Below are positions 1 to 31,535 of a DNA stretch of 31,535 nt, piece by piece. Within the stretch, counting starts at the first letter, position 1. Each line of letters begins with the position of its first letter. The translations under genes and the position numbers were made by a program. The notes beneath the pieces are model-generated. The model was given only the letters and a program-made list of their open reading frames with translations, had not been told where the DNA came from and made no database searches. This stretch comes from a virus. The stretch is taken from IMG/VR virus record IMGVR_UViG_3300009152_000019; one strand, 5' to 3'.

Positions 1-123
1 CTTGGTATCAGAAAATTTCTTTACAATTTCTGTAAACTTATCGAAGTCTAAATCATACACTTCATCTTCATCTGCTCCTAAGTCAACAAATATTTTTGCC
101 CACTTTTCAAACTGGTCAAGTTC
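1..123. repeat. Terminal direct repeat, copy 1 (identical to 31413..31535). Either a circular-assembly overlap or a terminal redundancy.
   Basis: I compared the strings directly. The first 123 nt (cttggtatcagaaaatttc...caaactggtcaagttc) recur exactly as the last 123 nt of the window. Confidence 0.95.
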
Positions 124-216
124 TTTATTGTTAATAGTTGTACTAAGTTTCTCAAACTGTTCAATAGTCAGTTCAGTAACTTCATTGTTAATCTTTTTAG
201 TTCCGATTTTTATCAT
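1..216 (-). CDS. 5' part (72 codons, ATG at 216..214) of a junction-spanning acidic protein. It continues in circular coordinates into 31412..31071, about 185 aa in total. Function is unknown; it is a paralogue of the 30362..31096 product.
   Basis: The reverse-strand translation from 216 reads MIKIGTKKINNEVTELTIEQFEKLSTTINNKELDQFEKWAKIFVDLGADEDEVYDLDFDKF... It is in frame with the listed ORF 31071..31472 through the 123-bp overlap. A TATATTTG promoter box lies 13 nt upstream. Confidence 0.7.
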   Translation of the reverse strand, partial: MIKIGTKKINNEVTELTIEQFEKLSTTINNKELDQFEKWAKIFVDLGADEDEVYDLDFDKFTEIVKKFSDTK

Positions 217-229
217 AACGTTTTTTTTA

Positions 230-237
230 CAAATATA
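230..237 (-). promoter_or_regulatory. Bacteroidota-type -7 promoter box (TATATTTG followed by TAAAAAAAA) driving the two minus-strand genes.
   Basis: The reverse complement of 218..240 is ttgTATATTTGTAAAAAAAAcgt. This is the same TATATTTGTAAA core as the boxes at 10212 and 12305. It matches the known TAnnTTTG consensus of Bacteroidetes sigma-A promoters. Confidence 0.55.
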
Positions 238-247
238 CAAAAAATAT

Positions 248-277
248 AACAAAAAAAAGTATATGCCATTATAATGT
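248..277 (+). promoter_or_regulatory. Late-gene motif copy 1: AAC-N15-CCATTATAATGT, immediately followed by the ATG at 278.
   Basis: This is one of four copies of CCATTATA placed exactly 12 nt (C to ATG) upstream of a late-gene start. Each copy has an AAC 15-16 nt further upstream. Confidence 0.5.
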
Positions 278-1225
278 ATGGCGAATGATATTCCAATTTT
301 TAAAGTTACGATTGACGAAGAATATTCTGACGGTGAAGTACTAGGAATTGAACAAGTCGCTTTCACTTCTAAACCTGCTATCTTAGTCAAAGGTATGGCT
401 TTTAATAGTCACACTAAAGTAATGCAGTTTGCAGATGAGCCAAAGATGAGAATTGTAGCACCTGCGATGATTCCAATGGATATTTATAGAAACGATGAAG
501 AAGGAGAATATTACGTTCAATTTTCTGAACAAGAGATTGAAACTATCTACTCCGATTTTATGCAGAATCTAAACAACAAAAACTTATTCAACTTAGAACA
601 CGATGCAGGGCAAACAGTACCAGCATACATTCTTGAAAGTTGGATAGTTGAGAATCCGAAATCCGATAAAGCATTTAGTTCATACGGTATTGAAGTGCCT
701 AAAGGAACTTTAATGTTGACTGCTCAAATTACTGACAAAGAGTATTACAATAAGCTAGTTGAAAGTGAGCAGTTAGGATTCTCAATCGAAGGATTCTTAG
801 GATTGAAATTAAACAGTAATCAAATAATAAATAATAGTATGAATTTACCTGACGGAGAACATCTGATTGAAGGCAAAATCTACGTTGTAACAGACGGAGA
901 AATTGTTGAAGTGAAAGATGCACCTGCAACTGAAGTAGAAGCTGAAGAAGTAGTTGAAGAAGAGGTAGTAATGGCTGAAGAAGTAGTAGAAGAAGAGGTA
1001 GTTGTTGAAGAGGCAGAAATGTCTGTTGATCCAACGGCTGATGCTGAAGCTATCCTAGCAATCGTTATGCCTACAATCGATGAAAAATACAACGAACTAA
1101 TTCAACTTATTGCAGAAGTAAAAGCAATGATTCCAACACTTGAAGAAGAAGTTACGGATGTTACCGAGCAAAAATTAACTGCTCACGAAAAATTAATGAA
1201 GTTTAACCAATTTAACAAAGACTAA
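278..1225 (+). CDS. Prohead protease (XkdF-like) fused to an acidic linker and a scaffolding-like C-terminal domain.
   Basis: The N-terminal ~170 aa (VAFTSKPAI...MRIVAPAMIPMDIYRNDEEGEYYVQFSEQEIETIYSDFMQ...FNLEHD) resembles the XkdF putative phage serine protease family. An E/V-rich acidic repeat and a helical C-terminus follow. The gene sits directly upstream of the capsid gene. Confidence 0.65.
   Translation: MANDIPIFKVTIDEEYSDGEVLGIEQVAFTSKPAILVKGMAFNSHTKVMQFADEPKMRIVAPAMIPMDIYRNDEEGEYYVQFSEQEIETIYSDFMQNLNNKNLFNLEHDAGQTVPAYILESWIVENPKSDKAFSSYGIEVPKGTLMLTAQITDKEYYNKLVESEQLGFSIEGFLGLKLNSNQIINNSMNLPDGEHLIEGKIYVVTDGEIVEVKDAPATEVEAEEVVEEEVVMAEEVVEEEVVVEEAEMSVDPTADAEAILAIVMPTIDEKYNELIQLIAEVKAMIPTLEEEVTDVTEQKLTAHEKLMKFNQFNKD
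941..1006 (+). repeat. Tandem 33-bp duplication (2 copies) encoding AEEVVEEEVVM / AEEVVEEEVVV in the protease-scaffold linker.
   Basis: gctgaagaagtagttgaagaagaggtagtaatg (941..973) compares with gctgaagaagtagtagaagaagaggtagttgtt (974..1006). The copies differ at about 3 positions. Confidence 0.9.
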
Positions 1226-1227
1226 AA

Positions 1228-2145
1228 ATGTCAAGAAACTTAAAATTCAATTTAGATATTGAAACAAACGCACTTTTATGTGCTAACCCTAACGAGTTTT
1301 ATTCTCGTGCTTATATTACAGAAGATATTGTAGACAACTACAGAACTTTGCCTGGTATTAAATCAGCTACTAAATTAGCTAATATCGCTTTTGGCTCAAT
1401 CCTACAATCAAGTACTTGTGCATTCTCTGCACCTAATGATACATTAGATGCAATCGATATTGACGTATGTGCTTTATCCGCTATGGCTCAAATCTGTCAG
1501 TTTGACTTAGAGCAATCATTCCTTTCTTTACAAATGGCTGCAGGTTCTAACGGAAGTTTTGAAGTTGCTTCATTTATGTCTTACTACTGGGAGACAATGT
1601 CAATGCAAATTGGTGAAGATATTGAGTTATTAAGATGGAATGGTGATACAGAATCTGAAGATACATTACTTGCTTTGTGCGATGGATATCTTAAGAGATT
1701 GTTAGCTGATGCTGCAGTAGTTGATGTTGCAAATGTTGCTATTACATCAGGTAACGTTATTGCACAATTAACTTTGATTTTAAATGCTGCTCCTGCTACT
1801 ATCAAACGTAAGAAAGCGGATTTACGATTTTATGTTTCTTCTAACATTGCTACTGCTTATGAATTAGCTGCTGCACAAGGTAACACACAGACATTCGTTA
1901 CTATTCCTTTAGCTTTGACTTTCTTAGGAATTAAGATGGTAGTTGCTGAAGGTCTTCCTAACAATACTGCAGTTCTTACTTTGAAGAACAATTTGATTTA
2001 TGCATTCGATTCTGAAGCTGATGCTAAAGCATTGAGAGCAGTTAACTTGAATGATACAGTTGCTGAGCCGTATTTGAGAACTCGTGCTAACTTGAAGGTA
2101 GGATTTTGGTATACTAATCCTACTGAAATTGTTCTTTATTCTTAA
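1228..2145 (+). CDS. Major capsid protein (HK97-fold type, inferred).
   Basis: The 305-aa ORF lies immediately after the protease/scaffold gene and is followed by a strong intrinsic terminator. Its size and composition are typical of HK97-like capsid proteins. The call rests on position and general resemblance only. Confidence 0.7.
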   Translation: MSRNLKFNLDIETNALLCANPNEFYSRAYITEDIVDNYRTLPGIKSATKLANIAFGSILQSSTCAFSAPNDTLDAIDIDVCALSAMAQICQFDLEQSFLSLQMAAGSNGSFEVASFMSYYWETMSMQIGEDIELLRWNGDTESEDTLLALCDGYLKRLLADAAVVDVANVAITSGNVIAQLTLILNAAPATIKRKKADLRFYVSSNIATAYELAAAQGNTQTFVTIPLALTFLGIKMVVAEGLPNNTAVLTLKNNLIYAFDSEADAKALRAVNLNDTVAEPYLRTRANLKVGFWYTNPTEIVLYS

Positions 2146-2167
2146 GAACTAGTTTTATTAATTAACT

Positions 2168-2200
2168 AAAAAGGGTGGGTGGATTCGCCTACCCTTTTTT
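2168..2200 (+). terminator. Intrinsic terminator after the capsid gene.
   Basis: aagggtgggtg-gatt-cgcctaccctt forms an 11-bp stem that includes 2 G-U pairs. A T6 tract follows. Confidence 0.8.
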
Positions 2201-2214
2201 AATACATAAAAAAA

Positions 2215-2724
2215 ATGGCTTGTAATACAATAACGACAATAACTAAAGGATGCGACAATAATATCGGTGGTATCCAAACAGTATTCATAAACGACCAATC
2301 AGAAGTAACTGCAGTAACTGTAGACGATGCTAACTGGGAAGTAACTGCTATAACTAATGGACACCCTTTCATTCCTTTTGAGTTTAAACGTAACACAGGA
2401 ATGTACACGGAAGACCAAGCGAATGATTTAATCAATGGCTCTTCATTCGTAACTGCAACTATTACACTAATGTTTCACAGACGTGAAGCAGCAAAATCTC
2501 GTTCAATCAAAATCTTAGGAGAAGGACAAAGAGACTTAGCAGTAATCGTTTTAGATGCTAACGGTAAGTATTGGTATTTTCCAACTGCACAAGTTACTGC
2601 AGTAGCTGAAGGAAGTGGAACTGCAAAAGCTGACGGTAGTAAATATTCTATCACGATGGTTGCTGAAAACGAAAACTTAGCATACGAAGTTGATCCTACT
2701 ATCATTGCAGGTTTACTAGTTTAA
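2215..2724 (+). CDS. Putative major tail (tube) protein. It could instead be another abundant virion protein.
   Basis: The 169-aa ORF is bracketed by two strong terminators, giving a monocistronic, high-expression arrangement. It has a beta-rich sequence with GGIQTVFI...VIVLDANGKYWYFP...GSGTAKADGSKYSITM, a pattern reminiscent of siphovirus tube proteins. Confidence 0.45.
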   Translation: MACNTITTITKGCDNNIGGIQTVFINDQSEVTAVTVDDANWEVTAITNGHPFIPFEFKRNTGMYTEDQANDLINGSSFVTATITLMFHRREAAKSRSIKILGEGQRDLAVIVLDANGKYWYFPTAQVTAVAEGSGTAKADGSKYSITMVAENENLAYEVDPTIIAGLLV

Positions 2725-2744
2725 AAGTAAACTTTGCTATCCCT

Positions 2745-2772
2745 ACCCTCACTTTATTAGTGGGGGTTTTTT
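2745..2772 (+). terminator. Intrinsic terminator.
   Basis: accctcac-tttatta-gtgggggt forms an 8-bp stem and is followed by a T-run. Confidence 0.75.
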
Positions 2773-2779
2773 GTTTTAT

Positions 2780-2810
2780 AACAAATCGTAATTAATAACC
2801 ATTATAATAT
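2780..2810 (+). promoter_or_regulatory. Late-gene motif copy 2: AAC-N16-CCATTATAATAT, then the ATG at 2811.
   Basis: Architecture and spacing are the same as at 248..277, 20116..20146 and 24962..24992. Confidence 0.5.
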
Positions 2811-3167
2811 ATGATATACTTTGAAAAAGATTCTGTAAACACTTTTGTACTCACTTTAACTGAGACCTCGACTATTACGAATCCTTACTATCTTTTTCTT
2901 TTCCAAAATGAATTTAACAAAGATTTACAAGGCTTTCAATGGATGGGTACAGATACATCAGCTTACATAGAAAGATATAATTTATTCCAATTAGAAGAAG
3001 GTGTAGATGCCACTTTTGTAATTGGGCAATATACATATACTGTTTATGAATCTGCAAATCCTATTGTCATTGTAGACCAAGCTATAGATTACTATACTGG
3101 TTTAAATGTAGTAGAAGAAGGCAGAATGGTAGTTGCAGGAGTAGTAACAAACACAATTTACGATTAA
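2811..3167 (+). CDS. Hypothetical protein in the head module.
   Basis: The 118-aa ORF follows a late motif. Its stop overlaps the start of the next gene (TAATG). Confidence 0.6.
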   Translation: MIYFEKDSVNTFVLTLTETSTITNPYYLFLFQNEFNKDLQGFQWMGTDTSAYIERYNLFQLEEGVDATFVIGQYTYTVYESANPIVIVDQAIDYYTGLNVVEEGRMVVAGVVTNTIYD

Positions 3168-4462
3168 TGAAAATTTTAGGTTTTGAATTCGGAGCAAACA
3201 AATCCGTAGAAGTAGAAGAAGTAGGAGGATATCAAGCGTTTTCTACACCATTCTTAAAAGTAGGTAGAGGAGACTTATCTCTACCTTATGTTAATGCTAG
3301 GTTAAACGTTGGTAACTACGTTAGATTTGGAAACGACAATCTTTATCCTCAGCTATTAAATCAAATGTACTATACTTCGCCGTTGCATGGTGCAGTAGTG
3401 GACTTTAAAACGAATGCTACGGTTGGAGGTGGATATGAATTGCAATATCTTCAAACTACTTCACCAATGGAGAAAGTAGACATCTATGCTTTTGAAAAGC
3501 GAATGAATCTAAAAAAGATACTTCCTGCAGTTACTAAAGAAAAAATCATTCACGGAAGAGTATACTTTCACTTGCGATTTAATCAAACTGGAACACTTAT
3601 TTTCTGTAAGCATATAGCGGCAGACAAGGTAAGAAAGAATGCAATAGGTGATTTATACTACATTTGTGATGATTGGAGTACACAGATAAATATTCAGACC
3701 ATTTGTCCTTATAAATTCAACACTAAAGAACGTGAATTCCTATACTGTTACGAAGACTATTCAGTAGGTCAAGACGTTTACACACTTCCACAGTATTCTT
3801 CTTGTATGAATTGGGCGTTTTTAGATGGCGAAATGTCATACTTGCAAAAGTCTAACATACAAAATTCTATTTTTCCATCGTTTGCTATGATGTTTCCAAA
3901 GAAGCCACAGAACGAAGAAGAAAAGCAGAATATAAAAACTACTATTGATAGAGCAAAAGGTGCTACAAATGCAGGAAAAGCTATTGCATTCTTTGCTAAC
4001 AACAAGGAATCTTTACCAACGATTGAAGCAATACCTACAAATTCAAATGATGGCTTGTTTCAGGTTACTACTGAAAGCATAGATTCAAAGATTTGTCAGG
4101 CACATATTATAGATCCTATCTTAATGGGTATTCGTGTAAGTGGTAAGTTAGGAAGTGGGAGCGACATTAAACAGTCTTATGTAATATTTGAAAAGAATAG
4201 TATTATTCCTTTGCGTAATTCAGTCGAAGAAATCTTTAACGAGATTTTAGAAATTTGCAAAATCAAAGCAAAAGTAGTAATCAATAACTTTCAGATTGTT
4301 AATGAAACGATTGTTGAAATGGATGAGCGAACTAGTGAAATCTCTAATATTATTGCAACAGTAAATCCTGCTTTAGCTACTAAATTAATTGATTCAATGA
4401 CTCAAAACGAGTTGAGAGAATTACTAGGATTAAAACCAATTGAAACACCTCCTGCACTATGA
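3167..4462 (+). CDS. Putative portal protein.
   Basis: At 431 aa it is the only portal-sized ORF in the head module. The N-terminal region FGNDNLYPQLLNQMYYTSPLHGAVVDFKTNATVGGGYEL and the helical C-terminus are portal-like by eye. Confidence 0.55.
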   Translation: MKILGFEFGANKSVEVEEVGGYQAFSTPFLKVGRGDLSLPYVNARLNVGNYVRFGNDNLYPQLLNQMYYTSPLHGAVVDFKTNATVGGGYELQYLQTTSPMEKVDIYAFEKRMNLKKILPAVTKEKIIHGRVYFHLRFNQTGTLIFCKHIAADKVRKNAIGDLYYICDDWSTQINIQTICPYKFNTKEREFLYCYEDYSVGQDVYTLPQYSSCMNWAFLDGEMSYLQKSNIQNSIFPSFAMMFPKKPQNEEEKQNIKTTIDRAKGATNAGKAIAFFANNKESLPTIEAIPTNSNDGLFQVTTESIDSKICQAHIIDPILMGIRVSGKLGSGSDIKQSYVIFEKNSIIPLRNSVEEIFNEILEICKIKAKVVINNFQIVNETIVEMDERTSEISNIIATVNPALATKLIDSMTQNELRELLGLKPIETPPAL

Positions 4463-4968
4463 TTTATTTTGTAACAGAAAACTATTTAAAAACGCAAACA
4501 CCAATAACTGCGAATATTGACATTAACAATATTGTGCCTTTTATTAAAACTCAAAGTGACATGAGAATAATGCCGATTTTAGGTACTTATTTTTATAACT
4601 ACATATTGACTGCATATAATGACCAAACGTTAACAGTTGACGAAGAAGAACTAGTGACATATATTCAACCTGCTATAGCTTGGCGAAGTGCAGAAGATGC
4701 TGCTTTCGGTTTATCTTACCAACTTAAAAATAAAGGAATCCAAACGCAAAACGGTGACTACTCAAATAACGTGAATCAAAGCGAAGTTAACTTTGTTCAA
4801 GACCACTATGCACAGAAAGCTAGTTTCTACGAATCACGTTTATGGAAGTATTTAGATACGAATAGAGACTTGTTTGCTAACTTCATTTCACAGTTAAATA
4901 GAGATTCAGACATCAGACCTGCAGTACAACAAACACAAGGATTTAACGATTCAATACTTTTTTTATAA
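4459..4968 (+). CDS. Putative head-tail connector/adaptor protein.
   Basis: The 169-aa ORF is coupled to the portal gene by an ATGA overlap. The call rests mainly on position. Confidence 0.4.
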   Translation: MIYFVTENYLKTQTPITANIDINNIVPFIKTQSDMRIMPILGTYFYNYILTAYNDQTLTVDEEELVTYIQPAIAWRSAEDAAFGLSYQLKNKGIQTQNGDYSNNVNQSEVNFVQDHYAQKASFYESRLWKYLDTNRDLFANFISQLNRDSDIRPAVQQTQGFNDSILFL

Positions 4969-4978
4969 ATAAACCACA

Positions 4979-5209
4979 ATGCTTGAAATTTTAGAAACCA
5001 TAAAAAAACACGGTGCTTTAGGAATGACCGTTATTGCTTTAATTTGGATGAACAGTAGATTATCATCTGTAGAAGAACGATTATTCCATTGCTTAAATGA
5101 TAGGCAAGAAATAAAACAAGCATCTACACATAGAAGTGAGATATTAATAAAAGAGAAATTAGTTGCTATACTTCCAAATGAAAGAAAAAATAAAAGAGTT
5201 ATTTCGTGA
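4979..5209 (+). CDS. Small membrane protein with one predicted TM segment; holin or antiholin candidate.
   Basis: It has a hydrophobic stretch GALGMTVIALIWM and is the first gene of the cluster that ends with the endolysin. Confidence 0.4.
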   Translation: MLEILETIKKHGALGMTVIALIWMNSRLSSVEERLFHCLNDRQEIKQASTHRSEILIKEKLVAILPNERKNKRVIS

Positions 5210-5399
5210 TACTTTAAAGAAAGACGGTAAATGGTCAAGAACTTCGCTTACAATGTTTACTTCTTTTTCTATATGTGTGCTTGTTGGCTTAATCGATTTC
5301 TTTGTGCATGGTTATAATTCAGAAGTATTCTTTGGGTTTCTTTCGGTTGCAGTAGGTAGTAAGATTTCGGATTCATTCAGTAAAAAACTAGAAAAATGA
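5178..5399 (+). CDS. Holin candidate with two predicted TM segments.
   Basis: I prefer the ATG at 5178 over the TTG at 5163. The TM segments are SLTMFTSFSICVLVGLIDFFV and VFFGFLSVAVGS, with a charged C-terminus. The gene lies two genes upstream of the endolysin (5847..6383), with the spanin-like gene 5396..5839 between them. Confidence 0.5.
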   Translation: MKEKIKELFRDTLKKDGKWSRTSLTMFTSFSICVLVGLIDFFVHGYNSEVFFGFLSVAVGSKISDSFSKKLEK

Positions 5400-5839
5400 A
5401 AATAAACTATACACAACTTTCGACTTTTATCTTTATGATTCTATTATCTATCTATTTATTCTTTTTGATTTCTTGTTCAGCGAAATTTCATCAAAGAAAA
5501 TTCATTGAAAAAGGTGGTAAGATTGTATGCGACACTACGGTGGTTACTGTAAACACTATTATCAAAGGTAAGGATGGCAAAGATTCAATTATTTACCGTG
5601 AAGTTTCTGTAAAATGTCCTGAGTTACAAGCGCCATTAACACGATATGAAATTAGATACCAATATAAAACGATTAGAGATACTTTAAAGCTAATTAAGTA
5701 CAATACAAAGTGGAGAACTAAAGAAGCCGTTAAAACGATTAAAAACGATAAAAGAAAAGGTTTTGCTTACAACTTTAGATTTCTTGGAATAATTGCATTT
5801 CTTATCTTATTAATTGTACTTTTGTTTAAATTTAAATAA
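5396..5839 (+). CDS. Unimolecular spanin-like protein with an N-terminal lipoprotein signal and a C-terminal TM anchor.
   Basis: A signal peptide ends in the lipobox L-I-S-C (FFLISCS). The C-terminus FRFLGIIAFLILLIVLLFKFK is a TM helix. The gene sits between the holin candidate and the endolysin. Confidence 0.55.
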   Translation: MKINYTQLSTFIFMILLSIYLFFLISCSAKFHQRKFIEKGGKIVCDTTVVTVNTIIKGKDGKDSIIYREVSVKCPELQAPLTRYEIRYQYKTIRDTLKLIKYNTKWRTKEAVKTIKNDKRKGFAYNFRFLGIIAFLILLIVLLFKFK

Positions 5840-5846
5840 AACAAAT

Positions 5847-6383
5847 ATGAAAACAATTAAAGATTATGTAGCTTTTACTAAGAAGTGGGAAGGTGGATGG
5901 GTTAACGACCCTCAAGATTCAGGTGGTGAAACAAATATCGGAATAACTTATAAAGTATGGTGTTCAGTTTTTGGTCACGACAATCACACAAGATTTATGA
6001 AGATGTCAAATGAAGATTGGTTTAAGGTCTTCAAAACTTTATACTGGGATTCAGTCAAAGGAGATGACTATAAATGCTTTTCAATTGCAGTTATTGTAAC
6101 AGGTATGGCTTGGGGAAGTGGTGCGTCAAGAGCAGGAATAACACTACAAACGGCATTGAATAAACTAGGCAAACAAGTTACTGTTGATGGCAAGGTTGGA
6201 ATGAAAACTATTGAAGCTGCGAACAGTTGTAATGACTTAGAATTATTTGATGAGTTGATGCGTTTAAGAATTGCTTTTTTCAAGTCAATCGGAGCAGTTG
6301 GAAAAACAAATAATAAGTTTTTAAAAGGTTGGTTAAATAGAGCCAATGATTATATTAAGTGCTTTAGACCTACTAATCAGTAG
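5847..6383 (+). CDS. Endolysin: a glycoside hydrolase family 108 lysozyme-like domain plus a PG_binding_3-like C-terminal domain.
   Basis: It contains TKKWEGGWVNDPQDSGGETNIGIT, which matches the GH108 signature EGGxVNDPxDxGGxTNxGIT. The C-terminal DGKVGMKTIEAAN motif is also present. I chose the ATG at 5847 rather than the TTG at 5814. Confidence 0.85.
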   Translation: MKTIKDYVAFTKKWEGGWVNDPQDSGGETNIGITYKVWCSVFGHDNHTRFMKMSNEDWFKVFKTLYWDSVKGDDYKCFSIAVIVTGMAWGSGASRAGITLQTALNKLGKQVTVDGKVGMKTIEAANSCNDLELFDELMRLRIAFFKSIGAVGKTNNKFLKGWLNRANDYIKCFRPTNQ

Positions 6384-6391
6384 GTTTTTTT
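6369..6391 (+). terminator. Intrinsic terminator overlapping the endolysin stop codon.
   Basis: cctact-aatc-agtagg forms a 6-bp stem and is followed by T7. Confidence 0.7.
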
Positions 6392-6455
6392 ATTTCAAAA
6401 TGTCAAGTTTATTGCTTAAAAAACTAGACAAAATATTCACCTAAAACAGATAAAA

Positions 6456-7490
6456 ATGTCGAATAATAGAATACGATTGAAACCAGATGAACTAGAAATA
6501 ATTAAACAATATAGAGGAATAAAGAATGCTACTGATTCAGCTGATGTAAATGACGAAGACGTTAAACACGGTTGGTTAAAAACAGATAAAGCAAGTTTGT
6601 TCTTTAAAAATCCAAACTTTAAAACAGAAGTTGAACAAGGATTTTCTATAATACAACAGGCAACGATTGAAGCTACAAAAAAGCATTCACCAAAGTACAA
6701 GAAGATAGAACGCGTTGAGGATAAAGATTCTAATCTATTAGTAATTGATATTGCCGATTTGCATATCGGTAAATTATCTAGTGCATTTGAAACTGGAGAA
6801 ACTTATAATTGCCAAATCGCAGTACAAAGAGCAAAGGAAGGATTGATTGGTATTATTCAAAAGAGCAAAGGTTATACAATAGATAAAATTCTTTTTGTTG
6901 CAGGAAACGATATTCTTCACACAGATAATACTAAAAGTTCTACAACTGCAGGAACACCACAAGATACCGATGGAATGTGGTATGATAATTTTTTAACTGC
7001 AAAACAGTTGTACATTGATCTATTAGAAATGTTAGTACATATTGCAGATGTTGAAGTAGTGTACAATCCATCTAATCACGATTACACACACGGATTCTTT
7101 TTGCTACAACTTATTGAAGCACATTTTCATAAAGCTGAAAACATCGTTTTTAACGTTGATTTAAAACATCGCAAAGCATTTCAGTACTATGATAACTTCA
7201 TAGGCACTACACACGGAGACGGTGCCAAATTAGAAGCATTACCATTGCTATATGCTACAGAACATTCTATACTTTGGGCTAACACTAAACACAGATACGT
7301 TTACACACATCACATTCATCACAAAAGTGGTAAAGACTTTCCGGGTATAACGATTGAAAGTTTACGTTCACCTTCAGGTACAGATTCTTGGCATCACAGA
7401 AACGGTTTTTGTGGTGGTGTAAAAGCAATAGAAGGATATATACATTCAAAATATAATGGGCAAGTTGCTAGGTTAACACATATTTTTTAA
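6456..7490 (+). CDS. Calcineurin-like metallophosphoesterase.
   Basis: The ordered motifs are DIADLHIGK (DxH), VAGNDILH (GD/GND), NPSNHDY (GNH[D/E]-like), TTHGDG (H) and YTHHIHH (GHxH-like). Confidence 0.7.
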   Translation: MSNNRIRLKPDELEIIKQYRGIKNATDSADVNDEDVKHGWLKTDKASLFFKNPNFKTEVEQGFSIIQQATIEATKKHSPKYKKIERVEDKDSNLLVIDIADLHIGKLSSAFETGETYNCQIAVQRAKEGLIGIIQKSKGYTIDKILFVAGNDILHTDNTKSSTTAGTPQDTDGMWYDNFLTAKQLYIDLLEMLVHIADVEVVYNPSNHDYTHGFFLLQLIEAHFHKAENIVFNVDLKHRKAFQYYDNFIGTTHGDGAKLEALPLLYATEHSILWANTKHRYVYTHHIHHKSGKDFPGITIESLRSPSGTDSWHHRNGFCGGVKAIEGYIHSKYNGQVARLTHIF

Positions 7491-7539
7491 TATATTTGCA
7501 GAGTTAAAATTTTTGTTTTGTTTAGGTTTGGATTGAATG

Positions 7540-7566
7540 AGGAGGTGTAATAGCCTCCTTTTTTTT
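7540..7566 (+). terminator. Intrinsic terminator ending the rightward late/lysis transcription unit.
   Basis: The structure is a-ggagg-tgtaatag-cctcc-t, followed by a T8 tract. Confidence 0.8.
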
Positions 7567-7572
7567 GTGCCT

Positions 7573-7654
7573 AAAGTGCAGTATAGTACACTTGTGAAGG
7601 AGAAAAACACTTAATAAACGTAATAAACACTTAAAAGTGCCGTATAGTACACTT
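7573..7654. promoter_or_regulatory. Operator-like repeat array.
   Basis: Two 21-bp copies, AAAGTGC(A/C)GTATAGTACACTT at 7573..7593 and 7634..7654, match at 20 of 21 positions. Each is internally palindromic (AAGTG-N10-CACTT). Two AAACACTTAA half-site repeats lie between them at 7605..7614 and 7625..7634. Confidence 0.6.
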
Positions 7655-7816
7655 TTAGCAGTATTAAATCCATCTATAGTGGAAAATTTTTGTCTTAATT
7701 AAACGTTATAATTAACATTTTGTAAGTTTATATCGTTAATTAAGTATTTTTCTCCATCTTGAAAGCCTTGTAAACATTGACATCTTAAAAATAAATGAAA
7801 ATATTTGTTAATAAAG

Positions 7817-7847
7817 TTTGTATTTGTAAACAATCGTTGTATATTTG
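7817..7847 (+). promoter_or_regulatory. Early promoter with -33 TTTG (7817..7820) and -7 TATATTTG (7840..7847).
   Basis: It matches the bipartite Bacteroidetes sigma-A consensus TTTG-N19-TAnnTTTG and lies 30 nt upstream of the first early gene. Confidence 0.6.
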
Positions 7848-7877
7848 CATATATCAATTAACTAAAAATAAAACAAA

Positions 7878-8114
7878 ATGAAAAACATTAAACAACTTTC
7901 AAAGCTAACTAATCAAGCAATCGACTTATTAGATTTAGCAGAACAATCAAATCAAAAGTACGATTCAATGTGCAGGTATAATGTAGAAATTGCTGCACCT
8001 AATGGATTCAAGCCAAAATCAGATTTAGTAATCGAGTTTCAAATGGTTGTTACCAAGAGAATTATGGCTAGTTATTTCAGAGTTATTAACGAGATTAAAG
8101 CATTTGAGTTATGA
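7878..8114 (+). CDS. Hypothetical early protein.
   Basis: It is the first ORF after the early promoter, and its stop overlaps the next ATG (ATGA). Confidence 0.65.
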   Translation: MKNIKQLSKLTNQAIDLLDLAEQSNQKYDSMCRYNVEIAAPNGFKPKSDLVIEFQMVVTKRIMASYFRVINEIKAFEL

Positions 8115-8251
8115 ACGATACAATCAAAGAACTAGAAGAAATCAAAGCCTATTACATTCAAGAAGGCGATTGGGATTCAGCGAATCAAATTACACTAGCA
8201 ATAGATGTTGCAGAAAATTATTATTTTACAATTAAACAACAAACAAGATGA
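8111..8251 (+). CDS. Small hypothetical protein, 46 aa (MNDTIKELEEIKAYYIQEGDWDSANQITLAIDVAENYYFTIKQQTR).
   Basis: I translated this by hand; it is below the ORF-track size cutoff. ATGA overlaps at both ends tie it into the early operon. Confidence 0.5.
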   Translation: MNDTIKELEEIKAYYIQEGDWDSANQITLAIDVAENYYFTIKQQTR

Positions 8252-8400
8252 ACGAGAGAATAAAAGAATTAGAACACCAGTTATACTTATCAGATTTCAG
8301 AATCAAAAAGTATAATCGAAACAACGAATTTGATGCTGCTGAAAGAGAAGAATACGAAAGAATGTTAATACAGAATGAACTTAAAAAACTAAAGAAATGA
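8248..8400 (+). CDS. Small hypothetical coiled-coil protein, 50 aa (MNERIKELEHQLYLSDFRIKKYNRNNEFDAAEREEYERMLIQNELKKLKK).
   Basis: I translated this by hand. ATGA overlaps link it to both neighbours, which fills a gap otherwise covered only by implausible ORFs. Confidence 0.5.
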   Translation: MNERIKELEHQLYLSDFRIKKYNRNNEFDAAEREEYERMLIQNELKKLKK

Positions 8401-8408
8401 GAGCAGAA
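8385..8408 (+). repeat. 24-bp direct repeat, copy 1 (aaaactaaagaaatgagagcagaa), at the 5' boundary of the methyltransferase gene.
   Basis: It is an exact match to 9199..9222 and contains a stop/start ATGA junction plus the codons M-R-A-E. Confidence 0.95.
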
Positions 8409-9200
8409 GAAAAAAAAGATTATAGTAATTTTATAAAAGATAATAATAATTATAAACCACAATTACACAATGATCATTTTCAAAATTATAAACGTTATAA
8501 TATTCCGAAAGCACAATTAATAATAGCAGATATACCTTATAATTTAGGTAATAATGCTTATGCTTCTAATCCAGCTTGGTATAAAGATGGTGATAACAAA
8601 AATGGTGAAAGCGAATATGCAAATAAAGAATTTTTTGATACTGATAAAGATTTTAGAATAACTGAATTTTTGCATTTTTGTTCAACAATGATGAAGCCTG
8701 AACCTAAAGAAACTGGAAAAGCACCGTGTATGATTGTGTTTTGTGCATTTGAGCAACAGTTTGAATTAATTGAAAAAGCCAAGAAATACGGTTTAAATAA
8801 GTATATTAATTTAGTATTTCGCAAAAACTTTTCGGCTCAAGTTCTTAAAGCAAATATGCGTGTAGTTGGTAATTGTGAATATGCTATTTTACTTTATAGA
8901 GATAAATTGCCAAAATTTAATAATAATGGTAAAATGGTTTTTAATTGTTTGGATTGGGTAAAAGATAAAAATATTGAAAAAGTACATCCAACACAAAAGC
9001 CAGTTAATTTATTAGAACAATTAATAGAAATTTTCACAGATAAAGGAGATGTAGTAATCGACCCTTGTGCAGGAAGTGGAAGTTCGCTTTTAGCAGCAGT
9101 TCAATGCGAAAGACAAGCATATGGATTTGAGATAAAAAAAGATTTTTTTAAATTAGCAACTGAAAAAACTTTAAAAAATATACAAAAAAAACTATTTTAA
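8397..9200 (+). CDS. DNA methyltransferase, beta-class amino-methyltransferase (N6-adenine or N4-cytosine).
   Basis: Motif IV DIPY (IADIPYNLG) is near the N-terminus. Motif I VIDPCAGSGSS is near the C-terminus. This order is typical of the N6_N4_Mtase family. Confidence 0.85.
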   Translation: MRAEEKKDYSNFIKDNNNYKPQLHNDHFQNYKRYNIPKAQLIIADIPYNLGNNAYASNPAWYKDGDNKNGESEYANKEFFDTDKDFRITEFLHFCSTMMKPEPKETGKAPCMIVFCAFEQQFELIEKAKKYGLNKYINLVFRKNFSAQVLKANMRVVGNCEYAILLYRDKLPKFNNNGKMVFNCLDWVKDKNIEKVHPTQKPVNLLEQLIEIFTDKGDVVIDPCAGSGSSLLAAVQCERQAYGFEIKKDFFKLATEKTLKNIQKKLF

Positions 9201-9222
9201 AACTAAAGAAATGAGAGCAGAA
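9199..9222 (+). repeat. 24-bp direct repeat, copy 2, at the 3' boundary of the methyltransferase gene.
   Basis: It is an exact match to 8385..8408. It begins within the methyltransferase stop codon and includes the ATG of ORF 9211. Confidence 0.95.
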
Positions 9223-9393
9223 AATTTTCAAACGTGGTTAAACAGAAATGTTAAACCAACGAAGGCAGTTAATACCTACGTTGAACCAACGAAGACAAAG
9301 ATTAGAATACAGTCTACAGTAGATGAAGGCAAAGGATTAGATTTTAATCAAAAGGCGAATCATATTTTCGGACTTATAAAACAAATGAAATGA
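9211..9393 (+). CDS. Hypothetical protein. It starts with MRAE, the same first four codons as the methyltransferase.
   Basis: The 60-aa ORF is coupled to the next gene by an ATGA overlap. Confidence 0.55.
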   Translation: MRAENFQTWLNRNVKPTKAVNTYVEPTKTKIRIQSTVDEGKGLDFNQKANHIFGLIKQMK

Positions 9394-9620
9394 CACCAAA
9401 AGACAAAGCAAATGAGTTAGCAAATAAATTTGTATTTAAATCAGTATTCGATATGACAATTGAAGAATTAATTGAATCAAGAATTAACGCCAAACAATGT
9501 GCATTAATCGCAGTTGATGAGATATTGATTGAATATAAAGTATTGATGATTGAAACGGCATTCTGTTATGACCAATTCAAATATTGGAATGAAGTTAAAC
9601 AAGAAATAGAAGCATTATGA
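9390..9620 (+). CDS. Hypothetical protein.
   Basis: The 76-aa ORF has overlapping stop/start junctions on both sides. Confidence 0.6.
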   Translation: MTPKDKANELANKFVFKSVFDMTIEELIESRINAKQCALIAVDEILIEYKVLMIETAFCYDQFKYWNEVKQEIEAL

Positions 9621-9856
9621 AACAAGAAACAAAACTACTTGGAGCAATCGGAATAATGCCAGTACTAGCAGATTTCTTAGAAGACCAAAATTTCAATCAA
9701 CAAATGAAGATGGTAGCGAATGATTTAATAGCATCAATCAGAAGATTCGACAACTACTTTATGCGAGATGCTGACATCGAATTAATCGACCAACAAGTAA
9801 ATATTCAACTAGCCTTTAGACAATGGCTTAAATCAATGGAAAATGACAGAAATTGA
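9617..9856 (+). CDS. Hypothetical protein.
   Basis: The 79-aa ORF is translationally coupled within the early operon. Confidence 0.6.
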   Translation: MKQETKLLGAIGIMPVLADFLEDQNFNQQMKMVANDLIASIRRFDNYFMRDADIELIDQQVNIQLAFRQWLKSMENDRN

Positions 9857-10211
9857 AACATATATTAACAGTAATACTGAAGTAACAGAAAGAGATATTA
9901 AAGATTACTTTAAGTTTAAATATCGTGGTGTATTCTATCAACAAATGAAGACTAATGCAGCAAAATTGCTTAGAAAAAAAGGAATAATTTACGAAGACAT
10001 TGCCAAAATAATTAATTTAAAAAATCACGATGCTGCAATACATCACATAAACACAAAGAAAGTTGATAAAGTAGCTGAAAGTATTGTATTAGCTAACTTT
10101 GATGAGTGGATTTTGAATAAACTTTATCCAATGACTGCTACTATTTATGAATATGATAGCAGAAATAAAGAAAAAATATCGACAATTAGTTATATATTAG
10201 TTAATAAATAG
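9843..10211 (+). CDS. Hypothetical protein, possibly a helix-turn-helix DNA-binding protein.
   Basis: The segment GIIYEDIAKIINLKNHDAAIHHINTKK loosely resembles the DnaA C-terminal type HTH (xxIAxxxxxxDHsTVxHaxxKi). Confidence 0.55.
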   Translation: MTEIETYINSNTEVTERDIKDYFKFKYRGVFYQQMKTNAAKLLRKKGIIYEDIAKIINLKNHDAAIHHINTKKVDKVAESIVLANFDEWILNKLYPMTATIYEYDSRNKEKISTISYILVNK

Positions 10212-10219
10212 TATATTTG
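10212..10219 (+). promoter_or_regulatory. Internal early promoter box TATATTTG (then TAAACAATC).
   Basis: It matches TAnnTTTG. The box, leader and start codon are nearly identical to the module upstream of 7878. Confidence 0.5.
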
Positions 10220-10243
10220 TAAACAATCTAAAAATAAAACAAG

Positions 10244-10825
10244 ATGAAAAACGAAACAAAAGCCTTTGACATCAAAGGAGAATTACAAGAGAAACAATCT
10301 ATTTCTTTTGAAGACGCAATTCCAAGACCAAACGGAATTTATTTCAAGCTACATTTAGCTAAACAAGAAATTGGTAAGATTAACAAATCTGCTGACAATC
10401 CATTCTTTAAATCAAAATACGCTGATTTAAACACTATTTTAGATGTAGTTGAACCGATACTACATAAGTACAATTTACTGCTATTACAGCCTATTATGAA
10501 TGGATGTGTGCATAGTGTAATAGTTGACATTGAAAGCGGTGTAGATATTAATGCTGAGATTAAACTACCTGAGTTGAATGATCCTCAAAAGTTAGGAGGA
10601 TGTATTTCTTATTTTAGACGTTACACACTTCAATCTTTGTTATCTTTATCTATGCAAGATGACGATGCAAACGATGTTACTAAACACGTTAATAAAAAAC
10701 CTACAATGCCACAAGAACGATTTGAGAAAGCAATGACTGCAATATCTGAAGGCAAAGCTAAAGTTTCAGATTTAAACCAATTTGAATTAACTGAGTTACA
10801 AAAGTCAACAATCAAATTATTATGA
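10244..10825 (+). CDS. erf: ERF-family single-strand annealing protein.
   Basis: The region LAKQEIGKINKSADNPFFKSKYADLNTILDVVEPILHKYNLLLLQP matches the conserved ERF core (npffkskYadL...v...l.khgl). Confidence 0.75.
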   Translation: MKNETKAFDIKGELQEKQSISFEDAIPRPNGIYFKLHLAKQEIGKINKSADNPFFKSKYADLNTILDVVEPILHKYNLLLLQPIMNGCVHSVIVDIESGVDINAEIKLPELNDPQKLGGCISYFRRYTLQSLLSLSMQDDDANDVTKHVNKKPTMPQERFEKAMTAISEGKAKVSDLNQFELTELQKSTIKLL

Positions 10826-11505
10826 GCGAATTACTATTTAGATGCAGTTCACTAGGAAAGTTAATGACGGAATCTCGTACAAAAAGCGAGGTTTTGTCTG
10901 AAACTGCAAAGACATACATTCAAGATGTATTCAAAGAGAAAGAATTAGGAATTTATAAAGACTTCAGTTCACGTTATACCGACAAAGGAATACAAATGGA
11001 AGATGAAGCTATCCAGTTTGCATCAGAAGTTCTTAAATGGGATTTCGTAGTAAAAAACGAAACAAGATTTAACAATGAGTGGTTAACAGGAGAGCCTGAT
11101 ATTTGTACAGATAATCTTTTAGCAGACATTAAATGCAGTTGGAACGGTAGTACATTTCCGATGTTTGATTCTGCTTTGAAAAATAAAGATTATTTTTGGC
11201 AGTTACAAGGTTATATGATGCTAACGAATCACAATAGTAGTGAGTTAGTTTATTGTTTGATGAATACACCATTTGAGATAGTGGAAGATGAAGTAAGACG
11301 TGAACATTGGAAGTTACATTTAATTGATGAAGATTTAGATGTAAGAGATGCAGTTCAGCTTTCACACAATTTCGACCAAATACCGAATGAATTAAGAGTA
11401 AAAAGATTTATTGTGCAAAAAGACGAAGAAGCACAAGCAAAGATAATTGAACGTGTCAAGGTGGCACGTCAATATTACGAACAATTAAAAACAATTTTAA
11501 GATGA
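10822..11505 (+). CDS. PD-(D/E)XK recombination exonuclease (YqaJ / lambda Exo-like).
   Basis: The motif TGEPDICTDNLLADIKCSWN gives D...D-I-K. The gene sits between the ERF and SSB-like genes and is coupled by an ATGA overlap. Confidence 0.65.
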   Translation: MSELLFRCSSLGKLMTESRTKSEVLSETAKTYIQDVFKEKELGIYKDFSSRYTDKGIQMEDEAIQFASEVLKWDFVVKNETRFNNEWLTGEPDICTDNLLADIKCSWNGSTFPMFDSALKNKDYFWQLQGYMMLTNHNSSELVYCLMNTPFEIVEDEVRREHWKLHLIDEDLDVRDAVQLSHNFDQIPNELRVKRFIVQKDEEAQAKIIERVKVARQYYEQLKTILR

Positions 11506-11801
11506 GTAGTTTAATTAATTTCAGTATCAAAAATGCACAAGGTGGTTACGATAAGTATACTATGAGTGTAAACGACAAACAAGATGACTATGGCAACAAT
11601 GCTAGTATCTTTGTTCAGCAATCAAAAGAAGACCGAGAATCAAAAGTTAAAAAGAACTTTGTAGGTAACGGTAAAGTAGCTTGGACTGACGGCAAGATTA
11701 TTAAAGCTGAATTCGTTGAAAGAGTAGAAGCAAAACCTACTGGTATGTCGATGCAGTCAACGAGTTCTAAACTATCTGAAGCAAACGATTTGCCTTTTTG
11801 A
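11502..11801 (+). CDS. Putative small ssDNA-binding protein with an SSB-type C-terminal tip.
   Basis: The 99-aa protein ends in ...SEANDLPF; bacterial SSB ends in DDDIPF. It is the last gene of the erf-exo module. Confidence 0.45.
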   Translation: MSSLINFSIKNAQGGYDKYTMSVNDKQDDYGNNASIFVQQSKEDRESKVKKNFVGNGKVAWTDGKIIKAEFVERVEAKPTGMSMQSTSSKLSEANDLPF

Positions 11802-11807
11802 TTTAAC

Positions 11808-11833
11808 GGGGTGTAAAAGCCCCTTAATTTTTT
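11808..11833 (+). terminator. Probable intrinsic terminator.
   Basis: ggggt-gtaaaa-gcccc forms the stem and is followed by ttaatttttt. Confidence 0.5.
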
Positions 11834-11837
11834 AACT

Positions 11838-12110
11838 ATGTACGATAAAGCTATATTAGAATGTTACCAGTTGCTATATTTCAATGCAACACCTTCAGCT
11901 AACTTTGATTTATTAGTTGAAAATGCAGTATTAAATGCACAAGGACAAAAAGTAATTAACTATGATTTCTATGAGATTGAAGAAGATGTGTTTAATAAAA
12001 TTATTATTGATATAATCAAAAAGCACAAAATCAAGAAAGGTTATAGAGGAATGTTTGAAAGAACTATTTTATTTGGATGCTCACCTAAATTTAAACGAAA
12101 TGTATTATAA
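11838..12110 (+). CDS. Hypothetical protein.
   Basis: A 90-aa ORF following the terminator. Confidence 0.6.
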   Translation: MYDKAILECYQLLYFNATPSANFDLLVENAVLNAQGQKVINYDFYEIEEDVFNKIIIDIIKKHKIKKGYRGMFERTILFGCSPKFKRNVL

Positions 12111-12303
12111 AGTATTTTACACACGAAACAACCAACCAGCATACTGGATTGGCAAAGCTAATTCCAAAGAAGATGCGATATTAAAAGCTGATGTATTACC
12201 AACTTTAATATACGATGTTTGGCTATTAGATGAATGGGAAGATGAATGCGATAGCAGAAGAGGAATAATTAGCAAAAAAGATTTGAATATTAAGAATATT
12301 TAG
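12100..12303 (+). CDS. Hypothetical protein (67 aa from the ATG at 12100).
   Basis: The listed ORF starts at a TTG at 12055. The ATG at 12100 overlaps the previous stop by only 11 nt, so I prefer it. Confidence 0.5.
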   Translation: MYYKVFYTRNNQPAYWIGKANSKEDAILKADVLPTLIYDVWLLDEWEDECDSRRGIISKKDLNIKNI

Positions 12304-12312
12304 TTATATTTG
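12282..12312 (+). promoter_or_regulatory. Promoter with TTTG (12282..12285), N19, then TATATTTG (12305..12312).
   Basis: It is a full bipartite Bacteroidetes-type promoter directly after the stop at 12303. Confidence 0.55.
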
Positions 12313-12322
12313 TAAAAGTTTC

Positions 12323-12408
12323 CGTCTGACAATATAGGAACTTAAGAAATTATTGCCCTTTTTAATGAAATTGAAGTCAGACGCAACGGATTTATTAAGG
12401 GCTTTTTT
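12323..12408 (+). promoter_or_regulatory. Structured 5' leader with a promoter-proximal terminator upstream of the TS-family gene.
   Basis: cgtctgac (12323..12330) is perfectly complementary to gtcagacg (12376..12383). gccctt (12355..12360) pairs with aagggc (12397..12402), with extended AT pairs, and is followed by T6 (12403..12408). The gene ATG is at 12430. Confidence 0.5.
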
Positions 12409-12429
12409 ATTTATTTAATTTTTATTATT

Positions 12430-13062
12430 ATGAACAAGTATTACAAGTTGCTGAACAAAATTTTAAAACAAGGAAAATTCCAAACAGCTAAAAAAAATGG
12501 GTCAATTTATTTAATAAACCAGACTTTAAGTTTTTCTAAAAATGAATTAGAAAAATTATTTTTAGAGCACAAAGTGGCAAAGAACAAGTTAAGTAAAGAA
12601 CTAGATTTATATATGGAGGGGGAGACTTTAATTAAAGAATATAATAATAAAGACATTTTTTGGTGGGATTATTGTGCCCCTAAGTTAATAAATTCTTATC
12701 CTACTTATTTCAAGAAGTTACCTGAGTTAATAGAAAAAATTAATTCTTTAAGGCCTTCAAAAAATTATGTACTATTTATAGGGGAAACAGGTGTAGAAAC
12801 AAATCAGTTGCCTTGCTTAAGTTTAATACAATTTCAAAATTTAGAGGGAAAAATTAACTTAACCGTATATCAACGAAGTGCAGATTGCTGTTTAGGTTTG
12901 CCTAGCGACTTATTCCAAATTTATTTAGTTAGTCAATTAATTAATATGCCTTTAAATAATATTACTTTTTTTATTGGTAATGCTCATATTTATGAAAACA
13001 ATATTGAAGAAACAAAAAAATTACTAAAAGGAGAATTATATAAATTTAATCTTAATGTATAA
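12430..13062 (+). CDS. Thymidylate synthase-family enzyme, short form. It has Asp at the pyrimidine-specificity position and is a candidate dCMP C5-modifying enzyme (hydroxymethylase or methylase).
   Basis: Conserved TS motifs are KELDLYMEG (Glu58 region), QLPC (catalytic Cys, codon 12814..12816), YQRSAD, LGLP and GNAHIY. The residue aligned with E. coli Asn177 is Asp (LGLPSD, codon 12907..12909). Confidence 0.7.
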   Translation: MNKYYKLLNKILKQGKFQTAKKNGSIYLINQTLSFSKNELEKLFLEHKVAKNKLSKELDLYMEGETLIKEYNNKDIFWWDYCAPKLINSYPTYFKKLPELIEKINSLRPSKNYVLFIGETGVETNQLPCLSLIQFQNLEGKINLTVYQRSADCCLGLPSDLFQIYLVSQLINMPLNNITFFIGNAHIYENNIEETKKLLKGELYKFNLNV

Positions 13063-13481
13063 TGAGAACGTATTTAGCGAAAATTAGAATACCTGAAGAA
13101 ATTAAACTGGAGTCTACAGGCTTTATAGGAGAAAAAATATTTGAATTATGGTTCTTGGCTACCTATCAAGGAGAGCAATTATTTAAACAAAAAGCGGATA
13201 GAGACTACCAAAAAATTGATTTTTCAGATGAGAAAGGTTTTACTTACCAAATAAAAACTACTAAAGCAAAAACATTTACGTTTAATTGCTGTTTAGAACG
13301 TATTACAGAGCACTTAAAGGCAGAAGTATACGTTTGTATTCAATTAGAAAATAAGTATGCTTATATTGAGTATTTTAAAAGTAAGCAAGAAATTATAAAT
13401 AAACTAAAAAAATCATTTGTAACAGAGAAAAGTTGTTTTTTGTACTCAAGTGATTTATTACAAAAAGAATTATTTATATAA
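13062..13481 (+). CDS. Hypothetical protein, possibly with a PD-(D/E)XK nuclease fold.
   Basis: It is coupled to the TS-family gene by a TAATG overlap. The segment GEKIFE...DYQKIDFSDEKGFTYQIKT could supply an E / D / (Q)xK motif, but the evidence is weak. Confidence 0.3.
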   Translation: MRTYLAKIRIPEEIKLESTGFIGEKIFELWFLATYQGEQLFKQKADRDYQKIDFSDEKGFTYQIKTTKAKTFTFNCCLERITEHLKAEVYVCIQLENKYAYIEYFKSKQEIINKLKKSFVTEKSCFLYSSDLLQKELFI

Positions 13482-13486
13482 ATATT

Positions 13487-13912
13487 ATGGCAGAAGATAA
13501 AAAAGGATTTATCCTATACGCAGACCAGAATGCTCTGTTTAATCAATTATCTAACGAAAAGGCGGGTGAACTAATAAAGTTCATCTTTGCCTACGTTAAT
13601 GATGAAAATCCAATTAGTGAAGATATTATTATTAATTTAGCATTTACACCAATCAAACAACAATTAAAACGTGATTTAGTTAAGTTCTTAGAAATCAAGT
13701 GTAAACGTAGTGAAGCAGGTAAGAAAGGAATGGCGAAAAGATGGTCATCTATAACAAATGATAACAAATCATTACAAACGATAACAAACATAACTGTTAA
13801 TGATAATGTAAATGATAATGTAATAAATACAAAAGCGGATGTAATTTCTACCGACCAATGGGGAAATGAAATTGATGTAAATGGCTTTCACATAAAAACA
13901 AAAAAGAAATGA
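13487..13912 (+). CDS. Putative replication initiator or replisome-organiser-like protein.
   Basis: The N-terminal region KKGFILYADQNALFNQLSNEKAGELIKFIFAYVNDENP...KRSEAGKKGMAKRW resembles phage DnaD/replisome-organiser-type N-terminal domains. The gene contains iterons and is coupled to the helicase gene. Confidence 0.4.
   Translation: MAEDKKGFILYADQNALFNQLSNEKAGELIKFIFAYVNDENPISEDIIINLAFTPIKQQLKRDLVKFLEIKCKRSEAGKKGMAKRWSSITNDNKSLQTITNITVNDNVNDNVINTKADVISTDQWGNEIDVNGFHIKTKKK
13751..13822. repeat. Iteron-like array, a candidate replication origin.
   Basis: ATAACAAA occurs at 13751, 13761 and 13781. ATTACAAA is at 13771 and ATAACTGT at 13790, so spacing is 9-10 bp. A tandem 12-mer AATGATAATGTA x2 follows at 13799..13822. 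Confidence 0.55.
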
Positions 13913-14757
13913 TAGTTAACCACAGAAGTAGTGATGAATTTTTAGAATTGTCTAGGTTAGATAAAATACCTTTGGGTTTAGGATTAGGTATTGATTTAGA
14001 TGTTAACTTAAGATTCAAACGTGCTTCGTTCAATATTGTGTTAGGACACGCAAATGTAGGTAAGACGTATTGGGTTTTATGGTACTTGCTTTGTTTGGCT
14101 AAAAAGCATAATCTTAAACATCTAATTTATTCAGCCGAAAATAGTGTTAACGGATTGAAACGCAATTTGATTGAATTATACGCTGGATGCAAGATTAAAG
14201 ATATGTTACCTAAACAACTAGACAACTGCAAAAACTTTATTGAATCGCATTTTGATTTTATAGATGCACAAAAGGCTTGGACTATAGAAGAATTTATGAA
14301 AGAAGTTCAAGTGTTAGGTGATTATGATACTTTAATGATTGACCCTCACAATTCATTCTTAAAGCCAAAGTTTGCTAATGCACACGATTTGGATTATGAA
14401 ATGGCTACTAAACTTCGATTGTTTGCTAAAAAAACGAATACTTCAATTTATATGTGTATTCACGCAGCAACAGAAGCATTAAGAAAAACGCACAAAGCAG
14501 GTGATTATGAAGGTATGCCACAAGCACCAAATATGGCAGATGCTGAAGGTGGTGGTAAGTGGGGAAATCGTGCAGATGATTTTGTTGTTATTCATAGATA
14601 TCCAATGCACACTAACTTTTGGATGTTTACAGAAGTTCACATTAAGAAAGTTAAAGAAACTGAAACTGGTGGTAAGCCTACATTCGCTGCTGAGCCAGTT
14701 ATGTTTAAATTACAGAACGGAACACAATTTTTAAACGAAGGAAAAAACGTATTATGA
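13909..14757 (+). CDS. DnaB-like (RecA-fold) replicative helicase domain protein.
   Basis: Walker A is GHANVGKT, preceded by IPLGLGLGIDLD (a DnaB-like LD...G motif). Walker B-like is TLMIDPHNSF. Confidence 0.6.
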   Translation: MIVNHRSSDEFLELSRLDKIPLGLGLGIDLDVNLRFKRASFNIVLGHANVGKTYWVLWYLLCLAKKHNLKHLIYSAENSVNGLKRNLIELYAGCKIKDMLPKQLDNCKNFIESHFDFIDAQKAWTIEEFMKEVQVLGDYDTLMIDPHNSFLKPKFANAHDLDYEMATKLRLFAKKTNTSIYMCIHAATEALRKTHKAGDYEGMPQAPNMADAEGGGKWGNRADDFVVIHRYPMHTNFWMFTEVHIKKVKETETGGKPTFAAEPVMFKLQNGTQFLNEGKNVL

Positions 14758-15020
14758 AAGATACAGATATAGCAACTGCAAGACTAAACATAAAGATAAG
14801 CATCAATAGATTGCTTTTTAGAAGTGCATTAGAACGTGTAAGCGAAGAAAAACAAAAAGTGATACTACGTGAAGCAAATGATTTGAACTATAGCTTAGAA
14901 GTCTTTAAAATGCTTCAAGACGATAATACTGCATTAACACGAACAAATGATGCTTTAAGATTACAAATACTATATTTGAAGAAGGAACTAATTAAACAAC
15001 AAGAAGATGAAATATTGTAA
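14754..15020 (+). CDS. Hypothetical coiled-coil protein.
   Basis: An 88-aa ORF coupled at both ends. Confidence 0.6.
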   Translation: MKDTDIATARLNIKISINRLLFRSALERVSEEKQKVILREANDLNYSLEVFKMLQDDNTALTRTNDALRLQILYLKKELIKQQEDEIL

Positions 15021-15534
15021 GGATTGTAAAGAATCATTTGAGCCTAAACAAAAGTTTAATTCTACTTTATCAACTAATCGTTGCGAAGTATGTTTAAAAA
15101 CTGCACAAGCATTGAAGAATCTTGCCAGTATAAAGAAAGAAAAGAAGATTAAGCAGAAAGAAGATATGTTAACGTTGCAAGACTACTTGAAGATGACACA
15201 GCAGGTGTTTAATTCTTGGATTCGCAAACGTGATGCAGGATTGAATTGTATATCTTGCGACAAGCCTTGTAAAAAAGAGAACGCAGGACACTACTTTTCA
15301 AGTGGAGGACACGCAAATGTGAGATTTGATGAGAATAACGTACATCTTCAATGTGAATATTGTAACACTTTTTTACACGGAAACTTAATTTTGTACGGTG
15401 TTAATTTAGAAAAGAAAATAGGAAAAGACGAATTCATTATTTTGCGTGAAAAAGCATATTTAACAAAAAAATACACGAAGATTGAATTAAAAGAGTTACT
15501 TTTGAAATATAAAGCAAAGTTAAAAGATGTATAA
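15007..15534 (+). CDS. ninG: NinG-like recombination protein.
   Basis: There is an N-terminal CxxC...CxxC, and WIRKRDAGLNCISCDKPCKKENAGHYFSSGGHANVRFDENNVHLQCEYCN matches the lambda NinG family pattern. Confidence 0.75.
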   Translation: MKYCKDCKESFEPKQKFNSTLSTNRCEVCLKTAQALKNLASIKKEKKIKQKEDMLTLQDYLKMTQQVFNSWIRKRDAGLNCISCDKPCKKENAGHYFSSGGHANVRFDENNVHLQCEYCNTFLHGNLILYGVNLEKKIGKDEFIILREKAYLTKKYTKIELKELLLKYKAKLKDV

Positions 15535-15542
15535 CGTTAAAA

Positions 15543-15617
15543 CTATACTGCGGTTGCCTATGCGGTTTAGTAGATTCGGCAACTGCTGTATAGTGATTGT
15601 TACCAGTAGTGCTTTTT
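15543..15617 (+). terminator. Long hairpin overlapping a second terminator-like hairpin, which could act as an attenuator.
   Basis: ctatactgcggttgcc (15543..15558) pairs with ggcaactgctgtatag (15578..15593) at 15 of 16 positions, including one G-U. Alternatively actgctg (15582..15588) pairs with cagtagt (15604..15610), followed by gcTTTTT. Confidence 0.5.
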
Positions 15618-15642
15618 ATTTATAAACTTAAAAATTAATTAT

Positions 15643-15876
15643 ATGTCAAACATTAAAAAAATAACAGATAAAGCAGATAAAGCTAAAGACTTACAAAGTC
15701 TTATTGAAGTGTGGAATGAAGTTGCTAATGACAAATATTCGTATTCGTTAGGTCAAATAAGAGTAGCTAATAAGCATATACAAGAACTTGCTTTGAAAGT
15801 TGAAGGGTGTGATTTAGAAAAAGGAAAGTTTTTTTACACACTAAACGAAATGTTGTCAGGTGAGTCGGTTTCGTAG
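15643..15876 (+). CDS. Hypothetical protein.
   Basis: A 77-aa ORF bracketed by 14-bp inverted repeats. Confidence 0.55.
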   Translation: MSNIKKITDKADKAKDLQSLIEVWNEVANDKYSYSLGQIRVANKHIQELALKVEGCDLEKGKFFYTLNEMLSGESVS

Positions 15877-15890
15877 CATTACTGGTAACG

Positions 15891-15906
15891 TTTGGTAGCT
15901 ACCAAA
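15891..15906. repeat. Perfect 16-bp palindrome tttggtagctaccaaa.
   Basis: The sequence is self-complementary by direct reading. Confidence 0.9.
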
Positions 15907-15939
15907 AGGGCGGAATTTTAACCACAAAATTTAATAGAA

Positions 15940-16158
15940 ATGATAAAATTTAATAAACCAACAAATGCTTCTAACGAAGCCGAAAGCCCCGCCTTTTTGG
16001 TAGGTGCTGTTATGTGCCGTTTTTTATTCCAATACCGAAGTATGGATAAGGATTTAATGGTACATATAGAAGCAAGTAGTTTAAATGATGCAATGGTAAA
16101 ATTTGCAACCCATTATCATTTAATTGATGAAGTCTATGAGATTGCAAGGGTGTATTAA
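15940..16158 (+). CDS. Hypothetical protein.
   Basis: A 72-aa ORF. Coding status is less certain because the region is rich in RNA-structure-like repeats. Confidence 0.45.
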   Translation: MIKFNKPTNASNEAESPAFLVGAVMCRFLFQYRSMDKDLMVHIEASSLNDAMVKFATHYHLIDEVYEIARVY

Positions 16159-16289
16159 AATGGCATATAACGAAAGGCTAACTGACGTTTCAATGTCTGT
16201 TAGGTAACGTTATCATAGTGTTGACATAAACAAATAGATAAGATGAGTAGAGAAATAATAATAGGTGTAATAGCCATTGGATTAATAAG

Positions 16290-16685
16290 ATGGAAACAGC
16301 CGTAACAGAAATACTAGAACATTGTAAAAAATTAATTTTAGAAGGTCATCAAATAGATACTCAAGGACTTGTGCATTGGATTGAAGATACACTATTAGAG
16401 AAGGAAACACAACAAATAATAAATGCTTGGGAAGATGTTGGAACAGATGGAGTTACCACAGCAGAAGAATATTTTAACACAACCTTTAAAACTAAAATTA
16501 TGACAGCAGTAGAATGGTTGCGAAAAGAACTTGAAACAATACCAAGTTATTCAGCTTTTTATGGTAACAATTATCAATGGATTGATTCTATAATGAATGA
16601 AGCCCAAGAAATGGAAAAGCAAGAAAAACACGCTGAATACATGCGAGGTTGGAAAGATGGACTAACTAAAAACACGAAAGAATGA
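16290..16685 (+). CDS. Hypothetical protein.
   Basis: A 131-aa ORF with an acidic composition. Confidence 0.65.
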   Translation: METAVTEILEHCKKLILEGHQIDTQGLVHWIEDTLLEKETQQIINAWEDVGTDGVTTAEEYFNTTFKTKIMTAVEWLRKELETIPSYSAFYGNNYQWIDSIMNEAQEMEKQEKHAEYMRGWKDGLTKNTKE

Positions 16686-16748
16686 GAAATTTAATATACA
16701 TATTTATAATTAATTTGTTATATAAGCAAATTGATTAGAATTTAATCT

Positions 16749-16756
16749 TATATTTG
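16749..16756 (+). promoter_or_regulatory. Promoter box TATATTTG, 16 nt upstream of the lipoprotein ATG.
   Basis: It matches TAnnTTTG in an intergenic position. Confidence 0.5.
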
Positions 16757-16771
16757 ACGAAAAAAACGTCT

Positions 16772-17002
16772 ATGAAGAAATTAATTATAATATCAGTATT
16801 ATTTCTAGTAAGTTGTAAAAAAGAAGCAACTGTGCCTGTTAGTAATACTTGTAGTTGTTACGAACAACACGAACAAATGGTTGCAAATGGTGCTTGGATA
16901 TCAGATTATAATACTACTGCACAACCTGACTTATGTGCTAAAGCAACTGGAACATATTTATATCCTTCATTAATAAATAGATACAAAATCGTATGTTACT
17001 AG
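16772..17002 (+). CDS. Small secreted lipoprotein (76-aa precursor), Cys-rich.
   Basis: MKKLIIISVLFLVSCKKE is a signal peptide with the lipobox L-V-S-C. The mature part has 5 further Cys residues. I prefer the ATG at 16772 over the TTG at 16754. Confidence 0.65.
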   Translation: MKKLIIISVLFLVSCKKEATVPVSNTCSCYEQHEQMVANGAWISDYNTTAQPDLCAKATGTYLYPSLINRYKIVCY

Positions 17003-17247
17003 AAATAATATCAGTAATTGCTTTTGCTTGGTGGTTTGTAGAATTCGAGCCTATTCAGTTTGTAATAGATTGGACTTTCAACTATTTGCCTATTCACTTT
17101 CTAACCGACTGGATTTATTCAGGCTTAGGTTGTTTTAAATGTATGGGGTTTTGGAGTGGCTTAATCTACTCAGGCAGTTTTACGTTTGCTTGTATCACAT
17201 CGTTATTAACTTACATTACATCATTATGTTTGAGCAAGATGAATTAA
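16993..17247 (+). CDS. Small integral membrane protein (about 3 TM segments) with a CxxC motif.
   Basis: It has hydrophobic segments and GLGCFKCMGFWSG. Confidence 0.6.
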   Translation: MLLEIISVIAFAWWFVEFEPIQFVIDWTFNYLPIHFLTDWIYSGLGCFKCMGFWSGLIYSGSFTFACITSLLTYITSLCLSKMN

Positions 17248-17432
17248 TCTATATCGAATCAATCAAGATAGCTGATTCAACTATTCAAACTGCGAAGATA
17301 ACTTGTAAGAAGTTAGATGCAATTTACGCAAGAGTAAACGGGATCAAAAGCAAAGATTGTTTCTGTTCAATGGTGAGACGAAAGATATTCATTAAAGACT
17401 TTTTTATTTGGTATGAAGGACTCACTAGATAG
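17226..17432 (+). CDS. Hypothetical protein (68 aa from the ATG at 17226).
   Basis: The listed ORF start at 17139 would overlap the previous gene by 109 nt. The ATG at 17226 gives a 22-nt overlap. Confidence 0.5.
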   Translation: MFEQDELIYIESIKIADSTIQTAKITCKKLDAIYARVNGIKSKDCFCSMVRRKIFIKDFFIWYEGLTR

Positions 17433-17949
17433 ATATATTCAACTGCACTACATTGATGTGAAGAAATACACAATGTATCTTTTGAATCGTATAAAAATAC
17501 GAATTGAAGCAGATACTGTTATTTCTAATGCTTATCTGAATTGTTTAAAAAACGAGTCAAAGTTTAAATACGGAAACGTTCAAGACTTTCTATTTCATTT
17601 TATCAAATGTGAGTTACTGTTTAGAGATACAAATAGCAAGATAGAGATAGTCAATAGTGTAGAAAGTAATATGCCTATTGAAGAAGCAGAAGATGAATTG
17701 AAAGATAAGATTCTATTTGAATTGAACTACCAGGAGCAGAAGTCAGTTATAGAAATATATCGTAATACAGTAGATGACAGAATCAAACTAATATTCTTTG
17801 AGACGTTTCACGACAAAGGATATAACACGACTAGAAGCATTGCAGACCATTTTAATATATCTGTGTTCACGGCACACGCAATGATAACTGAAATGAAATC
17901 AGATTTAAGACGATTAAAACACGAATTGAAAAAAGACCATTATGAGTAG
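17413..17949 (+). CDS. Putative phage-encoded sigma-70 family (ECF-like) sigma factor or late transcription regulator.
   Basis: The C-terminal DRIKLIFFETFHDKGYNTTRSIADHFNISVFTAHAMITEMKSDLRRL resembles sigma region 4 (HTH). The 178-aa size is typical of ECF sigma factors. The gene lies near the end of the early/middle block. Confidence 0.45.
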   Translation: MKDSLDRYIQLHYIDVKKYTMYLLNRIKIRIEADTVISNAYLNCLKNESKFKYGNVQDFLFHFIKCELLFRDTNSKIEIVNSVESNMPIEEAEDELKDKILFELNYQEQKSVIEIYRNTVDDRIKLIFFETFHDKGYNTTRSIADHFNISVFTAHAMITEMKSDLRRLKHELKKDHYE

Positions 17950-18106
17950 ATGGATAGCATTAATAACATTTGTTCTATCTATTGGAATGACTGTAGCAAT
18001 ATGGAATGATTATGAATACACAAACAAGTTTGTTGCTGCTGCGATTCTTAGTCATATAATATTTTTATTAATAAACGAATATGAGAAAAATGCAAATAAA
18101 GGATGA
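17942..18106 (+). CDS. Small membrane protein, 54 aa with 2 TM segments (MSRWIALITFVLSIGMTVAIWNDYEYTNKFVAAAILSHIIFLLINEYEKNANKG).
   Basis: I translated this by hand; it is below the ORF-track cutoff. It overlaps the stop of the sigma-like gene. Confidence 0.45.
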   Translation: MSRWIALITFVLSIGMTVAIWNDYEYTNKFVAAAILSHIIFLLINEYEKNANKG

Positions 18107-18353
18107 ATATAAAGGCAAGACTGTTATTGTGTATAATAGTGTATTAGGCAATCAAAATGTAATAATTGATAAAATACTACCAAAGCATTATGATTGGTAT
18201 TCAAGAAACGGATTAGGTCATATCTTTGAAGCTGAAGCTACAGTTGAAGAGATTGTAGATGAAGCATATACTCTTGCTATGGCTCAATTATCTGGAGTGA
18301 AAGCACCTGAGCAAGTTCCAGTAGTGAAAAAAACACGAACTAAGAAGAAATGA
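18081..18353 (+). CDS. Hypothetical protein. The start may instead be the ATG at 18090.
   Basis: A 90-aa ORF with a basic C-terminus. Confidence 0.6.
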   Translation: MRKMQIKDEYKGKTVIVYNSVLGNQNVIIDKILPKHYDWYSRNGLGHIFEAEATVEEIVDEAYTLAMAQLSGVKAPEQVPVVKKTRTKKK

Positions 18354-18505
18354 ATCTTGACTATATGATAGCATCCGTTAAAGAATACATATTTCAACAG
18401 AAAGGAATGAGTATAGATATTGACTCAAACTTCATTAAATCAGATGTAAGACAAATACAACTACTTTATCAAGCATTCAACTACATTCAAAGTGTCAAAG
18501 GATAG
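18350..18505 (+). CDS. Small hypothetical protein, 51 aa (MNLDYMIASVKEYIFQQKGMSIDIDSNFIKSDVRQIQLLYQAFNYIQSVKG).
   Basis: I translated this by hand. It has an ATGA overlap with the previous gene. Confidence 0.45.
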   Translation: MNLDYMIASVKEYIFQQKGMSIDIDSNFIKSDVRQIQLLYQAFNYIQSVKG

Positions 18506-18509
18506 AAAG

Positions 18510-18536
18510 TTACACAAAATGTATTACACAAAATGT
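18510..18536. repeat. Tandem direct repeat TTACACAAAATGT x2 (14-bp period) upstream of terS.
   Basis: Exact 13-mers lie at 18510..18522 and 18524..18536. The second is part of the imperfect palindrome tacacaaaatgtgtt. TAGAAAA x2 follows. Confidence 0.85.
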
Positions 18537-18566
18537 GTTATTTAGAAAACTAGAAAAATACGAATA

Positions 18567-18983
18567 ATGGCAAAACATAAGTATATAGAAACACCTGAGA
18601 AACTATACGAACTATTCCAAGAGTATAAGGCAAGCATAAAGCCAAGAGAGATACAGAAAGCAACTGCAGCAGGAGTGAAGTCTGAATTTCATACACCACC
18701 GTTTACAATGGAAGGATTTGAGAACTTTTGCTTTATAAATTATTCAGATATACATCATTACTTTGATAATACAGATGAGAGATATAACGATTATAGGACT
18801 ATCTGTTCACATATAAAGAAAGTCATTCGTCAAGACCAAATCGAAGGAGGTATGGTCGGGCAATTCAATCCAAGTATTACACAACGATTAAATTCACTTA
18901 CTGAAAAAACAGATGTTACATCTCAAGGAGAAAAGATAAACGAAATCAAAGTAACAATTGTAAGTGGAAATCAAAGCAACTAA
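18567..18983 (+). CDS. terS: Terminase small subunit.
   Basis: PPFTMEGFENFCFINYSDIHHYF...YNDYRTICSHIKKVIRQDQIEGGMVGQFNPSI resembles Terminase_2-type small subunits. The gene overlaps the terL start. Confidence 0.65.
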   Translation: MAKHKYIETPEKLYELFQEYKASIKPREIQKATAAGVKSEFHTPPFTMEGFENFCFINYSDIHHYFDNTDERYNDYRTICSHIKKVIRQDQIEGGMVGQFNPSITQRLNSLTEKTDVTSQGEKINEIKVTIVSGNQSN

Positions 18984-20115
18984 AATCTTTGAGCAGAATT
19001 ATACTGCCTTATCTGATTCAGCTACACGATTCATAATCAATCAAGGTGGCTCACGTTCAAGCAAGACCTATTCACTTTGTCAGGTTATAATTGTCTACTG
19101 CCTTCAGAATCCTAACAAGGTAGTATCAATAGTTAGAAAGACGTTTCCTGCTTTAAGAGCAACTGTGATGCGTGATTTCTTTGAGATAATGAAAGACTTA
19201 GAAATCTATGAGGTGACGAGCCATAATAAGAGTGAGAATATATATCGTTTTGGTAACGGATCTATAGTTGAGTTTTTTTCAGTAGATGACGAGCAAAAGA
19301 TAAGAGGTCGAAAAAGAGATATCGGTTGGTGTAATGAAGCCAATGAGTTATGGTTTGAAGATTTTCAGCAGTTGAATATGCGAACTGAATCGACAATGAT
19401 ATTTGACTATAATCCTTCTGATAGTTCAAGTTGGTTATACGAACTTCCTGAAGACGAAAGCATCCTAATAAAATCTACATACAAAGACAATCCATTCCTA
19501 CCTGATTCAATCAAGCGACAGATAGAAGACTTGAAACGAACAGATGAAGCATTGTATCAAATCTATGCATTAGGTGAGAGGACAACATCTAAAACGAACA
19601 TCTATAGTAACTGGCAATTTGTTAAAGAAAGACCTGCTAGGTTTGAATCATTCTGTTATGGGTTAGACTTTGGATATAACCATCCAACTGCATTAATAAA
19701 GGTATACTGGCATGAGAAAGATATATTCATTGAATCAGTAATCTATGAAAGCTATCTAACTACCACTATGTTGATAGAGAGAATGAATGAGATTGGAGTT
19801 GATAAGAATGCTGACATCTTAGGCGACCATTCAAGGCCTGAAATAATAGCAGAGATACAAATCGCAGGGTACAATATAAACAACGCAACGAAGGGCGTTA
19901 AAAAAGGAATTGACAACGTTAAAACATTCGGAGTGATATGCCTTGATAATCCAAATCTTAAAAGAGAATATGAGAACTACAAGTGGAAGAAGGTAGGCGA
20001 TTCAATTACGGATGAGCCTGTGAAACTATTTGACGATGCAATGGATGCGATTCAGTATGCAGGTCGATTCATAAAAGACAATTACTATACTGACGATAGT
20101 TACTTCAGCTTCTAA
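18964..20115 (+). CDS. terL: Terminase large subunit (PBSX / Terminase_3-like).
   Basis: It has the Walker A-like QGGSRSSKTYS, the Walker B-like region GWCNEANE, and the C-terminal nuclease motif FDDAMDAIQYA. The GTG start at 18964 is the only start in the open frame. Confidence 0.85.
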   Translation: MEIKATKIFEQNYTALSDSATRFIINQGGSRSSKTYSLCQVIIVYCLQNPNKVVSIVRKTFPALRATVMRDFFEIMKDLEIYEVTSHNKSENIYRFGNGSIVEFFSVDDEQKIRGRKRDIGWCNEANELWFEDFQQLNMRTESTMIFDYNPSDSSSWLYELPEDESILIKSTYKDNPFLPDSIKRQIEDLKRTDEALYQIYALGERTTSKTNIYSNWQFVKERPARFESFCYGLDFGYNHPTALIKVYWHEKDIFIESVIYESYLTTTMLIERMNEIGVDKNADILGDHSRPEIIAEIQIAGYNINNATKGVKKGIDNVKTFGVICLDNPNLKREYENYKWKKVGDSITDEPVKLFDDAMDAIQYAGRFIKDNYYTDDSYFSF

Positions 20116-20146
20116 AACACGAATAAAAAATTAACCATTATAAGAT
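20116..20146 (+). promoter_or_regulatory. Late-gene motif copy 3: AAC-N16-CCATTATAAGAT, then the ATG at 20147.
   Basis: Architecture is the same as in the other three copies. Confidence 0.5.
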
Positions 20147-21568
20147 ATGGCAACGACAAAATTAGCATCACCCCAAGTATTCACACCTGCGTATAACCCA
20201 TGCAAGTTTATAGTAGATTCAACAAACAAAAATGAACTAGGATTCAGATACATATTTGATGTTTACGATGCGGTTACGGATGTTCAAATAGCGCAGTACA
20301 GAGTGTTTCCGCAGTACTTAACTGGTTATGGTGAGATAGATATATCAAAGCTACTTCAAACTAAAGTAAGTTACGATAGTAATTTGTATAACACTACGGC
20401 TTACGATGCTGCTAATTCATATTATAAGTATGATGTAATGGTAGGTGAGGAGTTTATAACAACAGTAAGTTATACATCTTCATTGACAAATAACGCAGGT
20501 AACGTAAGAATAACTGCAACACATTCGTATGTAGTAGGTGACCAAGTTAGAATAATACAATCAGATGGTGGAGCAGCTAATCCAAACTTGGAAGGATTGT
20601 TTACCGTATTGTCAGTTGTTGGTACTACTTCGTTTACAGTCAACTCTCTTTGGTCGCAAGTAACAAATGCTTTGATAGATGGAACGGTAAGCTACTCAGA
20701 CAATAGAAAAACTGTTATACAAAATATACTAGGTGTTACAAATAGCTATGTGTTTAATGGTGCAATGTCTTTTCAAAATTGGATTACTTTTGAAAGTGCA
20801 AATTATATCTTAAACAATAGTTTAGATTTATTACTTACTGATATGCCGACAAATGGCTTTTATTCTACATATAATCAAGACTTGATAATTAATTTTGGTA
20901 ATGCCAAAGTAGACACAGGATTTGTGTACTTTCAAAATAATGCAGGTAGCATTTTTAAGAAAGCAATTAACACAAGCTCGTATATTTCAGGTGTACCAGT
21001 AGGTCCTAGTAATTATGGTAGTTTGACCGTAGTAAGTGGTGCTGGTCCTCTTATCAATACAACTACTGAGTATTATGATTTTTGGTATACAAATTCTGCA
21101 GGTGTTCAGCATTCACAAAAGTACCGTGTGAACATTGACAAGAGATGTGTAATAGAAGATTATTCTTTATTGTTCTTAGATAGGATGGGAAGCTATGGAT
21201 CATTTGCTTTTCAGTTGAGAGCGTATGAGAAAGGAACGGTTCAAAAACAAGGATTCAATAGAGATGTTCAAGGAAGTATTACAAGTCAAGAATGGGGTTA
21301 CACTTCAGAATCATTCGGGCAAAGCATCTATTCATCTAATGTTACTAAAACATTAGACTTGAATACTAACTGGATGACTGAAGAAATGTCTATCTACTTT
21401 GAGCAGTTGATAACTTCGCCTTTGGTTTATTTAAAAATGCCTGACGAAACTTATGCAGCAGTTATAATAAATGAAAATTCATTTGAAGTGAATAAGCAAA
21501 GAAACAAGAAACTATTTAAGAAGTCAATAACAGTTACATTCGCAAATCAAAACACTATCAATGTATAA
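20147..21568 (+). CDS. Tail/baseplate structural protein, possibly distal-tail-protein-like.
   Basis: The 473-aa beta-rich ORF is the first gene of the tail block and is coupled to the large tail protein. The function is inferred from position. Confidence 0.4.
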   Translation: MATTKLASPQVFTPAYNPCKFIVDSTNKNELGFRYIFDVYDAVTDVQIAQYRVFPQYLTGYGEIDISKLLQTKVSYDSNLYNTTAYDAANSYYKYDVMVGEEFITTVSYTSSLTNNAGNVRITATHSYVVGDQVRIIQSDGGAANPNLEGLFTVLSVVGTTSFTVNSLWSQVTNALIDGTVSYSDNRKTVIQNILGVTNSYVFNGAMSFQNWITFESANYILNNSLDLLLTDMPTNGFYSTYNQDLIINFGNAKVDTGFVYFQNNAGSIFKKAINTSSYISGVPVGPSNYGSLTVVSGAGPLINTTTEYYDFWYTNSAGVQHSQKYRVNIDKRCVIEDYSLLFLDRMGSYGSFAFQLRAYEKGTVQKQGFNRDVQGSITSQEWGYTSESFGQSIYSSNVTKTLDLNTNWMTEEMSIYFEQLITSPLVYLKMPDETYAAVIINENSFEVNKQRNKKLFKKSITVTFANQNTINV

Positions 21569-24500
21569 TGTAAGAATACAACTAGCAACAGGTTATTTAG
21601 ATGTCAAAGAAGATACTGCTTTTCCTTTAAACTTTGGTATAGCAGACATTCGAGATGTAAGCAAAAGAGCAGGTGCATTCTCGAAGACTATCACACTTGT
21701 TGGAACGAAGAATAACCACGACTTGCTTAACCATTACTACGATGTCAATATAGTAGCGGGTACATTTAATATCAATGCCTTGACTAAATGTACAGTTGTT
21801 CAAAATGGTATTCCTATTCTATCAGATGCGTTTGTGCAGTTGTTGTCAGTTAATAAGATTCAAAAGGACTCTAGCTTTGAACAAGATATTGAATACTCGG
21901 TATTGATTAAAGACCAAGCGTCAACATTCTTTACTGATATTGATACTAAAGAGCTAAAAGACATTGACTATTCAGATTTGAATCATGCTATATCTTCAGC
22001 TAATATTTATTCGTCGTTTACGCATGATGTAACAGATGGCTATAAATATGGCTTGACTTGGAATACTGGTAACTTATACAGTCTTGCTGAATTTCGACCT
22101 GCTATTTATGCAAAGGTTTACTTTGATAGAATCTTTCAAAATGCAGGATATAATTATGAATGGTCTTCGTTAGTTGCGTGTGGATTTGATAAACTTATTA
22201 TTCCATATAGTGGCGATTTAGTTACTATGCCTTATTCGAACTATGCAGTTGAAGAAACTCACGCTGCGGATATTGTAAGTATAGTTCAAACACCGTACAC
22301 TATAGGATTTTCAGAGCAGTTAACTTCATTTACTGAGATACTAGACGGTCAAAACTTATTCAATCCTACTACTGGCGTTTACACTTGTCCATTTCCTGCA
22401 TCAGGGGCAGAGGTAATTAACATTGGTATAGATATTATAGGGGATATTCAGCTTGTCAATGCAACTGGTGTTAATTTAAGTTTGTATAATACCGACTATT
22501 CTTATTCTACGCTTCCTAGACAAAGATATGTTTTAGAAATACAAGTGTTTAGAAGTAATTTTCCAACCATACCAATATTTGTTTTTTCTACTCCTTATGA
22601 TGTAATTACTAATGGTATAAATTCTGCACCATATGCGCCTGGTACAACAACGATAATCAGTTTAAACAATCATTTCACGTTACCAATAAGCAATGTCAAT
22701 GCAGGAACACAATTAACATTTAAAATAGGTGTAGGTGTAGATAACTCAAATACAACATTACACTGGGTAACTCCTGCAGTTGTTCCTGCTATAATGACAC
22801 CTCAGTTAAACTACACATCTTTAAAATTGACTGCTAATATTTCATCTAATACTTTGGCAGTAGGCACGGTGTTAAATATGAATCAATTTGTACCTGACAA
22901 GATAAAGCAAAAAGATTTTGTTAAGTCAATATTTCAAATGTTCAATCTATATGTTGAAATAGATACGGACAATGCAAATACACTAATATTAAAAACTAGA
23001 GATGACTTCTATGATAGTGGCATAGAAAAAGACTGGACTTACAAACTAGCAAAAGACAAAGAACAAGTATTAAACTTCTTACCAGAACTAGCATCAAAAA
23101 AACTTATACTTACATACAAGCAAGACAAGGATACACCTAACGTAACTTACTACGATACTACAAGAGAAGTATACGGTCAAGTAGAATATATCTTTGATAA
23201 CGAGTATGTAAAAAAAATTGATACAAAAGAATTAATCTTTTCCCCTTCACCAATTGGTCAAACAACATTTGGTGCTTATGTGCCAATAGTGGCAGGTAGT
23301 TCTCCTAAGACTAACATTCGAATTTTGTATGATGGTGGCATGAAGTCTTGTAGCCAATATACAATTATAGATTCAGGCTCTGCAGGAATGTATGGTATCT
23401 TAGAATATCCTTTGATGCATCACTATGACGATGCGTTGAATCCTACATTAGACATCAACTTTGCGTTGTGTGATTATATGTATTACGACTTCTACACACC
23501 GACAGATAATAATCTTTATAATTCATATTGGAGGCGTACAATAAACCAAATTAATACTGGCAAGATGTTGATTGCCTACTTCAATTTGAAAGAAGATGAT
23601 ATTCAGAGTTTAAAGCTAAATGACAAGATTAGAATAGATAATTCTTGGTGGTCAATAAACAAGGTAATAGATTACGATGCTAACAACAAACAACTAACAA
23701 AAGTTGAACTATTATCTACAGATAGTGAGATAGATTTTGCTCCATTTAAAACAAAGATTACCAAACAACCTCAAGGTGCTTTTACTCATGTTTACACAGG
23801 AGTGAATGAAACAATTGCAAATAATACAAATGCAGTAGGGGTGGGAGCAGATGTAATTATTAAAGGTAGGAATAACATTGTAATGCCTGGTGTTAAAGGC
23901 ATCATAGAAGGTGACGATGGTGTAGTTACCGAAGATGGTATTTATAGATTTGTGGATGGAGTTAATACGCTTTTATCTGGAGCTGTATATTCTATAACTT
24001 CAGGCACTCAAATTGAAACAACCTCAAATATTGATGTTGTTGCTTCAGGGTTAGAATTTACTCCTCCTGCAGGAACGTATAAGGTAGATTTCAATGGGCA
24101 CTATCTTTCAATACCAGGAAACGTTGTTCAAATTGCTACGATAGATTTGCAAGCATTAACTTTATATATCAACAACCTTACAGCAACAGGCACTCACGGA
24201 TTATCATTCGGTAGTGGAGAAACATTAACAGCTGGGATTTATGATGTTGCTGGCGCAATGTCAATAACTGGGGTTCTAACCTTAAATGGTGGTGTAAATG
24301 ATATATTTGTATTTAGGTCGACTGGAGCTCTAAACACAACACCATCTACAACAGTTCAACTTACTGGGGGAGTGAAATCTGCTAATGTATTTTTCTTAGC
24401 AAATGGTGCTTTAGGGTTGGAAGCAAATAATGTTCTAAATGGTAATTTCATTGCGGTTGCTGCGGCAGCGGCATTAGGAGCAAATGCTACATTTAATGGT

Positions 24501-24941
24501 AGATTACTGTCAACTGCGGGGTCAATTGCATTTGGCGCTGGAACAATAAGTAAGCCAACTGATGTAAGCCTTATTCCAATGGGGATTTTAGATAGCTTTT
24601 TGGCGTTTACAAATTCAGGAGGGATAACAAATACAGCTTTAGCAAAAATTACTGGAAATCTAGGAACAGGAAGTGCTACCGTTGTTATATTTTTAGGTAG
24701 TGTATTTAATGGGGTTGCTTTTGACCCTACACAGTCACTTGGTGATACTAATGTTTTTTCACTTTATAAAGGCAATACTCAAATACCGTTTACAGAAAGG
24801 TCTAGATATTATAATACCTATGTTGAAGATGTTACACTGCAAGGAACAACAACTGTTAATGGCACAGAATCAATAAGTGTTAGATGGCGAACAGACATAG
24901 GCAAAGTAGTATTAGCAAACAGAATATTTACAATTGTATAG
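21561..24941 (+). CDS. Large tail-tip/fibre protein with a C-terminal DUF3494 (ice-binding-protein-like) beta-helix domain.
   Basis: It is 1126 aa. The C-terminal GETLTAGIYDVAGAMSITGVLTLNGGVNDIFVFRSTGALNTTPSTTVQLTGGVKSANVFFLANGALGLEANNVLNGNFIAVAAAAALGANATFNGRLLSTAGSIAFGAGTISKP matches the conserved core of bacterial and fungal DUF3494 ice-binding proteins. Confidence 0.7.
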   Translation: MYNVRIQLATGYLDVKEDTAFPLNFGIADIRDVSKRAGAFSKTITLVGTKNNHDLLNHYYDVNIVAGTFNINALTKCTVVQNGIPILSDAFVQLLSVNKIQKDSSFEQDIEYSVLIKDQASTFFTDIDTKELKDIDYSDLNHAISSANIYSSFTHDVTDGYKYGLTWNTGNLYSLAEFRPAIYAKVYFDRIFQNAGYNYEWSSLVACGFDKLIIPYSGDLVTMPYSNYAVEETHAADIVSIVQTPYTIGFSEQLTSFTEILDGQNLFNPTTGVYTCPFPASGAEVINIGIDIIGDIQLVNATGVNLSLYNTDYSYSTLPRQRYVLEIQVFRSNFPTIPIFVFSTPYDVITNGINSAPYAPGTTTIISLNNHFTLPISNVNAGTQLTFKIGVGVDNSNTTLHWVTPAVVPAIMTPQLNYTSLKLTANISSNTLAVGTVLNMNQFVPDKIKQKDFVKSIFQMFNLYVEIDTDNANTLILKTRDDFYDSGIEKDWTYKLAKDKEQVLNFLPELASKKLILTYKQDKDTPNVTYYDTTREVYGQVEYIFDNEYVKKIDTKELIFSPSPIGQTTFGAYVPIVAGSSPKTNIRILYDGGMKSCSQYTIIDSGSAGMYGILEYPLMHHYDDALNPTLDINFALCDYMYYDFYTPTDNNLYNSYWRRTINQINTGKMLIAYFNLKEDDIQSLKLNDKIRIDNSWWSINKVIDYDANNKQLTKVELLSTDSEIDFAPFKTKITKQPQGAFTHVYTGVNETIANNTNAVGVGADVIIKGRNNIVMPGVKGIIEGDDGVVTEDGIYRFVDGVNTLLSGAVYSITSGTQIETTSNIDVVASGLEFTPPAGTYKVDFNGHYLSIPGNVVQIATIDLQALTLYINNLTATGTHGLSFGSGETLTAGIYDVAGAMSITGVLTLNGGVNDIFVFRSTGALNTTPSTTVQLTGGVKSANVFFLANGALGLEANNVLNGNFIAVAAAAALGANATFNGRLLSTAGSIAFGAGTISKPTDVSLIPMGILDSFLAFTNSGGITNTALAKITGNLGTGSATVVIFLGSVFNGVAFDPTQSLGDTNVFSLYKGNTQIPFTERSRYYNTYVEDVTLQGTTTVNGTESISVRWRTDIGKVVLANRIFTIV

Positions 24942-24961
24942 GTGTCATTCTAATCATTTAA

Positions 24962-24992
24962 AACACAACTTCAATAATCACCATTATATAAT
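24962..24992 (+). promoter_or_regulatory. Late-gene motif copy 4: AAC-N16-CCATTATATAAT, then the ATG at 24993.
   Basis: Architecture is the same as in the other three copies. Confidence 0.5.
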
Positions 24993-27113
24993 ATGGCAGC
25001 ATCACCGATTGAGATTCCTATTAAATTAAATGGCTTAGCAGCTATTAAGGCAGAACTTCGTGAGCTGAAAGGCGACCTTGCAAATGCAACAGACCCAAAA
25101 CAGATGCAGGAACTTGCTATGAGAGCAGGTGAGCTTAAAGACCAACTTGCAGATGCTAATGAACAAGTAGCAGTATTTGCATCAGGTAGTAAGTTTGAGC
25201 AGGTTTCAAATTCATTCGGTTCAATGAAAGATTCTTTGATGTCTTTGGACTTTGAAGAAGCTGCTAGTAAAGCTAAGATGTTTCAGCAAACATTAGGAAG
25301 TATATCACCTGCTACGATTGGAAATAGTATTAAAGGTTTAGTTTCAGTTGTTGGTAGTTTATCTAAAGCCTTCATTCAGTTTGGTATTTCATTACTAGCA
25401 AATCCTATCTTTTTATTAGTTGCTGCGATTGTAGCCATTGTCGCAGTCATTGCTTTGGTGATGAATAAACTCGGAATCTTAAAGCCAATTCTTAATGCAG
25501 TAGGTAAAGTATTCGGTTGGATAGGTGATGCTATTGATATGGTTGTTCAAGCATTCAAAGATTTGTGCGATTGGTTAGGCTTATCTAATAACGCAGCAGA
25601 AGATGCAGCAGATGCACAAGCAGCAGCAGCCGAAAAAACTGCAGCAGCATACGAAGAAAAGAGTGCAGCAGTAGTAGCAGGTTTCGATAGAGAGATTGAA
25701 ATGGCTAAACTTGATGGTCAGAATACTGTTTATATGGAAAAGCAAAAACAGTACTGGCTTTTAAAAACTGCAGCTGCAAGACTAGAGGCAATTAAACAAA
25801 AAATGATTGCTGCGAGATTGAGTGGTGATTTAGATGAGGAGGAGATTTTAGCTTTAAGAAAATCATATAACGAGCAAAGAGAAGTAGTCAAAGATTCTAT
25901 GCATCAGATTGAGGTGATTGATAAGACCGAAGCTAATCGTAAAAAGGAAGATGCTAAAAAACAATCAGATGAAAGTTCTAAAAATGCTAAATCTAATGCA
26001 GATAAACAACGAGAAATTAATGCTAAAAAAATTGAAGCAGAAAAGAAATATCAAGCAGACAGATTAGCAGCTGCTCGAATGTATCAAGACTTGGATATTC
26101 AGTTAATGGATGAAGGAGTTCAAAAAGAATTGAAAGTATCTCAGATTGCTTACAATAGATTGATTGAAGATACACAAGCTAAGGTTGCTAAGACGAAACA
26201 AGAACAAGAAGAAAAGTTAAAGCTAATTGAAATGTATGGTCTTTTAGCGGGGGATGCAAGAGATAAGATAAATCAAAAAGAAGCTGAAAAAGAAAAAGAA
26301 AAGAAGGCAGCAGATGCAGCTAAAGAATTAGAGCAAATAGCTTTGTTAAAATCAATGAAAGATGCTGCAAGTCAAACTGCTAAAGACAAAGAAATAGCAG
26401 ATGTAAAAGCAAAGAGTGAAGCAGATTTAATAGCTTTAGGAAGTAGTGCAGATGCAAAGGTATTTTTAGCTGAGCAAACTGCTGAAAGAATTGCTGAGAT
26501 TGATGCTAAATATGCTGAGATTGAAAGAGCAAATCATTTTAAACTATTAAGTGAGAAAGCAGATATTGCGTCTAAGTATGCACAAAGTGTAAACTCTTTA
26601 GCTGAAGGAATGTTTGCAGTATCTAATAGCTATGGTAAGCAAGATGAGAAGTCAAAAGAAGAAAGAGCAAAAAAACAGTTCTATATTCAAAAAGCAATGA
26701 ATCTAGGAATGGCTACAATAGATGGGTATAAAGCAATTACTTCTTTCTTGTCAACAAATCCGTTAACTGTTTTAGGTTTACCAAATCCTGGTGCAATAGC
26801 AGGACTTGTTGCTACTTCAGCAATGGCTGCAGGTAATATCTTAAAGATTGCTTCTGCGAGATATGGTGGTAAAGGAACACCAACAACAACTGCATCACCA
26901 ACAGCAGCAGGAGGTGGTGGAGGTGATACTTCTACACAAGCAGCCACTCCTAGCGTTACTTTAAACGGTGCTAATAACAACGCAAATACATTTGGAGCAA
27001 ACGGACAACAGAATCAAGGTGGTCAAATGATAGTCAAGGCAGTAGTAGTAGAATCTGATATTACTTCTGTGCAAAACAAGATGAATAAAATACAACAATC
27101 AGCAACGTTATGA
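24993..27113 (+). CDS. Tape-measure-like protein.
   Basis: It is 706 aa. It has an N-terminal coiled coil, the hydrophobic block ANPIFLLVAAIVAIVAVIALVMN, a long A/K/E-rich coiled coil, a second hydrophobic segment, and a Gly/Asn/Gln-rich C-terminus. Confidence 0.55.
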   Translation: MAASPIEIPIKLNGLAAIKAELRELKGDLANATDPKQMQELAMRAGELKDQLADANEQVAVFASGSKFEQVSNSFGSMKDSLMSLDFEEAASKAKMFQQTLGSISPATIGNSIKGLVSVVGSLSKAFIQFGISLLANPIFLLVAAIVAIVAVIALVMNKLGILKPILNAVGKVFGWIGDAIDMVVQAFKDLCDWLGLSNNAAEDAADAQAAAAEKTAAAYEEKSAAVVAGFDREIEMAKLDGQNTVYMEKQKQYWLLKTAAARLEAIKQKMIAARLSGDLDEEEILALRKSYNEQREVVKDSMHQIEVIDKTEANRKKEDAKKQSDESSKNAKSNADKQREINAKKIEAEKKYQADRLAAARMYQDLDIQLMDEGVQKELKVSQIAYNRLIEDTQAKVAKTKQEQEEKLKLIEMYGLLAGDARDKINQKEAEKEKEKKAADAAKELEQIALLKSMKDAASQTAKDKEIADVKAKSEADLIALGSSADAKVFLAEQTAERIAEIDAKYAEIERANHFKLLSEKADIASKYAQSVNSLAEGMFAVSNSYGKQDEKSKEERAKKQFYIQKAMNLGMATIDGYKAITSFLSTNPLTVLGLPNPGAIAGLVATSAMAAGNILKIASARYGGKGTPTTTASPTAAGGGGGDTSTQAATPSVTLNGANNNANTFGANGQQNQGGQMIVKAVVVESDITSVQNKMNKIQQSATL

Positions 27114-27742
27114 CAAGCTACAAATCACTATTAAATAAAATAGAAGCATTCTGCAATGCTCACCTACAAATAAAAAAGTACGGAGGAGAATTCAGAGAGC
27201 AGATGCCTAACTTTGCTACAATAGATGAGAAGTATCCAGTTGTATTTGTTACACCAACAAGTGATACCGAGAATCTAAACACAAATCAATTCACAGTAGA
27301 CATATATTGCGTTGATTTAATACAAGCTGATAGAGCAAATCTTAATAATATTATATCTGATTGTCAGTTGATACTAAAAGATATGTATGTATATTACACT
27401 AATGATAACGACATTGAATTAGATGTTGTTGGAAGTGCAACTATGTCGCCTTTAAACAATCTTGATTTAGATTATGTTGCAGGTTGGGTTATGAGTATTA
27501 CATTTGAAGTAGCAAGTTATGGAAGTTGTGCTATTCCAATGAATCCAATTTCTCCTAATCCTCCTATTGTTTGTGAAGAGGCAACTGTTGAAAATTCAGA
27601 TGGTACATATTCAGAAACGGTTGTTAGTGGTGGTTTATTGATTTTGCCAGATACAACCTACAATTTTATAGTGAACGGAAATACAACAACCGTAACCGTT
27701 CCAAGTTTAACAGATGAAACATTCAATATAGTATGGCAATAA
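27110..27742 (+). CDS. Tail structural protein, function unknown.
   Basis: A 210-aa ORF with ATGA coupling to the tape-measure-like gene. Confidence 0.6.
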   Translation: MTSYKSLLNKIEAFCNAHLQIKKYGGEFREQMPNFATIDEKYPVVFVTPTSDTENLNTNQFTVDIYCVDLIQADRANLNNIISDCQLILKDMYVYYTNDNDIELDVVGSATMSPLNNLDLDYVAGWVMSITFEVASYGSCAIPMNPISPNPPIVCEEATVENSDGTYSETVVSGGLLILPDTTYNFIVNGNTTTVTVPSLTDETFNIVWQ

Positions 27743-28929
27743 ATATAAATATACCAATAGAAGATGCGGTTACAGATGGCAGTTTAAATCCTGTAACTAG
27801 TAATGCAGTTTTTGACGCTTTGGCAGGGCTTGCAGTTTCAGATTTACAAAGTGTAACAGACGTAGGAAATACAACTACAAACGATATTGCATTTATTGAT
27901 ACCGCCGGTATCTTATTAGAGAACACTTCAAGACTTAGAGAGGGTACAATAGATGCACAAACTGGCGGTTATAAAGGTATTGCTCAAATTTGCGCTGTAG
28001 GTTACGAGTTGAAGTGGGAAGCTGGCAGTCAATATGTAATGGATGGTAACGGTACGTTAGTTCGTGAAGTAAACCATAAATTCAATATTGTTCCTGACTT
28101 AAACAACGACAGTACACAAGGCTTTTACGTTGGTTCTAGATGGATTCTAGACGATGGAGATATTTATATTTGTACAGATAGCACGGCAACAAATGCAGTT
28201 TGGGAAAAATTAAATAGTTTAGACGAATTAGTACCTTACAATGGCGCAACTGCAGATGTAAACTTAGGAAATCAAGATTTGTACGCAAACAAAGTATGGC
28301 TTTACGACGCGCCAAACGATGCGTATGGTAGCATTCATTTAACTGATAATGACTTTCACATTGAAGATTCCGAAGGTCATAAAATGTTAGTTATTGAAGA
28401 TGGATTTATGCAAATACATTTGACCGACGCTATACAATCTAATCTTTTTACAAGTGGATTAACTCAAAGTAGAGACCATTATTTACCCGATGCAAGCGGA
28501 ACTATTGCTTTAACCTCAAATATTCCTGCAGTTGATTCTGTTCCTACGGATGCAAGCGCAAACGCTGTAAGTTCAAACGGAGTGTTCGATGCTTTGGCTT
28601 TAAAAGCACCATTAACGCCACGTGTTCAAAGTGTAACAAGTTCGGCAACGGTAACGCCAACAAGCACAAATGACTTTGTAAAAATTACAGCTCAAGCGGT
28701 TGGATTAACTTTAGCAAATCCAACTGGAACTTGGGATGAGGGTAAAGATTTAATCATAAGAATTAAGGATAACGGAACTGCTCGAAGTATTGCATACGGA
28801 ACGAAATACAGAGTGATAGGAGTTACTTTACCAACAACAACGGTTGTAAGTAAAACAACTTATTTAGGTCTTATTTATAACGCAACGGATGATACTTTTG
28901 ATGTTGTCGGAGTAACAACACAAGCATAA
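27733..28929 (+). CDS. Tail fibre protein.
   Basis: The fibre-type motif SxNxVxSNxVFDAL occurs twice (NPVTSNAVFDALAG and ANAVSSNGVFDALAL). The sequence is beta-rich. Confidence 0.6.
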   Translation: MAININIPIEDAVTDGSLNPVTSNAVFDALAGLAVSDLQSVTDVGNTTTNDIAFIDTAGILLENTSRLREGTIDAQTGGYKGIAQICAVGYELKWEAGSQYVMDGNGTLVREVNHKFNIVPDLNNDSTQGFYVGSRWILDDGDIYICTDSTATNAVWEKLNSLDELVPYNGATADVNLGNQDLYANKVWLYDAPNDAYGSIHLTDNDFHIEDSEGHKMLVIEDGFMQIHLTDAIQSNLFTSGLTQSRDHYLPDASGTIALTSNIPAVDSVPTDASANAVSSNGVFDALALKAPLTPRVQSVTSSATVTPTSTNDFVKITAQAVGLTLANPTGTWDEGKDLIIRIKDNGTARSIAYGTKYRVIGVTLPTTTVVSKTTYLGLIYNATDDTFDVVGVTTQA

Positions 28930-29726
28930 TGAGTTATTACAAAATAATTTCTTTAATGCCAAAAGCACCCGCCTACGATGCCGATGCACAAGCATTTATA
29001 ACAGCTACGGGAATAACTGATGTAACGCAAAAGAACGCTGTTAACCAACTTGTATTAGATTTAAAAGGTTATTCTATTTGGACTAAATTCAATGCGTTAT
29101 ATCCATTTGTAGGTGGAACTGCAACGACTCACAAATTTAACTTGAAAAATCCATTAGACACTGATGGCGCGTTTAGACTTTCTTTTATCGGTGGATGGAC
29201 TCACAGCGCAAATGGAGCTTTGCCTAATGGTACAAATGCGTACGCAAATTCCTTCATTACACCTTCAACTTCTTTGAATTTAAATTCAACACACATAAGT
29301 TATTATTCAAGAACTACTGGAGCAGTAGGAAATTGCTTTGGAGCTGCAAATATAGGTCTTACAAATAGGACTTTGTGGCAGTTTGGAGGCTCAAATAATT
29401 ATATTGCAATTTATACTTTACCATCATTTTATTTTTCTTACGGAAGTGCAAATTCACTTTCAATGCTGATAGCAAATAGAACAGCAAGTAATTTAAGTAA
29501 TGCTTGGCAAGGTGGAATAAAAAAAGCAACTAGCACAAATACACCGACAGCTTTAACAACTGTGCCTATTTATTTTGGAGGTAATAATGCAAATGGTACA
29601 ACTGACACATACAGTAATGCTCAGTGTGCATTCGCTTCAATTGGTGACGGATTAAGCGACACAGAAGCGTCTAATTTCTACACCGCCGTACAAGCATTTC
29701 AAACAAGTTTATCTAGACAAATATGA
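28929..29726 (+). CDS. Putative receptor-binding / tail fibre-associated protein.
   Basis: A 265-aa Gly/Asn/Thr-rich ORF coupled to the fibre gene (TAATG). Confidence 0.45.
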   Translation: MSYYKIISLMPKAPAYDADAQAFITATGITDVTQKNAVNQLVLDLKGYSIWTKFNALYPFVGGTATTHKFNLKNPLDTDGAFRLSFIGGWTHSANGALPNGTNAYANSFITPSTSLNLNSTHISYYSRTTGAVGNCFGAANIGLTNRTLWQFGGSNNYIAIYTLPSFYFSYGSANSLSMLIANRTASNLSNAWQGGIKKATSTNTPTALTTVPIYFGGNNANGTTDTYSNAQCAFASIGDGLSDTEASNFYTAVQAFQTSLSRQI

Positions 29727-29926
29727 TAGTAGCACAATTAATACCCAAACAAGCCGAACAATTGAAAGGATTTGAATTTAGACAAGATTCTTTTTTTAAT
29801 CCTATTCAAGATATTAACGATAATTGGATTATTTCGCTTGAAGAACAAAGGCAATGCGATATTTATTGGGTAAAAGATTTACCTTTAATCGAATATTTAC
29901 CAAAAGAAACAACTAATTTATTTTAA
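29723..29926 (+). CDS. Hypothetical protein.
   Basis: A 67-aa ORF with ATGA coupling. Confidence 0.55.
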   Translation: MIVAQLIPKQAEQLKGFEFRQDSFFNPIQDINDNWIISLEEQRQCDIYWVKDLPLIEYLPKETTNLF

Positions 29927-29939
29927 CTATATTTACAGT

Positions 29940-30365
29940 ATGCCAACATACAAAGTAAAATACGCAACTAGGAATAAACTAGCAAGAGCTTTGCAGATGG
30001 AAGTCAAAAAACTTGGCTTAATAGATACTGGCTCTTTGTATGATAGTATTAGAATTTCTGCTATGCAATCAGATAACTTTAATAACATTACTATTACTGT
30101 AAATGCTTTGTATTACTTTTTCTTTTTAGACAAAGGAACAATTTATATTGCTCCTCAAAAAATTATACAGAAGTGGTTAGCAAGTTCAGAAGTTCAAGCA
30201 ATCACTTCAGAGATTATGCAAGACTTTATAAGATGGCAATTTGAAGTATATCCACTTTTGGAGATGGCTAGGATTCTAAACAATCCAAAAATGTTTTTAG
30301 AGTTCAATTGGATAGACGAAGAAGAATTACCTTATAGTTTGCCTGAGTCTTCTACTTTACTTTAA
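29940..30365 (+). CDS. HK97 gp10-like head-tail joining / tail completion protein.
   Basis: The LIDTGSLYDSIRIS motif resembles the DTGxLrxSI signature of the HK97 gp10 family. Confidence 0.5.
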   Translation: MPTYKVKYATRNKLARALQMEVKKLGLIDTGSLYDSIRISAMQSDNFNNITITVNALYYFFFLDKGTIYIAPQKIIQKWLASSEVQAITSEIMQDFIRWQFEVYPLLEMARILNNPKMFLEFNWIDEEELPYSLPESSTLL

Positions 30366-31096
30366 ATCTCTAATTCTTTTTTCATTCCTAACATATTAAA
30401 CGCGAATACTAGATTCAACTCTAGTACGTCTTTTATTTTAGTCACATCTTCATTCGCTAAATTATACAACGTATGCTCCCACGACCATCTATTAATCTTA
30501 TCTTCTTGTTCTTGTTCTTTGACATCTTCTTCATCTAGTTCTTCAGCTAGTTCATCTTCGTCAAAGATTGGGTTAAATAGATTTTCATATACTTTTAAGA
30601 AGTTCTCACGATACTTCATATACTCGGAGCAAATTCCGTAGACTGATGTAATAGGTAACTCGTTAAACTGTTCTTTGCGTTTCTCAATATTGAATGAATA
30701 ATCTTCATAAATCAATTCTTCCCATTCGCTTAGTTTAGTTTTACGATACAAAACAGAACAGATATAAGTTAGATGTTTGACATAATCATTAGCGAAGTAG
30801 TATTCCAAATCTATGAACTCGCCTAACTTCAAATTATCTAATCCAATATAAACAAAATTGTTTACTTTATTCTTGTAGATGTTTGTCGGTTGCTTTTTTA
30901 TAAATGTAACTTGCTTAACTATCTTTGCTAGTTCGTCAATATCCATATCGTCAAAATCATCTACGTCAATATCTGTTAAAATAGATAAACATTCTATTTC
31001 ATAACTAAACAAAGAATCAAAGTCGCTACCATTTAGCGACCTTAATTCAATAAACTGTTCTACAGTTATATCATTCCACGATTTCGGCAGCTTCAA
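30362..31096 (-). CDS. Acidic protein, paralogue of the upstream minus-strand gene. There is no in-frame ATG near the 5' end, so it starts at a TTG or is reached by recoding. It may be chaperone-like.
   Basis: It is 244 aa. The N-terminal ITVEQFIELRSL and DIDVDDFDDMDIDELAKIVKQ parallel LTIEQFEKLSTT and DEDEVYDLDFDKFTEIVKK of the upstream gene. It overlaps that gene by 26 nt. Confidence 0.6.
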   Translation of the reverse strand: MKLPKSWNDITVEQFIELRSLNGSDFDSLFSYEIECLSILTDIDVDDFDDMDIDELAKIVKQVTFIKKQPTNIYKNKVNNFVYIGLDNLKLGEFIDLEYYFANDYVKHLTYICSVLYRKTKLSEWEELIYEDYSFNIEKRKEQFNELPITSVYGICSEYMKYRENFLKVYENLFNPIFDEDELAEELDEEDVKEQEQEDKINRWSWEHTLYNLANEDVTKIKDVLELNLVFAFNMLGMKKELEI

Positions 31097-31535
31097 CTTG
31101 CATATCTTTAGCAGTATTACCTAACTTTGCACCAATATAAGCCATAAAAGGAATAGCAATATTTGCTTTTTGTTCTTTAAACATCTTTGATTTTAACGCA
31201 AGATGTGAATCACCGTAGTGTTCAGCTTTAGTTAAGTCAGTTCTCTTAAAGATTATAGCCATTACTTTAGAAATATAGTTATCAGGACTTGTAGATACTG
31301 CTTTTTCAATCATTTTTAGATCACGCACATTTAGTTTAAATTCATCTTCGTAAGATTGGTAAGTGTAACCATCAACTTCGATTGATTTTAAAAACTTTGC
31401 ATCAGGCTTTTTCTTGGTATCAGAAAATTTCTTTACAATTTCTGTAAACTTATCGAAGTCTAAATCATACACTTCATCTTCATCTGCTCCTAAGTCAACA
31501 AATATTTTTGCCCACTTTTCAAACTGGTCAAGTTC
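31071..31535 (-). CDS. 3' part of the junction-spanning acidic protein. The ORF is open to the window edge, and the true ATG is at position 216 of the circular map.
   Basis: The listed ORF 31071..31472 begins at an internal Met. The frame stays open through 31535 and continues through the duplicated 123 bp to the ATG at 216. Confidence 0.7.
   Translation of the reverse strand, partial: ELDQFEKWAKIFVDLGADEDEVYDLDFDKFTEIVKKFSDTKKKPDAKFLKSIEVDGYTYQSYEDEFKLNVRDLKMIEKAVSTSPDNYISKVMAIIFKRTDLTKAEHYGDSHLALKSKMFKEQKANIAIPFMAYIGAKLGNTAKDMQVEAAEIVE
31413..31535. repeat. Terminal direct repeat, copy 2 (identical to 1..123).
   Basis: Direct string comparison. Confidence 0.95.

Follow-up and report, generated by a model that had tools for sequence, protein, structure and literature searches.

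A compact thymidylate-synthase homologue with an Asn-to-Asp switch, coupled to a nuclease-like gene, as a candidate dCMP C5 modifier in a phage

Described cytosine-modifying synthases and modification-reading nucleases

The DNA of phage Xp12 contains 5mC, and T4 endonucleases II (DenA, a GIY-YIG-fold enzyme) and IV (DenB) degrade unmodified DNA while sparing that of the phage. Phage thymidylate synthases with Asp in place of Asn177 are already a recognised entry point to cytosine modification. The substitutions N177D and N229D convert thymidylate synthase to a dCMP methylase, and phage contigs whose cytosine is modified show an enrichment in Asp177 synthases, published work that supports the link between such synthases and modified-cytosine phage DNA drawn in an earlier, sequence-only reading of the DNA studied here (PMC8670742). 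Leu143 goes with a methyl product and Asp or Glu at that position with a hydroxymethyl product, and D169N is the mark of 5-hydroxy-dCMP synthases, a flavin-dependent class (PMC13326640). In thymidylate synthase the active site is sealed by the C-terminal tail, which the T4 dCMP hydroxymethylase gp42 lacks; hydroxymethylases of the T4 type have Asp at the Asn177 position, no tail, Asp or Glu three residues before the catalytic Cys (Cys-3) and Ser94-x-Tyr96, and a D145N mutant of gp42 makes no 5hm-dCMP (PMC6400193). Ser167 or Ala sets deoxyribo vs. ribo substrate, and MilA carries Lys at the Arg126' position, with an A176S mutant that prefers dCMP (PMC5175136). Deaminase and MazG-like genes have been reported to co-occur with Asp177 synthases in modified-cytosine phages. 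The deaminases serve a route from 5m-dC to dT, and five of the seven linked synthases tested made 5m-dCMP.

Among nucleases, BisI-family enzymes carry a (W/A)D + Q(V/I)K variant and cut both 5mC and 5hmC (PMC11347163). This family is also marked by an alpha0 dimerisation helix, an (H/R)(V/I/T/M) methyl-pocket motif and cleavage of modified GCNGC. The synthase and nuclease genes described below belong to this known anti-restriction theme, and both of their subfamilies are uncharacterised.

Residue signature and relationships of the short synthase

The window that we analysed is 31,535 nt of DNA from a small marine phage (IMG/VR record IMGVR_UViG_3300009152_000019), with positions numbered from its first letter. 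Two open reading frames on its + strand were present as the sequence-only reading had described them: a compact thymidylate-synthase-family gene (12430..13062, 210 aa), which we place in a short Asp177/Gln143 clade and predict to be a dCMP C5 modifier, and a nuclease-like gene (13062..13481, 139 aa). The proposed translational coupling was also borne out, as the two genes overlap at TAATG (13060..13064, +), in which the stop codon TAA (13060-13062) shares a base with the start codon ATG (13062-13064).

The 210-aa protein matches Pfam PF00303 (E 4.1e-20; 72.5 bits vs. a cut-off of 24.3) and PHROG 160 (E 9e-28), and its AF2 model (pLDDT 90.8) matched ThyA structures in Foldseek with TMq of 0.80-0.87. 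It has the defining features of the thymidylate synthase superfamily (PF00303), namely the fold, the Cys, a Glu58 equivalent, Arg166-Ser167-x-Asp169 and His207-x-Tyr209, and the motifs KELDLYMEG, QLPC, YQRSAD and GNAHIY listed earlier are all found in it. Across the family, Cys129 (the catalytic nucleophile, Cys146 in E. coli ThyA), Glu57, Arg149, Ser150, Asp152, His186 and Tyr188 are invariant. Because all residues of covalent catalysis are invariant, the protein is an enzyme under selection and no relic, and from its sequence we predict an active enzyme of the thymidylate-synthase fold.

We counted signature residues across the 120 closest homologues of this protein. Asp160 (codon GAC, 12907..12909, +), the pyrimidine-specificity residue, corresponds to Asn177 of E. 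coli ThyA and Asp179 of T4 gp42. This placement was obtained with phmmer against the Elizabethkingia thymidylate synthase 6auj, with MAFFT alongside E. coli ThyA and T4 gp42, and with hhalign. All four alignments made in this way agree on Asp, not Asn, at the specificity position, and Asp was present in all 120 homologues, upholding the Asn-to-Asp switch first proposed. Equally common to 120/120 were Lys111, Asn112, Gln126 and Asp152 (= Asp169). Gln126, within Gln126-Leu127-Pro128-Cys129 (12805..12816, +; placed by hhalign against ThyA-like and gp42-like profiles and found in 120/120 homologues), lies three residues before Cys129, where ThyA has Leu143 and T4 gp42 has Asp145. Lys111-Asn112 (codons AAA AAT, 12760..12765, +) occupy the positions of the phosphate-binding Arg126' and Arg127' of ThyA, with Lys111 resembling Lys133' of MilA, and Lys21 stands at the Arg21 position, as Lys28 does in T4 gp42. 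The earlier view that the protein is without Arg21 and Arg126/127 was thus only partly right: the arginines are replaced, but Lys21 and Lys111 keep a basic residue at two of the three positions. Tyr81 is found at Trp83 of ThyA, and His147 is not kept. In the stretch N88-S89-Y90-P91-T92-Y93, E. coli Tyr94 aligned with Tyr90 (hhalign) or Tyr93 (MAFFT), neither of which forms a clean S-x-Y.

The C-terminal folate-sealing tail was absent family-wide across the 120 homologues. After H-x-Y, the 210-aa protein has 22 residues, compared to 55 in E. coli ThyA, 28 in T4, mostly 8 in a marine T4-like group, and 41-55 (mostly 45 or 52) in Leu143/Asp177 synthases of at least 250 aa. All 31 Leu143/Asp177 synthases of related phages retain a 41-55-aa tail. 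The protein measured 54 aa shorter than ThyA, in close agreement with the ~55 aa first estimated, and the difference is mostly this tail. Its best score against the NCBIfam thymidylate-synthase equivalogs was 60.6 bits vs. a cut-off of 325 (cut-offs across these models are 108-576). TIGR03283, which describes methanogen-type synthases of ~200 aa, aligned end to end at 37.9 bits vs. a cut-off of 174.55. Because these synthases are also ~200 aa long, short length alone does not exclude reductive methylation.

By profile comparison, the short family is far nearer ThyA-like synthases than T4 gp42-like enzymes. With hhalign, it matched a profile of synthases, headed by E. coli ThyA and made mostly of Leu143/Asp177 forms, at E 9e-39, and a T4 gp42-like profile at E 2e-9 with ~18% identity. 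Still, the signature of the short clade fits no characterised class, whether dTMP, 5m-dCMP, 5hm-dCMP, 5ho-dCMP or hmCMP synthases. Asn177, Leu143, Trp83, the C-terminal tail and an NCBIfam equivalog score above the cut-off, which together identify a canonical ThyA, are all missing. With T4 gp42 the short family shares the fold, an Asp aligned with Asn177, a Lys aligned with Arg21, the lack of a folate-sealing tail, its phage origin and the catalytic Cys, Glu, Arg-Ser-x-Asp and His-x-Tyr. However, the profile match to gp42 is remote, the essential Asp/Glu at Cys-3 is replaced by the invariant Gln126, positions 126/127 hold Lys-Asn rather than Arg-Arg, and no Ser-x-Tyr is clear. The window also lacks the partner dCTPase, dNMP kinase and glucosyltransferase of T4: in agreement with the sequence-only reading, Pfam and PHROGs scans of nearly all larger ORFs found no dCTPase, kinase, deaminase or glycosyltransferase, nor a polymerase, and tblastn of the window with MazG, deaminase and PLP-enzyme (PALP, PF00291) queries found none of the three.

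Xp12-type 5-methyl-dCMP synthases, judged by their published signature (PMC13326640), share Asp177 and Asp169 and are closest by profile, and Leu143/Asp177 synthases hold the same module position in related marine phages as the short synthase does here. By contrast, they have Leu143, Arg126/127 and a tail of mostly 45-52 aa in place of the Gln143, Lys/Asn and 22-aa stub of the short family. RB69 gp48-type 5-hydroxy-dCMP synthases differ in having Asn where Asp152 is invariant in the short family. MilA and BcmA likewise have an Asp aligned with Asn177 and a Lys aligned with Arg126', but MilA serves bacterial antibiotic biosynthesis and not a phage; its residue at Ser167 is Ala, which lets ribose in, and its Cys-3 residue is Asp, where the short family has Ser and Gln. 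Lys111 together with Ser150 instead reproduces the combination in the dCMP-preferring MilA A176S. Of the two substrates first suggested, CMP is made less likely by the retention of Ser150 (= Ser167; PMC5175136). As for the suggested choice between hydroxymethylase and methylase, the enzyme carries neither the complete T4 signature (Asp or Glu at Cys-3 along with Ser-x-Tyr) nor that of the methylases (Leu143 and a tail).

The short clade is large and is found on phage and metagenomic contigs. Database searches with the query gave thousands of matches, most of them from this clade, and all 120 that were examined carry the signature; in a profile search of 1.84 billion representatives nearly all best matches had Asp177. 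Its carriers include small phages of marine Flavobacteriia and the Bacteroides Hankyphage (54% identity), and in small phages, Hankyphage included, the gene usually stands alone. Neighbour clustering across 42 loci found no conserved partner, with the commonest neighbour present in only 9/42. Some close homologues (62-65% identity) have neighbours of the kinds reported for modified-cytosine phages: one of 65% identity is directly beside a dCMP-deaminase homologue (L010-L013), and at L098 the neighbour is a PRA-PH/MazG-like gene. In cultured Nonlabens phages, the gene is reduced to a 44-aa remnant, indicating that it is dispensable. A 342-aa protein, P0008, was considered as a synthase-nuclease fusion and rejected, as it is an internally duplicated Hankyphage-like synthase and probably an assembly artefact. 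In the literature and its supplements, we found no tested member of the short clade, Hankyphage included.

On balance, we lean towards an enzyme that modifies dCMP at C5, more probably by adding a hydroxymethyl than a methyl group, and a coupled nuclease that tells modified from unmodified DNA. The main competitor for the chemistry, which we consider possible but distinctly less probable, is a dCMP methylase whose 5-methyl-dCMP would either enter DNA as 5mC, as in phage Xp12, or be deaminated by an enzyme of host or phage to dTMP and dTTP for an AT-rich genome. Asp177 alone turns thymidylate synthase into a dCMP methylase (PMC8670742), and the profile comparison, the equally short methanogen-type synthases and the homologue next to a dCMP deaminase, an enzyme serving the 5m-dC to dT route, all point in this direction. 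In addition, a Leu143-type synthase is present in the loci whose gene order beyond the nuclease most resembles that of the window (L036, L038, L042 and their relatives), and the short enzyme may be a functional replacement for it. Yet Gln invariantly replaces Leu143, Tyr replaces Trp83, and the protein lacks the tail that closes the site for hydride transfer, which 31/31 related Leu143/Asp177 synthases retain. An ordinary divergent thymidylate synthase (dUMP to dTMP) beside an unrelated gene is very improbable: all public annotations of the homologues read “thymidylate synthase,” the catalytic core is intact and extra dTMP would benefit an AT-rich phage, but Asp replaces Asn177 in 120/120 homologues, Leu143, Arg126, Arg127, His147 and the tail are gone, the score falls far below every NCBIfam cut-off and Asp177 synthases are statistically tied to modified-cytosine contigs (PMC8670742), all of which bears out the initial judgement that this is not a housekeeping ThyA.

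The nuclease-like partner and its module

In the 139-aa protein, a weak PD-(D/E)XK-like pattern had been noted; the AF2 model and conserved residues strengthen this to a PD-(D/E)XK fold with a complete D...QxK motif, placing the predicted nuclease within that superfamily. E24 lies in helix 19-34, Asp53 is N-terminal of strand 54-56, and Gln63-Ile64-Lys65 falls within strand 61-67; the codons of this putative catalytic motif, from Asp53 to Lys65, span 13218..13256 (+). E24, D46, D53, Q63, K65, Q94 and E103 are invariant in the nuclease family. The top Foldseek matches in the PDB were NhoI, Eco15I-Ntd, Hjc, PvuII and I-Ssp6803I, all PD-(D/E)XK enzymes, and all were weak (E about 5e-3, prob 0.99, TM 0.45-0.53; prob 0.99-1.00 for NhoI and Eco15I-Ntd). 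Matches in BFVD included phage proteins annotated as restriction endonucleases. Sequence searches returned only sub-threshold DUF matches in Pfam, weak matches to families of unknown function in PHROGs, no relevant match in a PDB profile search and no match in NCBIfam or PADLOC. Beyond the window, tblastn of the family against 50,697 deposited phage records gave no match, and 185,579 species genomes yielded only two short MAG contigs. The family is phage-only and uncharacterised.

To place the gene in context, we counted linkage across 80 related IMG/VR loci carrying the nuclease gene. The nuclease was downstream of a synthase homologue in 78/80 loci (the other two contigs end too soon), had a MazG-like pyrophosphatase gene directly upstream in 78/80, and was directly behind MazG or the synthase in 80/80. 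As in the window, it overlaps or closely abuts its upstream gene, whichever that is. Every linked full-length synthase had Asp177, but the Cys-3 residue was of four types (40 Asp, 31 Leu, 4 Arg, 2 Gln), and among the 80 loci one synthase type gave way to another at least three times. The nuclease is therefore retained in the module even though the chemistry of modification varies. However, all 80 loci come from one group of phages of roughly 30-35 kb, so the linkage could reflect inherited gene order rather than function.

These counts overturn the suggestion that the two genes form one acquired cassette. Because the module is present in 78/80 related loci, the nuclease is part of an older synthase-MazG-nuclease module and was not co-acquired with the short synthase. 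Only the synthase was swapped in and MazG lost; by comparison of the loci, the short synthase alone replaced the ancestral synthase plus MazG in the window's lineage. The AT-richness offered as a sign of acquisition is weak evidence: GC content is 25.3% in the synthase gene and 26.4% in the nuclease gene, compared to a gene mean of 32.0% (sd 3.2%; z = -2.1 and -1.7), and three other early genes of the window are equally low. We therefore do not take the low GC content to prove recent acquisition. Ahead of the synthase gene, an AT-rich intergenic region of 126 bp (12304..12429, +) contains two interleaved inverted repeats, I3 (12320-12330 / 12376-12386) and I5 (12355-12365 / 12392-12402), with a T-run after the second. 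This region could serve as a terminator or as a regulatory boundary bordering the swapped segment. Scans for promoters and terminators near the gene pair found nothing above shuffled expectation, and no consensus in 12304..12429.

The inherited gene order leaves room for a structure-specific recombination or replication nuclease, such as an Hjc-like resolvase or a flap or end processor, an explanation that we regard as a minority possibility. Archaeal Hjc was among the top fold matches (1gef, E 6e-3; 2wcw, TM 0.44/0.48), the gene borders the replication genes (those for a primosomal-like protein and a DnaB-like helicase come next downstream), and the linked loci all belong to the one phage group. 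Against this, the window has a junction endonuclease (NinG/Rap) already, as well as an Erf annealase and two exonucleases, and the nuclease stayed behind MazG or the synthase in 80/80 loci despite the synthase exchanges. Its identity is 53-69% outside the window's two closest relatives, compared to 31-45% for the adjacent helicase where a homologue was detected, and the folds that match it best belong to sequence-specific restriction enzymes that share its QxK variant.

BisI-family enzymes (NhoI, Eco15I) are similar in being small single-domain PD-(D/E)XK proteins with xD + Q(I/V)K and a helix Glu, and they gave the best PDB fold matches. They differ in that they share no sequence similarity with the 139-aa protein, reach a TM of only about 0.5, have an alpha0 dimerisation helix not seen in its model, and are cellular defence enzymes, whereas the 139-aa family is phage-only and linked to modification genes. 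A more novel possibility, which we hold to be rather unlikely, pairs a BisI-fold nuclease of inverted specificity, cutting unmodified cytosine DNA and blocked by any C5 substituent, with a short clade that acts as a self-sufficient pyrimidine modifier. The remodelled phosphate pocket (Lys21, Lys111, Asn112) and the open, tail-less site might allow an undescribed product; such a product, or a dCDP or dCTP substrate, would explain lone-gene use in small phages without a kinase, dCTPase or polymerase. Less probable still is a BisI-like nuclease that cuts 5mC or 5hmC DNA, whether against competing modified phages or in processing of the phage's own DNA. The top fold matches, size class and shared motif would suit it, but the low TM, the lack of sequence similarity and the missing alpha0 helix do not, and, as BisI enzymes cut both 5mC and 5hmC, such a nuclease would attack the DNA of its own phage in methylase-type and hydroxymethylase-type phages alike. 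Avoidance of GCNGC was considered as a hint of BisI-like self-targeting and rejected, as the window contains 52 sites vs. 38.4 ± 5.3 expected. The T4 enzymes DenA and DenB offer a likeness to the role that we propose, since they cut unmodified cytosine DNA, spare modified phage DNA and come from a phage that also encodes a dCMP-modifying synthase homologue, though the likeness would be one of function only.

A proposed route to modified DNA and its meaning

Returning to the reading that we favour, a dCMP C5 modifier coupled to a discriminating nuclease, we infer the substrate, product, incorporation into DNA and nuclease specificity as follows. The short synthase would bind a cytosine deoxynucleotide, most likely dCMP, with Asp160 reading the N3/N4 face of the base and Ser150 excluding ribose. 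Cys129 would attack C6 of the base and a one-carbon unit would come from methylene-tetrahydrofolate, with Glu57, Asp152 and Tyr90 or Tyr93 kept for the reaction. The exocyclic-methylene intermediate would more likely be quenched by water, giving 5-hydroxymethyl-dCMP, than reduced to 5-methyl-dCMP, because the folate site is tail-less and polar Gln126 replaces Leu143. The departures from the T4 signature (Gln at Cys-3 and no clear Ser-x-Tyr) and the ~200-aa length of methanogen-type synthases are observations that count against this chemistry.

Host kinases and the host replisome would then carry the product into phage DNA. Replacement of cytosine would probably be partial, as full replacement is unlikely in a window without a dCTPase, dNMP kinase or polymerase. 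The 139-aa protein would be a Mg-dependent PD-QxK nuclease, translationally coupled to the synthase, and in this phage group the nuclease would be the last gene of a dCMP-modification module comprising an Asp177-type synthase, a MazG-like dNTP pyrophosphatase and the nuclease. Its most likely role would be to tell cytosine DNA with a C5 modification from DNA without one, for instance by cutting up unmodified host or competitor DNA and sparing that of the phage. Its fold matches are weak, and Hjc resolvases score similarly, which counts against this role.

Product prediction for Asp177 synthases now rests on residues 143, 169 and 177 and the tail, and the short clade breaks this scheme. If its members are active, carrier phages would have partly modified DNA that has been overlooked in sequencing-based studies, restriction mapping and host-range models. 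These carriers include Hankyphage, a ubiquitous and globally abundant gut phage with a short synthase. Whatever the chemistry, the nuclease family is tied to cytosine-modification genes, making it a good candidate for a modification-reading enzyme and a possible reagent. Moreover, if a BisI fold of inverted specificity were to prove true, it would represent a new class of phage nuclease that degrades host DNA.

Thymidylate-synthase relative with aspartate at the specificity position

The short synthase gene (12430..13062, + strand, 210 aa) is followed directly by the gene for a 139-aa protein (13062..13481, + strand), with its stop codon TAA (13060-13062) overlapping the downstream ATG by the last A (TAATG). 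These ORFs and all motifs quoted in the sequence-only reading were found, codon 160 being GAC at 12907-12909. The 210-aa protein matched Pfam Thymidylat_synt (E 4.1e-20, 72.5 bits vs. a cut-off of 24.3) and PHROG 160, and its AlphaFold2 model (24 homologues as input, mean pLDDT 90.8) superposed on solved ThyA structures with query-normalised TM-scores of 0.80-0.87. For the ORFs, motifs, thymidylate-synthase family matches, and fold, chance is ruled out.

The short synthase keeps E. coli Glu58, Cys146 (the catalytic nucleophile), Arg166, Ser167, Asp169, His207, and Tyr209 as Glu57, Cys129, Arg149, Ser150, Asp152, His186, and Tyr188. Arg21, Arg126', and Arg127', which had seemed to be missing, are indeed replaced, but by Lys21 (like T4 gp42 Lys28), Lys111 (like MilA Lys133'), and Asn112. 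Further substitutions are Leu143 to Gln126, His147 to Leu130, Trp83 to Tyr81, and Asp205 to Asn184, and the chain extends just 22 residues past the H-x-Y motif, compared to 55 in E. coli. Across 120 homologues, Cys129, Glu57, Arg149, Asp152, Asp160, His186, and Tyr188 are invariant, as are Lys111, Asn112, Gln126, and Asn184, while Lys21, Ser150, and Leu130 have exceptions in 1-4. The sequence thus reads as that of an enzyme under selection rather than a decaying thyA.

Four independent alignment routes placed Asp160 at the Asn177 position: phmmer against the Elizabethkingia thymidylate synthase 6auj (YQRSADCCLGLPSD paired with YQRSADVFLGVPFN), MAFFT with E. coli ThyA and T4 gp42 (sequences drawn from their genome records), hhalign of the family profile against a synthase profile headed by E. 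coli ThyA (E 9e-39), and hhalign against a T4 gp42-like profile. T4 gp42 Asp179 occupies the same position. Aspartate was found there in 120/120 closest database homologues and, with few exceptions, in the top full-length matches from profile searching of 1.84 billion representative proteins, bearing out the proposed Asn-to-Asp switch. Substituting N177D (E. coli) or N229D (L. casei) turns thymidylate synthase into a dCMP methylase, and phage contigs with modified cytosines are enriched in Asp177 synthases (PMC8670742). The core of the earlier interpretation holds: a candidate cytosine modifier, distinct from housekeeping ThyA, beside a putative nuclease.

Substrate and product class

A housekeeping ThyA had already been doubted, and all three features of the dTMP synthase signature (Asn177, Leu143, and the tail) are absent, with NCBIfam thymidylate-synthase equivalog scores far under their cut-offs. 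Synthases making 5-methyl-dCMP carry Asp177 and Leu143 (PMC13326640), and all 31 Leu143/Asp177 synthases from related phages had a tail, 41-55 aa in length and in most cases 45 or 52; Gln126 and the 22-aa end depart from this signature. T4-type hydroxymethylases have Asp177, no tail, Asp/Glu at Cys-3 (three residues before the nucleophile), and Ser-x-Tyr, and T4 D145N is dead (PMC6400193). The short synthase shares Asp177 and the missing tail but has Gln at Cys-3, and its match to Ser-x-Tyr is ambiguous. It also differs from 5-hydroxy-dCMP synthases, which have Asn at position 169 (PMC13326640), in having Asp there. The CMP hydroxymethylases MilA/BcmA combine Lys at 126' with Ala at 167 (PMC5175136); the short synthase shares the Lys but has Ser at 167, a pairing also seen in the MilA A176S mutant, whose preferred substrate is dCMP (PMC5175136).

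Because no characterised signature is fully matched, the short synthase represents a distinct subfamily, and its product class is beyond assignment by known signatures. Asp160 and Ser150 suggest dCMP as the substrate, and the missing tail and polar residue at 143 point to water quenching over hydride transfer, which would favour 5-hydroxymethyl-dCMP over 5-methyl-dCMP as the product. This preference is soft, since the family profile lies much nearer to ThyA-like synthases, mostly Leu143/Asp177, than to gp42 (hhalign E 9e-39 vs. 2e-9), and methanogen-type thymidylate synthases are equally short.

A putative nuclease linked to Asp177 synthases

Pfam, PHROGs, PDB, NCBIfam, and PADLOC gave no sequence family match for the 139-aa protein. 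All 78 homologues are ~139 aa long with identities of 49% or more, many of them on contigs of ~30-35 kb; none was found in 50,697 deposited phage genomes, and in 185,579 species genomes homologues occurred only on two short MAG contigs. In Foldseek searches with the predicted fold, only PD-(D/E)XK enzymes headed the PDB matches (NhoI, Eco15I-Ntd, Hjc, PvuII, and I-Ssp6803I; E ~5e-3, TM 0.45-0.53, high probabilities but modest scores), and BFVD matches included phage proteins annotated as restriction endonucleases. Invariant Glu24 lies within the first long helix, Asp53 starts the second core strand, and Gln63-Ile-Lys65 lies in the third, which together with the Foldseek matches supports the PD-(D/E)XK-like neighbour suggested earlier. 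NhoI and Eco15I-Ntd belong to the BisI family of 5mC/5hmC-dependent endonucleases, whose catalytic variant consists of (W/A)D, Q(V/I)K, and a helix Glu (PMC11347163). The 139-aa protein shares this unusual D + QxK + helix Glu variant, but its model lacks the BisI alpha0 dimerisation helix, and we class it as a putative PD-QxK nuclease without assigning it to the BisI family.

In 78/80 IMG/VR loci, the MazG/PRA-PH-like pyrophosphatase gene (MazG) lies immediately upstream of the nuclease gene, and a thymidylate-synthase homologue likewise lies upstream in 78/80, the other two contigs ending before it. All linked full-length synthases have Asp169 and Asp177, yet Cys-3 varies: Asp in 40 loci (222 aa or less, likely T4 gp42-like), Leu in 31 (250 aa or more, with tail, likely methylase-like), Arg in four (240-249 aa), and Gln in two plus the window (210 aa, the short family). 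The Arg synthases (242-248 aa, Asp177; L021, L022, L032, L072) lie 1-2 kb ahead of the MazG and nuclease genes. With four synthase types upstream of it, the nuclease stays with the module while the modification chemistry changes. Its identity is 53-69%, excluding the window's two closest relatives, compared to 31-45% for the neighbouring helicase where a homologue was detected. Constant linkage and better conservation favour a role tied to cytosine being modified, whatever the group attached, and cutting unmodified DNA would be the simplest such role.

One caveat is that the linkage may reflect inherited gene order, as every linked locus comes from one phage group. Hjc-like resolvase activity still competes with this reading, although NinG/Rap is already encoded by the phage. 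The linkage across synthase types argues against a BisI-like enzyme cutting 5mC or 5hmC, since the phage's own genome would be hit. GCNGC sites show no sign of avoidance in the window (52 observed vs. 38 expected). The excess is due to 12 GCAGC/GCTGC sites in ~185 bp (25593-25777) within a 706-aa ORF with a weak tape-measure match, probably reflecting a repeated Ala/Ser/Gln-rich coding segment.

In many related marine phages, the T4 gp42-like synthase, MazG, and the nuclease come directly after a PLP-dependent enzyme that is PF00291-like and weakly matches threonine dehydratase/cysteine synthase (L005:4160-6420 and ~25 other IMG/VR loci, e.g., L017, L048, L051, and L077). These genes may form a 5hmC hypermodification cluster.

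Locus history, distribution, and incorporation

A short synthase directly precedes the nuclease, with MazG missing, only in the window and in L014 and L015, its two closest relatives. The loci most like the window in gene order downstream of the nuclease (L036, L038, L042-L047) also encode the 141-aa protein found after it in the window, and they carry a Leu143/Asp177 synthase with MazG. These gene orders indicate that the short synthase replaced synthase and MazG, so that the nuclease was not acquired along with it, contrary to the single acquired cassette envisaged before. Of all genes in the window, that of the short synthase is poorest in GC (25.3%, z = -2.1), but the nuclease gene and several other early genes come close, so base composition says little on acquisition. 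Upstream, the 126-bp intergenic region (12304-12429) holds two interleaved inverted repeats (12320-12330/12376-12386 and 12355-12365/12392-12402, the latter followed by TTTTTTA), which may act in termination or regulation at the border of the swapped segment.

Phage cytosine modification by such synthases is already known as a general phenomenon. The short-synthase clade and nuclease family are uncharacterised, and our literature search found no published experimental test of either. Database relatives of the short synthase number in the thousands, many of them 211-aa marine-metagenome proteins (62-75% identity). Among deposited phages, Bacteroides phage p00 (Hankyphage) and its kin come closest (54%); the Hankyphage homologue is annotated as thymidylate synthase and directly followed by an N6 DNA methyltransferase. 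P0008, a 342-aa metagenome protein considered as a synthase-nuclease fusion, is instead a Hankyphage-like short synthase with ~130 residues internally duplicated, probably an assembly or gene-calling artefact. The cultured Nonlabens (Persicivirga) phages P12024S and P12024L carry a 44-aa ORF left over from the final 46 residues of the short synthase (65% protein identity; 92% nucleotide identity over 64 nt; window 12944-13007, L002:1362-1496, P12024S gp54). This decay of the gene is a pointer to Flavobacteriaceae as the host range and shows it to be dispensable.

Among neighbours in 42 loci, the short synthase had no conserved partner gene. Homologues occur with a dCMP-deaminase homologue directly downstream (53-65 kb contigs), a PRA-PH/MazG-like gene, DNA methyltransferases (N6_N4 and C5 both near the short synthase of L094), or nothing related. 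Deaminase and PRA-PH domains are reported to co-occur with Asp177 synthases on modified contigs (PMC8670742). In L010/L011 (53-65 kb; around 8001-9095 and 13606-15674), a 65%-identical short synthase adjoins a dCMP-deaminase/MafB19-like gene, and the phage also carries DNA ligase, T4-type RNA ligase, a Thg1-like enzyme, an HD/AAA_33 protein, and SNF2 helicase, an unusual set for nucleic-acid repair and modification.

The window encodes capsid protease, virion structural protein, portal, endolysin, SbcD-like exonuclease, N6/N4 methyltransferase, Erf, exonuclease, DnaB-like helicase, NinG/Rap, terminase, and tail proteins. By Pfam and PHROGs scans covering nearly all larger ORFs, it holds no polymerase, kinase, dCTPase, deaminase, or glycosyltransferase, in agreement with the earlier account for dCTPase, kinase, and glycosyltransferase. 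Host enzymes would therefore need to phosphorylate and incorporate any modified nucleotide, making partial replacement of cytosine likely. Co-expression of a related enzyme shows that low-level incorporation is possible without a phage kinase (PMC13326640). With an N6_N4 DNA methyltransferase in its early region (8397-9200; PF01555, E 1.6e-24), the phage may combine base methylation with nucleotide-level modification.

What the first reader, a model, noticed from the sequence alone, without database searches (positions are those of the whole stretch)
23979..24941. Ice-binding-protein-like (DUF3494) beta-helix at the tip of a phage tail protein, with a second partial copy
The last ~320 aa of the 1126-aa tail protein contain a region (23979..24557) that aligns by eye with the conserved core of DUF3494 ice-binding proteins, such as the IBPs of Flavobacterium, Colwellia, Typhula and Leucosporidium.

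The pattern is TLTxGxY...ITGxLTLxGGxNDxxxFxxxxxL...VxLxGGxxxxNVFxxxxGAxxLGxxxxxxGNxxAxxxxxxGAxxxxNGRLLSxxGxxxxxxxTIxKP. It is preceded by a helix-like segment, VQIATIDLQALTLYINNLTATG.

Right after the KP end, the N-terminal DUF3494 motif restarts (MGILDSFLAFTNSGGITNTALAKITGNLGTGSATV, from 24580). The sequence then diverges into a different C-terminal module. This looks like a partial tandem duplication or a permuted arrangement.

A virion-displayed ice-binding fold could be a receptor-binding or adhesion module borrowed from a cold-adapted host clade. It could also bind ice in sea-ice brine habitats. I know of no established role for this fold in phage tails.
Basis: partly seen in the sequence, partly recalled or inferred. 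Interest (0 to 1): 0.8.

Follow-up and report, generated by a model that had tools for sequence, protein, structure and literature searches.

The report
Ice-binding-type fold on phage tail tip
A lake phage carries, at the end of its tail protein, a swappable tip in which an "ice-binding protein" fold is rearranged and nested inside a second small domain; the tip most likely grips the host cell, and whether it also grips ice is untested.

Summary
ORF 21561..24941 (1126 aa) matches Pfam PF11999 (DUF3494/Ice_binding) at 72 bits (cut-off 28.7; E 7e-20). It also matches solved ice-binding proteins, best the two-domain IBPv (5UYT, E 1.6e-30). An AlphaFold model (pLDDT 91) retrieves only DUF3494 structures at the top.

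The "second partial copy" is real but is not a duplicate. It is the only copy of the DUF3494 initial coil, placed after the last coil, so the domain is circularly permuted. The permuted beta-helix (aa 853-1064) is inserted into a loop of a ~115-aa jelly-roll domain with TNF/C1q-like fold matches. The two halves of that domain (aa 811-852 and 1065-1126) are contiguous in other proteins, where it occurs in 3, 6 or 9 tandem copies.

The unit 23945..24944 is a cassette. Syntenic sister phages (~82% nt identity on both sides) carry other tips. Unrelated phages carry the same tip at 80-82% nt identity. Flavobacteriaceae chromosomes encode relatives.

The most likely role is a receptor-binding or adhesion head. 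Ice binding is not excluded: the small-residue row of the IBPv ice-binding site is conserved, and the sample comes from seasonally ice-covered lakes. I found no literature on DUF3494 in phages.

The parts
21561..24941 (+). ORF of 1126 aa: large virion (tail spike or central-fibre-like) protein carrying the cassette
   Evidence: ORF listing. It lies between TerL plus a 473-aa ORF and a tape-measure-like ORF. More than 2000 metagenomic homologues share the N-terminal ~800 aa.
21561..23944 (+). Conserved body (aa 1-~795) shared with the phage family; it contains a C1q/TNF-like jelly roll of its own
   Evidence: BLASTP homology to 119 relatives ends at aa 790-809 in 99 of them (77 at 790-799, 22 at 800-809). 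Nucleotide homology to the syntenic genomes L072 and L073 ends at 23944 and 23948. AF2 model pLDDT 74; Foldseek top hits are the phi812 central spike knob/petal (9eul, E 1e-5), C1q/TNF domains and the Sf6 needle knob.
23945..24944 (+). Exchangeable tip cassette (C-terminal ~330 aa plus the stop codon)
   Evidence: This stretch has no homology to L072 or L073, which are 82-84% identical on its left side; on its right side L072 is ~82% identical and L073 95% over the 177 nt held. Window 23991..24938 is 82.4% nt identical to a gene in a 117-kb phage contig (L002) and 80.0% to one in another phage contig (L005). These contigs share nothing else with the window, apart from one 494-nt 67% match in L005.
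23991..24116 (+). Jelly-roll domain, N-terminal half (aa 811-852; 4 strands, two of them long)
   Evidence: AF2 secondary structure. An HMM of this segment hits 10-20 aa upstream of every C-half hit in proteins with uninterrupted copies. The in-silico 'insert-deleted' sequence aligns collinearly with those copies. It has no IBP hit in PDB even at E<=10.
24117..24752 (+). Inserted, circularly permuted DUF3494 domain (aa 853-1064)
   Evidence: PF11999 hit. PDB hits. AF2 plus Foldseek, with DUF3494 IBPs at probability 1.00. The core and restart HMMs are absent from the uninterrupted jelly-roll proteins.
24123..24173 (+). Long alpha-helix of the DUF3494 fold (aa 855-871)
   Evidence: AF2/DSSP helix at fragment residues 75-91. 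It aligns with the helix region of 5uyt, chain residues 60-85.
24204..24551 (+). Beta-helix coils (aa 882-997), ending in the ...TISKP final coil
   Evidence: PF11999 profile positions 86-207. AF2 strands at pLDDT ~98. This is the most conserved part among the 29 phage-type sequences, with mean entropy 0.71 bits.
24573..24710 (+). The 'restart' (aa 1005-1050): the sole DUF3494 initial coil, placed after the final coil
   Evidence: A profile of this segment alone hits only the N-terminal initial coils of IBPs in PDB, E 1.5e-15 for 5uyt. Moving it in front of the helix in silico extends the PF11999 alignment from profile 78-207 (74.5 bits) to 5-207 (79.3 bits). In canonical DUF3494 proteins on other contigs the same HMM hits before the core.
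24753..24938 (+). Jelly-roll domain, C-terminal half (aa 1065-1126; 5 strands)
   Evidence: A profile search of 1.84e9 representatives gave 527 hits, including proteins with 3, 6 or 9 tandem copies. Foldseek matches of ~70-80 columns to TNF-like lectins (2wq4, 9ib6), the Sf6 and HS1 needle knobs, the cyanophage A-1(L) fibre CBD, and phage C1q/BclA-like proteins.
24993..27113 (+). Downstream neighbour: 706-aa tape-measure-like or internal virion protein
   Evidence: PHROG 9483 'tail length tape measure protein', E 1.5e-4. It is conserved in the syntenic relatives.
18964..20115 (+). Upstream context: terminase large subunit
   Evidence: PF04466 at E 1.2e-29 and PHROG 2.

Best explanation
Shown by computation:
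- The window is a complete ~31.4-kb tailed-phage genome.
- Its 1126-aa protein has a conserved ~795-aa body and a C-terminal tip cassette (aa ~796-1126) that has been exchanged by recombination.
- The cassette is a two-domain nested unit. A ~115-aa jelly-roll has fold-level resemblance to the trimeric TNF/C1q-like knobs and lectins found at fibre tips. One loop of it is split by a ~210-aa DUF3494 beta-helix.
- The DUF3494 part is circularly permuted. It starts with the long alpha-helix, runs through the coils, and ends with the coil that is normally first.
- The most economical origin is excision of a 'helix of domain A to first coil of domain B' window from a tandem two-domain IBP such as IBPv, followed by insertion into the jelly-roll.

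Inferred:
- The jelly-roll trimerises the tip, and three beta-helices are displayed on it.
- The cassette is the adsorption (receptor-binding or adhesion) head of the tail protein, recognising a surface structure of a Bacteroidota, probably Flavobacteriia, host.
- Swapping it changes what the phage sticks to.
- The beta-helix is the ligand-binding part that 'buds' from a split scaffold domain, as in bacterial adhesins.

The confidence of 0.6 is for the functional reading. The structural description (a permuted DUF3494 nested in a split jelly-roll, carried on a mobile cassette) I hold at about 0.9.
For: Homology and fold: PF11999 at 72 bits; 5uyt at E 1.6e-30, with the alignment running through the domain A to B junction; AF2 pLDDT 90.9; Foldseek places the DUF3494 IBPs first, then TNF-like jelly rolls.

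Permutation: the restart profile hits only initial coils of IBPs. The N-strand profile hits no IBP. The permuted construct covers PF11999 positions 5-207. In canonical DUF3494 genes on other contigs the restart HMM lies before the core.

Nesting: the N-half and C-half HMMs hit adjacent positions at a ~122-aa period, in 3, 6 or 9 copies, in proteins that lack the core. The alignment is collinear once the insert is removed.

Cassette behaviour:
- The body is conserved in more than 2000 proteins. Of the best 120, only this one has PF11999, and the breakpoint falls at aa 790-809 in most of them.
- Sister genomes are ~82-84% nt identical on the left of 23945..24944; on the right L072 is ~82% identical and L073 95% over the 177 nt held.
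- The same cassette occurs at 80-82% nt and 73-86% aa identity in short fibre-like genes of unrelated phages and temperate elements.
- 16 IMG/VR viral ORFs (on 13 contigs) show the full N-core-restart-C layout, always C-terminal.

Host clue:
- Cellular relatives were found only in Flavobacteriaceae (GE-10, Winogradskyella, Polaribacter glomeratus). They carry a signal peptide and a Pfam 'PTL_trimer' domain.
- Bacteroidota-type integrases sit near the module in temperate elements.
- GC is 33%, and the TerL hits with the highest coverage (97-98% of the query) are Bacteroidales phages.

Adhesion precedent:
- IBP-like folds serve non-ice adhesion in CAA/pAdhesive_15 proteins and in the ComZ pilus tip (bioRxiv 10.1101/2023.03.06.531300).
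- The cellular homologue P0153 passes the PF20597 cut-off.
- Ligand-binding domains characteristically bud from split domains (PMC12077191).
Against: - No binding experiment exists.
- The trimeric state was not modelled, because no multimer tool was available.
- The jelly-roll assignment rests on partial Foldseek matches (E 0.03-0.1, ~75 columns) and has no sequence-level support in PDB or Pfam.
- The beta-helix coils are the most conserved, not the most variable, part among the phage copies. That is unusual for a surface in an arms race with a host receptor and fits an invariant ligand such as ice or a conserved glycan.
- The phage has a second hypervariable locus (27826..29930) that may encode another fibre, so this tip need not be the primary receptor binder.
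- Host assignment is indirect.
Confidence: 0.6

Rival explanations
1. The tip is a working ice-binding module. Virions attach to ice surfaces or brine-vein walls, or inhibit local ice recrystallisation. This would keep the phage next to ice-associated Flavobacteria, or protect the particle through freeze-thaw in lakes that freeze every winter.
For: - The positions aligned with the first IBS row of IBPv (Ala/Gly; mutation to Leu cut thermal hysteresis, PMC5673226) are small here: G1021, S988, A969, A950 and A923. They are small in nearly all 79 family members (A923 79/79, A969 77/79, A950 74/79).
- The second row is N/G/A/A/T.
- The beta-helix is the best-conserved part of the cassette.
- The source is a co-assembly of 24 metagenomes from seasonally ice-covered Quebec lakes.
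- Cellular relatives occur in Polaribacter glomeratus, which I recall as a cold-water species (own knowledge, not checked here).
- A second variable fibre locus could supply host recognition.
Against: - In sister phages the same position holds unrelated tips, so the cassette behaves like a host-range determinant rather than an add-on.
- The small residues sit at turns and may be structural for the fold whatever the ligand.
- The FfIBP-type T-A/G-X-T/N motif (quoted) is seen at most partially: A-L-N and G-I-T fit its A/G-X-T/N part, but neither is preceded by Thr; the other three coils have A-L-G, A-A-A and S-I-A.
- The same fold is used for non-ice adhesion elsewhere.
- It is unknown whether the face is exposed in a trimer.
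Confidence: 0.15
2. The tip is an accessory adhesin for a non-receptor substrate, such as exopolysaccharide, biofilm matrix, or algal or particle surfaces. It would concentrate virions where hosts live, like Ig-like domains that bind mucus, while another fibre makes the committed host contact.
For: - There is a second variable fibre-like locus at 27826..29930.
- IBP-like CAA/pAdhesive_15 domains act in general underwater surface adhesion.
- Cellular homologues are secreted surface proteins that occur in a tandem array of at least 13 related genes, at least 10 of them carrying PF26696 plus PF11999.
- The binding domain is well conserved.
Against: The cassette occupies the distal end of the largest tail protein and replaces the tip of sister phages. 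In other phages it makes up almost the whole of a short fibre gene, which is the usual layout of a primary receptor-binding protein. There is no direct data either way.
Confidence: 0.15
3. The 'restart' is a decayed remnant of a second tandem DUF3494 domain, or a recent partial duplication, with no structural role.
For: The best PDB relative is a two-domain IBP, and the alignment runs from the end of its domain A into the start of its domain B.
Against: - No initial coil precedes the helix, so the segment is not a second copy.
- It is conserved in all 79 family members, phage and cellular, down to 27% identity. Several columns are invariant or near-invariant.
- It is modelled at high confidence (10-residue block mean pLDDT 86-97 across aa 1005-1050) as a regular coil.
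Confidence: 0.03
4. The beta-helix is an enzymatic tailspike-type depolymerase domain that degrades host capsule.
For: Many phage tailspikes are beta-helices. BFVD Foldseek lists some pectate-lyase-type phage proteins.
Against: Those matches have TM 0.1-0.2 and RMSD above 17 Å, so they are noise. All confident sequence and fold matches are to the small DUF3494 fold, which to my knowledge has no reported catalytic activity. There is no Pfam or PHROG enzyme hit.
Confidence: 0.03

Closest known systems
IBPv, the two-domain DUF3494 antifreeze protein of Flavobacteriaceae isolate 3519-10 (PDB 5UYT; PMC5673226)
   Same: It is the closest solved relative by sequence (E 1.6e-30) and by fold (Foldseek E 2e-8). 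It shares the alpha-helix packed on a triangular beta-helix. The row of small residues of its ice-binding site is matched by G/S/A/A/A. The junction 'final coil then next initial coil' is collinear with the phage sequence.
   Different: IBPv has two complete domains in canonical order and is a secreted soluble protein with measured thermal hysteresis. The phage unit has one beta-helix, starts at the helix, ends with the initial coil, is nested in another domain, and sits on a virion protein. No activity data exist for it.
Single-domain DUF3494 IBPs (FfIBP 4NU2, ColAFP 3WP9, TisAFP 3VN3, LeIBP 3UYU, AnpIBP 7BWX)
   Same: PF11999 membership and the same fold (Foldseek probability 1.00, TM normalised to target 0.4-0.5).
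   Different: They have the canonical topology: initial coil, then helix, then a reverse stack. Some have capping regions. None is reported nested in a jelly-roll or carried on a phage.
CAA / pAdhesive_15 (PF20597) domains and the Thermus ComZ pilus-tip protein
   Same: An IBP-like beta-helix plus helix fold used on the tip of a surface appendage for adhesion unrelated to ice. The cellular homologue P0153 passes the PF20597 cut-off.
   Different: The window protein itself does not hit PF20597. It is much closer in sequence to genuine IBPs.
Trimeric TNF/C1q-like jelly-roll heads (BC2L-C N-terminal lectin 2WQ4, Photorhabdus PLTL 9IB6, phage Sf6/HS1 tail-needle knobs 3RWN/4K6B, cyanophage A-1(L) short-fibre CBD 8KE9, BclA/C1q-like phage fibre tips)
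   Same: Fold-level match of the C-terminal ~75 residues. A distal position on fibres. Indirect signs of three-fold organisation: tandem triplets of the domain elsewhere, and 'PTL_trimer' in cellular homologues.
   Different: There is no sequence similarity. The domain is smaller (~115 aa, 9 strands) and here is interrupted by a 210-aa insert. The trimer was not tested.
Split-domain plus ligand-binding-domain units of RTX adhesins (e.g. AhLap, MpIBP; PMC12077191)
   Same: A binding domain whose N and C termini lie together buds out of a beta-sandwich that is completed afterwards. That architecture is used there as a predictor of ligand-binding domains.
   Different: The split domains there are Ig-like and monomeric, within giant bacterial adhesins. 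Here the split domain is a jelly-roll at a phage tail tip.
Horizontal exchange of tail-fibre tips between unrelated phages (general phenomenon; e.g. Alteromonas phages, Gonzalez-Serrano 2023, seen only as a reference-list entry, not read here)
   Same: A conserved anchor with an exchangeable C-terminal head. The same head occurs at ~80% nt identity in otherwise unrelated genomes.
   Different: The head type (permuted DUF3494 in a jelly-roll) has not been described, as far as my searches show.

Membership tests
DUF3494 / Ice_binding (Pfam PF11999) | Sequence match above the Pfam gathering threshold | tested here: met
   72.1 bits against 28.7, E 6.8e-20, aa 874-996. All 24 PDB sequence hits are ice-binding/antifreeze proteins or DUF3494 domain-containing proteins.
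DUF3494 / Ice_binding (Pfam PF11999) | Beta-helix with a long alpha-helix alongside | tested here: met
   AF2 model at pLDDT 90.9: helix aa 855-871 followed by short-strand coils. Foldseek probability 1.00 to 5uyt, 4nu2, 3wp9, 3vn3 and others. This is a predicted, not a solved, structure.
DUF3494 / Ice_binding (Pfam PF11999) | [quoted passage not shown] | tested here: not met
   The only initial-coil homologue lies after the final coil. The segment before the helix is not an initial coil. This is a circular permutation.
DUF3494 / Ice_binding (Pfam PF11999) | Flat face with an aligned row of small residues (IBS row 1 of IBPv) | tested here: met
   Mapping through the HMMER alignment to 5uyt (paper numbering equals chain index plus 21) gives G1021, S988, A969, A950 and A923. 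These are conserved across the 79 sequences. This is a sequence-level test only; the residues may be structural.
DUF3494 / Ice_binding (Pfam PF11999) | Ice-binding activity (thermal hysteresis, recrystallisation inhibition, ice shaping) | not testable with these tools
   It needs recombinant protein and ice assays.
Tandem multi-domain IBPs (IBPv type), i.e. the 'second copy' reading | A second helix and beta-helix following the second initial coil | tested here: not met
   After aa 1050 only ~76 residues remain. They belong to the jelly-roll.
TNF/C1q-like trimeric jelly-roll heads | Jelly-roll fold similarity | tested here: inconclusive
   Foldseek probability 0.9-1.0 but E 0.03-0.1, with only ~70-80 aligned columns, to 2wq4, 9ib6, 3rwn, 8ke9 and BFVD C1q/BclA-like proteins. 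I had no access to coordinates to check strand order.
TNF/C1q-like trimeric jelly-roll heads | Sequence membership (Pfam C1q or TNF families, or PDB relatives) | tested here: not met
   No Pfam hit for the insert-deleted domain or for natural uninterrupted copies. No PDB sequence hit for the domain profile.
TNF/C1q-like trimeric jelly-roll heads | Homotrimer formation | not testable with these tools
   Only indirect evidence: tandem copies come in 3, 6 or 9, and cellular homologues carry Pfam PF26696 'PTL_trimer'.
Phage receptor-binding protein with an exchangeable tip | Encoded in the virion/tail module | tested here: met
   The gene order is TerS-like, TerL, 473 aa, this ORF, then a tape-measure-like ORF. 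The body resembles a central spike knob.
Phage receptor-binding protein with an exchangeable tip | Conserved N-terminal body with a variable C-terminus among close relatives | tested here: met
   The nucleotide-level breakpoints are at 23944/23948 and 24945/24952.
Phage receptor-binding protein with an exchangeable tip | The same tip found in unrelated phage backbones | tested here: met
   L002 (117 kb), L005, L011 and L012, plus 16 IMG/VR ORFs with the full layout.
Phage receptor-binding protein with an exchangeable tip | Demonstrated binding to a host receptor | not testable with these tools
   The host is unknown. No isolate exists, and no GenBank phage carries a homologue.

The most novel reading that the evidence does not exclude
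A tailed phage displays three functional ice-binding beta-helices on a trimeric knob and uses them to adhere to ice or ice-vein surfaces, or to blunt ice recrystallisation around the virion, in lakes that freeze each winter. This would be an 'adherence to ice' strategy that co-localises phage and ice-associated Flavobacteria. The cassette would spread among phages and Flavobacteriaceae as a cold-habitat trait rather than as a host-range switch.
Probability: 0.15. Interest if true: 0.85.

Novelty: new variant of a known kind. Interest (0 to 1): 0.6.

Why it matters
- It extends the DUF3494 'ice-binding' family to tailed-phage virion proteins. I found no report of this in the literature, and none of 50,697 deposited phage genomes has a homologue.
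- It documents a natural circular permutation of the fold, nested inside a probable trimerisation domain. That bears on how the fold evolves (a tandem domain turning into a permuted domain) and on how it can be displayed multivalently.
- It defines a compact cassette of about 1 kb that moves between unrelated freshwater phages and Flavobacteriaceae surface proteins. This gives a handle for host linking and for asking what these 'IBPs' bind.
- If the tip binds ice, it would be the first virus-borne ice adhesin. If it binds a cell-surface glycan, it would add evidence that many annotated 'ice-binding proteins' are general adhesins.
- Either result is directly testable with one recombinant fragment.

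Tried and rejected
- Deposited relatives: megablast of 18000-28000, and tblastn of the whole ORF and of the cassette against 50,697 GenBank phage records, found no match, even at E 0.01.
- PHROGs gave nothing for the ORF. phmmer of the 800-aa body against PDB gave nothing.
- 'Second partial copy' or tandem duplication: rejected.
- A diverged initial coil upstream of the helix. This was suggested by the Pfam alignment of P0153 to profile positions 4-207. It was rejected because the N-strand profile hits no IBP and instead matches the N-half of uninterrupted jelly-roll domains.
- Sequence-level identification of the jelly-roll: no Pfam or PDB hit.
- Depolymerase reading: only noise-level fold matches.
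- The genome-contig scan with the broad alignment A1 failed because no conserved stretch was found. It was repeated with A6.
- Cassette GC is 37.2% against 32.6% genome-wide (15 of 306 1-kb windows are as high). This is too weak, and confounded by Gly/Ala richness, to argue foreign origin.
- Literature searches for DUF3494 or ice-binding together with phage, tail fiber or receptor-binding protein, and for PF26696/PTL_trimer, found nothing relevant.
- I could not inspect model coordinates. The direction in which the beta-helix projects, and the exposure of the IBS-like face, remain unknown.

Full report
**Context**

The window is a low-GC (32.6%) genome with all large ORFs on one strand. Its first 123 nt are repeated exactly at its end, so it is a complete, circularly assembled or terminally redundant genome of about 31.4 kb.

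It encodes these phage proteins:
- an XkdF-type protease;
- a virion structural (capsid-like) protein;
- a portal protein;
- an exonuclease;
- a DNA methylase;
- a DnaB-like helicase;
- a terminase large subunit.

The ORF in question (21561..24941, 1126 aa) follows TerL and a 473-aa ORF. It precedes a 706-aa protein with a weak tape-measure match. The same contig segment occurs in JGI metagenome 3300010885. This is a co-assembly of 24 metagenomes from seasonally ice-covered lakes in Quebec (bioRxiv 10.1101/324970).

**Checking the observation**

- Pfam PF11999 (Ice_binding/DUF3494) matches aa 874-996 at 72.1 bits, against a gathering cut-off of 28.7 (E 6.8e-20).
- phmmer against all PDB sequences returns 24 chains, all ice-binding or antifreeze proteins or DUF3494 domain-containing proteins. 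The best is the two-domain IBPv of a Flavobacteriaceae isolate (5uyt, E 1.6e-30).
- An AlphaFold2 model of aa 781-1126, built on 79 homologues, has mean pLDDT 90.9.
- Foldseek against the PDB ranks DUF3494 structures first: 5uyt at 2e-8, then FfIBP, LeIBP, ColAFP, TisAFP and AnpIBP, all at probability 1.00.

The homology claim therefore stands.

**The 'restart'**

A profile made only from the segment after ...TISKP (aa 1003-1052 in 28 family members) was searched against the PDB. It hits 16 sequences, all IBPs, and always at their N-terminal initial coil. The hits include 5uyt residues 5-44 (i-E 8.5e-11) and the start of 5uyt domain B (217-263, 5e-6). So the segment is a true homologue of the first coil of DUF3494.

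The stretch before the helix (aa 811-852) is not. Its profile finds no IBP even at E<=10.

When the restart is moved in front of the helix in silico, the PF11999 alignment grows from profile positions 78-207 (74.5 bits) to 5-207 (79.3 bits).

In canonical DUF3494 genes on other fetched contigs, the same restart HMM hits before the core. In this family it hits after the core.

The domain is therefore circularly permuted and not partly duplicated. In the canonical fold the final coil packs next to the initial coil (PMC11645318), so the permutation is sterically simple. The best PDB alignment runs from the end of IBPv domain A into the start of domain B. Double-domain IBPs are typical of Flavobacteriales (PMC9957290). 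A tandem two-domain ancestor trimmed at both ends is thus the simplest origin. This origin is an inference.

**What flanks the beta-helix**

A profile of the last 86 aa was searched against 1.84 billion representative proteins and gave 527 hits. Several hits contain the element 3, 6 or 9 times:
- P0285, P0330, P0343, P0352 and P0364 (387-490 aa);
- P0289 and P0363;
- P0238 (2103 aa);
- P0237 (3737 aa).

An HMM built separately from the N-terminal strands (aa 811-852) hits these proteins 10-20 residues upstream of every C-half hit, with a period of about 122 aa. HMMs of the beta-helix core and of the restart do not hit them.

When aa 854-1061 are deleted in silico, the window sequence aligns collinearly with these natural ~117-aa units at 20-31% identity. 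The deletion point falls in their variable loop.

So aa 811-852 and 1065-1126 are the two halves of one domain, and the DUF3494 unit is inserted into it. The layout is a split scaffold with a budding domain.

The scaffold has no Pfam or PDB sequence relative. Its C-half does match TNF/C1q-like jelly rolls by fold:
- the BC2L-C N-terminal lectin;
- the Photorhabdus lectin PLTL;
- the Sf6 and HS1 tail-needle knobs;
- the receptor-binding domain of the cyanophage A-1(L) short fibre;
- many phage 'C1q' or 'BclA' fibre tips.

Three lines suggest a trimeric head, which I could not model. These are the fold matches, the occurrence in triplets, and the Pfam 'PTL_trimer' domain at the N-terminus of cellular homologues.

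**Cassette behaviour**

- The first ~795 aa are conserved in more than 2000 metagenomic proteins of 835-1589 aa. Among the best 120, only the window protein carries PF11999. BLASTP homology ends at aa 790-809 in most of them.
- Two syntenic relatives (L072, a 31.8-kb contig, and L073) are 82-84% nt identical to the window up to 23944/23948. Homology resumes at 24945/24952 (L072 ~82%; L073 95% over the 177 nt held), and the stretch between is unrelated.
- Conversely, window 23991..24938 is 82.4% nt identical to the 3' part of a 436-aa gene in a 117-kb phage contig. That contig encodes PhoH, RecA, a lysozyme and a collagen-like neighbour.
- The same stretch is 80.0% identical to a 396-aa gene in another phage contig, which encodes GroEL/ES and an M15 peptidase. 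Neither contig shares flanking similarity with the window.
- Other copies lie in temperate elements with Bacteroidota-type integrases.
- A scan of IMG/VR found 56 viral contigs with relatives. Sixteen ORFs there, on 13 contigs, show the complete N-half, core, restart, C-half layout, always at the C-terminus of proteins of 355-1000 aa.
- No GenBank phage record has a homologue.
- In GTDB genomes the full unit was found only in Flavobacteriaceae: isolate GE-10, Winogradskyella sp. and Polaribacter glomeratus, at 32-42% identity.
- In GE-10 it forms a tandem array of at least 13 related genes; at least 10 carry PF26696 plus PF11999. The member aligned here (P0160) starts with a signal-peptide-like N-terminus.

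**Function**

The replacement pattern is that of a receptor-binding head. Other tips occupy the same position in sister phages, and the same tip sits on different anchors in unrelated phages. Two lines of literature fit this reading:
- IBP-like folds act as non-ice adhesive domains in CAA/pAdhesive_15 proteins and in the ComZ pilus tip. The cellular homologue P0153 passes the PF20597 threshold.
- In RTX adhesins, domains that bud from split domains are the ligand-binding ones.

I therefore take host or surface adhesion as the most likely role (confidence about 0.6), with a Bacteroidota host inferred.

Ice binding is not excluded:
- The five positions that align with the small-residue row of the IBPv ice-binding site are G1021, S988, A969, A950 and A923. 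In IBPv, substitution of these positions by Leu cut activity.
- These positions are conserved across the family, and the neighbouring row is N/G/A/A/T.
- The coils are the most conserved part of the cassette.
- The habitat freezes every winter.
- A second variable locus (27826..29930) could carry host specificity.

Against the ice reading, these residues may be structural, the FfIBP-type motif is only partly present, and the cassette replaces a tip rather than adding to one.

**Novelty**

DUF3494 proteins and modular phage tips are both well known. What is new is their combination. The topology is also new: a permuted DUF3494 nested in a jelly-roll. I found no paper on either. I rate it a new variant of a known kind, of moderate to high interest, with a low-probability but striking ice-adhesion reading that one recombinant fragment could test.

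Noticed in passing
window 1..123 and 31413..31535: An exact 123-nt direct repeat at the two ends. The window is a complete circularly assembled or terminally redundant phage genome of about 31.4 kb.
   Followed up: yes
window 27826..29930 (398-aa ORF 27733..28929 and 265-aa ORF 28929..29726): A second hypervariable locus. It has no nucleotide homology to the syntenic relative L072, which encodes a 414-aa protein and a 199-aa protein with PF07603 (Lcl_C) at that position. It is probably a second fibre or receptor-binding locus.
   Followed up: partly
L007 and L069 (Flavobacteriaceae bacterium GE-10, OZ248375.1, about 41-65 kb): A tandem array of at least 13 related genes of 430-548 aa. At least 10 carry Pfam PF26696 'PTL_trimer' plus PF11999. 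The four checked by HMM (on L069) have the same permuted and nested layout.
   Followed up: partly
P0285, P0330, P0343, P0352, P0364 (387-490 aa); P0289, P0363; P0238 (2103 aa); P0237 (3737 aa): The jelly-roll domain that is split in the phage tip occurs uninterrupted in tandem sets of 3, 6 or 9 copies with a period of about 122 aa. This suggests single-chain pseudo-trimers. The domain has no Pfam family. P0237 also carries DUF11 repeats and a C25 peptidase domain.
   Followed up: partly
window 21561..23944 (ORF aa ~230-430): The conserved body of the same protein gives Foldseek matches to C1q/TNF-like jelly rolls, with large insertions, and to the phi812 central spike knob/petal. The protein may therefore hold two jelly-roll knobs.
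   Followed up: partly
L020/L021 (4171-7005 and 7010-8074), L023 (4764-5879 and 5884-6981), L015-L017 (7108-7560): Some IMG/VR contigs carry two adjacent genes with the full cassette. Others have a 151-aa ORF holding only the restart plus the C-half, next to the full-length gene.
   Followed up: no
L036-L068 (IMG/VR contigs): About thirty further viral contigs encode DUF3494 cores without the jelly-roll. Three of them (L057, L058, L065) show the initial coil in the canonical position. DUF3494 domains are therefore not rare on contigs classed as viral, though some may be misclassified cellular DNA.
   Followed up: no
window 6768..7261 and L005 11098..11591: The exonuclease gene shares a 494-nt stretch at 67% identity with the otherwise unrelated phage contig that also carries the cassette.
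   Followed up: no
P0004 (1589 aa, L073) and P0005 (1450 aa): Sister proteins with the same ~800-aa body carry much longer alternative C-terminal regions (about 650-790 aa) that have no Pfam match.
   Followed up: no
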